In this document: positions 1 to 64,000 of the stretch, piece by piece
Layout of the letters: each line of letters begins with the position of its first letter
How positions within the stretch are numbered: position 1 is the stretch's first letter
The notes under the pieces: generated by a model
Databases searched by the model: none
What the model was told of the DNA's origin: nothing
The model's input: only the letters and a program-made list of their open reading frames with translations
Program-made: the position numbers and the translations under genes
NCBI GenBank assembly: GCA_963558435.1
Contig: CAUWGM010000010.1
Location: 1,432-65,431 of the forward strand
DNA length: 64,000 bases
Direction of reading: 5' to 3'
Source of the DNA: an uncultured Collinsella sp.
GTDB lineage: Bacteria > Actinomycetota > Coriobacteriia > Coriobacteriales > Coriobacteriaceae

Positions 1-416
1 AACGCCGCGGCCGTATCGCCTGCGGGATCAGCCACAAGCGCCCGCGCGCCGGCAATCGCCGCCACCTTGGAGGCGTTGATGATCGCATCGCGCAGAAGGG
101 CGGCGCCAAGACCCATCCCCTTGAAGTCGTCGTCCACGCCCAGCATCCCCAAAAGCACGGCGGGGACCTGGGAGGGGGCGTTGCGGGCGAGCCATCCCCC
201 GCCGATGTCGGACCGCACAACAGAATGCGTGCTCAGCGTATAGAAGCCCGCCACGCGCCCGGCGCAGCGCGACACGTAAACCACGGCCGTGCCCCGAGCG
301 CGGGCGGTTGCGGCATGGCGCACAGCCCATTCGTCAACGATTTCGACGCCGCAATGGAAACCCTCTATGCCCTCCCCCGCCGCAAGCTGGACGGGCCGGG
401 AAAACCCAGCCGTCAT
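1..416 (-). CDS. GNAT-family acetyltransferase toxin (TacT-like), partial; 3' end runs off the window
   Basis: Absent from the ORF track because there is no stop in the window. Manual translation from ATG at 416-414 gives MTAGFSRPVQLAAGEGIEGFHCGVEIVDEWAVRHAATARARGTAVVYVSRCAGRVAGFYTLSTHSVV...LLGMLGVDDDFKGMGLGAALLRDAIINASKVAAIAGARALVADP. This is a GNAT-like acetyl-CoA pocket pattern. The start overlaps the stop of the upstream DUF1778 gene (ATGA). Confidence 0.7.
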   Translation of the reverse strand, partial: MTAGFSRPVQLAAGEGIEGFHCGVEIVDEWAVRHAATARARGTAVVYVSRCAGRVAGFYTLSTHSVVRSDIGGGWLARNAPSQVPAVLLGMLGVDDDFKGMGLGAALLRDAIINASKVAAIAGARALVADPAGDTAAA

Positions 417-685
417 ACCCAGATCTCCTCACGGGCAAGGAGCTCGCGAGTCGACTCCGGCAGCGGAGCGTCGAGCATCGAGCAAAACTCCTCAAATGCG
501 GGCCCCGCGAGCCGGGTCAGGCGCGCAGCCTCTATATCTGCCGCTGCCGCCTCATCGAGCTTGGAGGTCGACCACTGCGTGAGCGTCTGGCCCTTGAGCG
601 CCGCCGCCTCCTCATAACTAGCTCGTTGAGAGCCAGTTAGCCTCAGGTCCATCCTGCAGGGCTTTTCCAAAGCAAGCGTTGCCAT
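413..685 (-). CDS. DUF1778/TacA-like RHH antitoxin
   Basis: Internal Met of ORF 413..856: MATLALEKPCRMDLRLTGSQRASYEEAAALKGQTLTQWSTSKLDEAAAADIEAARLTRL..., preceded by AGGAGGA. It is translationally coupled to the GNAT gene downstream. Confidence 0.7.
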   Translation of the reverse strand: MATLALEKPCRMDLRLTGSQRASYEEAAALKGQTLTQWSTSKLDEAAAADIEAARLTRLAGPAFEEFCSMLDAPLPESTRELLAREEIWV

Positions 686-928
686 GTCATCCTCCTCTTG
701 AGCTAGCATACGTACGGGATTGCTCCGTACAAGTATGGTACCACAGGTCAAGCGCGATTGGGTGCCGGCGTGGCGCTGACACTCGCTTCCAGCTGGTTCC
801 ACTCCGACATACCCGCCGGCTACAGCGGACGCGCGGCGTCTCCTGGTCGTCCACAACGAAAGGAGCCACAGGTCAATCCTGGGCGATAACGCGCCGAGCG
901 AATTTTGCAGCAGCTATTGCACAATTGA

Positions 929-1576
929 TCATGCCGAGGGCTTGAGCCACCAGTCCACGTCGACGCTGCATTCAACGTCGATCGGCTCGGGATGGAGATC
1001 CGGCATGGAACTTGCCGCGCCGTTCGGGGCCGCGCAGCCGTCGGCACAAGCAACGTCCCAGAAACAGGAATCCCCGCTACGGTTGTAGCGAATCTCCTTT
1101 ACGCCGGCGAGCTCCATCCCAGCCGCAGCCGCGAGCGCCTCGGCACTCAGCCGGGCCTTCGCGACCGCGGCGCCTATCAGGCTCCGTTCCTCGGCGTCTT
1201 CGTCGCTAAGCTCGAAGTGCAGGTTCACCCGAGCCGTTGAGACCCGGCCGGCGAGCGCCGCCCAAATGGCGGCGATATCATGACCCTCCCGCTTAAACTT
1301 GAGCGTCGCGGAGCAATAGTACTCGTAACCCGTGACGACAGCGCGACGACCGGATGTGCACACGTAGGAGGAATACCCATCGAAGCCCAGCGCATCGGCA
1401 ATGCCGAAGGGCTCGAGCGCGCGAATCACGCGATCTTGCTCCGCAGCAAAATCATCGGCGCACTCCTGCTGGGTCTCGCACTTCTTACCAAAACGCAGAG
1501 TGAAAACCGCGATGTCCGGGTCGACCTTGTCTTCCACCGTTGCACTCACCTTGACGATTGCGAGGTTATCGGACAT
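929..1576 (-). CDS. SIMPL/DUF541-like protein
   Basis: ORF 929..1654. The likely start is MSDNLAIVKVSATVEDKVDPDIAVFTLRF..., and the pattern resembles SIMPL-domain proteins. Start choice is uncertain (Met at 1576 or 1597). Confidence 0.5.
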   Translation of the reverse strand: MSDNLAIVKVSATVEDKVDPDIAVFTLRFGKKCETQQECADDFAAEQDRVIRALEPFGIADALGFDGYSSYVCTSGRRAVVTGYEYYCSATLKFKREGHDIAAIWAALAGRVSTARVNLHFELSDEDAEERSLIGAAVAKARLSAEALAAAAGMELAGVKEIRYNRSGDSCFWDVACADGCAAPNGAASSMPDLHPEPIDVECSVDVDWWLKPSA

Positions 1577-2111
1577 GTGAACCAACCATCCTTCCATATC
1601 TGCGGCCCTTGGACTGCCAGCCAGCCTTCTATGCCGACGGGTCAATTGAAACACCTCGTGAAGACAATCTTTCGCTGCGGCGATCAGCCTACCTCCAAGC
1701 GCACTGGATTTCGACGAGCCATGTTCATCGATCGAAATCTGGAACTAGCAAATTCCAATTTGCAAGCTATGCCCAAGACGCCACGCTCAATAACTCGGCA
1801 ATTACAGCTGCCGAATTTCCGTTCTCCGATAAAGAGCCCCTCACACCCGCGTGCCGACCCCCTGCCCTTGCATCCGGTCCTGCAGATCATCTAGCAAAGG
1901 AAAGCGCTTGGCAGAGTAGACGTTTCTATTGACGAGAGCAGTTATCGAAAAGAAATCAGAGATACGAAAACGGGGGCAGAACCGCCCTTCGCGATCCCGC
2001 CCCGATAAGCCCGACGGCTTTGCCAGCTGCGGCTATTGCGGCAAACCCATCGCCTTCATGAAGCGACCCGCGGCGAGCACGACCCTTGACGACGTTCGAG
2101 CAGCTTGCTAG

Positions 2112-2439
2112 CTACAGCGCCTCGATGCGCGGCGTCTCCTGGTCGTCCACGACGAAGGAGCCGTCGTCCAGCTCCGCGATGCGGGCGTTGAGCTTGCCCA
2201 GAAGCTCGAGCATGAGGGGCTTGTCGGCCTTTTCCTGCTCCTCGTTGAACCAGCAGGCCTGGTCGTGCGAGTCAAACTCGTAATAAGACGAGTACAGCTC
2301 ACAAATCTGATCGTTGAGAGCCTGCAGAGCCACGTCGTTGTCGATCACGGAGATGCCAGTTCGAGTCTTCGCCGTCGATGAATTCGTCCTTCCACAAGGG
2401 GCCGGCTAGGAAGTCGAGTGAGATCATGAGAGTCTTCAT
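2112..2439 (-). pseudogene. Small immunity-like protein, frameshifted (two overlapping frames)
   Basis: MKTLMISLDFLAGPLWKDEFIDGEDSN (frame of ORF 2299..2589, Met at 2439, GAAAGG RBS) continues in another frame as GISVIDNDVALQALNDQICELYSSYYEFDSHDQACWFNEEQEK...DGSFVVDDQETPRIEAL (ORF 2112..2348). This implies a 1-nt indel near 2350-2362. Confidence 0.45.
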
Positions 2440-2603
2440 TACCGCGCCTTTCTGTTCTTCAACGGGTAGGCGCTGACCATGAAGCCGTTTAAGCCTATTC
2501 CCGTGAGAAGAATGCGATTGCCATTGTATTCGTAAATACGCTCGTAGCCCTCTCGGCCGTTGGTTTTCTTGATCTTGTTGGAGGGCCAAAGGAAGCCTGC
2601 AAA
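2439..2603 (-). pseudogene. Start-less C-terminal fragment of an upstream gene (possible toxin-domain relic)
   Basis: 54 open codons, FAGFLWPSNKIKKTNGREGYERIYEYNGNRILLTGIGLNGFMVSAYPLKNRKAR*, bounded upstream by TGA with no start codon. Its TAA overlaps the ATG of the next gene (TAATG). Confidence 0.3.
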
Positions 2604-2682
2604 TCAGCCATTTTGCCTATGGCGGAGTTATTCTGAAAACGCAAAGCCATGACAGGCGGCCTGCAAAGTGCAGGTTACTTGC

Positions 2683-2704
2683 TATAATTATGTTCATAAT
2701 TATG
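2683..2704 (+). promoter_or_regulatory. Putative -10 (TATAAT) plus tandem ATAATTATG operator repeat upstream of the phd/relE-like operon
   Basis: TATAAT at 2683-2688. ATAATTATG occurs at 2684-2692 and 2696-2704, 14-34 nt upstream of the ATG at 2718 (RBS AAGGAGG). Confidence 0.35.
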
Positions 2705-2717
2705 CAAGGAGGTCCTT

Positions 2718-2987
2718 ATGCCAGTCTGTGTTCCCGTGAAAGACATGCGCGACACCTCTCGCTTCGCCGAGCTGGTGGAGTCTTCTGCCGGTCCGGTCAC
2801 GGTCACTAAAAACGGATACAGTAAATTCGTCGTGATGCGCTCCGAGGATTACGATCGCATGGAGGCCGAGCTTGCCCGTGCGCGCCTGATGGGGCGCATC
2901 GCCCTGGCGGAGCGGGAACGAAACGACGGCCTCGCAAAAGACGCCTTCGAATCCCTAGCATCTATCGAGGCAAAGTATGGCCTATGA
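2718..2987 (+). CDS. Phd/YefM-family antitoxin
   Basis: MPVCVPVKDMRDTSRFAELVESSAGPVTVTKNGYSKFVVMRSEDYDRMEAE...; overlaps the downstream toxin gene. Confidence 0.8.
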   Translation: MPVCVPVKDMRDTSRFAELVESSAGPVTVTKNGYSKFVVMRSEDYDRMEAELARARLMGRIALAERERNDGLAKDAFESLASIEAKYGL

Positions 2988-3276
2988 CGTCAAGATCCTC
3001 CCGACGGCGGAGATCGAGGTCGAGGGCATCGTCGAGTACCTCAGCGGATTTGGCATGCAGCCCGCCCGCCGTTTCGTCGAGGAGTATCGACATCAGCTCG
3101 AGCTGCTCGCAAGCGGCGTTATCGACTACGGGCTATGCAAGTTGCCAGAGGCCGCGAAGCTGGGATACCACGCCTGCCGCGTCAACTCCTACATCATGCT
3201 GCACTACTTTGAGGGCGATGCGGTCGTCATTGCCCACGTGTTTCACCAAAGGCAGGACTACGCCCGACTGGTGTAG
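2977..3276 (+). CDS. RelE/ParE-family toxin
   Basis: MAYDVKILPTAEIEVEGIVEYLSGF...NSYIMLHYFEGDAVVIAHVFHQRQDY; 11-nt overlap with the antitoxin gene. Confidence 0.8.
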   Translation: MAYDVKILPTAEIEVEGIVEYLSGFGMQPARRFVEEYRHQLELLASGVIDYGLCKLPEAAKLGYHACRVNSYIMLHYFEGDAVVIAHVFHQRQDYARLV

Positions 3277-3975
3277 CAACGGATTTTGATATCACGACAG
3301 AAACAGACATGTGCGCACGTGCCCACATTGCTGCATCTACATCGACCCTCCCCTTAATCCGGACAGAATCAGGACATGTTCTGATTAATTGAGACATGTC
3401 CTGACAGGCAGCAGTTCAACCACCGTTCAAGTGTTCATTGCCCGAACCACGCCCGGCCCTCTCTTCATGAGAATGATCTCCGAGGATGCCGCACGCACTG
3501 ACAGGCCCCCGTCGCCGCGCTCCCTCATTGTCCTAAATTCCCTAAAAGGCAAGCGAAGACCGTCTGCCCCGAGCTTTTTGAACAGGTCCCCCCTCTCTGA
3601 CACGGTGGCCTGCTCGGCCCTCGGCAATCTTATCGAGGTGGGCCCCGTGAAGCCAGGGGTCAAGGAAGCACCAGGGCGTACGCGCTGAACAAGAGCGTGT
3701 ACGCCCGCGCGGAAGAAGAGACTGGGCACATACGGCAAGCAGATATCGATAAGGCGCGCCTGTTCAGCGCCGAGAGGACAAGCAGGTCAACAGCTTGGCC
3801 GAAACATAGTTCATCGGACGAGATGGGACTGCGACCTTTTTCCTAGACAATCCTGCGCCGTGTAGCCCGGTGCGAGACGGTATAGGTGCAAGAATTCGTC
3901 CGCAGCCCCATGTCTTATAATGAATGTCAATAGTTAAGCGCACAACTTTCGCAATTTCGTAGATAGGTTTCTCCC

Positions 3976-6900
3976 ATGGTTTTCGATAAAGAGGCCACTT
4001 TCGAAGAAGCGGTCATCACTGTGCTGAAGCAACACGGCTGGGACGACGCGGAGGGAGTGCTTCGCTATCCCACCGAGCAGGTCCTCATAGACAACTGGGC
4101 GAAGATTCTGTTCCAGAACAACGCCGGCATAGACCGCCTGAACGGCTGCCCGCTCACCCAGGGCGAGATGGCGCAGGTCATCGAACAAATCGAAACGCTC
4201 AAGACCCCACTCGCACTCAACGGGTTCATCAACGGAAAGACCATCGCCATCACGCGCGACAACCCCGAAGACGCGCTTCACCTGGGCAAGGAGGTGAGCC
4301 TGAAGATTTATGATCGTCAGGAGATCGCAGCCGGCCAGAGTCGCTACCAGATAGCTCAGCAGCCGGTCTATCCTGCGAAGAACAAGATCCTAAACGACCG
4401 TCGTGGAGACCTGTGCCTGCTCATCAATGGCATGCCGGTCATCCATATCGAGCTCAAGCGCAGCGGCATCCCCGTCAGCCAGGCCACTGGTCAAATCGAG
4501 AAGTATGCCCACGAGGGCGTGTTCACGGGACTCTTCCGCCTGACGCAGATCTTCGTGGGGATGACCCCCGACGAGGCGCGCTATTTCGCCAACCCTGGCA
4601 CGGGCGCGTTCAACCCGAACTTCTTCTTCCACTGGGAGGACTTCAACAACGAGCCCGTCTGCGCGGGCGACAAACCCGGAACCGACGAATGGAAACGCTT
4701 CACCTCCACGCTGCTTTCCATTCCAATGGCGCACCAGCTCATTGGCTTCTACACCGTGGCCGACAGCTCGGACGGTTGCCTGAAAGTCATGCGCAGCTAC
4801 CAGTACTACGCAGCCGCCGCCATATCCGACAAGGTGCGCAGGTGCAAATGGGACGAGAGACCCAAGAGCAGCACCCCGGGGCGCCCCGGCGGTTACATAT
4901 GGCATACCACCGGCTCCGGCAAGACCATGACGAGCTTCAAATCTGCCCAGCTCATAGCCGACTCACGAGACGCCGACAAGGTGATCTTTCTCATGGACCG
5001 CATCGAGCTGGGCACGCAGTCGCTCTCCGAGTATCGCGCGTTCGCAGACGACGCCGACGACGTGCAGGGGACCGAGAACACGCAGGTGCTGAAGTCGAAG
5101 CTCGCGAGCGACGACCCCAAGAACCGCCTCATCGTGACCTCTATCCAAAAGATGAGCAACGTGAAAGCTGGTGAGGGCAGAATCACTCAGGCGGAGCTCG
5201 ACCACCTAGCCTCAAAGCGAATCGTGTTCATCATCGACGAGTGCCACCGCTCCACTTTCGGCGATATGCTCCAGGACATACGCCGCGCGTTCCCCAACGC
5301 GCTGTTCTTCGGCTTCACAGGTACGCCGATCCTCGACGAGAACCAGAAGAAGGGCTCCACCACCGCCATGGTGTTCGGCGAGTGCCTGCACCGCTACAGC
5401 ATCGCAGACGGCATCCGCGACGGCAATGTCTTGGGCTTCGACCCATATATGGTGACGACTTTCGACGACCACGACGTGCGCGAAGCGGTTGCCTTAGAGC
5501 AAGCGAAAGCCGCAACAGTAGCCGAAGCCATCTTCGACGATCGAAAGAGCAAGGTCTTCTACTACTATATGGACTCGGCAAAGGTCCCCATGGGACCGAT
5601 GGTCGACAGCGCTGGCAACCACATCAAGGGCATTGAGGACTTCCTGACCCGCGCTCAGTACTGGCCCGATACGCCGCACCACGGCAAGGTCGTCGAGGAC
5701 GTGCTGCGGCACTTCCCTGTGCTTTCCCACGGCAACAAGTTCCACGCAATTCTGGCGACGAGTTCCATCCCCGAGGCTATTGATTACTACCGCGCCTTCA
5801 AGAGGGAGGCACCGCAGATGAAGGTGACGGCGCTCTTCGACCCAAGCATCGACAACGATGCCGGCTCCACTGTGAAGGAGGACGCTCTGGTCGAACTTAT
5901 CGAGGACTACAACAAAGCATATGGCCAGGAGTTTACCATTCCCACCTGGCCCGCCATGAAGAAGGACATCTCAGCGCGCCTTTCCCATAAGAAGCCCTAC
6001 GTCAACGTCGACGCCAACCGCGAGAGCCGCATCGACCTGCTCATCGTGGTGGACCAGATGCTCACGGGCTTCGACTCCAAGTGGCTCAACACGCTCTATC
6101 TCGACAAGGTCATCGACTACGAGAGCATCATCCAGGCCTTCAGCCGCACCAACCGCCTGTTCGGCCCTGACAAACCCTTCGGCACCATCCGCTATTACCG
6201 CCGTCCCCATACTATGAAGGGCTACATCGAGGCCGCGGTGAAGCTGTACTCGGGCGACCGCCCGCTCGACATGTTCGTGCAGAAGCTCCCGGACAATATC
6301 GCGCTGATGGACGCGCGCCTTCAGGAGATACTCATGGTCTTCGAGGCAGCTGGCGTAGGAGACCTCTCCAAGCTCCCCGCATCGCAGGAAGCCAGGCGTA
6401 AGTTCGCCAAGGAGTTCGTCGAGCTCAACGAGTTCCTCGAGGCCGCGAAGGTGCAGGGCTTCACATGGGAGCAGGACACCTATGAATTCGAGGAGGAGCC
6501 GGAAGAAGGCGAGCCGAGGGGCAAGTCCTTCTTCGTGCAGCCGGTCATCGACGAGCGGGCCTACCTCATCCTCGTGCAGCGCTACAAGGAGCTGTTCGCA
6601 GGAGGGGGCGGCCCTGGCGACGCGCCTGAAGCGCCCTACGAGCTTGATGGTCATATAACTGAGATCGACACGGGGCTCATAGACAGCGACTACATGAACG
6701 CGAACTTCGAGAAGTGGCTGAAATGCCTTGAGCAGGACGACGAGGGGCTCGCCGCCGCGCGCGAGGAGCTCCACCGATCGTTCGCGTCCCTGAGCCAGGA
6801 TGACCAGCGCTTCGCCGAGCTGTTCCTTCACGACGTCGAACGAGGGGACGCCGCCCTGGAAGACGGCATGACGCTGAGGGATTACATCACGACCTATGCA

Positions 6901-7176
6901 CGCAGGGCGAAAAACGCTCAGGTCGAGCGAGTCGTTGAGGCGCTCGGCATAGATGGCGATCTTCTTGCCACCATGGCTGCGCTCGACCTGGCGGAATCGA
7001 ACATTAACGAGTTCGGGCGCTTCGACGATTTGAAGGACTCGGTGGACAAAGCGCGCGCCAAGGCCTTCTTTGAGCAGAAGGAGGGCAAGACGCTTCCCCT
7101 GTTCAAAGTGAACACCCGTGCGGCGGCGCTGTTGAAGAAGTTCATCCTGGAAGGCGGCTTCGACATCGACGAATGA
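3976..7176 (+). CDS. hsdR: Type I restriction enzyme R subunit
   Basis: 1066 aa with helicase motifs HTTGSGKT, FIIDECHRS and QAFSRTNR, and an N-terminal nuclease-like region. Lies next to hsdS/hsdM genes. Confidence 0.95.
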   Translation: MVFDKEATFEEAVITVLKQHGWDDAEGVLRYPTEQVLIDNWAKILFQNNAGIDRLNGCPLTQGEMAQVIEQIETLKTPLALNGFINGKTIAITRDNPEDALHLGKEVSLKIYDRQEIAAGQSRYQIAQQPVYPAKNKILNDRRGDLCLLINGMPVIHIELKRSGIPVSQATGQIEKYAHEGVFTGLFRLTQIFVGMTPDEARYFANPGTGAFNPNFFFHWEDFNNEPVCAGDKPGTDEWKRFTSTLLSIPMAHQLIGFYTVADSSDGCLKVMRSYQYYAAAAISDKVRRCKWDERPKSSTPGRPGGYIWHTTGSGKTMTSFKSAQLIADSRDADKVIFLMDRIELGTQSLSEYRAFADDADDVQGTENTQVLKSKLASDDPKNRLIVTSIQKMSNVKAGEGRITQAELDHLASKRIVFIIDECHRSTFGDMLQDIRRAFPNALFFGFTGTPILDENQKKGSTTAMVFGECLHRYSIADGIRDGNVLGFDPYMVTTFDDHDVREAVALEQAKAATVAEAIFDDRKSKVFYYYMDSAKVPMGPMVDSAGNHIKGIEDFLTRAQYWPDTPHHGKVVEDVLRHFPVLSHGNKFHAILATSSIPEAIDYYRAFKREAPQMKVTALFDPSIDNDAGSTVKEDALVELIEDYNKAYGQEFTIPTWPAMKKDISARLSHKKPYVNVDANRESRIDLLIVVDQMLTGFDSKWLNTLYLDKVIDYESIIQAFSRTNRLFGPDKPFGTIRYYRRPHTMKGYIEAAVKLYSGDRPLDMFVQKLPDNIALMDARLQEILMVFEAAGVGDLSKLPASQEARRKFAKEFVELNEFLEAAKVQGFTWEQDTYEFEEEPEEGEPRGKSFFVQPVIDERAYLILVQRYKELFAGGGGPGDAPEAPYELDGHITEIDTGLIDSDYMNANFEKWLKCLEQDDEGLAAAREELHRSFASLSQDDQRFAELFLHDVERGDAALEDGMTLRDYITTYARRAKNAQVERVVEALGIDGDLLATMAALDLAESNINEFGRFDDLKDSVDKARAKAFFEQKEGKTLPLFKVNTRAAALLKKFILEGGFDIDE

Positions 7177-7229
7177 GCGGCGATTTTGAATAGGCGAAAT
7201 CGAGAGTTTGTCAATCCGAGGGGGCGTAT

Positions 7230-7760
7230 GTGAGCGTGCGTCCCCTCGCTTCATCTTGGGAACAGCGTAAGTTTGCTGATTTTGTCACCGCATCCGGAAT
7301 CAGGAACTCGGAGAATCTCGAACTACCCAGTTATTCCGTGACCAACGATCGCGGCTTCGTCCCCCAGGATGAACAGTTCGAAAACGGCGGAACGATGCGC
7401 GAGGCCGATAAAACAAGCTATTGGATTGTTGAGCCGAGAAGCTTTGCCTACAACCCAGCCAGAATCAACGTTGGTTCAATCGGCTATCAATCTACCAGCG
7501 GAAATGTAATTGTTAGCTCCCTCTACGAAGTCTTTCGGACTGACGAAACCTGCGACGATCGCTTTCTTTGGCATTGGTTTAAGACGCGGCTGTTTGCACA
7601 GCAAATCGAAATGTTGCAAGAAGGTGGTGTCAGGCTCTATTTCTTCTTCGATAAATTGTTGAAGAGCGTGATCAGCATGCCTTCGATAGATGAGCAGAGA
7701 CTTATCGGCGAGCAATTCGACCGCCTCGACGACCTCATCACCCTTCATCAGCGTGAGCCA
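7230..7760 (+). CDS. hsdS' cassette A: single target-recognition domain, no ATG or RBS, probably a silent donor
   Basis: SWEQRKFADF...IDEQRLIGEQFDRLDDLITLHQRE. Bounded by the conserved WEQRK and LITLHQR repeats. The track ORF reading on to 8033 is read-through into the recombinase gene. Confidence 0.7.
7254..7751. repeat. 498-bp direct repeat, copy 1 (TRD of cassette A)
   Basis: Same sequence as 9789-10286 (offset 2535). The translated TRDs are identical in the ORF track. Confidence 0.85.
7733..7760. repeat. 28-bp perfect inverted repeat, left arm (partner 8730-8757)
   Basis: CCTCATCACCCTTCATCAGCGTGAGCCA versus its reverse complement at 8730-8757. The two arms bracket the recombinase gene. 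Confidence 0.85.
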
Positions 7761-7785
7761 CCTCACACGATGAAAGAGAGTAAAA

Positions 7786-8712
7786 ATGCCAATCGGTATC
7801 AATGGAGAATCACTTTTCTGCGATTACTACTCGCAATGGATCAGCGTCTACAAAGAAGGGGCCATCCGAGAGGTCACCATGGGAAAGTACCGGCTCACAC
7901 AGTCTTGGCTCGCCAAGCTGATTCCAGACCTCAAGATAAAAGATCTCGACCGAACCTCGTACCAGCAGCTCATCAATGGTTACGCAGAGCATCACGAGCG
8001 CCAGACAACCATGGACTTCCACCATCAGCTTAAGGGGGCGATTCTTGACGCAGTTGACGAAGGACTCATCCCCCGCGACCCCACGCGCAAGGCCATCATC
8101 AAAGGGAAGCAGCCGCGTGCCAAAAAGATCAAGTATCTTAACCAGTTTGAGCTTCATGCCATGCTCGGAGACCTCGATTTATCAGGCGGGCCGAGCTGGG
8201 ATTGGCTCATTCTCATAGTCGCTAAAACGGGCCTGCGCTTCTCCGAAGCCCTTGGGCTTACTCCCGAAGACTTCGACTTCGCCCATCAAACGCTTTCGGT
8301 GAACAAAACCTGGGATTACAAGAACGGCGGCGGATTCATCCCAACGAAAAACGCCTCATCGGTCCGGAAGGTCCAACTCGACTGGCAACTCATCATGCAA
8401 CTTTCTGGGCTACTCAAAGACCTTCCGCCGACTGAGCCCATATTTGCGAAGGGAAAAGTCTACAACTCGACGGCTAACAGCATCTTGGCACGCCATTGTA
8501 AAAACGTTGGGGCACCCATCATATCTATCCACGGGCTGAGGCATACTCACGCGTCGCTTCTGCTGTTCGCTGGCGTCTCCATCGCCAGCGTATCTCGAAG
8601 ACTCGGACACGCGAGCATGACTACAACCCAAGAAACCTACTTGCATGTCATCCAAGAGCTCGAGAACAAGGATATTGACATCGTCATGAGGGCCCTTTCG
8701 ACTCTCATTTAA
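7786..8712 (+). CDS. Tyrosine site-specific recombinase (hsdS shufflon invertase candidate)
   Basis: 308 aa with TGLRFSEAL (Arg), HGLRHTHASLL (H-x-x-R) and TQETYLHV (Tyr). Embedded between inverted hsdS cassettes. Confidence 0.9.
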   Translation: MPIGINGESLFCDYYSQWISVYKEGAIREVTMGKYRLTQSWLAKLIPDLKIKDLDRTSYQQLINGYAEHHERQTTMDFHHQLKGAILDAVDEGLIPRDPTRKAIIKGKQPRAKKIKYLNQFELHAMLGDLDLSGGPSWDWLILIVAKTGLRFSEALGLTPEDFDFAHQTLSVNKTWDYKNGGGFIPTKNASSVRKVQLDWQLIMQLSGLLKDLPPTEPIFAKGKVYNSTANSILARHCKNVGAPIISIHGLRHTHASLLLFAGVSIASVSRRLGHASMTTTQETYLHVIQELENKDIDIVMRALSTLI

Positions 8713-9247
8713 CCTGTATCAGCAAATCGTGGCTCACGCTGATGAAGGGTGATGAGGGAATCGAGGTTCGCGAAGTAACGACCTATCTTGGCTGCTTCAC
8801 GGCTGCCAGGGACTGCTATAGCAAATGCTTTAACCTTATCGGCATTTAGATTTCGCTGCGTCCCTGTCGAAATATAAGGTTCCCATTCGAAGCTTGCGTC
8901 CGCTTTTTCGAGTCTCGTGAATACAAAGTCTCTAATGGCGACGTCTTCGAAAACCATGTTATAGAAAGCCTGGCTAGTGGCAGTATCTTGCCTGATAATG
9001 CCTACTTTTCCGACGCTCGCATACATCGCAAGGCTTACTGCGCCAGCTGGAACAATCCATGCCGCACTATTGCGCAAGCCTTCTTTGGTGAGCGTTTTGG
9101 CCGTATGTACAATATCCCTTCCCTCAATGTCGGCAATACTGAGAAAAGGTATTTCTCCCCCGTAGTAATTTGGGTTAGTTGCTGAGGGCGTTCCGCCTGA
9201 GCCGCCCAACTGGATAATTTCACCCAACTTACGCTGTTCCCAAGATG
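8709..9247 (-). CDS. hsdS' cassette B: single TRD, silent
   Basis: PSWEQRKLGEIIQLGGSGGTPSATNPNYYGGEIPFLSIADI...AAKIGRYFANLDSLITLHQRE. The track ORF's N-terminal 30 aa are antisense to cassette C and not credible. Confidence 0.7.
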
Positions 9248-9292
9248 GAGTCGTCCAATTTGGATAACCGCTTGGGAACAGCGTAAGTTGGG
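9223..9292. repeat. Head-to-head 22-bp perfect inverted repeat (9223-9244 / 9271-9292) at the WEQRK-coding ends of cassettes B and C
   Basis: CCCAACTTACGCTGTTCCCAAG and CTTGGGAACAGCGTAAGTTGGG separated by 26 bp. The same 22-mer recurs at 10959-10980 and 11574-11595 in the expressed hsdS. Confidence 0.85.
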
Positions 9293-10289
9293 GGAATTTG
9301 GTTCTGTTGCCATGTGCAAGCGCATATACAAAGAACAAACTTCGGAGCAGGGTGATGTTCCGTTCTTTAAGATCGGAACTTTTGGTGCGGATCCGGATGC
9401 CTTCATCTCTAATGAGCTGTTTGAAGACTTCAAGCGTACCTATCCGTATCCAACCCCGGGTACGTCATTGATATCGGCTGCAGGAAGTATCGGGCGGATT
9501 GTTGAATACCAAGGTGAAAAGGCATATTTTCAAGACTCAAACATTGTATGGCTCGAACATGATCATAGATTGAACGATGCATTTCTCAAGCCTTTATACT
9601 CGCAAATTGAATGGGGCTTAGAGGGAAGCACGATTAAGCGGCTTTACAACAAGGACTTACTGAGCGCAGAAGTCACTATCCCAGACGATAGAGAACAAAA
9701 AGTAATTGGCCAATTCTTTGCCAAACTCGATAACCTCATCACCCTTCATCAGCGTAAGTGCCAATGCCGTAGCTTGTGCGGTTATCTTTCTTGGGAACAG
9801 CGTAAGTTTGCTGATTTTGTCACCGCATCCGGAATCAGGAACTCGGAGAATCTCGAACTACCCAGTTATTCCGTGACCAACGATCGCGGCTTCGTCCCCC
9901 AGGATGAACAGTTCGAAAACGGCGGAACGATGCGCGAGGCCGATAAAACAAGCTATTGGATTGTTGAGCCGAGAAGCTTTGCCTACAACCCAGCCAGAAT
10001 CAACGTTGGTTCAATCGGCTATCAATCTACCAGCGGAAATGTAATTGTTAGCTCCCTCTACGAAGTCTTTCGGACTGACGAAACCTGCGACGATCGCTTT
10101 CTTTGGCATTGGTTTAAGACGCGGCTGTTTGCACAGCAAATCGAAATGTTGCAAGAAGGTGGTGTCAGGCTCTATTTCTTCTTCGATAAATTGTTGAAGA
10201 GCGTGATCAGCATGCCTTCGATAGATGAGCAGAGACTTATCGGCGAGCAATTCGACCGCCTCGACGACCTCATCACCCTTCATCAGTGA
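9270..10289 (+). CDS. hsdS' cassettes C+D: two TRDs in hsdS layout but with no in-frame start (stop at 9198-9200 upstream)
   Basis: WEQRKLGEFGSVAMCKRIYK...FFAKLDNLITLHQRK, linker, then SWEQRKFADF...DDLITLHQ*. TRD D is identical to cassette A. Confidence 0.7.
   Translation, partial: AWEQRKLGEFGSVAMCKRIYKEQTSEQGDVPFFKIGTFGADPDAFISNELFEDFKRTYPYPTPGTSLISAAGSIGRIVEYQGEKAYFQDSNIVWLEHDHRLNDAFLKPLYSQIEWGLEGSTIKRLYNKDLLSAEVTIPDDREQKVIGQFFAKLDNLITLHQRKCQCRSLCGYLSWEQRKFADFVTASGIRNSENLELPSYSVTNDRGFVPQDEQFENGGTMREADKTSYWIVEPRSFAYNPARINVGSIGYQSTSGNVIVSSLYEVFRTDETCDDRFLWHWFKTRLFAQQIEMLQEGGVRLYFFFDKLLKSVISMPSIDEQRLIGEQFDRLDDLITLHQ
9734..9758. repeat. 25-bp inverted repeat with 11081-11105 (central LITLHQRK region of the expressed hsdS)
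   Basis: CCTCATCACCCTTCATCAGCGTAAG versus CTTACGCTGATGAAGGGTGATGAGG. Confidence 0.8.
9789..10286. repeat. 498-bp direct repeat, copy 2 (TRD of cassette D)
   Basis: See 7254-7751. Confidence 0.85.
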
Positions 10290-10405
10290 TAGCGATAAGA
10301 AGGCAGAAGTGTCTTACAACTCGATCGCAAATTGAAAAAACCGCCGATTCGACTAATGCGAATTGGCGGTTTCGTGATCCCGGAGTGAAATCTGTGTTGA
10401 AAAAA

Positions 10406-11647
10406 CTAAACGAACATCTTATCCAAAAGCGATTTCTTCGTATTCTTCAGTAGATTCAGCTCACGCTGATGAAGGGTGATAAGGCTGTCGAGGCGGGCGA
10501 AGTATTGACCAATTTGCCTCTGCTCTACCGCAGACGGAACAGCAACGCTCAGCTCCATCACCTTGTTCTTGGATATGTTGAATCTAGAGATTCCCTGAGC
10601 CAGCAGGGTGAGATCGGAACGAATCGAACTTGACCTGAGCATGTAGGCTAGGTAATGCGGGTCAAACGTTGAATCTTGTCTGTATCCAAAACAGAAGCTG
10701 TTGAGGTAAACATCATCCTGGTCAGAGAGCCAAACGGAGGACATACCAACTTCATCCGGCGTTTCAGAAGACACAGTGAAGAACGCGTCACCGTACGCAA
10801 CTTTATTTTGGCTCGAATCTATTTCGACTGCCTCGAGCCGCTCTGTGTCCGTCAGGGGATTGTCAAAGACATTGGTATACGGAACGAACCTGGCGTTGCC
10901 ATGACCGAAATCCTCCTTGGTTTTACCGCTCAGACCACTATAGGTTGTCCCGCAGTTACCCAACTTACGCTGTTCCCAAGGGTCAGTAAAACCCTCGAAG
11001 CGGATTTCGGGCTCGGTCTCGCCGGGTTTCGGAAACATTTTGTCGAGCATCGATTTCTTCACCGTGCACAGCTTGTCGTACTTACGCTGATGAAGGGTGA
11101 TGAGGGAGTCGAGACCGAGAACGACCGTAGATATGCGCTTCTGCTCGCTTTCCGACGGGTAAGAGATCTCAACTTCGGCGATGTCGTTGCCATGGACGTG
11201 TACGACTGATTTTCCTTGTGCTCGCTTTGCTAAATCGTCATGAGCTTTGCTGTACGTTATAGAAAGCGCGGTGTAGTCTGGATCAAGCTTGCTTACTGGA
11301 GTGACGACGTTCAAATCGCTGCCAAAAATGATTCCTGACCTGCGCACGGATGACGCAACGGCAATATCTTCCGCCGTTTCCCCGGATGCGGGAACGATTA
11401 CTTCGTTACCCTTTGAAAGAAGTGAGCCCTCTTGCTCAACGGCAAAAGTGTCCACCTCCTCAATACGTGATTCATATTGGGTATACAGGCGTCCATACAA
11501 GATAAGTGGGGTGCCAACATCCATAATGTCGGCTTTGCTGTAGCCATGCCCCTTAGAAATAGTGCAGAGTTCCCCCAACTTACGCTGTTCCCAAGGGTCA
11601 GTAAAACCCTCGAAGCGGATTTCGGGCGCATTGGTCTTTTCCGCCAT
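10406..11647 (-). CDS. hsdS: Type I R-M specificity subunit, expressed copy with two TRDs
   Basis: MAEKTNAPEIRFEGFTDPWEQRKLGE...LDSLITLHQRK...PEIRFEGFTDPWEQRKLG...LDSLITLHQRE. The ATG at 11647 lies 1 nt after the hsdM stop. A 54-bp internal direct repeat occurs at 10959-11012 and 11574-11627. Confidence 0.9.
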   Translation of the reverse strand: MAEKTNAPEIRFEGFTDPWEQRKLGELCTISKGHGYSKADIMDVGTPLILYGRLYTQYESRIEEVDTFAVEQEGSLLSKGNEVIVPASGETAEDIAVASSVRRSGIIFGSDLNVVTPVSKLDPDYTALSITYSKAHDDLAKRAQGKSVVHVHGNDIAEVEISYPSESEQKRISTVVLGLDSLITLHQRKYDKLCTVKKSMLDKMFPKPGETEPEIRFEGFTDPWEQRKLGNCGTTYSGLSGKTKEDFGHGNARFVPYTNVFDNPLTDTERLEAVEIDSSQNKVAYGDAFFTVSSETPDEVGMSSVWLSDQDDVYLNSFCFGYRQDSTFDPHYLAYMLRSSSIRSDLTLLAQGISRFNISKNKVMELSVAVPSAVEQRQIGQYFARLDSLITLHQRELNLLKNTKKSLLDKMFV

Positions 11648-11648
11648 G

Positions 11649-14408
11649 CTATTCGCCCCCCAACAGTTTTCGCAGCTCAGCAATGCCCGCCATATCGTGC
11701 TCGTTGCCCGTGAGCTGGCCCAGCATCGCCGCCAACTCGTTTTCCGCCTCAGCGATCTGGTTGCATACGTCTGAATATGTTGTCGCGTACTTTGCGTTCA
11801 GTGCGACGACCTTTGCGATGAAATCGCTTACGACAGCATTGGGCAGCTCGAGCAAATCAGTTTGCAGCGGCTCAATCCACTTCGCAGCAAGCAATTCGTC
11901 GCACTGGGCGTCGGTCAGGCTCTCGACAACCTCCTTGGTCTTCTCCTCAAGGGCAAGCTTCGCTTCCTTACTCGCTTTCTTGAGCGACTTCTCCTCGTCG
12001 AGGAGCTCCTTCGCTTGCGCAAGGACGTATTCAAAGCTATCAGCAGGAAAGCCTACTGCCAGCTTTAACTTTCCTATATAGGATGCAACCTTTGCTTTGC
12101 CGTACGTTCCGTCTTTGTTTGACTCCATTTCCTGCCAGGAAACCTCAGAGTGTTTTTCAATGAAGCCTAGCTTTTCTTGTTTCTTCGCTTTTCGGTCAAG
12201 AAGCTTCAGATATTCTTCCAGGACACGAATCTCTGGAGAGGAGATATACTTCATTTCGCTGTTAAGATGGGCATTGATCTCTTTGAGGACGAATGCGTCA
12301 TTCGAGTCGTTAATCGCTGGAGAGTCGAGTTGCTCAACGTCCAGGGAATCGATCAATTCAGAACAAGACAAGGATATGGCGGACAGCCTCTCCTGCATCG
12401 AGTTTATTTTGGCAACATCGGCTGTGAGCATGTGGCTTTGTACTAGCTCGAACGGGAGTATATGACCAATCCAGCCGTCCTGAACTTCAGTTTCCTTTCC
12501 GTCTTTCTTTTTTATCACCATATTCGGATCGACTTTGCGTACGGCCTCGCTACCCTCGGTCTGGATAACCTCGAGGTCGCCGGAGATGCCCGTCCATGCA
12601 TCGTCGAGAGCCTGGTAGGCATTGTACCCGTCGACGAGCGCGACATCGGAGAGGGCGTCGCGGAGCAGCTCCGCGATATGGTCCTCCTCGGCCACGGCGT
12701 CGACTTGTAACGAGCCGTCTACCAGTCTTTTCCGCAGCTCTGCAGGCAAGTGCGACAGTATATCCCGATAGCCGCCCAGAAATGAAACGACGTCGGCGTT
12801 GGCCTTCACCGTTGCTGCCACGTCATCTGTCATGGAAGCAAGGCATGATCCGCTACCCTCACCGTACAGCTGGCCCTTCAGGCTCGGCCACACCCTCCAG
12901 TAGCGGTCGAGAGCGTCGACCTCGACCTTCGGCACGCCGCCGAACATGGTGGCGTACACGTCCCAGCTCTCAGCAGCTTCGGACGAATCAACATAACGCG
13001 GAATGTTGAGGTTGTAATCGTTGGCGCGAATCTCGTCGATGGTCACCAGACGGCTGAACTTGTCGACGGTTGCGTTCGTTGTCACGGCGTCGACGATACG
13101 CTTGATGTCGCTTGCACGCAGCTTGTTGTTCTTACCCTCTTTCACGAAGTGCTTGGAGGCGTCCACCACCAAAACGTCGCTCGTCTCGCGCTGCTTTCGC
13201 AGCACCATGACGATGGTGGGGATACCCGTGCCGAAGAAGATGTTGGCAGGAAGGCCGATGATGGCCTGGATGTGGCGGTTCTCCACCAAGTTTTTTCTGA
13301 TGGTGCCCTCTTCGCCGCCACGGAACAGCACGCCGTGCGGCAGGACGATGCACATGATGCCGTCGGGACGCAGGTGGTACAGATCGTGCAGCAAAAAGGC
13401 GTAGTCCGCCTTGGACTTGGGCGCCACGCCGAACTTGAAGCGCGGGTCGAGCTCTTTGTCTTCCGGATCCCAGTTCTGAGAATACGGCGGGTTCGACACC
13501 ACGGCATCGACGAATAGCGGGTCGTAGGTCTCGTCCTTGTTCTCCACCGTATCGAACCACGGCCAGTCGTCCTCGAGCGTGTCGCCGTTTCTGGCCACGA
13601 TGTTGTCGGGAAGGATGCCGCGCATCACCAGGTTCATGCGCGTGAGGTTGTAGGTGTTTTCCTTGAGCTCCTGAGCGTAGTACTTGATGGAGTCCGGGTC
13701 GCCGTTGCGGCGCGCCACCGCCTTGCCGATGTTGATGAGCAGCGATCCCGAGCCGCTCGTGGGGTCGTAGATGGTGATGTTTTCGCGTCCGGCCAGGTGC
13801 CACGAGACGATCTCGCTCATAAGCATGGACACCTCGTGCGGCGTGTAGAACTCGCCGGCCTTCTTGCCGGCGTTGGCGGCGAAGTTGCTGATGAGATACT
13901 CGTAGATGAAGCCGAGCACATCGTAGTCCTGGCGACCGTCCATCGGGATGTCCTTGATGAGGTAGATGAGGTCGCGAGCGGCCTTGGACTGGCTGCGCGC
14001 ATCGGTGCCCAACTTGGAGAGGCCAGTCTGCAGCGTATCGAAGATGCCGTCGAAGACGCGCTTGCGTGCAGGATCGATATTGCGGCTGAAGGCGGAAAGC
14101 GCGTCGCGAACGTTCGATATCTCGAAGTCGCCGCCCTTGGCGACCCAGGTGGAGAAGAGGTTCTCGTAGGCGATGAAGTAGCCGCACTCGCCCTTGACGA
14201 ACTCGACCGTCTCCTCGTCGTCTTCCACCAGGCTGGGCAGGTCCTCCTCGGCGAAGTCGCGCGCCTTCAGGCGGGCAACCTCGGTCTCGGACAGGAACTT
14301 GTAGAAAATAAATCCCAGAATGTAGTCCTTGTACTCGTTAGCCTCGATCTTGGATCGCATCTTGTTGGCGGACTCCCATATCTTGGAGGCCAGCTGCTGC
14401 TTGTTCAT
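11649..14408 (-). CDS. hsdM: Type I R-M N6-adenine methyltransferase subunit with a ~400-aa C-terminal extension
   Basis: HsdM_N-like start MNKQQLASKIWESANKMRSKIEANEYKDYILGFIFYKFLSE, SAM motif IYDPTSGSGSLL, catalytic VVSNPPYSQNW. At 919 aa it is much longer than the ~500-aa HsdM proteins I am familiar with. Confidence 0.9.
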   Translation of the reverse strand: MNKQQLASKIWESANKMRSKIEANEYKDYILGFIFYKFLSETEVARLKARDFAEEDLPSLVEDDEETVEFVKGECGYFIAYENLFSTWVAKGGDFEISNVRDALSAFSRNIDPARKRVFDGIFDTLQTGLSKLGTDARSQSKAARDLIYLIKDIPMDGRQDYDVLGFIYEYLISNFAANAGKKAGEFYTPHEVSMLMSEIVSWHLAGRENITIYDPTSGSGSLLINIGKAVARRNGDPDSIKYYAQELKENTYNLTRMNLVMRGILPDNIVARNGDTLEDDWPWFDTVENKDETYDPLFVDAVVSNPPYSQNWDPEDKELDPRFKFGVAPKSKADYAFLLHDLYHLRPDGIMCIVLPHGVLFRGGEEGTIRKNLVENRHIQAIIGLPANIFFGTGIPTIVMVLRKQRETSDVLVVDASKHFVKEGKNNKLRASDIKRIVDAVTTNATVDKFSRLVTIDEIRANDYNLNIPRYVDSSEAAESWDVYATMFGGVPKVEVDALDRYWRVWPSLKGQLYGEGSGSCLASMTDDVAATVKANADVVSFLGGYRDILSHLPAELRKRLVDGSLQVDAVAEEDHIAELLRDALSDVALVDGYNAYQALDDAWTGISGDLEVIQTEGSEAVRKVDPNMVIKKKDGKETEVQDGWIGHILPFELVQSHMLTADVAKINSMQERLSAISLSCSELIDSLDVEQLDSPAINDSNDAFVLKEINAHLNSEMKYISSPEIRVLEEYLKLLDRKAKKQEKLGFIEKHSEVSWQEMESNKDGTYGKAKVASYIGKLKLAVGFPADSFEYVLAQAKELLDEEKSLKKASKEAKLALEEKTKEVVESLTDAQCDELLAAKWIEPLQTDLLELPNAVVSDFIAKVVALNAKYATTYSDVCNQIAEAENELAAMLGQLTGNEHDMAGIAELRKLLGGE

Positions 14409-15242
14409 CTAGTTTTCCTCGCTTCTATAGACTTGGTTGAGCGTCTTTCCGTCATCGCTTGTCCATTCGATCCAGCCGTTCTGGCTGCCACCGAGCACGA
14501 ACACCGCTGCGGCGCTGGGCGTCGGAAACTCGAGGTCCTCGGCGAGCTCTGCAATGCCGCCCGAATCGCCGAAGACCTCCCTGCGCGCGGCCGCGACGCC
14601 CGCGTTCTTCAACACGGGCCTCGAAAGGTTCACTTTCGAGCCAGCGAGCACGATGAAGTGCCCGGTGGCCTTGTCGTAGCGCCCCGTCCCGCGTATGCCG
14701 TTCTTCTTCGTATGGAAGACAGCCGGCGCGCCCGCAGGACCCTGGTCGACCCTGTCAAGGTCGTACCCCAGGGCCGCCATCCTGAAGAGGATCCTCTCGT
14801 GCAGACGCTCGACGGCCTCTTCCTTATACGGGTCGACGTAAGGCTTGGGCGTCGCCGAGTTGTCGGTCTCATACGAGCCGTGGGTGCGTACATAGTCAAT
14901 GGCCTTCGCCTCGAGGACGTCCAGTGCGTCCTTGCTAATGTTCTGGTCGTCGTCGAGGAACATGATGGCCTTGTTCCAGAACTCCTTCTTTGCCTTATGC
15001 GCGTCGAGCCGGGCGATGCCCTGAGTCGTCTGCCCTGCGTAGACGCGGCTCACGTTGCCGTGGTCTTCGTCGAGCAGGTAGTAGATGCCACGCTGCGGGA
15101 TGTTCGGCAGAGACTTCGCCTCGGCGAGGTCCTCCCTCGGAACGACGACGGTCACGAGTGACTCACCGTCGATGCGACAGATGCGGATACGGTCCGGCTG
15201 CGCGTCTATTAGCTGGACGGTAAGGGTCTTGACCCGGATCAT
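14409..15242 (-). CDS. GIY-YIG nuclease-like N-terminus plus DUF4357-like C-terminus
   Basis: RGIYYLLDEDHGNVSRVYAGQT (GIY...YxGQ pattern). The C-terminal half (FPTPSAAAVFVLGGSQNGWIEWTSDDGKTL) resembles DUF4357. Its stop abuts the hsdM ATG with a 0-nt gap. Confidence 0.65.
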   Translation of the reverse strand: MIRVKTLTVQLIDAQPDRIRICRIDGESLVTVVVPREDLAEAKSLPNIPQRGIYYLLDEDHGNVSRVYAGQTTQGIARLDAHKAKKEFWNKAIMFLDDDQNISKDALDVLEAKAIDYVRTHGSYETDNSATPKPYVDPYKEEAVERLHERILFRMAALGYDLDRVDQGPAGAPAVFHTKKNGIRGTGRYDKATGHFIVLAGSKVNLSRPVLKNAGVAAARREVFGDSGGIAELAEDLEFPTPSAAAVFVLGGSQNGWIEWTSDDGKTLNQVYRSEEN

Positions 15243-15469
15243 GCTCGCGCCCCCTTTTTCGCAAGTTCTTCGATCATGCAGGTACGCACGAAGGCGGAAA
15301 AGCTCATGCCCCGCAGAGCCGCCTCCTCCTTCGCCGCATCGCGCAAAGTATCGGGAATACGCAGAGTCACAGAGACCTGGTCGCCGTTCACCAGGAAGCT
15401 CCTGATCTCGGTTTCATCGGGATTGCTCTTGATGAGTTCCTTGTAACTGCCAGGCATCTGTGCCCCCAT
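15239..15469 (-). CDS. Ribbon-helix-helix (CopG-like) protein
   Basis: VSVTLRIPDTLRDAAKEEAALRGMSFSAFVRTCMIEEL is a strand-helix-helix pattern. ATGA overlap with the GIY-YIG gene. Confidence 0.6.
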   Translation of the reverse strand: MGAQMPGSYKELIKSNPDETEIRSFLVNGDQVSVTLRIPDTLRDAAKEEAALRGMSFSAFVRTCMIEELAKKGARA

Positions 15470-15684
15470 CGCTCGAAATGCAATACAAATGCGTTTACAG
15501 CATTATAACGCGGCAGCACGGGGCGGTGCCAGGAACGGAAGGACATCAGCCGTCCAGGTTCAACCGTCATGATCGCCCGGAAACAAAGCAACAACCCGTG
15601 TCGGCGGCAAAGTTGAAAGGAGCACCAAGCTGGGCCGACCAAATCCTCGCCACGTCTGAAGTATCTTCGCCAATACCCGGATAT

Positions 15685-15713
15685 CTTCGCCAAATCGACT
15701 CTATTTGGCGAAG
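15685..15713. promoter_or_regulatory. 11-bp perfect inverted repeat (CTTCGCCAAAT-N7-ATTTGGCGAAG) upstream of the Fic gene
   Basis: Arms at 15685-15695 and 15703-15713. A further direct copy, ATCTTCGCCAA, lies at 15663-15673. The element ends 26 nt before the Fic ATG. Confidence 0.3.
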
Positions 15714-15738
15714 TTAATCCAGAGATGGCGAGGATACT

Positions 15739-16500
15739 ATGTCCCAATTCGACTACAGCCGAGTGCTCAGCGGCCTCATGACCCCCGAGGGCGTCTCCGC
15801 TCTTGGGAACATCCGCGAACGCAAGGGCAAACCATCTCTGCTCTCCAGCACTCACCCCGACCACTTCGCCGGTTTGGTGGAAGTCGCCAAGATCCAGAGC
15901 ACGGGCGCATCGAACAGAATCGAGAACATCTCGACCTCAGACAAGCGCCTGCGCGAACTCATACTCGAAAAGGCCGAGCCAAGAAACCGTGATGAACGCG
16001 AGGTCGCCGGCTATCGCTATGTTCTTGACCTCATTCACGAGAGTCATGATGACATCCAGATCACCCCCGGCGTGATTCTGCAGCCCCATCGCGACCTGTA
16101 CCGCTATTCGGGCGATTCCCTGCTGGTGTCCCTTGTGTTCGTGTTCGACTTTGTGAGTATCCACCCGTTCAACGACGGCAACGGACGCATGAGTAGGCTG
16201 CTCACGCTGCTATTCTTGTATCGATCCAGCTACGACGTGGGAAAGTACGTCTCGATCGAGAAGGAGATCGAACACACAAAAGAGACCCACTACGAAGCCC
16301 TTGCCGCAAGCTCCCAAGGCTGGCGGGAAGGAAAGAACGACTAAGCCCCCTTCGTCACCTACATGCTCGACATCATCGACGCCTGCTACCGGGAACTCGC
16401 CAACAGGCCTTCGCTTGCAGGCACACCTTCAGGCAACGAGGTGAGCCAGCGTACGCTGGCGCGCATCTTCTCGAAGCCGCAGCAGAAAGGCGTAAGATAG
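15739..16500 (+). pseudogene. Fic-family (HPFxxGNGR) gene with an in-frame TAA and a probable internal deletion
   Basis: Motif IHPFNDGNGRMSR. The ORF stops at ...WREGKND-TAA (16342-16344), but the same frame continues as APFVTYMLDIIDACYRELANRP..., typical Fic C-terminal sequence, to TAG at 16498-16500. Confidence 0.7.
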
Positions 16501-16656
16501 CCGGCGTAGCGCGCGACCGACCGCATATCGACGGCGATAAGACGCTTAGGGGTATGCGGACGCCGTCGCCACCTCGAGGTGTACTATGAAAACTGCGACT
16601 AAACCAGCAACGTCCCCTCTCGCCCATGTCGGCCGCCGGCGCAGCAAGGCAAACTC

Positions 16657-17169
16657 ATGAGCAATCCCATGGCAAGCGAACTCTCCCGCCGAGGATTCGT
16701 CGTCCTGGCGGCTTCGGCGTTCGGCGCGTTCTTCATCAAGCCCGCCCTCGCCAACGCCGATGCCCCCAGCAAGGAATATCTCGTCAGCGTCCAAACAACC
16801 GGATACGGCTACGGCTGGTCCGATGAGGCCGAAGAAGACGACGACTACATGGAATTCTTTGAGCCAGATGCCGCCGAGGTACAGCGCGAATCCCTAGCAG
16901 CCGGCGCGATACTCCGCTTCAAGCAGGATCCCGAGCTCCCCGAAGACGCCATCTGGCTCGACGTCGTTTCTCCCGATGGCGAAAAACTTTGCGACATCCC
17001 TTGGTCCGGTGATCCGCATGAAATGGACACCGTCAAACGAATCGTCGACAAGATCAACGACGGTCGCGACATATGGGGCGAGGTCACCGACGTGGAGCAC
17101 AGCACTATCGATGCCGGCGACGGCTACGCCCGCATCCACCGCATCGATTTCGACGTCTTCTTTAGATAA
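16657..17169 (+). CDS. Hypothetical exported protein with a twin-arginine-like signal
   Basis: MSNPMASELSRRGFVVLAASAFGAFFIKPALANA followed by an acidic region. The C-terminal part has a HIRAN-like pattern (AILRFKQDPELPEDAIWLDVVSPDGEKLCDIPW); that assignment is tentative. Confidence 0.5.
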   Translation: MSNPMASELSRRGFVVLAASAFGAFFIKPALANADAPSKEYLVSVQTTGYGYGWSDEAEEDDDYMEFFEPDAAEVQRESLAAGAILRFKQDPELPEDAIWLDVVSPDGEKLCDIPWSGDPHEMDTVKRIVDKINDGRDIWGEVTDVEHSTIDAGDGYARIHRIDFDVFFR

Positions 17170-17479
17170 TCTTCCGCCCAGGCTATCGCAACAACGGAAA
17201 TCCAAACAGGCGAACAATCACACCCATGCCGGGGCCGCATCTAGGGCATTCGACTTATTGCCGAAGGGCCTGTCCTACAAACAAAAACACCCGCCAAAGT
17301 TTGCATCATCTCGGCAAGCACCGAAAGAGAGGCATGGCGGGTCCACTGCTCGATAGCATACCACAACAAGGGCCTTCTCGCCTGTTCGCGCACTTGAACG
17401 TGCGAGAAAATGCTCAACGAGCATCACTTTAAACGACGGCTCTATAATATCGAGGAACTCGTCAAAAGGAGGCGCCGTC

Positions 17480-18514
17480 ATGGACTCAAACGAACCTTCA
17501 GAATTCGTCGGCACTCAAGAAAATGCACCCGCAAACATCCACTCTCCTCTCGCCCTTCTGAGCGCCGCCATACAAGCAAGCTGCGACGAGGCGGATAATG
17601 CCATTGCGGACATCGTTAATTCGGTGAAACGGCAGGCGCCCGAGGCTGCCCAACTCTACCAGGCAAACAAGAAGGGCTTTCGCCTTGTCGTCGATGCCTC
17701 CGACGATATGCTCGAGGCCATCGACCGTGGCGATATCAAACTGACCGCCGACAAACTGGGCAACACCCATGCTCAAATCAAGCAAGCGAACGGCCAATAC
17801 GGCAAAAAGCTCCCTATCAAAAAGGAAGAGTTTTCCCAAGGCATCGACCCGGTGCAGGCGGCAAACGCCATGCAGATGAAAGCAATGCAGGATCAACTCG
17901 AAGATATAGCGGAACAGATTACCGTAATCGACAGTAGAGTTAAAGAGGTCCTCCGCGGCCAGCAAAACGACCGCATCGGCCTTTTCAACAGCGGCATGTC
18001 GCTCTATCTCGAAGCAAGAACGATTTCCGACGATGGACTGCGGAAGCTGCTAGTATCCCAGGCATTGCGCGCGCTTTCGGACGCCTCCGCACAACTTGAT
18101 TTAGAGCTGCAGGAAAACGTGGCCTACTTGGCTAGCGGCGAATACAGGAAGGCGAAAGGCAAGCGGACGGACCTAATCGACGAGAAAATGTCTGCGATTA
18201 ACCGATGCTTTCCCGTATTGCATCAGGCTTCCATCGCCCGTGCCGCCATTTATTGCGAGCAGGGAGAGATGAAGGCCCTGGCCTCTGCTCTTGAAGCGTA
18301 TTCTCGCCTCATCGATCGAACCGTTGGGTCGCATGCAGGCCTGCTTGCCGAGTTCGACGTCTCGGACAATGGCACAGCCCAGGGCGTCTGGCGGTCACGA
18401 GCCGCCCTGCAACTCGACGTGTCGATGCTCAGCAAGGCCCTCTCCGCCTCCGAGAAGACCTTCTACCTTGAAGCCATACCCACCGAAATGGAGATTGAAA
18501 ATGAGCTCGGCTAA
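17480..18514 (+). CDS. Hypothetical 344-aa predicted helical protein, no family recognised
   Basis: Strong RBS (AAAGGAGG) and normal codon usage. The next gene overlaps it by 14 nt. Confidence 0.6.
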   Translation: MDSNEPSEFVGTQENAPANIHSPLALLSAAIQASCDEADNAIADIVNSVKRQAPEAAQLYQANKKGFRLVVDASDDMLEAIDRGDIKLTADKLGNTHAQIKQANGQYGKKLPIKKEEFSQGIDPVQAANAMQMKAMQDQLEDIAEQITVIDSRVKEVLRGQQNDRIGLFNSGMSLYLEARTISDDGLRKLLVSQALRALSDASAQLDLELQENVAYLASGEYRKAKGKRTDLIDEKMSAINRCFPVLHQASIARAAIYCEQGEMKALASALEAYSRLIDRTVGSHAGLLAEFDVSDNGTAQGVWRSRAALQLDVSMLSKALSASEKTFYLEAIPTEMEIENELG

Positions 18515-18800
18515 TGGATGTCCAAATAACAATTGCGTCGCCCATAAAAAGAAAACCCTATTCAAAACCTCGATGAACTTCTGTCCCGAGTGCGGAACCA
18601 AACTCGCAGCAGTCTGCAAATCCAAGGGATGCTACACGTTCCTAGACGATCCCTCAAAAAAGCGCTGTGCCCGCTGCGAGGCCAAGCGCGCCGACAGGAC
18701 AGATAAAATCAAGAAGAAGGGTGGCATGGCAGTCGGCGCCCTCGTTGCGGCAGCAGGAACTGTCGTCGAGATTGCCTCGCTAATCAAAAAAAAGTCATAG
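18501..18800 (+). CDS. Double zinc-ribbon protein with a C-terminal membrane anchor
   Basis: Internal ATG of ORF 18291..18800: MSSANGCPNNNC...CPECG...CKSKGC...CARCE...GGMAVGALVAAAGTVVEIASLIKKKS. Confidence 0.55.
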   Translation: MSSANGCPNNNCVAHKKKTLFKTSMNFCPECGTKLAAVCKSKGCYTFLDDPSKKRCARCEAKRADRTDKIKKKGGMAVGALVAAAGTVVEIASLIKKKS

Positions 18801-18887
18801 CGGCGGGACGTCGCTCGGCGGCGGTTCAAATGACAGCCCAAACGACACCGCAGTCCAACAAACCCTAACAACAGGAAGGTCATCGCT

Positions 18888-21143
18888 ATGGACGCTTGGT
18901 TGATCCGCGCGGGGCGCGGCGGGGCATATGCAGCCGATTGGATCAGGAACGGCATCGTCGGTATCGATTGGAACTTCGGCGGCGCGGATATCGCCGCCAT
19001 GAGCCGCGAGCGGATCGAGACCGCGTACGCCTCGACGCACCCCGAGGACAGCAAGCAGAAGGTCGCCGCCAACGTCGGCCAGGTATTCCGGTTCGCGCAT
19101 GCCATGGCGCCGGGCGACACCGTCGTCATGTACGACCCCGCCGTTCACCTCTACCATATCGGCACCGTCGACGGCCCGTGCCAGCCCGTTGCCGGCACCG
19201 AGGGCGTCACCTACGCACGCGCCGTTGCGTGGTCCAAGACCGCCCCGCGCGACATTCTCGCGCAGGCATCGAAAAACTCGCTCGGAGCCATACAGACCCT
19301 GTCCAACATCTCAAAAGAGGTCATGGCCGACCTCGACGCGGCAGCCGAGCGGCGTGAGCACGCTTCGGCCGATACGCCGCGCGCGGCCAGCAATGAATAC
19401 GTATGGGTCGAGTTCTACATGGAACTCGCAGACCGGCTGCTCCCCTACAAGGACGACCGCGGTGCGCTCATTGAGAAACTGCAGGCGCTCTACGCGGACC
19501 TAGGTATGAAGTTCCCCAAGCTCGACAGCGGCGACGCTCCCGCCGATCTCGATCCCTACACGGTATTCGGCCTCTTTAACAAGGGCGTCTCACTCGCCAA
19601 CCGCATCAAGGTCGCCACGGCCCTCGGGCGAGCCCTCGGCGTGAACGCACAGCCGCCCACCGCGTTCCCCGGCACACCGCTGCTCAGCAACCTCAACGCC
19701 ACCTTCTACGCCTTCGTTGGCGACCATCGCCGCGGCGAGCACGACATCGACAATCTTTGGCGTGTATTCGAAGCGCAGCTCGCGCTCGCGCGCACCGATA
19801 ACGAGCGGACGCGGGCGGAGTTCGTGGCCGCCTACAACGACGCCATCGAACAGTTCAGCCTTACCTGGAAGCTCAGCATGGGCCTCTACTGGGCGCGCCC
19901 GCTCAGATTCATCAGCTTGGACTCGCGCAACCGCTGGTTCCTGGGCGATATGGCGCTTGCTGGCACAGCGCTCGCCCAAGCGGCGCCCAAAGAGAAAAGC
20001 GCCCCCATCCACGACGGCCGTACCTACCTCGCCATATGCGACACCGCGCTCGCGCAGCTCGGCAGCGAGGCATGCCCGTACGCGAGCCTCCCCGAACTCT
20101 CCCACGAGGCTTTCCGGGAATCAGAGCGCGTCAATAAGGAGAAAAAGGAGGCCGAAAAGGCGGCGGAGCGAGAAGCTCAGGAGAACGCACTCGGTGACGC
20201 CGGCGTCGAGACCGAGGACAGCACGCCCGCCACAGCCGCAGGCAACCAGGAGCCCGCGAACTCCCCAACCGACAATCTTCCCCTCTACGGCAAGGAAGAC
20301 TTCCTCGAAGAGGTCTTCATGGACGAGGAGGGCTACGACGCCCTCGTCGGCGTGCTGAACGCCAAGAAGAACATCATCCTGCAGGGCGCGCCCGGCGTGG
20401 GCAAGACCTTCATCGCCAAGCGCCTGGCTTACTCCATCATGGGCGCGAAGGTCCCCGAGCGCGTGCAGATGGTGCAGTTCCACCAGTCCTACAGCTACGA
20501 GGACTTCATCGAGGGCTACCGCCCGTGCGCCGACGGCTTCAAGCTCGAGCAGGGCGTCTTCCACTCCTTCTGCAAGCGTGCTGCGTCCGACCCCAACAAC
20601 GACTACTTCTTCATCATCGACGAGATCAACCGCGGCAACCTCTCCAGGATCTTTGGCGAGCTGTTCATGCTCATCGAGAACGACAAGCGCGGCTCCCGAA
20701 ACAAGTTGCAGCTGCTCTACTCGCATGAATCGTTCTACGTGCCCGCCAACGTCTACATCATCGGCATGATGAACACGGCCGACCGCTCGCTGGCGGTTCT
20801 GGACTACGCGCTGCGCCGACGCTTCGCGTTCTTCGACCTGCAACCCGGCTTTGATGCAGACGGTTTTGCCTCCTATCGCGAGAGCCTGGGCAGCAACGCG
20901 TTCGACCGGCTGATCGCTTGCGTGAAGCGGCTGAACACGGCGATCGCGGCCGACGACAGCCTAAGCAAGGGCTTCTGCATCGGGCACAGCTACTTCTGCG
21001 GGCTCTCCGCCGACGGCGTCACGGATGCCAAACTCGCCGCAATCGTGGAATACGAGCTGGTACCCATGCTGCGCGAATACTGGTTCGACGAGCCGTCCAA
21101 GGTTCGCGAGTGGTCCGATGCGCTGCGGACGGCCATCAAATGA
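18888..21143 (+). CDS. mcrB: McrB-family GTPase/AAA+ restriction subunit with a non-canonical N-terminal reader-like domain
   Basis: GAPGVGKTF, FFIIDEINRGNLSRIFGELFMLIE, IIGMMNTADRS, LRRRFAF. The N-terminal ~150 aa begin MDAWLIRAGRGGAYAADWIRNGIVGIDW... Confidence 0.85.
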   Translation: MDAWLIRAGRGGAYAADWIRNGIVGIDWNFGGADIAAMSRERIETAYASTHPEDSKQKVAANVGQVFRFAHAMAPGDTVVMYDPAVHLYHIGTVDGPCQPVAGTEGVTYARAVAWSKTAPRDILAQASKNSLGAIQTLSNISKEVMADLDAAAERREHASADTPRAASNEYVWVEFYMELADRLLPYKDDRGALIEKLQALYADLGMKFPKLDSGDAPADLDPYTVFGLFNKGVSLANRIKVATALGRALGVNAQPPTAFPGTPLLSNLNATFYAFVGDHRRGEHDIDNLWRVFEAQLALARTDNERTRAEFVAAYNDAIEQFSLTWKLSMGLYWARPLRFISLDSRNRWFLGDMALAGTALAQAAPKEKSAPIHDGRTYLAICDTALAQLGSEACPYASLPELSHEAFRESERVNKEKKEAEKAAEREAQENALGDAGVETEDSTPATAAGNQEPANSPTDNLPLYGKEDFLEEVFMDEEGYDALVGVLNAKKNIILQGAPGVGKTFIAKRLAYSIMGAKVPERVQMVQFHQSYSYEDFIEGYRPCADGFKLEQGVFHSFCKRAASDPNNDYFFIIDEINRGNLSRIFGELFMLIENDKRGSRNKLQLLYSHESFYVPANVYIIGMMNTADRSLAVLDYALRRRFAFFDLQPGFDADGFASYRESLGSNAFDRLIACVKRLNTAIAADDSLSKGFCIGHSYFCGLSADGVTDAKLAAIVEYELVPMLREYWFDEPSKVREWSDALRTAIK

Positions 21144-22195
21144 TCCGCATCCAGAACATCTACCATATGCTGGCCTACGCCTTCCAGGTGCTGCGCGAAC
21201 AGGACTACGAGGACGTTGCTGCCGAGGAGTTCGACAACACTGCAGAGCTGCTGGCGGCGATCCTCGTGCGGGGCGTGAGCTCGCAGGTCAAGCGCGGGCT
21301 GGGGCGGGAATACCTGCCGCGCACCGAAACGCTTGCCGCCCTGCGCGGGCGCATCGACGTGACCGAGACCGTGAAGACACGCGCCGTCTTGCGTCGCCAG
21401 ATGGTCTGCGACTACGACGAGTTCAGCATCGACACCCCCATGAACAGGATCCTTAAAGCGACCATGCGCTTGCTAGCACGATCCGACATCGACAAGACCC
21501 GCAGAAAAGAGCTGCGAGGGCTGCTCGTCTACTTCGTCGATGTAGCCGACATCGACCTGATGCACGTCGACTGGCACCTACGCTTCAACCGGAACAGCCA
21601 GGCCTATCGCATGCTCATGAACGTATGCTGGCTGGTAGCGGAGGGCCTGTTGCAGACGCAGAACAGCGGCTCGGTCCGCCTGGCGGACTTTCTGGACGAG
21701 CAGCGCATGAGCAGGCTCTACGAGAAGTTCATCCTGGAGTACTACCGGCGCGAGCACCCAGAGCTGCGTGCCGAGGCGCCCTACATCAAGTGGGCGCTCG
21801 ACGACGACCCGCGCGGAACGGGCGCGATCGGCGGGGCGCTCGACATGCTGCCCGCCATGCACAGCGACGTCATGCTCAGCCAGGGCAACGACGTGCTCAT
21901 CATCGACGCGAAGTACTATGTGCACGCCACGCAACGCCACTTTGACAAGCACACCTACCATAGCGGCAACCTGTACCAGATCTTCGCCTACGTGAAGAAC
22001 AAGGAGGCAGAGCTCGCGGGCACGGAGCATACGGTCTCGGGACTGCTACTCTACGCGGGAACCGACGAGGAGGTGCAGCCGAGCGGCACCTACCTCATGA
22101 GCGGCAACCGCATCGGCGTGCGCACGCTCGACTTGGACCAGTCGTTCGAGGCAATCCGCGCACAGCTCGATGCGATCGTCGAAGAGCACTTTTGA
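21140..22195 (+). CDS. mcrC: McrC-family nuclease subunit
   Basis: ATGA overlap with mcrB. MIRIQNIYHMLAYAF... with a PD-(D/E)xK-like DVLIIDAKYY. Confidence 0.8.
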   Translation: MIRIQNIYHMLAYAFQVLREQDYEDVAAEEFDNTAELLAAILVRGVSSQVKRGLGREYLPRTETLAALRGRIDVTETVKTRAVLRRQMVCDYDEFSIDTPMNRILKATMRLLARSDIDKTRRKELRGLLVYFVDVADIDLMHVDWHLRFNRNSQAYRMLMNVCWLVAEGLLQTQNSGSVRLADFLDEQRMSRLYEKFILEYYRREHPELRAEAPYIKWALDDDPRGTGAIGGALDMLPAMHSDVMLSQGNDVLIIDAKYYVHATQRHFDKHTYHSGNLYQIFAYVKNKEAELAGTEHTVSGLLLYAGTDEEVQPSGTYLMSGNRIGVRTLDLDQSFEAIRAQLDAIVEEHF

Positions 22196-22270
22196 GAAGC
22201 GCAATAAAAGGCTTGGAGGAATGCTCTCCCCCACGGCCGCCCGACCGTTCCTCGTCCCATCACCATTTCG

Positions 22271-23020
22271 TCAGCCATGGGAACCGTCACCTATCGGCTC
22301 GCGGTCCTCGTCGGTCCGGCGAACGTCAATAGATACGATATCGCGGTAGATAAGCCTGTGGCGATCGTCCCGCCACTCGTCATCATGGTAATGACCGAAG
22401 AACCAGGTGCGGCAAGAGAGCCTGCCGTCGAGCTCCTGAAGAAACGCCTGGTGCGCATCCCCGCCGTCGAAGGGGCGGTTGCATTCCCAACAGAGGTCGT
22501 CCGCGATGTCGAGCGGTGCCTCGTGCGTGATCACGTAGTCAACATTCCAGCCGCGGCTGTCGAGGTTGGCGCGGGCCTCCTCGCGCTCAGCGTCCGAGGG
22601 CAGTTCCTCCGGCCACCAGCTCTTGCCCTCGGTCCGCCACGCACGATCGTGCGACGAGGCGCCGCCCATAGTGAACACGCTGATGCCGTCGATATCGAAC
22701 ACCTGCCCGCGCATGAGATGCAGCACGTGCGGGCGCACCTCGTGCACGCGTCCGCCGCACCACTCGCGCTCGGGCATGGCCGCGAGCAGCCCGTGGTTCT
22801 CATGGTTTCCGTCGACGAAGCACGTAGTCCAGGGCCGATTCTCGAGCCATTTGAGCCAGTAGGTATCCGTGTTGCCGCCGTCCCATACGTAGCCGAAGTC
22901 GCCGGCGACGATCACGACATCGTCGCGCGTGAGCTCGCGACCCAGCGGCCAACTATGAAAGGAGAGGCGGTTGCGGCCGTACTCAGCCGTCCCATGCATG
23001 TCACCGGTGATGTATATCAA
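22271..23020 (-). CDS. Metallophosphoesterase (calcineurin-like)
   Basis: (M)IYITGDMHG, IVAGDFGY, VDGNHEN, GHYH. TTG start at 23020 chosen by analogy with the paralog (AAAGGGG RBS); the track ORF extends to 23029. Confidence 0.75.
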   Translation of the reverse strand: MIYITGDMHGTAEYGRNRLSFHSWPLGRELTRDDVVIVAGDFGYVWDGGNTDTYWLKWLENRPWTTCFVDGNHENHGLLAAMPEREWCGGRVHEVRPHVLHLMRGQVFDIDGISVFTMGGASSHDRAWRTEGKSWWPEELPSDAEREEARANLDSRGWNVDYVITHEAPLDIADDLCWECNRPFDGGDAHQAFLQELDGRLSCRTWFFGHYHDDEWRDDRHRLIYRDIVSIDVRRTDEDREPIGDGSHG

Positions 23021-23051
23021 ATCAGCCAACCCCTTTTATATCCAGCCGCGA

Positions 23052-23753
23052 TCAGCCGTCCACGCCCGCGCCGATCGGGACGATGCGCTCGAACAGCAGC
23101 GTATGCCGCTCGTCGATGTCCCTGTCCCCGTGGAAGTGCCCGTAATACCAATGCTTGAAGTCCAGGCGCGCGTCCACCTCGTCCAAAAACCTCGTCAGCT
23201 CCTCATCCGGAAGGCCCGGTATGGGCAGCGACGGATGGAGGGTGCGCTCCATCAGGCGCTTGGGGCACGTATGCGTGATCGCATAGTCGACCTTCCAGCC
23301 CACGGCATCCAAGTTGGCGCGGGCTTGGTCGAAGTCCTGCTCGATCGGGACCTCGTGCGGCCACCAGTCGACATACGGCGTGCGGTACGCCCGGTCGATG
23401 CTCGCGGCGCCGCCCAGCGTGAAGATGCACGCGCCATCGATCTCGTAGACCTCGGAGCGCATGAGGCGCATGATGGGCGAGCCGTCGGACAGCCGCTGGA
23501 CCATCCCGCCGCCCCAGGACTCTGCTGGGCGCGCGGTCCAATGGTCGAAGCGCTCGTGGTTCCCGTCCACGAAGAGCACCCTATACGGCCTGGACTCCAA
23601 CCAGGCGATCTCGGCGCCCTCCTCCTCCGAAAAGTCCCACGGATAGCCGAAGTCGCCCGCCACGATGAGGTAGTCGCCGGCGCGCCCCTCTTTCCAATCC
23701 TTGAGCCGCGATAGGCCGACGAATCCATGCAGGTCGCCCGTAACGTAGATCAT
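23052..23753 (-). CDS. Metallophosphoesterase, tandem paralog
   Basis: MIYVTGDLHG, IVAGDFGY, VDGNHER, GHFH. Met at 23753 follows GGAGGG. The 88-aa upstream extension in the track (to 24017) runs through AT-rich promoter-like sequence. Confidence 0.75.
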   Translation of the reverse strand: MIYVTGDLHGFVGLSRLKDWKEGRAGDYLIVAGDFGYPWDFSEEEGAEIAWLESRPYRVLFVDGNHERFDHWTARPAESWGGGMVQRLSDGSPIMRLMRSEVYEIDGACIFTLGGAASIDRAYRTPYVDWWPHEVPIEQDFDQARANLDAVGWKVDYAITHTCPKRLMERTLHPSLPIPGLPDEELTRFLDEVDARLDFKHWYYGHFHGDRDIDERHTLLFERIVPIGAGVDG

Positions 23754-23998
23754 CTCTTTTCGCCCTCCGTCCAAGACGCCGTCTCGTGGAACCTCGAGCC
23801 CACCGCTTTGCCTATAAAAAACGATGTTCCCATGAAAATGCTCATGCCAACGATTGCAGTTCTCGATGTGGCTCGCAGGGACGAAGCCCACCGCATTCGC
23901 AAGGTCTTTCTTACAAAGCCTGTCGCCATTTCTTGCGAGCACGCAGCCACCATTATGCGTCAGCCAGGTCTTTAAAGCCCCGCGATCTTTGGCACCGT

Positions 23999-24141
23999 GG
24001 TGACCGCAACCCCGCAAAACGAGGCGTCCGCGTGCCCCGGGTCACCCTCGCGGCGCGGCGGTGACCGTAGCCCCGCAAAACCGGGCATCTGCGTGCCCCG
24101 GGTCACCCTCGCGACACGGCGGTGACCGCAGCCCCGAAATC
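23999..24141. repeat. 61-bp tandem repeat, about 2.3 copies, each with a GGTGACC...GGTCACC inverted pair
   Basis: Units at 23999-24059 and 24060-24120, with a partial unit at 24121-24141. Located 120 bp upstream of the parE-like ATG. Confidence 0.8.
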
Positions 24142-24260
24142 TACGAACGCGCGTTCGATGGATTTCGTGTCGGGCGGCGCCGCGGGCGGGGTGCGCTATG
24201 CTACGGTATTCATCTACAGCGCTATAGGGACTCAAAAGAGGGGACACCGAGAGAGCGAGC

Positions 24261-26258
24261 ATGGCAAAGAACACCGCAAATTATGGCAACGACAGCATCC
24301 GTCAGCTCAAGGACGAGGAGCGCGTACGCCTGCGCCCCGCCGTCATCTTCGGCTCGGACGGGCTCGACGGCTGCGCGCACGCCGCCTTCGAGATCCTGTC
24401 CAACGCCGTCGACGAGGCGCGCCAGGGCTACGGCAACCTGATCACCCTCACCGCCTTCCGCGACGGCTCCATCCAGGTCGAGGACAACGGCCGCGGCTGC
24501 CCGCTCGATTGGAACCCCTCCGAGAAGCGCTTCAACTGGGAACTCGTCTTCTGCGAGCTCTACGCCGGCGGCAAGTACAACAACAACGAGGGCGGCGACT
24601 ACGACTTCTCGCTCGGCACCAACGGCCTGGGCTCCTGCGCGACCCAGTACGCCTCCGAGTACATGGACGTCACGGTCTGGCGCGACGGCAACAAGTACTC
24701 CCTCCACTTCAAGAAGGGCAAGGTCGTGGGCGCCAAGAAGAAGGCGCTCGAGATCGAGCCCACCGACGAGGACCGCACCGGCACTACCATCAAGTGGCGC
24801 CCGGACCTGGAGGTCTTCACCTCGATCAGCATCCCCCACGAGTGGTACCGCGAGACCATGCGCCGCCAGGCCGTGGTCAACGCCAACGTGACCTTCCGCC
24901 TGCGCATCGAGGGCGACGACGGCGAGTTCGCCGAAGAGGACTTCTGCTATCCCAAGGGCATCGAGGACTACGTGCTCGAGAAGGTGGGCGCCGACTACCT
25001 GACCGAGCCCTTCTTCATCGAGGCGGAGCGCCGCGGCCGCGACCGCGAGGACCTGCCCGACTACAACGTCAAGATCACGGCCTGCCTGTGCTTCTCGCGC
25101 ACCTTCCAGATGCAGGAGTACTACCACAACTCCTCGTGGCTAGAGAACGGCGGCTCGCCCGAGAAGGCCGCCCGCAGCGCGCTGACCAGCGCAATCGACG
25201 CCTACATCAAGCAACAGGGCAAGTACAACAAAAACGAGAGCTGCATCAAGTGGCAGGACGTCCAGGACTGCCTGGTGCTGGTGACCAACTGCTTCTCCAC
25301 CCAGACGTCGTACGAGAACCAGACCAAGAAGGCCATCAACAACCGCTTCATCCAGCAGGCCATGACGGCGTTCTTCAAGGAGCGCCTGGCGACCTACCTG
25401 ATCGAGAACAAGGACGCCGCCAACAAGATCATGGAGCAGGTGCTCATCAACAAGCGCTCGCGCGAGAACGCCGAGAAAACCCGTCAGAGCATCAAGACCA
25501 ACCTGCAGCAGAAGACCGACATGGCCAACCGCGTGCAGAAGTTCATCGACTGCCGCTCCAAGGACAAGACCCGCCGCGAGGTCTACATCGTGGAGGGCGA
25601 CTCGGCGGCGGGTGCCATCCGCACCTCGCGCGACGCCGAGTTCCAGGGTGTGATGCCCGTCCGCGGCAAGATCCTCAACTGCCTGAAGGAGGATTACCCG
25701 CGCATCTTCAAGTCCGACGTCATCATGGACCTCATGCGCGTGCTGGGCTGCGGCGTGGAGATCAAGGATAAGCGCATCAAGAACCTGGGCGCCTTCGATC
25801 TTGATAACCTCAACTGGAGCAAGGTCATCATCTGTACGGACGCCGACGTGGATGGCTACCACATCCGCACGCTCATCCTGACGATGCTCTACCGCCTGGT
25901 GCCCACGCTCATCGACGAGGGCTACGTCTACATCGCGGAGTCGCCGCTGTACGAGATCAACTGCAAGGAGAAGACCTACTTCGCCTACACCGAGCTGGAG
26001 AAGAACGACATCCTAGCCGAGATCGGCGACCAGAAGTGCTCCATCAACCGCTCCAAGGGTCTTGGTGAGAACGACCCGGACATGATGTGGCTCACCACCA
26101 TGAACCCCGAGACGCGCCGCCTGATCAAGGTGGAGCCCGAGGACGTGGCCAAGATGGAATCCATGTTCAACCTGCTGCTGGGCAACGACGAGGCCGGCCG
26201 CAAGCGCCATATCGCCGAGCACGGCAAGGAGTACCTCGACCAGCTGGACCTGCAGTAA
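24261..26258 (+). CDS. parE: Type IIA topoisomerase subunit B (ParE/GyrB family)
   Basis: GHKL motif EILSNAVDE, GTNGLGSCA, TOPRIM YIVEGDSAAG and DADVDGYHI. The parE-versus-gyrB call rests only on length (665 aa) and partner architecture. Confidence 0.85.
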   Translation: MAKNTANYGNDSIRQLKDEERVRLRPAVIFGSDGLDGCAHAAFEILSNAVDEARQGYGNLITLTAFRDGSIQVEDNGRGCPLDWNPSEKRFNWELVFCELYAGGKYNNNEGGDYDFSLGTNGLGSCATQYASEYMDVTVWRDGNKYSLHFKKGKVVGAKKKALEIEPTDEDRTGTTIKWRPDLEVFTSISIPHEWYRETMRRQAVVNANVTFRLRIEGDDGEFAEEDFCYPKGIEDYVLEKVGADYLTEPFFIEAERRGRDREDLPDYNVKITACLCFSRTFQMQEYYHNSSWLENGGSPEKAARSALTSAIDAYIKQQGKYNKNESCIKWQDVQDCLVLVTNCFSTQTSYENQTKKAINNRFIQQAMTAFFKERLATYLIENKDAANKIMEQVLINKRSRENAEKTRQSIKTNLQQKTDMANRVQKFIDCRSKDKTRREVYIVEGDSAAGAIRTSRDAEFQGVMPVRGKILNCLKEDYPRIFKSDVIMDLMRVLGCGVEIKDKRIKNLGAFDLDNLNWSKVIICTDADVDGYHIRTLILTMLYRLVPTLIDEGYVYIAESPLYEINCKEKTYFAYTELEKNDILAEIGDQKCSINRSKGLGENDPDMMWLTTMNPETRRLIKVEPEDVAKMESMFNLLLGNDEAGRKRHIAEHGKEYLDQLDLQ

Positions 26259-26335
26259 GGTCCACCAACCACCATCGGGCGGACACGCCCGCATCACGGC
26301 ACGACGGCCCCAAGAGAAGCACCAAGAGGAACAAC

Positions 26336-28576
26336 GTGGCTAAGAAGAAAACCAACACGCAGAGCAAGAAGAAGCAGGTCAACGCCGATAACGTCATCGG
26401 CCTGCACTCGGAGGTCACGGCGCAGCCCATCACGGAGACGCTCGAGACCAACTACATGCCGTACGCCATGAGCACCAACGTCTCGCGCGCGTTCCCCGAG
26501 ATCGACGGCTTCAAGCCCTCGCACCGCAAGCTGCTCTACACCATGTACAAGATGGGCCTGCTCAAGGGCGAGCGCCAGAAGAGCGCCAACATCGTGGGCC
26601 AGACCATGAAGCTCAACCCGCACGGCGACGCCGCCATCTACGAGACGATGGTCCGCCTCGCCACGGGCAACGAGGCGCTGCTCGCGCCGTTCGTGGAGTC
26701 CAAGGGCAACTTCGGCAAGTACTACTCGGGCGACCTGACCTACGCCGCCTCGCGTTACACCGAGGCCAAGCTCTCCCCCATCTGCGCCGAGATCTTCAAG
26801 GACATCGACAAGGACCCGGTCGACTTCGTGGACAGCTACGACGGCGCCATGAAGGAGCCGCGCCTGCTGCCCACCACGTTCCCCAACATCCTGGTGTCGG
26901 CCAACAAGGGCATCGGCGTGGCCATGGCATCCGACATCTGCGGCTTCAACCTCAACGAGGTCTGCACGGCCACCATGCACTATCTCGAGGACCCCGACTG
27001 CGACCTGCTCGAGTATATGCCCATGCCCGATTTCTCCACCGGCGGCGAGATCATCTACCGCCGCGAGGAGATGGAGCGCATCATCGAGACGGGCCTGGGC
27101 AGCTTCCAGATCCGCTCGCGCTGGCGGTGGGTCCCCGAAGAGCGCATCATCGAGGTCTACGAGATCCCCTACACCACCAAGACCGACGTCATCATCGACC
27201 GCATCGTCAAGCTCTCCAAGGAGGGCAAGGTGCGCGAGATCGCCGACATCCGCGACGAGACCGACCTCTCCGGCCTGCGCATCGCCATCGACTTGAAGCG
27301 CGGCGTGGACCCCGAGAAGCTCATGGCCAAGCTCTACCGCACCACCACGCTGCAGGACTCGTTTTCATGCAACTTCAACGTGCTGGTCGACGGCTATCCG
27401 CGCGTGATGGGCGTGCGCCAGATCCTTCACGAGTGGGTCGCATGGCGCATCCAGTCCACGCGCCGTCGCGTGAACTTCGATTTGGGCAAGAAGTCCGAGC
27501 GCCTGCACCTGCTGCACGGTCTCGAGGCGATCCTGCTCGACATCGACAAGGCCATCGCCATCATCCGCGGCACCAAACTCGAGGCCGAGGTCGTCCCCAA
27601 CCTGATGCGCGGATTTGATATCGACGAGACCCAGGCCGAGTTCGTCGCCGAGCTCAAGCTGCGCAACATCAACGAGGAGTACATCCTCAACCGCACCAAG
27701 GACATCGCGAAGCTCGAGGGCGAGATTAACGAACTCGAGGAGGTCCTCTCGAGCGAGGAGAACATCAAGAAAGTCATCAGCGACGAGCTGGCGGCAGTCA
27801 ACAAGAAATACGTCATGCCGCGTCGCACGGGCCGCATCGAGCCCTCCGACGTGATCGAGGTGAGCCTGGAGCCCGAGGTCGAGGAGTACCCGGTCACCAT
27901 CATGCTCTCGCGCGAGGGCTACCTCAAGAAGATGACGGACCGCGTTCTGCGCAAGGCCGCGGAGCTCAAATACAAGGACGGAGACGAGCCCTTTATCGAG
28001 TTCCCGTCCGCCAACACGCACGAGCTCTTGGTCTTCACCAACAAGAGCCAGGTGTACAAATGCAAGGTCGCGGCGTTCGAGGACACCAAGTCCGCCCAGT
28101 TGGGATCGTATCTGGCAACCGACCTCGAGATGGATCCGGATGAGAGCGTGATCTGGGCCATCGACCCCGAGGATTACAAGGCCGACGCGTTGTTCATCTT
28201 CGAGAACGGCCGCGCGGTGCGCGTCGCGCTTGCCGGCTACGTCACTAAGACCAACCGCAAGCGCCTCAAGAACGCCATCTACGGCGGGTCCAAGCTGCTG
28301 TACGCCCAAGTACTCAAGGAGGACCGCGACATCGCGCTGGTCTCGAGCGACTACCGCCTGATGAACTTCAACACGGCGCTGCTCAAGACCAAGACGACCA
28401 CCAGCACGCAGGGCGTCCAGGCGTTCACCGCCAAGAAGGGCCGCATCGTCACATCTGTGAGCACGACCGAGGAGGTGCTGGGGGCTGGCGTCTCGGCGGA
28501 GAAATTCACCGCACAGGCCCTGCCCTGCGCCGGCGCGCTCATGAAGGAAGACGACATGCCAAGTCTGTTCGACTAG
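26336..28576 (+). CDS. parC: Type IIA topoisomerase subunit A (ParC/GyrA family)
   Basis: GTG at 26336 after AAGAGGAA. PEIDGFKPSHRKLLYTMY, and active-site Tyr context AASRYTEAKL. Confidence 0.85.
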   Translation: MAKKKTNTQSKKKQVNADNVIGLHSEVTAQPITETLETNYMPYAMSTNVSRAFPEIDGFKPSHRKLLYTMYKMGLLKGERQKSANIVGQTMKLNPHGDAAIYETMVRLATGNEALLAPFVESKGNFGKYYSGDLTYAASRYTEAKLSPICAEIFKDIDKDPVDFVDSYDGAMKEPRLLPTTFPNILVSANKGIGVAMASDICGFNLNEVCTATMHYLEDPDCDLLEYMPMPDFSTGGEIIYRREEMERIIETGLGSFQIRSRWRWVPEERIIEVYEIPYTTKTDVIIDRIVKLSKEGKVREIADIRDETDLSGLRIAIDLKRGVDPEKLMAKLYRTTTLQDSFSCNFNVLVDGYPRVMGVRQILHEWVAWRIQSTRRRVNFDLGKKSERLHLLHGLEAILLDIDKAIAIIRGTKLEAEVVPNLMRGFDIDETQAEFVAELKLRNINEEYILNRTKDIAKLEGEINELEEVLSSEENIKKVISDELAAVNKKYVMPRRTGRIEPSDVIEVSLEPEVEEYPVTIMLSREGYLKKMTDRVLRKAAELKYKDGDEPFIEFPSANTHELLVFTNKSQVYKCKVAAFEDTKSAQLGSYLATDLEMDPDESVIWAIDPEDYKADALFIFENGRAVRVALAGYVTKTNRKRLKNAIYGGSKLLYAQVLKEDRDIALVSSDYRLMNFNTALLKTKTTTSTQGVQAFTAKKGRIVTSVSTTEEVLGAGVSAEKFTAQALPCAGALMKEDDMPSLFD

Positions 28577-29065
28577 GGGCTGGTATCCCGCGTCGGTCCG
28601 CTCGTCCGGCCGGCTCGGGCTCGGGTTCGGGCGCGAGACCGAGTGCGCCCCGCCCCCGCGCCCGAGACCGGGGGCGGGCAAGAGCGCAAGCTCGACAGTG
28701 CACCCATGCCCGCTTGAAGCCCGAACAATGGCTCCGATCATCAAACACACGATGCGGCTGCGCGTTCTGTCGGCGATCTGACCCAGATGGGCCGTCGACG
28801 ACACCCATATGCGCACCCGTCATGTTGCACCTATCACGTTTTTCGTATTCGATTCCGGAATTGCCAAGTAGCTGTCGATTCGGTATCAATAAAACCACAG
28901 GTCAGCTAAGTGCGACTACTTTGGTATACAAAGCACTTTTGCAAATCCGTACGAAAAACGTGACCCATACGGCAGACCTCGGCGCGCGGGTCCTGAGACA
29001 CCAACAGCCGCAGGAAACACCCGGGCCTCAGCAGATTGGCTCGGAAAGGTTGCCCAGAGGTTGCC

Positions 29066-29103
29066 AAAAGGAAAAATCCCCCGACCTTTCCGCAGGTCAG
29101 GGG
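29066..29103 (-). terminator. Intrinsic terminator; interpreted as the displaced ancestral guaA terminator
   Basis: On the minus strand, CCCCUGACC-loop-GGUCGGGGG followed by AUUUUUCCUUUU. It begins ~23 nt after the relic GAGTGGGAGTAG. Confidence 0.6.
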
Positions 29104-29125
29104 CTTGGACGGTACCGTTTCTCGC

Positions 29126-29136
29126 TACTCCCACTC
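29126..29136. repeat. att core, left copy (TACTCCCACTC)
   Basis: Identical 11-mer at 41099-41109, where it encodes the last guaA codons (..EWE) and part of the stop codon. Confidence 0.55.
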
Positions 29137-29378
29137 AGTAATCAAATCGTGCATATCCATGGTCTCTCGTCTACGTGGTGCACCGCCGTCTCCCCATTAA
29201 CCGGAATCAGCCGCATTTCACGTGCCCGAGTTGAACTCAAATTGAACTCAACTTCAGTTTATCGGTTTGCGGTTGCGTGTAATGCCCATAGCAATAAATG
29301 ACAGTACGACTCCGAGTTCTTTTCACTCCTTTATGCTTTTCATAACAGAAGTAAGCGACGGTGAGCGTGCAGTTTTCT

Positions 29379-29789
29379 CTAAACTGAGTAATCCCTTATT
29401 GCCTGAACCACACTGGAGGAGTTCCAGCCGACCATCACATCAGAGTTGTCTGCAACCTTTTTGGGAACCCTCTCCTGGCCCCAAGGCCGAACACCTATAA
29501 TCGGCTTACCCATCTCAATTGCTGTATCTATCTCGAAGTCAATCCATTGGCTGTAGTTAACATACATCCCCGCAAGAATAACGACACAGCTGCATTTAGC
29601 AATTTGTGTTGAAATCTTTGTCTTTAACTCCCTAACAGAATTTGCGTCGAGGGGATCGTAAAACGGAACAGAGTAGTCGCTCCAGTAAAAGTAGGACGCA
29701 TCATCCAGCCATTTCTTGACCGTCTCGTAAGGATCCGGGTATTTCCATGAATGACTAATAAACACGTGATAGGTTCTCAAACCAGCCAT
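29379..29789 (-). CDS. TIR-like domain protein (DUF1863/ThsB-like)
   Basis: YHVFISHSWKYPD...CVVILAGMYVNYSQWIDFEIDTAIEMGKPIIGV. This shows a TIR-like core with a candidate catalytic Glu in WIDFEID. Lies 16 nt downstream of the caspase gene. Confidence 0.7.
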   Translation of the reverse strand: MAGLRTYHVFISHSWKYPDPYETVKKWLDDASYFYWSDYSVPFYDPLDANSVRELKTKISTQIAKCSCVVILAGMYVNYSQWIDFEIDTAIEMGKPIIGVRPWGQERVPKKVADNSDVMVGWNSSSVVQAIRDYSV

Positions 29790-29805
29790 CGCAAACCCTT
29801 CCTAT

Positions 29806-30774
29806 TTAGATTTTCCCATCTTTCACCAGCCGCCAATATTGCTTGCCCATGGGTGTCAAATGACAACTCCCGGAATTCATGGCCGCATAATACATGTGCT
29901 CTTCTCCGGTGGGGACAACTAAGCCAATCCCTTCAAGCTTTTGAAGAACGGAGAAAGTTTCCGTATTCGGTTGCTTCGCATAGGGCTCAACAACCTCATG
30001 AGGGCACTCAGGCGTATTTGTAGGCTCAAACGATGGATCGAGTTGCACTTCAGAGCATTCCTCAGTAAACAGCTCCGCCAATCGCCGAATCGTCTTGATG
30101 TCTACTTGAGGAGTAACCTTCCGAATAGAGGTGAAATGGGACACGTTCGTCTTGAAAACAGGCCTTTGCTCCCAAGGGCCTAGAGCCTTGTCGATAAATG
30201 CGTAAATCCCACCAGCACTAATTGCTCCAGTGATATCGGCAGCACCCCCTTTGAGGGCTTCTACCAGCAGCGAGGTAAACACGCCGTGTCCATCGATTTC
30301 CATCGATGTCTCGAATTCGCGGCAGGCGGAAAGAATTGTAACTCCCTCGTTAATCACAGCAGTGTTCTGCCCGGAGGTATTGATGTTCCCCATCTGTCCC
30401 GAATAACAGCTATCGAGGATAATGATTCTCTCTCGGCATTTCGACTGATTGGCAATCGTGAGCACTTCGTCCAACGATACGCCCCAATCATTAGGAGAGT
30501 AATCGGGAGTAACCAAGTATCCACCGACGGAATCGATATACCCATGCCCAGAATAATAAAAGAGAGCCGCTTCGCAATCTCCGTCGAAGCACTTCTTGAT
30601 GTGCTCTCGAAGTTCCCCCTTGGTGGGCACGTCATCTTTCTTGAATACAGAGAAGTTTGGGTCTCCATTCTCGTTATTTGCAAGAAGGTCCTTTATCGCT
30701 TCTGAGTCATTGCGGCACCCCTGCAACGGGCAACCCGGGTAATTGTCAATCCCTACGACTAGAGCCTTTCTCAC
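29806..30774 (-). CDS. Caspase-like (peptidase C14) protein with a ~110-aa C-terminal domain
   Basis: GTG start after AAGGGGGA. ALVVGIDNY, His in FYYSGHGY, Cys in IILDSCYSG. The C-terminal domain is unassigned. Confidence 0.8.
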   Translation of the reverse strand: MRKALVVGIDNYPGCPLQGCRNDSEAIKDLLANNENGDPNFSVFKKDDVPTKGELREHIKKCFDGDCEAALFYYSGHGYIDSVGGYLVTPDYSPNDWGVSLDEVLTIANQSKCRERIIILDSCYSGQMGNINTSGQNTAVINEGVTILSACREFETSMEIDGHGVFTSLLVEALKGGAADITGAISAGGIYAFIDKALGPWEQRPVFKTNVSHFTSIRKVTPQVDIKTIRRLAELFTEECSEVQLDPSFEPTNTPECPHEVVEPYAKQPNTETFSVLQKLEGIGLVVPTGEEHMYYAAMNSGSCHLTPMGKQYWRLVKDGKI

Positions 30775-30836
30775 AAGTCCCCCTTAACATATTTGATGAC
30801 CGCGACATGTCCAGGAACGGCCAAAACACCATCGAA

Positions 30837-31265
30837 TTATCTTCCTTTATACCCGCGCTTCCAGTCGAGGTACTCCTCCTCGGAGATCTCCCCGGAGTCC
30901 CGCCTCGCGCGCATCGCGGCCCATGCCCTGACCGCCGCGTCGAGCTTCTGGGCGCCGGGCGCCGCGGGGTCCACGGCGACCCGAGCCCCGCCATCGTCGG
31001 CCTCGGGCCTCGCGCCGAATCCCTCCTCGAGCCGGAACAGGACCTCAATCGCGTCGCGCGCCGTCTCGACCCCGTAGTCGGCGAGCGCGGCGGGGGCGAC
31101 CCCGAGCGCCCTCGCGAGGGCCTCCAGGTGCTGCGGCCGGGGCGTCCTGAGCCCGAGCTCGTAGTTTCGCACGGCGGACTCGGTCACGCCCGCCATCTCG
31201 GCGAGCTCCCTCTGCAGGAGGCCGCGCCTCGTCCTGAGCTCGCGTATCCTGCTGCCGTCCGCCAT
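30837..31265 (-). CDS. XRE-family HTH regulator (element repressor-like)
   Basis: IRELRTRRGLLQRELAEMAGVTESAVRNYELG. Divergent from the xis/int genes. Confidence 0.8.
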   Translation of the reverse strand: MADGSRIRELRTRRGLLQRELAEMAGVTESAVRNYELGLRTPRPQHLEALARALGVAPAALADYGVETARDAIEVLFRLEEGFGARPEADDGGARVAVDPAAPGAQKLDAAVRAWAAMRARRDSGEISEEEYLDWKRGYKGR

Positions 31266-31419
31266 GTCTCCCCTGTCTCTCTCGTGTACGTGGTGTACCA
31301 GATTATCTCAGGATAACGCATCAGGATATGAAGGATTGTCATGTTGACCGTTCGATTTCGTGCTGCTAGTATCCGAACTGACAGCACGTTTTCGTGCTGT
31401 CGTAAGATTGGAGAGAGAG

Positions 31420-31623
31420 ATGGAGAGCAGAACCATCGGCGCGGACGAGGTCGCCGAGGCCCTCGGCATGTCGCGTGCCTACGCCTACAAGCTCATCCGC
31501 CGGCTCAACAAGGAGATGGAGGAGCGGGGGTGCATAACCGTGCCCGGGCGGGTCAGCCGCGCGTACTTCGAGAAGCGCCTGTTCGGGGGCGAGGGGGATT
31601 CCGATGTCGGTGACAAGGGATAG
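31420..31623 (+). CDS. Small HTH protein, excisionase-like
   Basis: MESRTIGADEVAEALGMSRAYAYKLIRRLNKEMEERGCITVPGRVSRAYFEKRLFG. RBS GGAGAGAGAG. Overlaps the int start. Confidence 0.6.
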   Translation: MESRTIGADEVAEALGMSRAYAYKLIRRLNKEMEERGCITVPGRVSRAYFEKRLFGGEGDSDVGDKG

Positions 31624-32677
31624 GCGGAACGGCACCTGGTACGTCCAGGCCTGGTACAAGACCTACGACGGCAAGCGAGCCCACAAGGTGAAGCGCGGCT
31701 TCAAGACCAAGCCCGAGGCGCTCGCGTGGGAGCGCGACTTCTACGCCGTGCAGGCGGGCGACATGGACATGAAGCTCGTCGACTTCCTCGAGCTCTACAA
31801 GAAGGACATGGGGCCGCGCCTGCGCCTGAGCACCTGGAAGACCAAGGAGTCCATCATTAGGAAGCGCATCCTCCCCTACCTGGGCGAGAAGCGCATGAAC
31901 CAGATCGCCCCGGTCGACGTCGTGAGGTGGCAGAACGAGCTGATGGCCCTCGAGAAGCCGAGCGGGGGCGGGTTCTCCGCGACCTACCTCAAGACCGTCA
32001 ACAACCAGCTCTGCGCGCTCTTCAACCACGCCGTGCGCTTCTACGGCCTCTCGTCGAACCCGTGCCGCAGGGCCGAGTCCATGGGCTCCAAGTCCGCCGG
32101 CGAGATGAGGTTCTGGACCAAGGACCAGTACCTCAGGTTCTCGGACGAGGTCATGGACAAGCCGCTCTCCTTCCACGCCTTCGAGACGCTCTACTGGTGC
32201 GGCGTGCGCGAGGGGGAGCTGCTCGCCCTGAAGCCGCGGAGGTTCGACTTCGAGCGGGGGACCCTCACCGTCGCGGAGTCCTACCAGCGCATCGACGGGC
32301 AGGACGTCCTCACCGACCCGAAGACCCCGAAGTCGAAGCGCGTCATCGCCATGCCGCGCTTCTACGCGGAGGAGATGGAGGCGTTCCTCTCCGCGCTCGA
32401 CCTCGACCCCGACGAACGGATCTTCCCCGTGACCAAGTACTTCCTCAGCCACGAGATGGCGCGCGGCAGCAAGGCGGCGGGCCTCGAGCCGATCCGCGTC
32501 CACGACCTCAGGCACAGCCACGTGTCGCTGCTCATCGACATGGGCTTCACCGCGCTCGCCATCGCGGACCGCATGGGCCACGAGGCGGCCGACATCACCT
32601 ACCGCTACGCCCACCTGTTCCCCAGCGTCCAGGCCGACATGGCCCGCGCCCTGGACGGGGCGAGAAGGGAGAACTGA
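31604..32677 (+). CDS. int: Tyrosine integrase (Tn916-Int-like)
   Basis: MSVTRDRRNGTWYVQAWYKTYDGKRAHKVKRGFKTKPEA..., GVREGELLAL, VHDLRHSHVSLL, YRYAHLF. Confidence 0.9.
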   Translation: MSVTRDRRNGTWYVQAWYKTYDGKRAHKVKRGFKTKPEALAWERDFYAVQAGDMDMKLVDFLELYKKDMGPRLRLSTWKTKESIIRKRILPYLGEKRMNQIAPVDVVRWQNELMALEKPSGGGFSATYLKTVNNQLCALFNHAVRFYGLSSNPCRRAESMGSKSAGEMRFWTKDQYLRFSDEVMDKPLSFHAFETLYWCGVREGELLALKPRRFDFERGTLTVAESYQRIDGQDVLTDPKTPKSKRVIAMPRFYAEEMEAFLSALDLDPDERIFPVTKYFLSHEMARGSKAAGLEPIRVHDLRHSHVSLLIDMGFTALAIADRMGHEAADITYRYAHLFPSVQADMARALDGARREN

Positions 32678-32678
32678 C

Positions 32679-33047
32679 ATGCCCTGCCCCAACTCCGCCC
32701 GCGAGAGGAGCGTCACCATCGGCTTCCGCGTCACGCCCGAGCAGGCCAGGCGCATCGACCTCATGGCGCGCACGTCGGGCATGACCAAGCAGGACTACCT
32801 CTACAAGCGGGCCCTCGAGGAGGAGGTCGTTGTCAGGCCCGACGTGCGCGTCTACAAGATGCTCCGGGACGAGATGGCGCGCGTGTACCGCGAGCTCAGG
32901 CGCATACGGTCCGCTGGAGAGGTCGACGAGGGGCTCGCCTGGACGGTCAACTTCCTCGCGCGGGAGTTCTCCGCCATGCGCGGCGAGGCGGAGCCCTCGG
33001 ACGTTGAGCGGGAGGACGCCCTCATCTTCGGGATGTCGCGGAGGTGA
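32679..33047 (+). CDS. RHH-type small protein (MobC-like?)
   Basis: VTIGFRVTPEQARRIDLMARTSGMTKQDYLYKRAL. The family assignment is tentative. Confidence 0.4.
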   Translation: MPCPNSARERSVTIGFRVTPEQARRIDLMARTSGMTKQDYLYKRALEEEVVVRPDVRVYKMLRDEMARVYRELRRIRSAGEVDEGLAWTVNFLAREFSAMRGEAEPSDVEREDALIFGMSRR

Positions 33048-33276
33048 GGGGCGAGCCTACCCCCGCCCCCGCCGGCGCCAGCGTGATCGTCGTGCGCGCA
33101 GACCCCTCTGTGTCGAGGGTGTGGAACTCCTCTGATGGATGACCCGCACTTTCCAAGCGCTTTCCCCCGTCCGCCTCAATCGGGTATACTTCAGTCATTG
33201 TGAAAAGCCCTAGGGCTTTTAGCGGCTGCGGGTACCTGTACCTTCAGCCGCATTTTTCTTACCTTTTGGAGCCGAT

Positions 33277-34422
33277 ATGGAAGATCCCGGCACCGCGACA
33301 ACAAAGGAACGGCCGCTCATCGACGCCGCCCAGCAGGTCCGCCACCTCAAGGACCGAGGGGTCCGCTTCGAGCTGACGGACGAGCGGGAGGCCGAGCGAT
33401 TCCTGCGGGAGAGCAACTTCTTCTTCAAGGTGAAGGCGTTCGCGAAGTGCTTCTCCCGCTACACCAACCCCGGCTCGGAGCGCTTCGGCTCCTACATCAA
33501 CCTCGACTTCGCCCACCTCGCCGAGCTCACGAGGCTCGACCACCACCTCCGCGAGACGGTCCTCTCCCTCACGCTCGACATCGAGCACTACATGAAGGTC
33601 GAGCTCAACAGGATGATCATGGACGCGGGAGACGACCCCTACGAGCTCATGGCGTCCTTCTTCGCATCCGAGTACGAAAGGAAGATAAAGGTACTCGAGA
33701 AGAGGGTCGACCTTTGCTCCATTCGGTCGAAGGCCCCGGTGGTCAGAAGCCTGTCCGGAGACCTGGCGGCATCGGACGCCAAATCCGTCATCTCCGCCCT
33801 CGCCTCCCTGCTGCACCTGGCATCGGACGCGCTCGGCGGGATAGACCCCGACCACACCGAGAGGAGCCTTGCCGGGCTGGGCGGGTCCTCCTACACCCGC
33901 GGGCTCGTCGAGAAGTACGGGGACCCCGAGCACATGGCGGTCTGGAGCTACCTCGAGCTCGCGTCCTTCGGGGGCGTCATCTCGCTCTACAAGTACTACG
34001 TCTTCGAGCGGCGAGCGATGAAGGATGAGGAGGCAGTAAAGGGCCTACTCTTCCCGACGAAGGCGCTGAGGAACGCCGCCGCCCACAACGGGAACATGCT
34101 CAGCACGCTCAGCTCGAAGCTGAGGAAGCCCGTCGGCTCCATCTCGAGGATGGCGGTCGAGGAGCTGGGAATCGACCGCGAGCTCGTGTCGCTCACCAAG
34201 AGGGCGCCCATCGTCCACGACTTCACCGCCCTCGCCCTCTGCTACATGCACCTGGTCAAGAGCGAGGACGCGAGAGGGGACGCCGCAGAGAGGCTCCAAG
34301 CCCTGCGCAGGCGATTCATGGCGCACAGGGGCTACTTCTCCAAGCAGGGCGAGCTAAAGAACGGCCTGGCAATGCTCAGCGAGGTCATGGACAGAGCGGC
34401 CGGCCGCCTCTCACGGCCATAG
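33277..34422 (+). CDS. Abi_2 (AbiD/AbiF-like) abortive-infection family protein
   Basis: IDAAQQVRHLKDRGVRFELTDEREAERFLRESNFFFKVKAF...LRNAAAHNG. This matches the pattern I associate with Abi-like proteins. Confidence 0.65.
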   Translation: MEDPGTATTKERPLIDAAQQVRHLKDRGVRFELTDEREAERFLRESNFFFKVKAFAKCFSRYTNPGSERFGSYINLDFAHLAELTRLDHHLRETVLSLTLDIEHYMKVELNRMIMDAGDDPYELMASFFASEYERKIKVLEKRVDLCSIRSKAPVVRSLSGDLAASDAKSVISALASLLHLASDALGGIDPDHTERSLAGLGGSSYTRGLVEKYGDPEHMAVWSYLELASFGGVISLYKYYVFERRAMKDEEAVKGLLFPTKALRNAAAHNGNMLSTLSSKLRKPVGSISRMAVEELGIDRELVSLTKRAPIVHDFTALALCYMHLVKSEDARGDAAERLQALRRRFMAHRGYFSKQGELKNGLAMLSEVMDRAAGRLSRP

Positions 34423-34530
34423 TCAACGCCATCGTCGCCTTTCGACTTCCTCCGGGGAGGGCTTGTTGACGTCTAAGTTCCGAATCAGGCAGAATAACGA
34501 CAGATGTAAAAACCCATCAAGGTTTTGTAA

Positions 34531-34566
34531 GAGCGGGGCCGCCTGGCGGAACCGCTCTAGTTTTTT
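34531..34566 (+). terminator. Intrinsic terminator after the Abi gene
   Basis: GAGCGG-GGCCGCCTGGCGGAA-CCGCTC followed by TAGTTTTTT. Confidence 0.6.
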
Positions 34567-35165
34567 AGGCCGACTCTTGAAAGCCCACTGGTGACTGCGA
34601 CCATCCGCTGAAATCCGTAATCCTCGCTCGGACAGAGCGGGTTCGAGTAAGTCCGAGTAGGTCCGAGCAGCCCAGCAGCAACCCTCCTGCCCACAGCATA
34701 AAATCCGCAGCTCAGGCGCATGACATGCCGTCACATGAAGCGGCTGGTTCGGGTAAGAGTAAGTCCGAGTGGTCAGAGTAGGGCCCGACTTCCCCCTCTC
34801 GGCCGGGCGCAGAGCCGATAAGGCGAACTCCAGAGACAACCCAATAACGACGAGCCGAGGCCGGCGGATGCCGGTTATTCCTCGTGCGCGCAGCCTGTCA
34901 CGGGCCCCGCTTTCCTCGCAAGGGCCGCGATGCTTTTCCGGCTTCTTTCGGGCTCGGCCGCCCCCGCTCAGAGCGGTGCCGGCGAAGCTCGCCCGAAACA
35001 ACCGGTCGGCGGCGCCTCCCTGCCGGAAAACCAGCGGCTCCGTCTTCGCTTCCCCACCCTTGCGGCGCGCGGGATCCCGCGCGCCCTCCGCTCCCGCTCC
35101 GGGCGGTCGGCAGCTAACGAGGCATAGCCGTTTGCGGAAGGAGCGTGAGGACGATGAGGGAGAGC

Positions 35166-35438
35166 CTAGAGGTCGGCCGTGTTCTCCACGAGGCCGAAGC
35201 GACCACCGAGCGTCACAAGCGCATCCCCGTCGAGGTACCGCAGGGGCCCGCCGGAGGGAACGCCCCTCGCCTCGTCCACGTCGGTGACCGAAGCGTTCCA
35301 GTCGCACACCGGGCAGTAGAACGCAATCTCCCCCGGGCGGCGGGAGTACCGGAACATGCGGAGGTCCCCGCCGCACGCAGGGCAGCGCCGGTAGGGACGG
35401 TCGCCGGGATGCTCCCTGAAATGCTCGAAGACGCCCAT
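35166..35438 (-). CDS. Zinc-ribbon protein (two CxxC pairs)
   Basis: MGVFEHFREHPGDRPYRRCPACGGDLRMFRYSRRPGEIAFYCPVCDW... RBS GGAAGGGGGA. The first 22 codons and the upstream region are duplicated at 40053-40119. Confidence 0.5.
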   Translation of the reverse strand: MGVFEHFREHPGDRPYRRCPACGGDLRMFRYSRRPGEIAFYCPVCDWNASVTDVDEARGVPSGGPLRYLDGDALVTLGGRFGLVENTADL

Positions 35439-35545
35439 CTCGTCCCCCTTCCGAGGCCGCCGCCAAACTCCTGTTCCCAGCATTCTACCCCGCCGAGGGG
35501 ACGCGCACCTTGACAGCAGCATACGACCGCAAAGGACATGCGCCC
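35372..35545. repeat. 174-bp inverted repeat, left arm (partner 39946-40119)
   Basis: By eye the reverse complement of 35372-35545 matches 39946-40119 throughout. The ORF-track translations of both arms are identical (MSFAVVCCCQGARPLGGVECWEQEFGGGLGRGTRWASSSISGSIPATVPTGAALRA). Confidence 0.85.
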
Positions 35546-36078
35546 GCGCAGTTCACTGCGGCGACGGCGACTGCAAGCCACATCGGGGTGCGGGCGTCGC
35601 CGCGGGCGCGCACGACGGTGCCGGCGGCGGAGAGCAGGAAGGCGCCGGGCAGCCCCGCCGCCCAGACCCGCGTGTACGCCGCGGCGTCCGCGAGCGCGTC
35701 TGCCGGGACGCCGAGCGCGCCGTAGAGCGAGCCGGCGAGGAGCGCGCAGGGCAGCGCGACGGCGGCCGAGAGCACGAGCGCAGCAAGGAGCGCCGCCCCC
35801 TCCGCGCGGGAGGCGCCGTCCCTCTCGCCCGCCCCGAGGCGGCGCGAGACGAGCACCGTGGCGCCCACGGAAAGGCCGAGCGAGAGCGAGTCGGCCACGA
35901 AGCCGACCATCGTGGCGTGGGCGAGGGCGGCGAGCCCCCGCTCCCCGACGAACGCCCCCACGACGAGCATGTCCACGACCTGGTCGGCGGACTGCAGGAG
36001 GTTGGCGCCGAGCGCCGGCAGCGCGAAGCACGCGAGGTTCGCGGCCGGGCGGCCGCGGAGGAAGTCTATTTCCCTCAT
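35485..36078 (-). pseudogene. MATE-family efflux transporter, N-terminal ~180 aa only, truncated at the repeat boundary (35545)
   Basis: MREIDFLRGRPAANLACFALPALGANLLQSADQVVDMLVVGAFVGERGLAALA... is MATE-like. Homology ends where the 174-bp repeat begins. Confidence 0.6.
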
Positions 36079-36484
36079 TGGTTGTTCCTTTGCACGATCG
36101 AGACGAAAAGGGCCGCGGCAGCGAAGCCGTGGCCCCGGGGCTCGAACCGTGCGCGCACGAACGCATCGGCCAGCGGAGACTGGTCGTCAGCGTGCGCAGG
36201 TTGTACCGTCAGCTCCTCGCGACTTCCTGCCTAACATCACGGGGAGCGGCTCCAATCTGGAACTCGCCGATCTCTAGGTACAAAGAACACCTTTCCAACT
36301 GTAGTAGGGAATAGAGGCATTCTACCGTCATGCCCTGCTGAAGACAACGCGCGTCGGCGGGGCATGACGCAGCGAAACGCAGTCGCGCGCATGGCATTCA
36401 GGCGCATGACGGCCCCAAATGAAAGAGGTCTGGCCTCCGTCCATGCAGCAAAATGAAACGGCCGAATCATGCGAAGGAGCGAGC

Positions 36485-36910
36485 ATGAGTATTCCAACTC
36501 GCCAGGCACTCCCGCCCGAAAACTACCTAATCCTTCTTGGTGCGTCCCTCTGCGTCTTCAGCTCTAACAACGCCTTCGTCATCGAGAACATCCTCAGAAT
36601 AGACAGGTCGAACCTGGCCTGGCACGACCTCATCGACCTCGAGTCCGGTCAGCTAAAGCCCCATGTCGCTCGCACCATCACGAAGAAGTCTGGCGACAGC
36701 TCCATTGCGAGCCTCTTCAACGAGATCGTCTCCATGCGAAACCGCATCATCCACAGTCTCCAGATAACCGCAGAGGATGGCACGCAGGTGCTTGCCACCA
36801 AGGTCAAAAAGACACACGAGCAGTTCCGCATCACAGAGGATTACCTCGTATCATTCCTCAAGCAGAATGAAGAGCTTAGCGACTTGCTGCACGAGTACAG
36901 GGGATACTAA
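36485..36910 (+). CDS. HEPN-like (Rx4H) protein
   Basis: Met at 36485 after GAAGGAG. ...SSIASLFNEIVSMRNRIIHSLQ contains R-N-R-I-I-H. AT-richer than its surroundings. Confidence 0.5.
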   Translation: MSIPTRQALPPENYLILLGASLCVFSSNNAFVIENILRIDRSNLAWHDLIDLESGQLKPHVARTITKKSGDSSIASLFNEIVSMRNRIIHSLQITAEDGTQVLATKVKKTHEQFRITEDYLVSFLKQNEELSDLLHEYRGY

Positions 36911-36986
36911 CCCCCCGCGTCTCAAGTGTGTCCCGCCCGGATAACCCCCGCGGAGCGTTTGTTTTGACAATTTGTCAAGCCAGCAC

Positions 36987-37082
36987 TTAGCCCACCTCCC
37001 TCCGGCCTACGTTGCCCGCCGCCATGCAGCACGCGCAGGCGATGAGCGCGGCCGCGAACAAGAGGGCCCCGTGACGGTCCAT
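36987..37082 (-). CDS. 31-aa hydrophobic Cys-rich peptide
   Basis: Below the track's length cutoff. MDRHGALLFAAALIACACCMAAGNVGRREVG. Paralogous to the tail of ORF 39696..39953. Confidence 0.35.
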   Translation of the reverse strand: MDRHGALLFAAALIACACCMAAGNVGRREVG

Positions 37083-37139
37083 ACGATTACGCTCCCGTCG
37101 ATTCATGAAATAGATTTGTTGACCGTCTTCTAAAATCGG

Positions 37140-37149
37140 GTCAATTGAC
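37140..37149. promoter_or_regulatory. Perfect 10-bp palindrome GTCAATTGAC, candidate TetR operator
   Basis: Lies between the divergent small ORF and tetR, 43 nt upstream of the GTG at 37192. A flanking 7-bp inverted pair, TGACCGT (37120-37126) and ACGGTCA (37171-37177), brackets it. Confidence 0.4.
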
Positions 37150-37191
37150 TAACCTTTGATTTGCAATCAACGGTCACGGGAAGGAGGCGGC

Positions 37192-37821
37192 GTGGCAGAG
37201 GGCAAGCCGCACGAGGGCACCTTGGAAAGCGAGCGGGAAGAAGCCGTGCTCGACGCGGCACTCGACGTGTTCGGCCGCGACGGGTACCGCCGCGCGCACA
37301 CCGAGGAGATCGCACGGCGCGCGGGAATGTCGAAGGGGCTCCTCTTCTACTACTTTTCCAGCAAGGAGCGGCTCTACCGCAGGACGGCGGAGTGGCTCAC
37401 CGAACGGGTCGAGCGCATCGTGCTCGACGAGGAGTACTGGGAGATAGACGACTTCTTCGAGCTCATGCTCTACGTCGCGCGCAAGAGCCGCGACGTGCTC
37501 GCGCGCTCCCCGCGCTTCACCGAGTTCTCCATCGGGTTCTACTACCCCGATCGCTCGAACGGGCACGGCGCGATGTCGGCCTGGCTCGCCGCGCAGGCGG
37601 ACGAGGCTGCGGCACGCTACTTCAAAAACGTCCGCCTCGACCGGTTTAGAGGCGCGGACGGGGCGGGGCGGGCGATGGAGCTCCTCGCATGGCTGACCGA
37701 CGGGTGGCTGCACCAACGCCGCATGGCCGGGGAGCGAGCCGACCTCGCGGCGCTTTGCGAGGAGATAGAGGAGTGGTGCGCGATGCTCCGCTCCTGGCTG
37801 TACAAGGAGGAATACCTGTGA
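37192..37821 (+). CDS. TetR/AcrR-family regulator
   Basis: GTG after GGAAGGAGG. AVLDAALDVFGRDGYRRAHTEEIARRAGMSKGLLFYYFSSKERLY. Confidence 0.85.
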   Translation: MAEGKPHEGTLESEREEAVLDAALDVFGRDGYRRAHTEEIARRAGMSKGLLFYYFSSKERLYRRTAEWLTERVERIVLDEEYWEIDDFFELMLYVARKSRDVLARSPRFTEFSIGFYYPDRSNGHGAMSAWLAAQADEAAARYFKNVRLDRFRGADGAGRAMELLAWLTDGWLHQRRMAGERADLAALCEEIEEWCAMLRSWLYKEEYL

Positions 37822-38768
37822 GAAACGGCAAGGCGCCCACGATCGAGATGCGCGGGCTCACGAAGGACTACGGGGAGGGACGCGGCCTCTTCGAAGCCGA
37901 CCTTGCGGTCGGGCCCGGAGAGGTCGTTGGGTTCCTCGGCGCGAACGGGGCGGGCAAGACCGTCACGATGCGCCTGCTGATGGGCTTCATCCGTCCGAAC
38001 GCCGGCAGTGCCTCGATATGCGGCCTCGACTGCCTGGAGGACCGTCCGCAGGCGCAGGCGGCGATCGGCTACCTGCCGGGCGAGATCGCACTTCCGCGAA
38101 CCATGCGCGCGCGGGACTTCCTCGACTACATGGCAGAGCTGCGCGGCATCGACGACCCGGGTAGAAGGCGCGCGCTTGAGGCCCGCTTCGAGCTCGACAC
38201 CTCGGCGCGCATAGGGTCCATGTCCAAGGGCACCAAGCAGAAGGTCGCCATCGTGAGCGCGTTCATGGGCGCGCCGCGGGTGCTGCTGCTCGACGAGCCC
38301 ACGAGCGGCCTCGACCCGCTCATGCAGGCGCGCTTCGACGAGCTGGTGGCCGAGGAGCGGGGCCGTGGGGCAGCGGTGCTACTCTCCTCGCACGTATTCG
38401 GCGAGGTGGAGCGCACCTGCGACCGCGTCGCGTTCATCCGCCGCGGGCGCGTCTCCGAACCCGTTGTAACGCAGGAGATGAAACGGGGCAGGCGAAAGAG
38501 GCTGCGCGCGACCTTCGCCGACGCAGCGGAGGCGAGGGCGTTCCTCGAGGAGGGTGCCGGAGCGGGCTGGACGGCAAGGCCGGGGACGGGACCGAATGCA
38601 GTCGAGGTCGAAGTGACGGGCTCCATGGAGGGGCTCGTGCGCAGCCTCGGCGGCAGGCGCGTCACCGACATCGAGACGCGGGAGCAGCCGCTCGAGGAGA
38701 TGTTCTTCCATATCTATTCGCAGGGAAACGGGCAGGCCAATCCCTGCGGGAAGGGGGTGGCGCGATGA
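37818..38768 (+). CDS. ABC transporter ATP-binding protein
   Basis: GANGAGKT Walker A, LSKGTKQK-like signature (MSKGTKQKV), LLLDEPTSGLD. The GTGA start overlaps the tetR stop. Confidence 0.85.
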   Translation: MRNGKAPTIEMRGLTKDYGEGRGLFEADLAVGPGEVVGFLGANGAGKTVTMRLLMGFIRPNAGSASICGLDCLEDRPQAQAAIGYLPGEIALPRTMRARDFLDYMAELRGIDDPGRRRALEARFELDTSARIGSMSKGTKQKVAIVSAFMGAPRVLLLDEPTSGLDPLMQARFDELVAEERGRGAAVLLSSHVFGEVERTCDRVAFIRRGRVSEPVVTQEMKRGRRKRLRATFADAAEARAFLEEGAGAGWTARPGTGPNAVEVEVTGSMEGLVRSLGGRRVTDIETREQPLEEMFFHIYSQGNGQANPCGKGVAR

Positions 38769-39562
38769 TTCGGGCCGTTTTCGCAAGGGAGCTCCGCGGG
38801 AGCCTAGGGGCGTTGGCCGTCGTGTCCGCCTCGCTCGCGTGCTGCGCCGTGGCGATCACGAGCATGTTCAGCCCCGAGACCGCGCGGATGCTCGAGGACC
38901 TCAAGGCGGCGATGCCCGAGCTCTACGACGCTTTCGGCATGGGCAACGACACCTCGACGCTCACGGGCTTCCTCCTCAACTACCTCTACGGGTTCCTGTT
39001 CACGCTCGGGCCCTTGGCACTCACCCTGCTCGCCGTGAGCCGCTCGGCGGTGCGCCCGGCCGCGACCGGCGAGCTCGCGAACGTGCTGGCGAGCCCGCAC
39101 TCCAAAAGCACAGTGGCGGCATCCATCGCGGCGGCGGTCATCGCCTCCGTCCTCGCGGCGACCGCGATCTCCGGCCTCGCCGCCGTCATCGCCGCGGAGG
39201 CCCTCTTCCCCGGCGTGCTCGACCTCGCGGCGATGGCGCGCGTCAACCTGGGCCTGCTCGCCTTCCAGCTCTTCATGGCCGGCATCTGCCTGCTTTCGGC
39301 CCTAGCGCTTCGCCGCCCGTCGGCGGCGCTCTGGGCGGGCGGAGGGCTCTGCCTCGCCGAGTACCTCGTCCAGATGGTCGCCCAGATTTCCGGCACGGAG
39401 AGCTGGGGGCGCTTCCTCACGTTCTTCTCGCTCTTCGACCCCTACGCGCTCGCCGCGAGCGACGCGGGCGCCATCGGGGCAGCGGTGTGCCTCGCGCTCC
39501 TCGGGGCGGCGCTCACCGCGGGGGCGGTCGCGGCGTTCTCCCGACGCGACCTCTGCCTATAA
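38765..39562 (+). CDS. ABC-2-type permease
   Basis: 265 aa, multiple hydrophobic segments, ATGA overlap with the ATPase gene. Confidence 0.7.
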   Translation: MIRAVFARELRGSLGALAVVSASLACCAVAITSMFSPETARMLEDLKAAMPELYDAFGMGNDTSTLTGFLLNYLYGFLFTLGPLALTLLAVSRSAVRPAATGELANVLASPHSKSTVAASIAAAVIASVLAATAISGLAAVIAAEALFPGVLDLAAMARVNLGLLAFQLFMAGICLLSALALRRPSAALWAGGGLCLAEYLVQMVAQISGTESWGRFLTFFSLFDPYALAASDAGAIGAAVCLALLGAALTAGAVAAFSRRDLCL

Positions 39563-39695
39563 GGCGGCGTCACATGGGCCGGGCGCCAACCGATAATCCC
39601 CACGACGCCCGGCTCGCCATGAGATGGACGGGGCCCCGCCGAAGAACTTCTCCTCGGCGGGGCTCCCTGCCATGACGAGTTGTCACGGCGCGTAT

Positions 39696-39815
39696 CTATT
39701 CGTTCCCCTCTTCAATCCGATCGGCGTTCCCCGCCGCCACGCAGCACGCGTAGGCGACGAGCGTGACCGTCGAGGAGAGGACCGCCGTGACGGCGCAGGC
39801 GATCACGGCCCCCAT
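39696..39815 (-). CDS. 39-aa hydrophobic Cys-rich peptide
   Basis: Internal Met after AAGGGGG: MGAVIACAVTAVLSSTVTLVAYACCVAAGNADRIEEGNE. Shares the A-C-x-C-C-x-A-A-G-N core with the peptide at 36987-37082. Confidence 0.35.
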   Translation of the reverse strand: MGAVIACAVTAVLSSTVTLVAYACCVAAGNADRIEEGNE

Positions 39816-39945
39816 CGCCTCGCCCCCTTCGTTCCGGCCTTGGGGCGGAGGGTGCCGCGCGCGGCCGCTCGGCGTCGCCGGCACGGCGGCGGGCGCCGAG
39901 CGCGATGGCCCCTCCCACGCACGCGACCGCGCCCGGCGCGCTGCC

Positions 39946-40119
39946 GGGCGCATGTCCTTTGCGGTCGTATGCTGCTGTCAAGGTGCGCGTCCCCTCGGCG
40001 GGGTAGAATGCTGGGAACAGGAGTTTGGCGGCGGCCTCGGAAGGGGGACGAGATGGGCGTCTTCGAGCATTTCAGGGAGCATCCCGGCGACCGTCCCTAC
40101 CGGCGCTGCCCTGCGTGCG
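39946..40119. repeat. 174-bp inverted repeat, right arm
   Basis: See 35372-35545. Confidence 0.85.
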
Positions 40120-40204
40120 ATGCGTGCGCTCGAATCAGCCATCTCGAGCAACTCCTTCGAGTCGATTCGAAGCGCAATCCCCACGGCCGCCGAGAGGGGC
40201 CTCG

Positions 40205-40468
40205 TCACTCCCCGGCGCCACCGAAACGCTCCCGGCGCGATTCCGCGCCCTCAGCCTTCTCGGACCTACCCGCTATGTAGTCGTCCAGCGCCGAGTGCCT
40301 CACGCGCACAAGCCTTCCGACCCTTACCGAGGCGATAACCCCATCGCTCACGAGCTTGTACGCCATAGTCCTCGGGACGTCCAGCACCCGCTGGACGTCC
40401 CGGACCCGCAGCAGCTCGTCAGCGCTTGCGACCTTCTCGGACCGGGTCCCCGCGTCGACCTCACCCAT
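40205..40468 (-). CDS. Excisionase-family (MerR-like) HTH protein
   Basis: LLRVRDVQRVLDVPRTMAYKLVSDGVIASVRVGRLVRVRHSALDDYI. RBS GGAAGGAGGA. Confidence 0.7.
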   Translation of the reverse strand: MGEVDAGTRSEKVASADELLRVRDVQRVLDVPRTMAYKLVSDGVIASVRVGRLVRVRHSALDDYIAGRSEKAEGAESRRERFGGAGE

Positions 40469-40729
40469 GCGTCCTCCTTCCCGGCGGCGTCTGACCGTGT
40501 CGCCACGTCACTGCGGATGCCGTGGCGTGCCGCCCTGTGCCAGATGATGACGCCCGGGGCGAGGGGCTTGGCCGAGGCCGTCGCGGCGCGTCGCGGCAAG
40601 TCCCCGGTGGTCGAGGATTCACCGAACGGACACGTGAGCGCGCGTGACCCGGCTGCGTCAGCTCCGAATTCGATTGTATGGGTGCGGGGAATAATCGTCT
40701 GTACTATTTACCTGCGTGTATGGCGAGAT

Positions 40730-40767
40730 TTGAGTTCATTTTTCTCGTTGAGTTCAAATTGAGTTCC
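40730..40767. repeat. Three TTGAGTTC(A/C) repeats (reverse complement of GAACTCAA); inverted partners at 29231-29251
   Basis: Copies at 40730-40738, 40748-40757 and 40759-40767, versus two TTGAACTCAA copies at 29231-29240 and 29242-29251. Confidence 0.6.
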
Positions 40768-40935
40768 AACTCTCGCGCCAGAGCTCCCGCGCGCGGCCCG
40801 CTCGGTTATGCACGTTGTCCCGCGCGTCCCGGAGCCCTCCCGTGGCGTCCGCGCCGTCGCGCCGCGTCGCGCCCCGTGCCGCCGCGTATCGTGTCGTTTT
40901 CTTCTGATTTGGCGCTCTACCAGCGCATATATAGG

Positions 40936-40974
40936 ACAAAGGGCCTTCTGTCGCGCTTGACGGAAGGCCCTTTT
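40936..40974 (-). terminator. Hairpin downstream of the present guaA stop, supplied by the island side
   Basis: AAGGGCCTTC-N14-GAAGGCCCTT with short T runs on both sides. Confidence 0.4.
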
Positions 40975-41097
40975 CCACGGTTCTCTGAGTTCCGGTGTGC
41001 TGGCGGCTTGCTCGCTATCGGCGGACGGAATGATACAGAATGGTACGAGTTTTAATCATACGGATAGTCCAAAAATACGAACATCTGTACGGTATTT

Positions 41098-42705
41098 TTA
41101 CTCCCACTCGATCGTCGCGGGAGGCTTGCTCGTGATGTCGTACGCCACGCGGTTGATGCCGGGGACCTCGGCCACGATGCGTCCGGAGATGCGCGCGAGC
41201 ACCTCGTAGGGCAGGCGCGCCCAGTCGGCGGTCATGGCGTCGCTGGACTCCACGGCGCGCAGGATCACGGGGCGGGCGTAGGTGCGCTCGTCGCCCATCA
41301 CGCCCACGGACTTGATGTCGGGCAGCACGCAGAAGTACTGCCAGCAGGAATGCTCGGAGTTGCGCTCACCGGTCTGCTCGAAGAGGCGCGCGTTGTAGGC
41401 GTCCAACTCCTCGCGCACGATGGCGTCGGCGTTCTTCAAGATCTCGAGCTTCTCGGGGCTCACCGCGCCGATGATGCGGATGGCCAAGCCCGGGCCCGGG
41501 AACGGCTGGCGGTACACGATGTGCTCGGGCAACCCCAACGCCAGGCCGAGCTCGCGCACCTCATCCTTGAAGCAGTGGTCAAGCGGCTCGATCAGATCGA
41601 AGTGCACGCCATCGGGGAACGGGATGAGGTTGTGGTGGCTTTTGATGGTGGCCGTCTTGCCGCCCGTCTTGCGCGCGCCACTCTCGATGATGTCCGGGTA
41701 GATGGTGCCCTGGGCCAGGTACTTCACCGGTCGGCCATCTTGCTCGAGCTCCTTGGCCACGGCGAAGAACTCGTTCCAGAACTGCGTGCCGATGATGCGG
41801 CGCTTCTCCTCCGGGTCGGTCACGCCGTCGAGCAGCGCGGCATAGCGCTCCTCGGCGTGCACGTGCACGAAGTCGACGTCGAACTGCTTGGTGAAGACCT
41901 CCTCCACCTGCTCGGGCTCGCCACGGCGCAGAAGACCATGGTTGATGAACACGCAGGTCATCTGACGTCCCACGGCGCGCGCGCCCAGCGCGGCAACCAC
42001 GGAGGAATCCACGCCGCCGGATAGCGCCAGGATCACGCGGTCATCGCCCACGGCGGCGCGGAACTCGTCCGTCATCGTCTCCACCAGGTTGTCCATGGTC
42101 CACGTGGCCTCAAGGCCGCAGATGTCGAACAGGAAGTTACGGAGCAGCTGCTGGCCGTACTCGGTGTGCTTGACCTCGGGATGGAACTGCGTTGTGTAGA
42201 TGCGACGCTCGGCGTCCTCCATGGCGGCAACCGGGCACACGGAGGTGCTCGCCGTCACGGTGAAGCCCTGGGGCACGGTGGACACGGCGTCACGGTGGCT
42301 CATCCACACGGTCTGCTCGATCGGTGTGGCGTTGAACAGCGCGCTCTCACGGTCGCGCTCGATGGTGGCCGGGCCGTACTCGCCGATCTCGGAATGGCCC
42401 ACCTCGCCGCCGAGCGTCACGGCGGTCACCTGATGGCCGTAGCAGAAGCCCAGAATGGGCAGGCCCAGGTCGTAGATAGCCGGGTCCACCGTGGGCGCGT
42501 CCTCGGCGTACACCGACGCGGGGCCGCCGGACAAGATGAGCGCGGCAGGCGCCATGGCGCGCACCTCGTCGGCGGAAATGTCGCACGGCACGATCTCGGA
42601 ATACACGTGCAGGTCGCGCACGCGACGGGCGATAAGCTGCGCGTACTGCGCGCCAAAGTCAAAAACGAGGACCTTCGCCTCGCCATGCAATCCGTTCTGA
42701 GACAT
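41098..42705 (-). CDS. guaA: GMP synthase (glutamine-hydrolysing)
   Basis: MSQNGLHGEAKVLVFDFGAQYAQLIARRVR, GFCYGHQ, LSGGVDSSV, C-terminal ...PPATIEWE. Met at 42705 follows GAGAGGAG. Confidence 0.95.
   Translation of the reverse strand: MSQNGLHGEAKVLVFDFGAQYAQLIARRVRDLHVYSEIVPCDISADEVRAMAPAALILSGGPASVYAEDAPTVDPAIYDLGLPILGFCYGHQVTAVTLGGEVGHSEIGEYGPATIERDRESALFNATPIEQTVWMSHRDAVSTVPQGFTVTASTSVCPVAAMEDAERRIYTTQFHPEVKHTEYGQQLLRNFLFDICGLEATWTMDNLVETMTDEFRAAVGDDRVILALSGGVDSSVVAALGARAVGRQMTCVFINHGLLRRGEPEQVEEVFTKQFDVDFVHVHAEERYAALLDGVTDPEEKRRIIGTQFWNEFFAVAKELEQDGRPVKYLAQGTIYPDIIESGARKTGGKTATIKSHHNLIPFPDGVHFDLIEPLDHCFKDEVRELGLALGLPEHIVYRQPFPGPGLAIRIIGAVSPEKLEILKNADAIVREELDAYNARLFEQTGERNSEHSCWQYFCVLPDIKSVGVMGDERTYARPVILRAVESSDAMTADWARLPYEVLARISGRIVAEVPGINRVAYDITSKPPATIEWE
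41099..41109. repeat. att core, right copy (TACTCCCACTC), inside the guaA 3' end
   Basis: See 29126-29136. Confidence 0.55.
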
Positions 42706-42969
42706 GGGTCTCCTCTCTACCGGATCGGGTTTCATAGCTCCTCGCCAACGTGCAATACGCAGGTCGCACGCTATGCAGGCGAAAATAACCGTCATATCAT
42801 ACACGTTTCGTATGGAACAGCAGTACATAGCTGCGCATATGCACACAGGCTACAAGTTGCCAGCTAGACGCCCCGCCCCGACCGCCGACCGCGGGCGCGC
42901 TCCACAACCCGCCCACGGCGTTGGCGTACAATAGCGCCCAGAAACCCGCAAGAAACGGATCGACGTACC

Positions 42970-44013
42970 ATGAAGAACATCTTGCTCGTCGCCACCGGCG
43001 GCACCATCGCCTCGGCAGAAGACGGCAACGGCCTCTCCCCCGCCCTCACCGGCGAGGAGCTCGCGCAAAGCGTCCCGCAGATCGCAGGCCTGTGCAATCT
43101 CGATATCGTGCAGCCGATGAACATCGACAGCACCAATATGCGCCCCTGCGACTGGGTCACCATCCGCGACGTCATCGTGGACTCCTACGACGACCACGAC
43201 GGATTCGTGATTCTGCACGGCACCGACACCATGTCCTACACGGCGGCCGCGCTGTCCTACCTCATCCAGAACAGCCACAAGCCCATCGTGCTCACCGGAT
43301 CCCAGCAGCCCATGGGCAATCCGTTCACCGACGCCAGGCTCAACCTCTACCAAAGCCTGCTCTACGCCATCGACGACCGCTCGCACGACGTGTCGATCGT
43401 CTTCGGCGGCAAGGCCATCGCCGGCACGCGCGCCCGCAAGCAGCGCACCATGAGCTTCAACGCGTTCATCAGCGTGAACTACCCGTCGCTCGCCTACATC
43501 CGCAACGACCGCATCATCCGCAGCGCCATCCTCCCCACCCCGGCAGAGATCGCGGCCGCCTGCCCCGCCATCCCGCCCATCGAGCCCACGTTGTACGACC
43601 GCATCGACGACCGCGTCTGCGTGCTCAAGCTCACGCCCGGCCTCACTCCAGCGGTGTTCGAGCTCCTCGCCCCCAGCTACGACGCCATCATCCTCGAGAC
43701 GTTCGGCATGGGCGGCATCCCCGAATACGGCGCGGACGCCACGCGCTCCTATCAGCGCGCGATCTTCGACTGGGTCGACTCGGGGCGCACGGTCGTGATG
43801 ACCACGCAGGTGCCCGAAGAAGGACTCGACCTGGGCGTATACGAGGTAGGCCGCGCCTATGCCGAACACCCCGGCATCCTGAAGGGCGACGACATGACCA
43901 CCGAGGCGCTCGTGGCCAAGACCATGTGGGCGCTCGGTCAGACGCGCGACGCCGAAGAGGTCCGCGAGCTCTTCCACCGCCCCGTCAACCACGACCGCAT
44001 CGCCAACGCATAG
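42970..44013 (+). CDS. ansA: L-asparaginase, type I
   Basis: ATGGTIAS, LHGTDTM. Confidence 0.85.
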   Translation: MKNILLVATGGTIASAEDGNGLSPALTGEELAQSVPQIAGLCNLDIVQPMNIDSTNMRPCDWVTIRDVIVDSYDDHDGFVILHGTDTMSYTAAALSYLIQNSHKPIVLTGSQQPMGNPFTDARLNLYQSLLYAIDDRSHDVSIVFGGKAIAGTRARKQRTMSFNAFISVNYPSLAYIRNDRIIRSAILPTPAEIAAACPAIPPIEPTLYDRIDDRVCVLKLTPGLTPAVFELLAPSYDAIILETFGMGGIPEYGADATRSYQRAIFDWVDSGRTVVMTTQVPEEGLDLGVYEVGRAYAEHPGILKGDDMTTEALVAKTMWALGQTRDAEEVRELFHRPVNHDRIANA

Positions 44014-44198
44014 CGCCCGCGCGCCCGCCGCGCCTGGTCGCGGCGTCCCCGGCGCGGTGCCGGCGCGCGCGGCAAGGCATCCGGGGCCGAGGCGCGCCCG
44101 CGCATCCCCGCAGCAGGCACCAGCGGAGCGCCCGGATATCAAAAACGGGTCCGTACTCGCACGAGGCAAGCACGGACCCGCAGCGCGAAACGCATGGG

Positions 44199-44576
44199 CT
44201 ACATACCGGGCGCCGAACCCGTCACGGCCATGTAGACCAGGTAGGCGTTGGCCAGGTTGAGCACGACGCCGGTCACGATGCCGTTGCGCAGGTAGCGCTC
44301 GGCGGTGAGCACGGCAGCGGCCTCGCTCTCCTCCTCATGGGCGCGCGCCTGCTTGCCCGCGCTCATGTACGTCGCCATGCACAGCAAGAACGCGAACGCC
44401 GGCACGAGCAGCAGCTCGTAGCGGTTGCTGAAACGCGTCGCCACGCCGGCGCTGAACTCCATGGGCACCGATTCGGGCAGCTGCGGGATGAAGTACATCA
44501 CGACCAGCAGCGGGATGATCGCCAACGCAGCCAGCACGATCGACATGATGCCGGCTTTCTTTCCGTACTTGAACAT
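44199..44576 (-). CDS. DUF1648-like membrane protein
   Basis: 125 aa with 3-4 hydrophobic segments. The family call is tentative. Confidence 0.5.
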   Translation of the reverse strand: MFKYGKKAGIMSIVLAALAIIPLLVVMYFIPQLPESVPMEFSAGVATRFSNRYELLLVPAFAFLLCMATYMSAGKQARAHEEESEAAAVLTAERYLRNGIVTGVVLNLANAYLVYMAVTGSAPGM

Positions 44577-44666
44577 TCGAAATCGCCTCTCTCGATTCTC
44601 GTATACCGCCGTGCGCAGCCTCCGGGCGCACCCATCCGTCGCGCGCGGCGAGCACCGCCTGCGTGC

Positions 44667-45746
44667 TTACACGTTGAAGCGGAAGTGCACCACGTCGCCG
44701 TCGGCCATGACGTAGTCCTTACCCTCGATGCGCAGCTTGCCGGCCGCCTTGGCACCGGCCTCGCCGCCCAGCTCGACGTAGTCGTCGAAGGCCACGACCT
44801 CGGCCTTGATGAAACCGCGCTCGAAGTCCGTGTGGATCACGCCGGCCGCCTGGGGGGCCGTCGCGCCCTGGCGCACCGTCCACGCGCGGACCTCCATCTC
44901 GCCCGCCGTGAAGTAGCTCTGCAGGCCGAGCAGCTTATACGCCGCCTGGGCGAGCGTCTCGAGACCTGAATGCTCCAGGCCCAGGTCGGCCAGGTACTCG
45001 GCTGCTTCCTCGGGCTCGAGCTCGGACAACTCGGCCTCGACCTTGGCGCAGATGGGGATGGGCGTCACGCCGTCGATGGCATCGAGCTCGACCGTGAGCT
45101 CGTCCTCGTCCACGTTCGCCACGTAGAGCATAGGCTTCATGGTGAGCAGGAACAGGCCCTTGGCGGCGGCGCGCTCCTCGTCGGTCATCTCCATGTTGGC
45201 CGCGCGCTTGCCGTCGTTCAGCCACTCGAGCAGGCGCTTGGCGATCTCGAACTTGGGAGCGAGCGCGTGGTCGCGCTTGGACTCCTTCTCGAGCTTGGGC
45301 AGCTGCTTCTCGAGCGTCTGGATATCGGCCAGGATGAGCTCGGTCATGATGGTCTCGGCATCGCTCGCCGGATCGACGAAGTCGCCGGTATGGTTGACCT
45401 CGCGCATAACGTCGGGATCCTTGAAGTAGCGAACGACCTCGCAGATGGCGTCGCACTCGCGGATGTTGGCCAGGAACTGGTTGCCCAGCCCCGCGCCCTC
45501 GGCCGCCGCGCCCTTCACCAGGCCGGCGATGTCGACGAACTCGACCGTGGCGGGCATGATGCGGCCCGGGTGCACGATATCGGCCAGCGCCTGCAGGCGC
45601 GCGTCGGGCACGTCGACGATGCCCACGTTGGGGTCGATCGTGGCGAACGGGTAGTTAGCGGCCAGGCCGCCCTTCTTGGTGAGCGCGGTGAACAGCGTCG
45701 ACTTGCCCACGTTGGGCAGGCCCACGATACCGATTGAAAGCGCCAT
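44667..45746 (-). CDS. ychF: Redox-regulated ATPase YchF
   Basis: MALSIGIVGLPNVGKSTLF...; the C-terminal part looks like the YchF TGS-type domain. Confidence 0.95.
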   Translation of the reverse strand: MALSIGIVGLPNVGKSTLFTALTKKGGLAANYPFATIDPNVGIVDVPDARLQALADIVHPGRIMPATVEFVDIAGLVKGAAAEGAGLGNQFLANIRECDAICEVVRYFKDPDVMREVNHTGDFVDPASDAETIMTELILADIQTLEKQLPKLEKESKRDHALAPKFEIAKRLLEWLNDGKRAANMEMTDEERAAAKGLFLLTMKPMLYVANVDEDELTVELDAIDGVTPIPICAKVEAELSELEPEEAAEYLADLGLEHSGLETLAQAAYKLLGLQSYFTAGEMEVRAWTVRQGATAPQAAGVIHTDFERGFIKAEVVAFDDYVELGGEAGAKAAGKLRIEGKDYVMADGDVVHFRFNV

Positions 45747-45875
45747 GTGGTTCTCCTTGCAAACACAACGCGCCGCGAAACGCGGGTTCTACGCGAATCG
45801 CGGCACACGATGATCCTGGACGATATTGTACGCGAGGGCGCGCCGCAGGTCACGCGACGCGCCCTCGCGACCGTG

Positions 45876-47141
45876 CTAATCCGCAAGCTTCTCCACCTTG
45901 TCGAGGGCAGCGGACAGCTTCTTCTTGGCCTCCTCCTTCGCCTTCAGGGCCTCGGCGCGCGCCTTCTCGGCCTCGGCCGCGCGCTTCTCCTCCTCGGGGT
46001 CGGGCACGATGAGCTCGGAGGCATCGGTCTCCACCATGGTGATCGCATGGTCGGCGCACACCTCGGCGCACAGCCCGCAGCCCACGCAATAGGTGGACTC
46101 GAGCGTGAAGCGCCCGGCGGCCGTGAGATCGCAGGCGAACGTGGGGCACTGGCGCACGCACTCGCCGCACATCGTGCACTTCGAGAAATCGCACTCCGGG
46201 CGCGACACGCGCACGTTCTCGGCGAGCTCGGGATGCGCCTGCAAGGTGGAGAGCAGCAGCTGGTTCTTCTGCATGAGGATGCGGCGGCGCTTCTGCGTGG
46301 TCACGCCGCACGCCTTGTTGAGCGTGCGCTCCAAGTTGGTGATCTGCTGGGAATGCGCCTTCAGGCGCTGAGACACCGAGGCGAGCGCCGCCGTCGCGGG
46401 ATTGAGCTTGGACACCGCCAGGCCCGTGGAGCGCATGATGTTGTCCATGAACTCCTTGCGCTCGTACTCGCGGCGCTTGGTGCACGTGAGGGCACCGGCC
46501 TCCACCTCGAGGCCGAGGCCGGTGCCCGCCCATTCCTCCGCCGTCGCGATGGCATCGCCGAGGATCTCCTCGCCGGTGGTGTTGCGGCAGTTGGTGCAGA
46601 TGTCCAGCGGCAGGTACACGCTCACGTTGGGATAGTCGGCGAGGATGGAGAACCATACCTCGCGCGTCACATCGCCCACGCAGGCGACGACGACCTCGTT
46701 CTCGCGCGGCAGGCGGCGCAGGGCGCGCGTGCAGGTCACGTACGCCGTCTCGTGCGCGGCGGCCGCCGCGGCGATGGCGTCGTAAAGCTTCTTGGGCTGG
46801 ATGCGCGGCGAGACGAAGGCCTCCGTGGGGCACGCCGCGGAGCACAGGCCGCACTTGCGACAGGAATCGAGCACGTCGATGCCGCCGTCCTCGATATCGA
46901 TCGCCTCGACCGGGCAGGCATCGAGGCATGCCGTGCACGAGCTCTTATCGTATTTGCACACCAGGCACGGAATGGTGTTCGCGCGCGGGCGCTCCTTGTA
47001 ATCCGCCGGATTCCAACGGGGCGCGTCGGGCGACGCGACGCCCATGAGCGCGTCGGTCACGCCGCCGAAAGGGTCCTTGAGGGCGCCCAGCCCCTTGCTG
47101 ATATCGATGATGTCGTCGAACAAGTCGTGATTCTGCGCCAT
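45876..47141 (-). CDS. 4Fe-4S dicluster domain protein with a Lys/Glu/Ala-rich C-terminus
   Basis: CxxCxxCxxxCP motifs (CTACLDACP, CRKCGLCSAACP, CTMCGECVRQCP, CVGCGLCAEVC). Confidence 0.75.
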   Translation of the reverse strand: MAQNHDLFDDIIDISKGLGALKDPFGGVTDALMGVASPDAPRWNPADYKERPRANTIPCLVCKYDKSSCTACLDACPVEAIDIEDGGIDVLDSCRKCGLCSAACPTEAFVSPRIQPKKLYDAIAAAAAAHETAYVTCTRALRRLPRENEVVVACVGDVTREVWFSILADYPNVSVYLPLDICTNCRNTTGEEILGDAIATAEEWAGTGLGLEVEAGALTCTKRREYERKEFMDNIMRSTGLAVSKLNPATAALASVSQRLKAHSQQITNLERTLNKACGVTTQKRRRILMQKNQLLLSTLQAHPELAENVRVSRPECDFSKCTMCGECVRQCPTFACDLTAAGRFTLESTYCVGCGLCAEVCADHAITMVETDASELIVPDPEEEKRAAEAEKARAEALKAKEEAKKKLSAALDKVEKLAD

Positions 47142-47437
47142 AGCGCCGCCTCCCTAGGGCCCGGCTCAAAAACGTAGCAACTTTTCTAGTTTAGAGCACG
47201 GCGGGGCCGTGGGACGCCCGCTCATAGCGAAGGCATAGATTCTCTTGAGTCGACGCGTCACCCCGGGGCCCGGGGACTCGTCACGCGCGCTCCCCCAGCC
47301 GGCGCGCGACGAGCGCGAGCACCGTCACCACCAGCCATGCACCGGCGAGCACGGGACCGGCGCCCTCTCCGCGGGAAACGGGCCGGCGCGATCGCGGGTC
47401 GACGGGCACACGCGACGCCCTCGACGCCCCGCTGCGA

Positions 47438-47854
47438 CTAGACCAGCTTGCCCTCGCAGTGATCGATGCCGTGCTGCACGCACTGCGCCGTCCAATCCTG
47501 GAACGTGCGCGTGCGCGGCACGAGCTGGTCGCCCACGAGCTCCTGGAAGGAGACGCGAACGGTCTTGAAGCGCTTGACATACGAAGTGGTCTCGAGACTC
47601 AGGCAGCCCTCCTGCGCCTTGAACGGCTTCATCCCCATCATGACCTTGGGGTTGTAGAGCACGTGGACGTGGCCCTTCTGCTCATACGCGACGATGGCCT
47701 TGTTCACGCCGATCTGGTTCGCGGCGAGGCAGGCGCAGTCCTCGAGCGACTTCATGGTGTCGGCCAGGTCCTGGGCGACCGCGGCGTCCTCGGCGGTCGC
47801 GGGCTCCGCTACCTGGGCGAGCAGAATCTGGTCGTGAACGAGTTCCTTAATCAA
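47438..47854 (-). CDS. Peptide-deformylase-like protein lacking the HExxH glutamate
   Basis: TTG start after GGAGGG. LAANQIG, EGCLS, then QHGIDHCEG where PDF has QHExDH. Confidence 0.65.
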   Translation of the reverse strand: MIKELVHDQILLAQVAEPATAEDAAVAQDLADTMKSLEDCACLAANQIGVNKAIVAYEQKGHVHVLYNPKVMMGMKPFKAQEGCLSLETTSYVKRFKTVRVSFQELVGDQLVPRTRTFQDWTAQCVQHGIDHCEGKLV

Positions 47855-48437
47855 AGCGATCCCTCCAAGTAAACCGGGCGGCCCCGGCGGTTCGGCTCCG
47901 GGCCGCACCCGGCTGTTGCTACAGTAAGTTCTACATGATACCGAATTACGAGATCCGATGGCTGCTAACGCCGTCCACGCAGCAGAAACGCATACCTCGA
48001 ATCGACGCCGGCGCCGCGGGCTCGGCCGCATCGCGCCCGGATGCGTGTAGGTGAGCGCCCCGTCGATGTACACCGCGTCCTCGCCCACGTTCCGCGCGAT
48101 CAGGCTGCCGTACAGCAGACCCACCGCGCCCTTTCCGATGATCGCTACGCGCTCGATCGACATCTCAGGTCCCTTTCGGCAAACATGCAGTGCGCTCGAT
48201 TATCCGTCACCCACCCCGCCCGGCAAACGTTAAAATCACCTTACGAACGCGGTTTTACCACCCTGACATGTACGGTGCCGCCGCTCTTGTGCCAAACTAG
48301 AGAACGCGCGGGGGCACGGCCCTCGCCCGGAGCGGCGGGAAATCCCGCCCGCCCCTCGGCGCCGCGGGCTCTGTCGAACCGCCGCGTCGCCCGAGGACCG
48401 CGTCCTCGCTCTCCAGCACCCTACATCGGGAGGTTCC

Positions 48438-49517
48438 ATGCCAAGAATAGGATTGCTCACCAGCGGTGGAGACTGCCAGGCGCTCAACGCGACCATGCGC
48501 GGCATCGTGAAGACCATGCTCAACAACGCCCACGAACCTGTTGAGATCTACGGCTTCGAGGATGGCTACCAAGGCCTCATCTACGGCCGCTACAAGCTCA
48601 TGTCCATGCGGGATTTCAGCGGTATCCTCACACGCGGCGGCACCATCCTCGGCACCAGCCGCACGCCCTTCAAGCGCCTCGACACCCCCGAGGCCGACGG
48701 CGTCGAGAAGGTGCCCGCCATGGTTCGCACCTATCAGAAACTGCGCCTCGACTGCCTGTTCATGCTGGGCGGCAACGGCTCGACCAAGACCGCTAACCGC
48801 CTGTGCGAAGAGGGCCTCAACGTGATCGCGCTGCCCAAGACCATAGACAACGACACGTTCGGCACCGACATCACGTTCGGCTTCACCAGCGCCGTCGAGG
48901 TCGCCACGCGCTGCATCGACGACATCCACACCACGGCGTCCAGCCACGGCCGCGTCTTCGTGATCGAGATCATGGGCCATAAGGTCGGTTGGATCCCGCT
49001 GTACGCCGCCGTCGCCGGCGGCGCCGACGTCTGCCTGATCCCCGAGATTCCCTACGACATCGCCAACGTGCAGGCCGCCATCGAACGCCGCATGGAGGCG
49101 GGAAGCCGCTTCACCATCGTGGTGGTGGCCGAGGGCGCCATCTCCAAGGAGGACGCGGCCCTGCCCAAGAAGGAGTACAAGGCCAAGGTTGCCGCGCGCA
49201 CCTCGCCATCCATCGCCTACGACCTCGCGCGCCAGATCGAGGAGATCTGCGGCCGCGAGACGCGCGTGGCGATCCCCGGCCACACGCAGCGCGGCGGCGC
49301 GCCCGACGCGCAGGACCGCATCTTCGCCACGCAGTGCGGCGTCGAGGCGGCACTCGGCTGCCTCGAGGGCGAGTACGGCTTCATGGTGGCCCAGCGCAAC
49401 GGCCGCATGTGCCGCGTTCCGCTGGAAGAGGTCGCCGGCAAGCTGAAGTACGTCGACCCCGAAAGCGACCTGGTGCGCGAAGCACGCGCTCTCGGCATCA
49501 GCTTCGGCGACGATTAG
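48438..49517 (+). CDS. pfkA: 6-phosphofructokinase
   Basis: IGLLTSGGDCQALNA, GGNGS, PKTIDND. Confidence 0.9.
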   Translation: MPRIGLLTSGGDCQALNATMRGIVKTMLNNAHEPVEIYGFEDGYQGLIYGRYKLMSMRDFSGILTRGGTILGTSRTPFKRLDTPEADGVEKVPAMVRTYQKLRLDCLFMLGGNGSTKTANRLCEEGLNVIALPKTIDNDTFGTDITFGFTSAVEVATRCIDDIHTTASSHGRVFVIEIMGHKVGWIPLYAAVAGGADVCLIPEIPYDIANVQAAIERRMEAGSRFTIVVVAEGAISKEDAALPKKEYKAKVAARTSPSIAYDLARQIEEICGRETRVAIPGHTQRGGAPDAQDRIFATQCGVEAALGCLEGEYGFMVAQRNGRMCRVPLEEVAGKLKYVDPESDLVREARALGISFGDD

Positions 49518-49611
49518 AACCGGGAGATGGCGGCCGGGCCGGTTGGCCACGGCGCGAAACGGCCCCGAACGACGCGGGCGGCCTGCAGCGCATGCGGGCC
49601 GTCCGCGTTTT

Positions 49612-50238
49612 CTATGCCGGCAGGTTCACGATCTCCGTATTCGAGAAGGACCCGGCATCCTCGTCGTAATCGAACACCAGGATGCAGCAGTTCCCCAGCG
49701 GCAGCCCCTGGTCGCATCGAGCCGCATGCTCCCATGCGCGCTTGAACTGCAGCGTGGCCGAACCGTGTGAGACGGCGAGGACGTTTCGCGCGTCTTCGCG
49801 CTCCATGATGCCGCGCAGCGTCGCGACCATGCGCGCCCGCACGGCCTCGCTCCCCTCGCCGCCGCAGGGGACGAGCGCCTCGCCCGGATCCCATACGCCT
49901 GCAGGGACCGCGTCCTGCGGCCCCTCCTCGTACGGCCCGTAGCTGCGCTCGATCAGACCGTCGACCACCTCGATCTTGGGAACGGGGCGGGCAGCGCCAC
50001 TCGCGCGCTCCGCCTTCTGCAGCGCCTCGCGCGCGATGCAGGCCGTGTTGTACGCCCTGCCCAGCGGGGAGCTGCAGATGCGATCGAACGAGACGCCCTG
50101 CCGCGCCAGCCATTCTGACGCCTCGCGCGCCTGCTCGATCCCCGTCGAGGTCAGCGGCGAGTCGCAGCGCCCCTGCACCAGCTTCTGAACGTTGTACAGC
50201 GTCTGGCCATGACGCATCAGATAGAGCCTCTTCGCCAT
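49612..50238 (-). CDS. Histidine phosphatase (phosphoglycerate-mutase family)
   Basis: LYLMRHGQTLYN, and a second His in AVSHGS. Confidence 0.8.
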   Translation of the reverse strand: MAKRLYLMRHGQTLYNVQKLVQGRCDSPLTSTGIEQAREASEWLARQGVSFDRICSSPLGRAYNTACIAREALQKAERASGAARPVPKIEVVDGLIERSYGPYEEGPQDAVPAGVWDPGEALVPCGGEGSEAVRARMVATLRGIMEREDARNVLAVSHGSATLQFKRAWEHAARCDQGLPLGNCCILVFDYDEDAGSFSNTEIVNLPA

Positions 50239-50253
50239 GATGCGGATCCCCTC

Positions 50254-51405
50254 CTACTGCTCGGTGCTTACGTAGTCCTCGTCCACGGTGATCTTAGCAA
50301 CGGCCTTGGGATACTCCTCCTGCACCGCCGCCGCGAGCCGCGCCTTGAGTTCCCGGGCGCTCAGTGCACACTCCTCGGGACGAAGGCAGTCGAAGATCAC
50401 GTTCGTATGCGTGGGTCCGGGCACCGTGCGCAGGTCATGGATGGATACGCGCGGATCGATCTGCTTGGCGAGCGCGTCGATTCGGTTGCGCATGTCCACG
50501 ACGGCGGGATCCTTGGTCACGATGGGGTCGTAATGCAGTGTGACGATCATGCCGTCTTCGTCCTTGAACGCCTGCTCGATGTTATCGAGCGTGTCGTGAC
50601 TCGTGATGGGGTCCGCCTCCGCCGCCATCTCGACGTGGGCGCTCGCGAACTGCCTGCCGGGACCGTAGTCGTGGACCATGAGGTCATGCGTGCCCAGGAC
50701 TCCCGGATACCCCATGATCTTGCTGCGGATATGCTCAACCAGATGCGGGTCGGGAGCCGACCCGAGCAGCGGATCGACGGTATCCTTGATGAGCTGGATG
50801 CCGCTCCAGCCGATATAGAGGCCCACGGCGAGACCCGCGACACCATCGAGCTCGATCCCGGTCACCTGTGCGACGATAGCCGAAACCAGCACGGCGGCGG
50901 TTGCGATGACGTCGTTTTTCGAGTCCTGCGCCGTTGCGATCAGGGTCTCGGAATCGATGCGCTCGCCGAGCACGCGATTGAAGCGCGCCATCCACAGCTT
51001 CACCGCGATCGAAAGCAGCAATACGACGACCAGCGCGATCGAGAAATCGACCGGCTCGGGAGACAGGAGCTTCTCAACCGAGGACTTCACCAACTCGATG
51101 CCGATAAGCAGCACGAGGACCGCCACGACGAGACCCGATAGGTACTCGTAGCGCCCGTGACCATACGGATGCTCGGGGTCGGCGGGCTTGCTCGCCAGCT
51201 TGAATCCCAAGACGCTCACGATGTTCGAACTCGCATCCGAGAGGTTGTTGAGCGCGTCAGCGACGATGGAGACCGAACCGCTCGCCACGCCGATGGCCGC
51301 CTTCGCGATGCAAAGCACGATGTTGAGCACGATGCACACCACGCCCGCGAGCGAGCCGACGCGCGTGCGGTCTTCACCTGCCCGTTTCATTATCCAATCA
51401 TCCAT
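50254..51405 (-). CDS. Cation diffusion facilitator transporter
   Basis: Met at 51405 after GAGGGGAGAGG. SVSIVADALNNLSDA, HPYGHGRYE. The longer track ORF reads through the 62-bp repeats. Confidence 0.85.
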   Translation of the reverse strand: MDDWIMKRAGEDRTRVGSLAGVVCIVLNIVLCIAKAAIGVASGSVSIVADALNNLSDASSNIVSVLGFKLASKPADPEHPYGHGRYEYLSGLVVAVLVLLIGIELVKSSVEKLLSPEPVDFSIALVVVLLLSIAVKLWMARFNRVLGERIDSETLIATAQDSKNDVIATAAVLVSAIVAQVTGIELDGVAGLAVGLYIGWSGIQLIKDTVDPLLGSAPDPHLVEHIRSKIMGYPGVLGTHDLMVHDYGPGRQFASAHVEMAAEADPITSHDTLDNIEQAFKDEDGMIVTLHYDPIVTKDPAVVDMRNRIDALAKQIDPRVSIHDLRTVPGPTHTNVIFDCLRPEECALSARELKARLAAAVQEEYPKAVAKITVDEDYVSTEQ

Positions 51406-51499
51406 AGTGGCCTCTCCCCTCTCGTTTCCGCGATTCATCATCATAATCCTGTTGCCGCGCCGCCGCGAATGATACACAGCCACGTCTCTGCGCCTTGGA

Positions 51500-51675
51500 G
51501 CCATTCGGCGCACCTCTGGCGCGTCGGCGGCAGTCCCGCATGGCTCCATCCGGCCTTCGGGGCCATTCGGCGCACCTCCGGCGCGTCGGCGGCAGTCCGG
51601 CATGGCTCCATCCGGCCTTCGGGGCCATTCGGCGCACCTCTGGCGCGTCGGCGGCAGTCCCGCATGGCTCCAAAG
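51500..51675. repeat. 62-bp tandem repeat, about 2.8 copies, each with a GGAGCCAT...ATGGCTCC hairpin
   Basis: Units start at 51500, 51562 and 51624. Degenerate inverted copies lie at ~52890-53100. Confidence 0.8.
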
Positions 51676-51870
51676 TTCTTCAGAGTGCGAAAACCACACC
51701 GCATACTCCATGCTTCATGGAGACAGTCTGAAATTTTACCCGTATCTGAACAAGCCGCCAGTCGAATGTCCTGGGTTTGTAATCACACTGTTAGACAATA
51801 GTTAGCATTAGCAGAAATTGAGGTTGCAAGCGCATGACATCATCCCCTCAACCGAGTGAAGGGAGCAGGT

Positions 51871-52845
51871 ATGCGGGGCACCGTAACAAAGCTGACGTTA
51901 GAGGCGCTCGACCGGGCAAGCGAGCGCGGACTGCTTTTGGAGCCAGATACACCTCCTATAAAGAGAGCGCTTGAACGACTCTGCAACTCCGGGCTCGTCG
52001 TGCGCCCGCACCGTGGTCTCTACGCGAAAACTTCGACCTGGCACGCGCTCACCCAACGAGAACGATATCTCATTGGCCTTCGATCCCTTTCTCTGATGCA
52101 CCCTGATTGGATCTTTTGCTCGTATTCAGCCGCAGCTCTGTTCGGAATAGACATCCCCTATTGCACCATGAAGCAGATTCATGTCGTCGCATCGCGGACA
52201 GGCGCACATGGACAAATCTACCAGCATCATCTACGAAATATCGAAGAAGAACGCATCGACGGCATTCCTGTAGTTGCCCTCGAAAGAACCGTTGCAAGCG
52301 TTGTCGATCAGCTTGCATTTCCACGCGCTCTCGGAGTTGTCGATGCCGCGCTGCGCATCAAGGATTGCCACGCCGAAGAGCTGCTCGAATGCATCGATAA
52401 ACTGCCTGGACGCGGCTTCAATCGAAAATATGTGAACGAGGTCGTGTCATACGGTGACAATCGAAGTGAAAACGGCGGCGAATCGTATGCGAGGGGCATT
52501 ATGATCGAACAGGGCGTCATGCTACCCGAGTTGCAGGTTGCGCACTACGACCCCATTACCGGAAGCTGCTATCGCGATGATTTCGAATGGACACTGGCAC
52601 ACCACAATATAGCTGGGGAGCTCGATGGTATGGGGAAGTACACCAGCATCGCGCGGGCAAACGGGAAGAGTATCGAAGACGTGCTGCGCGAAGAACGCCA
52701 ACGTGAATCACGCCTAAGAAACCAGGGGCTACAATTCGCACGCTTTACATTCGAGCAGGTGCGCCAGGTTCATCCGTTTCTCCATATCCTGGATTCCTGC
52801 GACATTCCACGAATCGGATGGAATGAGCGCTCGCCACACAAGTAA
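51871..52845 (+). CDS. AbiEi_4-like wHTH N-terminus plus DUF559/Vsr-like endonuclease-fold C-terminus
   Basis: LCNSGLVVRPHRGLYA..., and a C-terminal ENGGESYARGIMIEQGVMLPELQV...DFEW...ELDGMGKY pattern. The assignment is from memory of the family. Confidence 0.5.
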   Translation: MRGTVTKLTLEALDRASERGLLLEPDTPPIKRALERLCNSGLVVRPHRGLYAKTSTWHALTQRERYLIGLRSLSLMHPDWIFCSYSAAALFGIDIPYCTMKQIHVVASRTGAHGQIYQHHLRNIEEERIDGIPVVALERTVASVVDQLAFPRALGVVDAALRIKDCHAEELLECIDKLPGRGFNRKYVNEVVSYGDNRSENGGESYARGIMIEQGVMLPELQVAHYDPITGSCYRDDFEWTLAHHNIAGELDGMGKYTSIARANGKSIEDVLREERQRESRLRNQGLQFARFTFEQVRQVHPFLHILDSCDIPRIGWNERSPHK

Positions 52846-53164
52846 AAATCACTCGAAGCGAACGGACATCTACGGCCCGATGCTCGGACAAAAGAAGCGC
52901 TGGAGCCATCAGACACACCGTTTAGGCGCATAAATCGCGCTGCCTGGCTCCACCGATCGGAATGGTGCCATATCGAAGGAACACGGCATCGTCTCACCGA
53001 GCGCGCCGAATGGCTCCAAAGATCGGAATGGAGCCATGCAGCGACCAACGCGATAGCGACTACGGTTCAAATTGGCTCCGCGGTGCCATATGGAACCAGA
53101 TGGTACGCTGACAGGCGCACTATGCTGGTCTAATTGACTCCGTTCGAAACTAAGCGATCGGGGC

Positions 53165-53202
53165 ATAACACAAAGGCCGCCACCCGTAGCGGGTAGCGGC
53201 CT
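53165..53202 (-). terminator. Intrinsic terminator just after rpsJ
   Basis: On the minus strand, AGGCCGCUACCCG-CUA-CGGGUGGCGGCCU followed by UUGUGUU, 27 nt after the rpsJ stop. Confidence 0.55.
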
Positions 53203-53228
53203 AGAAAACGACGCTTCGAGCGATCAGC

Positions 53229-53537
53229 TTAGAGCTTGATCTCGATGTCGACACCAGCGGGAAGGTCGAGACGCATGAGGGAATCGACGGTGCCGGCGGT
53301 GGGGTCGAGGATGTCGATGAGGCGCTTGTGGGTGCGCATCTCGAACTGCTCGCGGGAGTCCTTGTTCAGGTGCGGGGAGCGGATAACCGTGTAGAGGTTG
53401 CGCTCGGTGGGCAGCGGAATGGGGCCGGAAACGCGAGCACCGGTCTTCTGAGCGGTCTCGACGATGAGCTTCGCGGACTGATCGACGATCTCGTGATCAT
53501 AGCCCTTGAGGCGGATCCTGATCTTCTGGCTAGACAA
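53229..53537 (-). CDS. rpsJ: 30S ribosomal protein S10
   Basis: [22 protein letters not shown]... Confidence 0.97.
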
Positions 53538-53598
53538 CTTGAACCTCCAAATGGAATGCGAGGGCGGCCTCGCGGTGATACTAGTGCGAGCGAGTGGC

Positions 53599-55701
53599 TT
53601 AGTTGCCGTTCTTGCTCATGACCTCATCCGTGATGGACTTGGGCGCGGGCTCGTAAGAGTCGAACTGCATCGTGTAGGATGCACGGCCCTGGGTCTGGGA
53701 ACGAAGGTCGGTAGCATAGCCGAACATCTCGCCCAGCGGCACCTTGGCGCGGATAATCTTGCTGCCAGCACGATCGTCCATGCCCTCGATCTTGCCACGG
53801 CGACCGGAGAGGTTGCCCATGACGTCGCCCATGTACTGCTCGGGGGTCTCAACCTCGACGGACATGTAGGGCTCGAGGAGGATCGGGTCGGACTTCTTGA
53901 GAGCGTCCTTGATAGCCATGGAACCGGCAATCTTGAACGCGGCCTCGGAGGAGTCGACCTCGTGGTAGGAACCGTCGAACAGGGTGACCTTGACGTCGAC
54001 GACCGGGTAGCCGGCGATGACGCCGGTGTTCAGCGCCTCCTGGATGCCCTTATCGATGGACGGGATGTAGTCCTTGGGTACGACGCCGCCGACGATGGCG
54101 TTGACGAACTCGTAGCCGAAGCCCTCTTCCATCTTCTCGAGCTTGATGACGGCGTGGCCGTACTGACCGCGACCACCGGACTGGCGGACGAACTTGCCCT
54201 CGGCCTTCTCGACGTCGTGGCCAGGAGCCTCGCGGTAGGCAACCTGGGGCTTACCCACGTTAGCCTCGACCTTGAACTCGCGGAGCAGGCGGTCGACAAT
54301 GATCTCGAGGTGCAGCTCGCCCATGCCGGCGATGATGGTCTGACCGGTCTCGTGGTTGGTGGACACCTGGAAGGTCGGGTCCTCCTCGGCGAGCTTGGTC
54401 AGAGCGATGGACATCTTGTCCTGCTCGGCCTTGGACTTGGGCTCGATGGCGATGTCGATAACGGGCTTGGCGAACTCGATCTGCTCGAGGATGATCTCCT
54501 TGCCCTCCTCGCACAGGGTGTCACCGGTGGTGGTGTTCTTGAGGCCCACGGCTGCGAGGATGTCGCCAGCGGAAGCGCCGTCGACGTCAACGCGGTCGTT
54601 CGCGTTCATCTCGAGGATGCGGCCAAAACGCTCGCGGCTGCCGGAGGTGGCGTTGGCGACGTAAGAACCGGCATCCACGTGACCGGAGTACACGCGGAAG
54701 AAGGTGAGCTTACCAACAAAGGGGTCGGTAGCGATCTTGAAGGCGAGCGCCGAGAACGGAGCGTCAGCGGAAGCCTCGCGGGTCTCGGTCTCACCGGTCT
54801 TGGGGTTGGTGCCCTCAACAGCGGGAACATCCAGCGGGCTGGGCAGGTAGTCGACAACAGCGTCGAGAAGCTCCTGAACACCCTTGTTCTTGTAGGCGGA
54901 GCCGACCAGAACGGGGTTGAGCTCGTTAGCAAGGGTGCCCTTACGGATGGCGGCCTTGAGCATGTCGACGGGGATCTCCTCGTCCTCAAGAACCATCATC
55001 ATGAGCTCGTCATCGTAGTTCGCGGCGGCGTCGAGCAGCTCAGCGCGCTTCTCGGCGGCAACGTCGGCGAACTCAGCGGGGATCTCGTCCATGGGCTCGG
55101 GGTAGGTCATGCCCTTATCGTCGGGCTTGAAGTCCCAAGCGGTCATGGTGACCAGGTCGATAACGCCCCAGAACTGATCCTCTGCGCCCATGGGAACCTG
55201 GATGGCCACGGCGTTGGCGTTGAGGCGATCCTTCATGGTCTGGATGGCGTTGAAGAAGTCGGCGCCCACGCGGTCATACTTGTTGATGAAGGCGATGCGG
55301 GGGACGTTGAAGTTGCGGGCCTGGCGCCACACGGTCTCGGACTGGGGCTGAACGCCGGCGACGGCGTCGAACACGGCGACGGCACCGTCGAGAACGCGCA
55401 GGGAGCGCTCGACCTCAGCGGTGAAGTCAACGTGGCCCGGGGTGTCGATGATCTGGATGCGGTAGGACTTGTCATCCTTGTGCCAGAAGCAAGTGGTAGC
55501 GGCGGACTGAATGGTAACGCCGCGCTCCTGCTCCTGAACCATCCAGTCCATGGTGGCAGCGCCCTCATGGGTCTCACCGATCTTGTGCTTCTTACCGGTG
55601 TAGTAAAGAATGCGCTCGGTAGTGGTGGTCTTACCAGCATCGATGTGGGCCATGATGCCGATGTTGCGGGTCTCGGAAAGCTTGTACTTGGGCTTAGCCA
55701 T
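53599..55701 (-). CDS. fusA: Elongation factor G
   Basis: [24 protein letters not shown]... Confidence 0.98.
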
Positions 55702-55722
55702 GAGTCAGTTCCTTCCTTGGAA

Positions 55723-56196
55723 TTACCAGCGGTAGTGAGAGAACGCGCGGTTGGCCTCGGCCATCTTGAAGACGTCCTCGCGCTTCTTCACGGAAGCGCC
55801 AACGCCGTTGGAGGCATCGAGAATCTCGTTAGCGAGACGCTCGGCCATGGTCTTCTCCTTGCGAGCACGCGAGAAGTTGACGATCCAGCGGATGGCGAGC
55901 TGGGTGGAGCGACGGGAGTTGACCTCCATCGGCACCTGGTAGGTAGCGCCACCAACACGCTTGGGCTTGACCTCGAGCGTGGGGCGGACGTTGTCCATGG
56001 CCTTCTTGAAGACGGCGAGGGCGTCACCCTCGGACTTGGCGGCCACGATGTCGAAGGCACCGTAGACGACGCGCTCGGCGGTAGCCTTCTTGCCGTCCAG
56101 AAGGACCTTGTTGATAAGCTGGGTCACGAGGCGGTTGTTGTAAACAGCATCCGGCATAACCTCGCGGCGATTATTCTTTGCTGCACGACGCGGCAT
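55723..56196 (-). CDS. rpsG: 30S ribosomal protein S7
   Basis: [37 protein letters not shown]... Confidence 0.97.
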
Positions 56197-56244
56197 ATGA
56201 AATCTCCTCTATTCGTTGGATCAGGTGTAGTAGCTACTTTGAGA

Positions 56245-56616
56245 CTACTTCGGGCGCTTAGCGCCGTACTTGGAGCGGGACTGCTTACGGTTGTTCACCG
56301 GAGCGGAGTCGTAGGCGCCACGGATGACGTGATAACGAACACCGGGGAGGTCGCGAACACGGCCGCCGCGGATGAGGACGATGGAGTGCTCCTGGAGGTT
56401 GTGGCCCTCACCAGGAATGTATGCGGTGACCTCGATGCCGTTAACAAGACGGACACGGGCAACCTTACGAAGAGCCGAGTTCGGCTTCTTGGGGGAGGTG
56501 GTGAACACGCGGGTGCACACGCCGCGCTTCTGGGAGTTGTGCTGCAGAGCTGCGTTCTTGGACTTCTTGGGAACGGACTTACGGCCCTGGCGAACCAGCT
56601 GGTTGATAGTAGGCAA
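56245..56616 (-). CDS. rpsL: 30S ribosomal protein S12
   Basis: [20 protein letters not shown]... Confidence 0.97.
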
Positions 56617-56878
56617 AACGTACTCCTTCTTCGTGATGATTCCAGCTTTTTCCTAAGTGCAACGGCTTGAATCGAGGCGTCAGCATCCGCCTACGAAACA
56701 CGCAAGTGGATAGATTACGAGGTCAGACGTGGCATGTCAACAGACCACGCGCCCAGGCGTATCCTCATATCCCTCGGATAGCGCGGAATCTCCACAAAGC
56801 AAGGGACCCCCGAGCCCCGATGGGCTCGAAGGTCCCTCTCGATCAGGTGGTTCGCCCAGCCTTCATGCTAGCTTAGGG

Positions 56879-58789
56879 TTAGGCGACGTCCTTGTTGCGG
56901 CGACGCAGGGTGATGCCAACGCCGAGCGCGCCGGCACTGGCGCACAGCACGGTGGCGACCATGGCCGGATCGCCCGTCTGCGGCAGCGCACTCGGCTTGG
57001 TCGTCGGCTTCTGCTCGGGCTCGGGCTTGGGAGCGGGCTTCTTGACGAGTGCCTTGACCGCTGCCTCGATATCCGCGGCCATCTTGTCGACCTCGGCCTG
57101 CTTGTCGATCTTGTAACCGCGCTTGACGGCGGCGACGGCGTCCTTTACGGCCTGGGCGGTCTCGTCGGTGTAGATGGACAGGTCGGCAGGCACGGTCTTG
57201 AGCGCGGCATCCACCTTGGAGTAGTCGGCGTCGCGCTTCGCGAGAGCCTTCACGGCTTTCTTGATATCGTCAGCCATCTTGTCGACCTCGGCCTGCTTGT
57301 CGGCCTTGTAGCCGCGCTTGACGGCGGCGACGGCGTCCTTTACGGCCTGGGCGGTCTCGTCGGTGTAGATGGACAGGTCGGCAGGCACGGTCTTGAGCGC
57401 GGCATCCACCTTGGAGTAGTCGGCGTCGCGCTTCGCGAGAGCCTTCACGGCTTTCTTGATATCGTCAGCCATCTTGTCGACCTCGGCCTGCTTGTCGGCC
57501 TTGTAGCCGCGCTTCACGGCGGCAACGGCCTTCCTCACGGCCTGGGCGGTCTCATCCGTGTAGATGGAGAGGTCCTCGGGCACGGTGGCCAGGGCGGCAT
57601 CGACGGCGGCGTAGTCAGCCGGCTTGGGCATGTACTGCTCGTGCTTGGCCGAGAACTTGTCCATCAGCTCGAAGATGCGGTCCATATCATGCGGCTTGGA
57701 GGGCTCGTCGCACCAGACGCACTGCATGCTGCCGATGGTCTTAATGGGGCCGCTCGCGCCCGTCACCTCGTTGAACCCCTTGGAGGCGATGTTCTTCACC
57801 GCGTTGTTGAAGTGGTAGCCGCCGGAGTCGATGTGGCCGAGCACCCAGTACCACGCGTCGTTGGTGTTCAGGATGTCGAGGCCCTGCTGCTGCAGGAACT
57901 CGGGCTTGGCGACGTTGAAGCCCCACCAGCCGGAGGTCCAGTAGGACACGGTGAGGTCCTGGTCGAACGTCCCGAAGTTCGTCTTGCGGTTGTAGTAGAT
58001 GCCGTCGTTGAAGCAGACGGGCTTCATGCCGACGGACTTGATGAGGCCGGACACGTGGTTGGCGTACTCGACGAAGTTCCTGTACGCGCCGTTGCTCTGG
58101 ATCTCGCCCCAGCCGGGGTTGGTGAAGACGTCGTTGGCGAACTCGTCGGCGCCGAAGTTGAAGTACTCCGAGACGCCCTTCTCACCGAAGTAGGAGATGT
58201 ACTTCTGCAGCACGGCGTACAGGAAGTTCACGGCCTCGTCGTTGGTGATGTCGACGGTGCGCTTGGAGACCTTGCTGCCGTTCGTGTAGGCGGCGTTCTG
58301 GATGCCGAGCTCCTTCATGGCGACCAGCAGCGCGTCCATGTGACCCGGGCTGTTGATGACCGGCACGATGCCAATCCCCTTCAACTTTGCGTAGGAGATG
58401 ATATCGTCCATCTCCGTCTCGGTGAGCGCGTTGCCGTTGGGATCCTTGTAGTACTCGTCGTTGCCGGCGGTGAGGGCGGCCTTGACGGCATCGCTCTCGT
58501 AGACCCTACCATCGGTCTCGATCGACATGTCGTCCAGGAAGAAGCGCATGCCGTCGTTTGCGAGGATGAGCTGGACGTCGGTGTAGCCGTTCTTCGCAGC
58601 GTGATCGATGATCTGCTTGAGCTGATCGGCAGAGAAATACTTGCGTCCAGCGTCGATCGAGAAGATGCTATGAACGCCCACTGCCGCTCGGGCCTGAACC
58701 GGCAAGCTCACGACGCAAGCCATAGCAAGCGCAAGCGCAAAGACACCCCCCCCCAGCGCACGTTTTAGAACCTGCTTTGTATTCATCAC
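56879..58789 (-). CDS. Cell-wall-anchored GH20 beta-N-acetylhexosaminidase-like protein with 3 x 65-aa repeats and LPQTG
   Basis: Signal peptide, SIDAGRKYF, NSPGHMDA, FNFGADEF (D-E catalytic pair context), 3 repeats (ADYSKVDAALKTVPADLSIYTDETAQAVKDAV...), LPQTG plus TM plus RRRNK. An ATG at 58786 is an alternative start. Confidence 0.8.
   Translation of the reverse strand: MMNTKQVLKRALGGGVFALALAMACVVSLPVQARAAVGVHSIFSIDAGRKYFSADQLKQIIDHAAKNGYTDVQLILANDGMRFFLDDMSIETDGRVYESDAVKAALTAGNDEYYKDPNGNALTETEMDDIISYAKLKGIGIVPVINSPGHMDALLVAMKELGIQNAAYTNGSKVSKRTVDITNDEAVNFLYAVLQKYISYFGEKGVSEYFNFGADEFANDVFTNPGWGEIQSNGAYRNFVEYANHVSGLIKSVGMKPVCFNDGIYYNRKTNFGTFDQDLTVSYWTSGWWGFNVAKPEFLQQQGLDILNTNDAWYWVLGHIDSGGYHFNNAVKNIASKGFNEVTGASGPIKTIGSMQCVWCDEPSKPHDMDRIFELMDKFSAKHEQYMPKPADYAAVDAALATVPEDLSIYTDETAQAVRKAVAAVKRGYKADKQAEVDKMADDIKKAVKALAKRDADYSKVDAALKTVPADLSIYTDETAQAVKDAVAAVKRGYKADKQAEVDKMADDIKKAVKALAKRDADYSKVDAALKTVPADLSIYTDETAQAVKDAVAAVKRGYKIDKQAEVDKMAADIEAAVKALVKKPAPKPEPEQKPTTKPSALPQTGDPAMVATVLCASAGALGVGITLRRRNKDVA
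57040..57625. repeat. 195-bp tandem repeat x3 inside the GH20 gene
   Basis: Period confirmed at 57161 versus 57356. The two central copies are near-identical at DNA level. Confidence 0.8.
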
Positions 58790-58952
58790 ATTGACTCCTA
58801 TCTCCTAGCGAATAAATACATGAAACATTATAGGCAAAACATGAAACATTATAGGCAAACTAATGCAGGGCAACAATGTGCTCGATACCTATCAAGTTTT
58901 GCATAGCGAGACGGGAAACGGGTCGCGACCGAGTCCCTGACTAACGCGATGG

Positions 58953-59120
58953 CTATTTGGACGATTTGCCAGAAGACGCCTTTTTGCGACCAGGGCGACC
59001 CGTCAGCGCCTGGACGCGCGTCTTCGACCCGCGGTGGTTGAGCTTGTACATGCCGGCGCCCATGACGCCCGCGATGACGATGACGAAAACCCAGAAAAGC
59101 TGCTCTCCCAGTTGCTGCAT
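58953..59120 (-). CDS. 55-aa small membrane protein
   Basis: Below the track cutoff. MQQLGEQLFWVFVIVIAGVMGAGMYKLNHRGSKTRVQALTGRPGRKKASSGKSSK. Weak RBS. Confidence 0.35.
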   Translation of the reverse strand: MQQLGEQLFWVFVIVIAGVMGAGMYKLNHRGSKTRVQALTGRPGRKKASSGKSSK

Positions 59121-59159
59121 GACCACGTCCACGGCCGCACTCCCCTACCTCGTGATTTT

Positions 59160-59181
59160 ACGTGGGACATTATACCCACGT
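59160..59181 (-). promoter_or_regulatory. TATAAT (-10) embedded in a 7-bp inverted repeat (ACGTGGG / CCCACGT)
   Basis: The minus-strand TATAAT is the complement of 59169-59174, ~49 nt upstream of the small ORF's ATG. Confidence 0.3.
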
Positions 59182-59187
59182 ACGCAA

Positions 59188-59221
59188 GAGGACCCGCCGC
59201 CCTTTCGGAAAGCGGGTCCTC
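59188..59221 (-). terminator. 10-bp-stem hairpin after the rpoC stop, no strong U tract
   Basis: GAGGACCCGC-N14-GCGGGTCCTC, 26 nt downstream of the rpoC stop. Confidence 0.4.
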
Positions 59222-59246
59222 GCAAGATCGCTATCGCGAACCGGCG

Positions 59247-63737
<4,491 letters not shown>

Positions 63738-63742
63738 AGTGT

Positions 63743-64000
63743 CTACTCCTTATCAGTGGTAGAAGCGGTGAGCTCGCCGATCAGTGCCTCGGCGGCGTCG
63801 GCGGACGTGTCGGCTTCGTCGATGGAGGGCAGGACGTCGGATGCGCCGAGCATCTCCTCGGCATCCTCGACGACCTCGGGCTCGGGCTCGTGCGACCGCA
63901 AGGGCTCGATATCGAGGGCGAGCGAGCGGATCTCCTTCACGAGAACCTTGAAAGACTCGGGGATGCCCGCCATGGGAACGTTGTCGCCCTTCACGATGGA
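63743..64000 (-). CDS. rpoB: RNA polymerase beta subunit, C-terminal end only (5' part outside the window)
   Basis: ...[29 protein letters not shown] followed by an acidic tail. The frame is open to the window edge. Confidence 0.9.

Follow-up and report, generated by a model that had tools for sequence, protein, structure and literature searches.

The 64,000-nt window analysed here carries, at one end of a mobile element integrated at guaA, a caspase-like gene followed by a gene for a TIR-like protein. The locus raises the question of whether the two form an immune system in which a TIR-derived signal would switch on a protease, and whether such a system is a new one. Both had been proposed in a preliminary description of the sequence. 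Reading of the open reading frames bears out the protein features behind that proposal, namely a 322-aa caspase-like protein that starts at a GTG codon 3' of AAGGGGGA-CTT and contains FYYSGHGY (His77) and IILDSCYSG (Cys123), and, 16 nt downstream, a 136-aa TIR-like protein with HVFISHSW and WIDFEIDTA, in which Glu86 belongs to WIDFE. Judged from its sequence, the pair is an ordinary type IV Thoeris system, of the TIR plus caspase type described in bioRxiv 10.1101/2024.10.24.620036. The coordinates of the features are collected in Table 1.

Table 1. Features of the caspase–TIR pair, the guaA-integrated island and its ends, in window coordinates.
Feature	Position	Strand	Description
GC-rich hairpin with T-run	29078..29103	-	10-bp stem with 7 GC pairs; ATTTTTCCTT tail
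Left 11-bp direct repeat TACTCCCACTC (att core)	29126..29136		Left boundary of the island
ThsB-type TIR protein	29379..29789	-	136 aa; intact ORF
Spacer, caspase stop to TIR start	29790..29805	-	16 nt; contains GGAAGGG
Caspase-like protein, predicted protease effector (ThsE-type)	29806..30774	-	322 aa; intact ORF
Gap between HTH gene and caspase gene	30775..30836	-	62 nt; AAGGGGGA ribosome-binding site
XRE/Cro-C1-type HTH protein	30837..31265	-	142 aa; GC 73%; Pfam HTH_3, E 6.4e-16
Small ORF	31360–31623		5' of the integrase; overlaps integrase start
Tyrosine integrase	31604..32677	+	Pfam Phage_integrase, Phage_int_SAM_3, Arm-DNA-bind_4
guaA	41098–42846	-	
Right 11-bp repeat TACTCCCACTC	41099..41109		Spans the final three codons of guaA (EWE) and runs partly into its stop codon

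The N-terminal part of the caspase-like protein (approximately residues 1–200) is a Peptidase_C14 domain (PF00656, E 3e-18) that contains His77, Cys123, Asp23, and Asp121, and approximately residues 200–322 form a conserved C-terminal domain, the presumed sensor of the signal. The AlphaFold (AF2) model has a pLDDT of 95.4, and Foldseek searches with this model matched MALT1, caspases, and metacaspases with E values down to 3.5e-13; the C14 fold, for which this comparison had been suggested as a check, is thereby supported at the level of a predicted structure. A sequence search of the PDB with the same protein gave only marginal matches to metacaspase-9 (E 0.4). The His-Cys dyad is common to the window protein and its best fold matches, MALT1 paracaspase and the metacaspases, but the identity is only 15–18%, and these eukaryotic proteins lack the C-terminal domain and are regulated otherwise. 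The family comprises 459 clusters (50% identity) at E ≤ 1e-30, nearly all of them full-length. In an alignment of 46 homologs, His77, Cys123, Asp121, and Asp23 are invariant and the C-terminal domain is conserved from end to end, with Q203, R204, P205, F236, E250, Y295, A297, A298, T307, and G310 invariant or nearly so, and with the motifs QRPxFK, LDPSFE, EHMYxAA, and CxLTxxG kept in the window caspase and the homologs. The Asp-x-Cys motif of the MALT1 type goes with an acidic S1 pocket for Arg or Lys, and the invariant Asp121-x-Cys123 together with Asp23 fits a predicted P1-arginine specificity.

The TIR protein matches Pfam ThsB_TIR (PF08937, E 5.6e-18) and the PADLOC ThsB profile (E 5.5e-15), and a profile built from caspase-linked TIRs matches the solved TIR/ThsB structures 8fz9, 8wcf, and 9uv0. 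Glu86 is invariant among 39 caspase-linked TIRs and occupies the same alignment column as E79 of the Pseudomonas protein PsTIR. As judged by this alignment, Glu86 is the catalytic Glu of a protein that is presumed to serve as both phage sensor and signal synthase.

Rousset et al. reported that the operons of E. coli 328 and Pseudomonas protect against T6, and that the substitutions E79Q in PsTIR and C129A in PsCaspase each abolish defence (10.1101/2024.10.24.620036). The same study purified N7-cADPR from cells expressing EcTIR and found that the product of EcTIR switches on PsCaspase, from the distantly related Pseudomonas system. Type IV Thoeris is cited as Science 387:510, 2025, in 10.64898/2025.12.03.692087, and a DefenseFinder profile, Thoeris_IV__ThsA_Casp4, exists and is cited in PMC13069673. 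Compared over its full length with EcTIR of E. coli 328, whose sequence is given in Table S2 of Rousset et al., the window TIR shows 46% identity (E 6e-42). Residues 1–322 of the window caspase align with residues 1–321 of EcCaspase (WP_000709408.1) at 41% identity (E 3e-82); EcCaspase was taken from E. coli strain 165, whose TIR gene and the one cloned from E. coli 328 show 100% DNA identity. The detection rule of Rousset et al. combines a caspase profile with PF13676 or PF08937 and allows at most one gene between the two. In the window, the genes matching PF00656 and PF08937 are on one strand with 16 nt between them, and the catalytic Glu (equivalent to PsTIR E79), the catalytic Cys (equivalent to PsCaspase C129), and the His are all present. 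The suggestion of a Thoeris variant in the preliminary description agrees with this match to the validated type IV pair of E. coli 328.

The window pair resembles the known type IV systems in its two genes, one for a short ThsB-type TIR and one for a ~320-aa caspase/C-terminal-domain protein, arranged as an operon, and in residing on a mobile element together with other defence genes. The gene order is different: the caspase gene precedes the TIR gene here, whereas the TIR gene comes first in both validated operons (E. coli 328 and Pseudomonas sp. 1-7). The host also differs, being a high-GC gut actinobacterium-like organism, and the carrier is a guaA-integrated element, not a prophage. No biochemistry or phage assay of a Gram-positive or actinobacterial type IV member was found in the literature. 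We also note that nothing in the sequence contradicts the assignment to type IV Thoeris.

The co-localisation of the two genes across genomes, which had been put forward as a further check, is borne out by a locus search with a 12-sequence caspase alignment, in which a same-strand TIR ORF is found no farther than 100 nt from the caspase homolog at 76 of 82 loci (upstream only at 44, downstream only at 20, and on both sides at 12). The pairing is conserved across phyla. Two of the homologs belong to genomes, Anaerobium acetethylicum GluBS11 and Parcubacteria GW2011_GWE2_39_37, that stand in the type IV Thoeris list in Table S1 of Rousset et al. Full-length homology, pairing across phyla, and the catalytic residues together support the proposed TIR-signalling immune system with a protease effector. 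Its ranking as the strongest candidate for a new system in the window is unsupported, since the combination of TIR and caspase has already been published as type IV Thoeris and a DefenseFinder profile exists for it.

The contexts of the homologs also bear on a different role, that of an addiction or stabilisation module, which in the manner of a toxin-antitoxin pair would kill cells that lose the island and would have no part in phage defence. The location of the pair at the tip of an integrative element, beside the regulator of that element, would suit such a module, as would the report that inducing the E. coli 328 operon is slightly toxic (10.1101/2024.10.24.620036). Nevertheless, homologs occur in many unrelated contexts, including a site directly 3' of a type I R-M operon for a close homolog, a prophage lysis region, and plasmids and chromosomes of many phyla. 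The R-M neighbour of that homolog, the location of the E. coli copy in a prophage, and AbiD on the island itself make up a defence-like context. Two homologous operons are phage defences that need both active sites, and nothing antitoxin-like is present at the locus. We therefore consider an addiction role exceedingly improbable.

For type IV Thoeris, the mechanism can be outlined by homology. Phage infection would cause the TIR, by means of Glu86, to convert NAD+ to the cyclic nucleotide N7-cADPR, and N7-cADPR would bind the caspase-like protein, probably via the conserved C-terminal domain; ligand binding by this domain of type IV caspases is a hypothesis of Rousset et al. (10.1101/2024.10.24.620036). 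The activated protease, with His77 and Cys123, would then cut many cellular proteins after arginine, and the infected cell would halt growth or die before the release of phage progeny, which amounts to abortive infection. On the strength of the homology, we regard type IV Thoeris with an N7-cADPR-activated protease and abortive infection as highly probable for the window pair.

The window pair could instead be a functional variant, in which the same TIR-to-caspase architecture works with a signal other than N7-cADPR or with a narrower range of protease substrates. The identity to the validated proteins is only 41–46%, so we infer the identity of the signal for the window pair. Moreover, the TIR partners of the caspase family fall into two or more widely divergent subfamilies, as seen in the 46% identity of the window TIR to EcTIR and its 21% identity to PsTIR in a common alignment, and TIR products are known to vary among Thoeris types. 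However, N7-cADPR was purified from EcTIR, which belongs to the same subfamily as the window TIR, and the activation of the distant Pseudomonas caspase by the EcTIR product shows that the signal is common to TIR subfamilies. Conservation of the C-terminal domain over its whole length and the invariance of the residues that fit P1-arginine specificity likewise argue against a different chemistry, which we hold to be decidedly unlikely.

Comparison with other systems places the pair apart from them. Type I and II Thoeris similarly employ a ThsB-family TIR as sensor and signal synthase and achieve abortive infection via an NAD-derived messenger. In contrast, the effector here is a predicted protease, and the homologous system signals with N7-cADPR, not with 3'cADPR or His-ADPR. 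As had been remarked earlier, no SIR2, SLOG, or Macro domain of a ThsA effector was found among the neighbours of the pair. The C14 fold is common to the window caspase, type III CRISPR SAVED-CHAT/PCaspase, gasdermin-activating proteases, CBASS- and Avs-linked caspases, and EACC1-associated caspases, and PCaspase has likewise been proposed to be promiscuous and arginine-specific. Unlike these other bacterial caspase proteases, the window caspase is expected to be activated by the product of a TIR rather than by a protease acting before it, and the neighbouring genes yielded no CRISPR-Cas, gasdermin, CD-NTase, STAND, or EACC1 partner. An assignment as a CBASS or CRISPR type III caspase effector was rejected, as the proteins of the island and its flanks contain no CD-NTase, cas, or SAVED-CHAT domains. 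The EACC1-associated caspase family (NCBIfam NF047832) was also rejected; the window caspase reaches 92 bits, below the curated cut-off of 140, its match is confined to the protease domain, and no EACC1 partner was found.

The island that carries the pair is a ~12-kb mobile element integrated at the end of guaA. Its att repeat, TACTCCCACTC, was found by targeted 11-mer comparison of both island ends and is not among the results of a general direct-repeat scan. In that search space, ~0.15 matches of 11 nt are expected by chance according to our estimate, so three coincidences carry the att call: the repeat falls on the guaA stop codon, it marks the exact end of the similarity to Enorma massiliensis at the left side, and it adjoins a terminator-like hairpin. 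The TIR stop codon lies 243 nt from the left repeat, in agreement with the earlier placement of the pair at the extreme left end of the guaA-inserted island. The tRNA scan of the window gave no matches, so no tRNA is associated with the island, and the Rfam scan of the window gave no known RNA element with the pair. The neighbours of the pair include the HTH protein, the integrase, a NikA-like protein, AbiD (on the same island), TetR/ABC genes, and proteins of no assigned function.

The pair had further been described as AT-rich island cargo, from GC counts on single 60-nt lines that are reproduced exactly (41.7% at 29521–29580; 70.0% at 24301–24360). The description holds for a cassette of ~1.7 kb, which has a GC content of 48% against 61% for the genome, but not for the island as a whole, of which the remainder has 66%. 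Whole-gene GC contents are 45.5% for TIR and 49.4% for the caspase, compared with 62% for parE/parC, 73% for the HTH gene, and 66% for the integrase gene. The closest proteins to the pair are those of Clostridia/Lachnospiraceae, with 72–77% identity, and the cassette appears, on these sequence comparisons, to have been derived from that group.

The same cassette end is present in Enorma massiliensis phI, where the caspase gene contains a 1-nt frameshift and an IS3-family element interrupts the HTH gene next to it. This copy, together with the GC contrast between the cassette and the remaining island and with promoter evidence at chance level, would favour decaying or silent cargo, a low-GC Firmicute cassette that is unexpressed or non-functional in a high-GC host; low GC could indeed limit its expression there. 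The frameshift, however, is a G5-to-G6 change within a run of G and could reflect a sequencing error, and in the window both ORFs are intact, retain all catalytic residues, and are preceded by good ribosome-binding sites. Comparison of the caspase gene with the E. massiliensis copy gives a pN/pS of 0.087 (17 synonymous and 5 non-synonymous changes). The identical caspase protein is found in 46 blocks of a metagenome collection, and the six contigs listed share the same context, including the HTH gene. Decaying or silent cargo is thus a highly improbable account of the pair.

With regard to expression, the GGAAGGG ribosome-binding site in the 16-nt spacer suggests that the caspase and TIR genes probably constitute a single transcription unit, and no convincing terminator was found between them. 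A weak sigma-70-like match, TGGACA-16-TATGTT (30813 to 30786), lies within the 62-nt gap upstream of the caspase gene; two promoter matches against 1.8 expected are at chance level, which makes it a candidate only. From the gene positions, the pair may be transcribed from its own promoter or by read-through from the HTH gene. The hairpin just beyond the left repeat, 275 nt downstream of the TIR gene, is by its position probably the original guaA terminator, and the transcript of the pair could end there.

The HTH gene precedes the pair on their common strand, diverges from the small ORF and the integrase gene, and may be co-transcribed with the pair; its product is probably the repressor of the island. 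The HTH protein matches the PADLOC capH-like profile (E 1.7e-13, profile positions 6–85 of 103). A role as a CapH-type system regulator is nonetheless unsupported, as no CapP-like partner protease was found among the neighbouring genes; the island-like GC content of the HTH gene also counters it, as does the closest Firmicutes homolog, which has no HTH gene adjoining, directly upstream included. The HTH protein is context and no core component of the system. The caspase-first systems with an EcTIR-like TIR, from gut Firmicutes and Coriobacteriia, could respond to another phage trigger or use another signal than the validated proteobacterial systems. That this clade is functionally distinct and that the pair is read through from the HTH gene is a combined proposal drawn from gene position, and we think it unlikely.

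If the read-through does take place, the defence would be expressed within the maintenance programme of the element, in the way that rexAB is with lambda cI. The system type, the signal N7-cADPR, and the effector logic are already published, so the pair has little discovery value as such, and standard tools such as the DefenseFinder Thoeris_IV profile should detect it. The locus is of modest interest as an example of how defence cassettes travel, with a cassette of 48% GC placed at the tip of a guaA-targeting element in a gut bacterium of 61% GC. As a widely sampled gut variant, the pair would be a reasonable choice for biochemical work on type IV Thoeris from a Gram-positive or anaerobic organism.

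The two intact open reading frames, their motifs, the GTG start and the 16-nt gap of the preliminary description are all borne out on re-reading of the sequence. The caspase-like gene starts at GTG with AAGGGGGA three bases before, and the spacer between it and the TIR gene contains GGAAGGG. The domain assignments of both proteins are beyond chance: Pfam identifies Peptidase_C14 (E 3e-18) and ThsB_TIR (E 5.6e-18), and PADLOC returns 'caspase' (6.8e-18) and ThsB (5.5e-15), in line with the original caspase/C14 and TIR-like calls.

Features of the window (E-values in brackets)
Feature	Position	Strand	Remarks
hsdR	3976-7176	+	type I restriction-modification locus, 3976-14408
hsdS genes/fragments (four)	7230-8033, 8709-9338, 9288-10289, 10406-11683	both	
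Tyrosine recombinase	7786-8712		among hsdS genes
hsdM	11649-14408	-	
Hairpin with T-run, strong	29103 to 29078	-	just outside left repeat
Left repeat copy, TACTCCCACTC	29126-29136		11 bp, direct
TIR ORF	29379-29789	-	intact, 136 aa; HVFISHSW, WIDFEIDTA (Glu86)
Caspase-like ORF	29806-30774	-	intact, 322 aa; FYYSGHGY (His77), IILDSCYSG (Cys123)
XRE-type HTH gene	30837-31265	-	
Small ORF, then tyrosine integrase	31604-32677 (integrase)		divergent from HTH gene
NikA-like gene			between integrase and AbiD/Abi_2 gene
AbiD/Abi_2 abortive-infection gene	33277-34422	+	Pfam (1.7e-13), PADLOC AbiD (6.6e-16)
Island ORF, no Pfam match	34423-35466	-	
Island ORF, no Pfam match	35538-36314	+	
Island ORF, no Pfam match	36419-36910	+	
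guaA	41098-42846	-	
Right repeat copy, TACTCCCACTC	41099-41109		11 bp; spans the guaA 3' end: final three codons (EWE), stop codon in part
AbiEi-like ORF	51856-52845	+	weak match (1.4e-4), under Pfam cut-off
Two large ORFs (1054 aa, 679 aa)	53506-58768	+	after AbiEi-like ORF; no Pfam match
rpoC-like ORF	59247-63737	-	1496 aa; RNA_pol_A_CTD-like Pfam match, residues 1341-1391 (1.7e-8)

A full scan of 1.84 billion representative proteins returned 459 clusters (50% identity) that match the caspase-like protein with E<=1e-30. Almost all of them are ~320 aa long and align end to end; a single conserved architecture thus joins the protease domain to the C-terminal ~120 residues. An alignment of 46 diverse family members shows His77, Cys123, Asp121 and Asp23 to be invariant or near-invariant, along with Q203, R204, P205, F236, E250, Y295, A297, A298, T307 and G310 of the C-terminal part. 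The confident AlphaFold2 model built on this alignment (mean pLDDT 95.4, pTM 0.89) finds its best PDB matches in the MALT1 paracaspase (E 3.5e-13), caspases 9, 11, 3 and 7, CED-3 and metacaspases; the C14 fold, for which a structural check had been proposed, is confirmed in the predicted structure. An acidic S1 pocket resembling that of MALT1 and metacaspases would be consistent with the invariance of Asp121-x-Cys123 and Asp23. The family also occurs on 50 plasmid records (at least 80% coverage) and on two phage-collection records.

Neighbourhoods were surveyed at 82 loci: 80 were drawn from genomes of many phyla, each species being represented by a single genome, and two from metagenome contigs. 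At 76 of the 82, the caspase homolog has a co-oriented TIR-family ORF no more than 100 nt away; this partner is found upstream alone at 44 loci, downstream alone at 20 and on both flanks at 12. Of the six exceptions, three are only seeming absences: one contig (L008) stops right past the caspase gene, in Enorma massiliensis phI the caspase gene is frameshifted and the TIR gene still lies directly 3', and in Anaerobium acetethylicum GluBS11 the TIR genes are one gene removed. Missing co-localisation had been the main ground on which the proposed system could be refuted; with the pairing clearly found and half of the exceptions explained, that refutation therefore fails. The closest Firmicutes-type pair (77% identity; metagenome contig ERZ15609940 NODE_7, 163-7406) is located directly 3' of hsdR-hsdM-hsdS, a type I restriction-modification operon on the same strand, and its caspase start overlaps the hsdS stop. 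This type IV Thoeris pair is thus fused into the operon.

Rousset et al. reported that two-gene TIR and caspase operons of E. coli 328 (EcTIR/EcCaspase) and Pseudomonas sp. 1-7 (PsTIR/PsCaspase), named type IV Thoeris, protect E. coli from phage T6, and that PsTIR E79Q and PsCaspase C129A each abolish defence (bioRxiv 10.1101/2024.10.24.620036). Infected TIR-expressing cells produce a new molecule, N7-cADPR, purified from EcTIR-expressing cells, which activates the caspase-like protein to cleave many proteins after arginine; binding of the signal by the effector C-terminal domain was put forward as a proposal only (10.1101/2024.10.24.620036). The complete EcTIR and PsTIR sequences were obtained by translating the cloned DNA in Table S2 of that study (10.1101/2024.10.24.620036). 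The window TIR aligns with EcTIR over its full length (46% identity, E 6e-42). Glu86, one of only two invariant positions among 39 caspase-linked TIRs including EcTIR and PsTIR, shares its column with PsTIR E79. For EcTIR DNA, 14 complete genomes of E. coli contain a match of >=99% identity, and the five matches listed are all at 100%. In E. coli strain 165 the gene is followed, within a prophage, by that of a 321-aa 'caspase family protein' (WP_000709408.1), to which the window caspase aligns over residues 1-322 versus 1-321 (41% identity, E 3e-82). Two surveyed genomes, A. acetethylicum GluBS11 and Parcubacteria GW2011_GWE2_39_37, are type IV Thoeris carriers in Table S1 of the published study.

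The window pair has all features of type IV Thoeris membership that sequence can test. Unlike the validated systems, it is arranged caspase then TIR, and its host phylum and carrier element differ; all three differences are within the variation visible in the family. Among the domains of the island and flanking genes there is no SIR2, SLOG, Macro, CD-NTase, cas, gasdermin or EACC1 partner, as the preliminary description had noted for SIR2, Macro and SLOG-type ThsA effectors. Other Thoeris types (SIR2, SLOG or Macro partner) and other caspase-linked defence systems (CD-NTase, cas, gasdermin or EACC1 partner) are therefore ruled out. As judged from its sequence, the pair is a plain member of type IV Thoeris. 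The "Thoeris variant" of the preliminary description is the right family, given the homology to the validated pair, the conserved pairing and the catalytic residues. The claim of a new system does not stand: the system is published, and a DefenseFinder profile (Thoeris_IV__ThsA_Casp4) exists.

The 11-bp direct repeat delimits an integrative element of ~12 kb located at the stop codon of guaA, and the hairpin outside its left copy is probably the original guaA terminator. TIR and caspase are the first genes inside the left repeat, the end of the island at which they had been placed. The AbiD/Abi_2 gene is carried on the same island, and the element therefore has at least two defence genes. The stretch 34423-37000 belongs to the island, and metagenome copies carry MatE-fragment, TetR and ABC-transporter genes in this part. 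The first two types are called on L084, a metagenome contig that matches the island; the genes reaching up to guaA also include one for an ABC-transporter ATPase. A gap of 62 nt separates the end of the HTH gene from the co-oriented caspase gene downstream of it, and the sole promoter-like match in this gap is at chance level. The pair could be transcribed by read-through from the HTH gene or from an independent promoter, and its expression may be coupled to the island's repressor.

Spot GC values of the preliminary description were reproduced exactly (41.7% and 70.0%). Over their whole length, the TIR gene has 45.5% GC and the caspase gene 49.4%; parE/parC stand at 62%, the neighbouring HTH gene at 73%, the integrase gene at 66% and the window at 61%. 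The description "AT-rich island cargo" holds for the ~1.7-kb cassette (48%) and not for the island as a whole, which is 66% GC elsewhere. Since the cassette alone is AT-rich and its closest protein relatives (72-77% identity) are in Lachnospiraceae and other Clostridia, the pair seems to have joined the island secondarily.

What Enorma massiliensis phI (NZ_HE978575.1, 2527-5650) has in common with the window is limited to the terminal 1.85 kb of the island (window 29126-30970; 97.5% identity), comprising the HTH gene 3' end and the caspase and TIR genes. One boundary of the similarity coincides exactly with the att repeat, and the other is inside the HTH gene, beside an IS3-family element. One extra G in a G-run (G5-to-G6) causes its caspase frameshift, which is either true decay or a homopolymer sequencing error. 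Between the two caspase genes there are 17 synonymous and five non-synonymous changes; the pN/pS of 0.087 indicates purifying selection. A caspase protein identical to that of the window recurs in 46 indexed blocks of the metagenome collection, and the six contigs listed all have it in the island setting seen in the window.

We also note other regions of the window. In the type I restriction-modification locus, GC falls to 48-52% between 7 and 11 kb, and the locus resembles an hsdS shufflon subject to phase variation. The AbiEi-like stretch (51856-58768), where GC reaches a low of 54% at 52-53 kb, is possibly a further segment of foreign or defence-like character. The C-terminal match in the rpoC-like ORF points to a beta-prime subunit with an unusual C-terminal extension.

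For the window pair, the two genes, their catalytic residues, the homology to a validated pair and the conserved pairing are established directly, and by homology the TIR-signal, protease-effector scheme first proposed is judged right. In the most likely mechanism, the TIR would be switched on by a phage cue and convert NAD+ to N7-cADPR in Glu86-dependent chemistry. The signal would be bound by the caspase-like protein, probably via its conserved C-terminal domain, and the activated His77/Cys123 protease would degrade cellular proteins after arginine, so that the infected cell would arrest or die ahead of phage release. A divergent trigger or signal in the clade of the window pair is possible. 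The window TIR falls in the EcTIR subfamily, the source of the chemically identified N7-cADPR, and the EcTIR product activates the distant Pseudomonas caspase (10.1101/2024.10.24.620036); together these argue for a signal common to the family.
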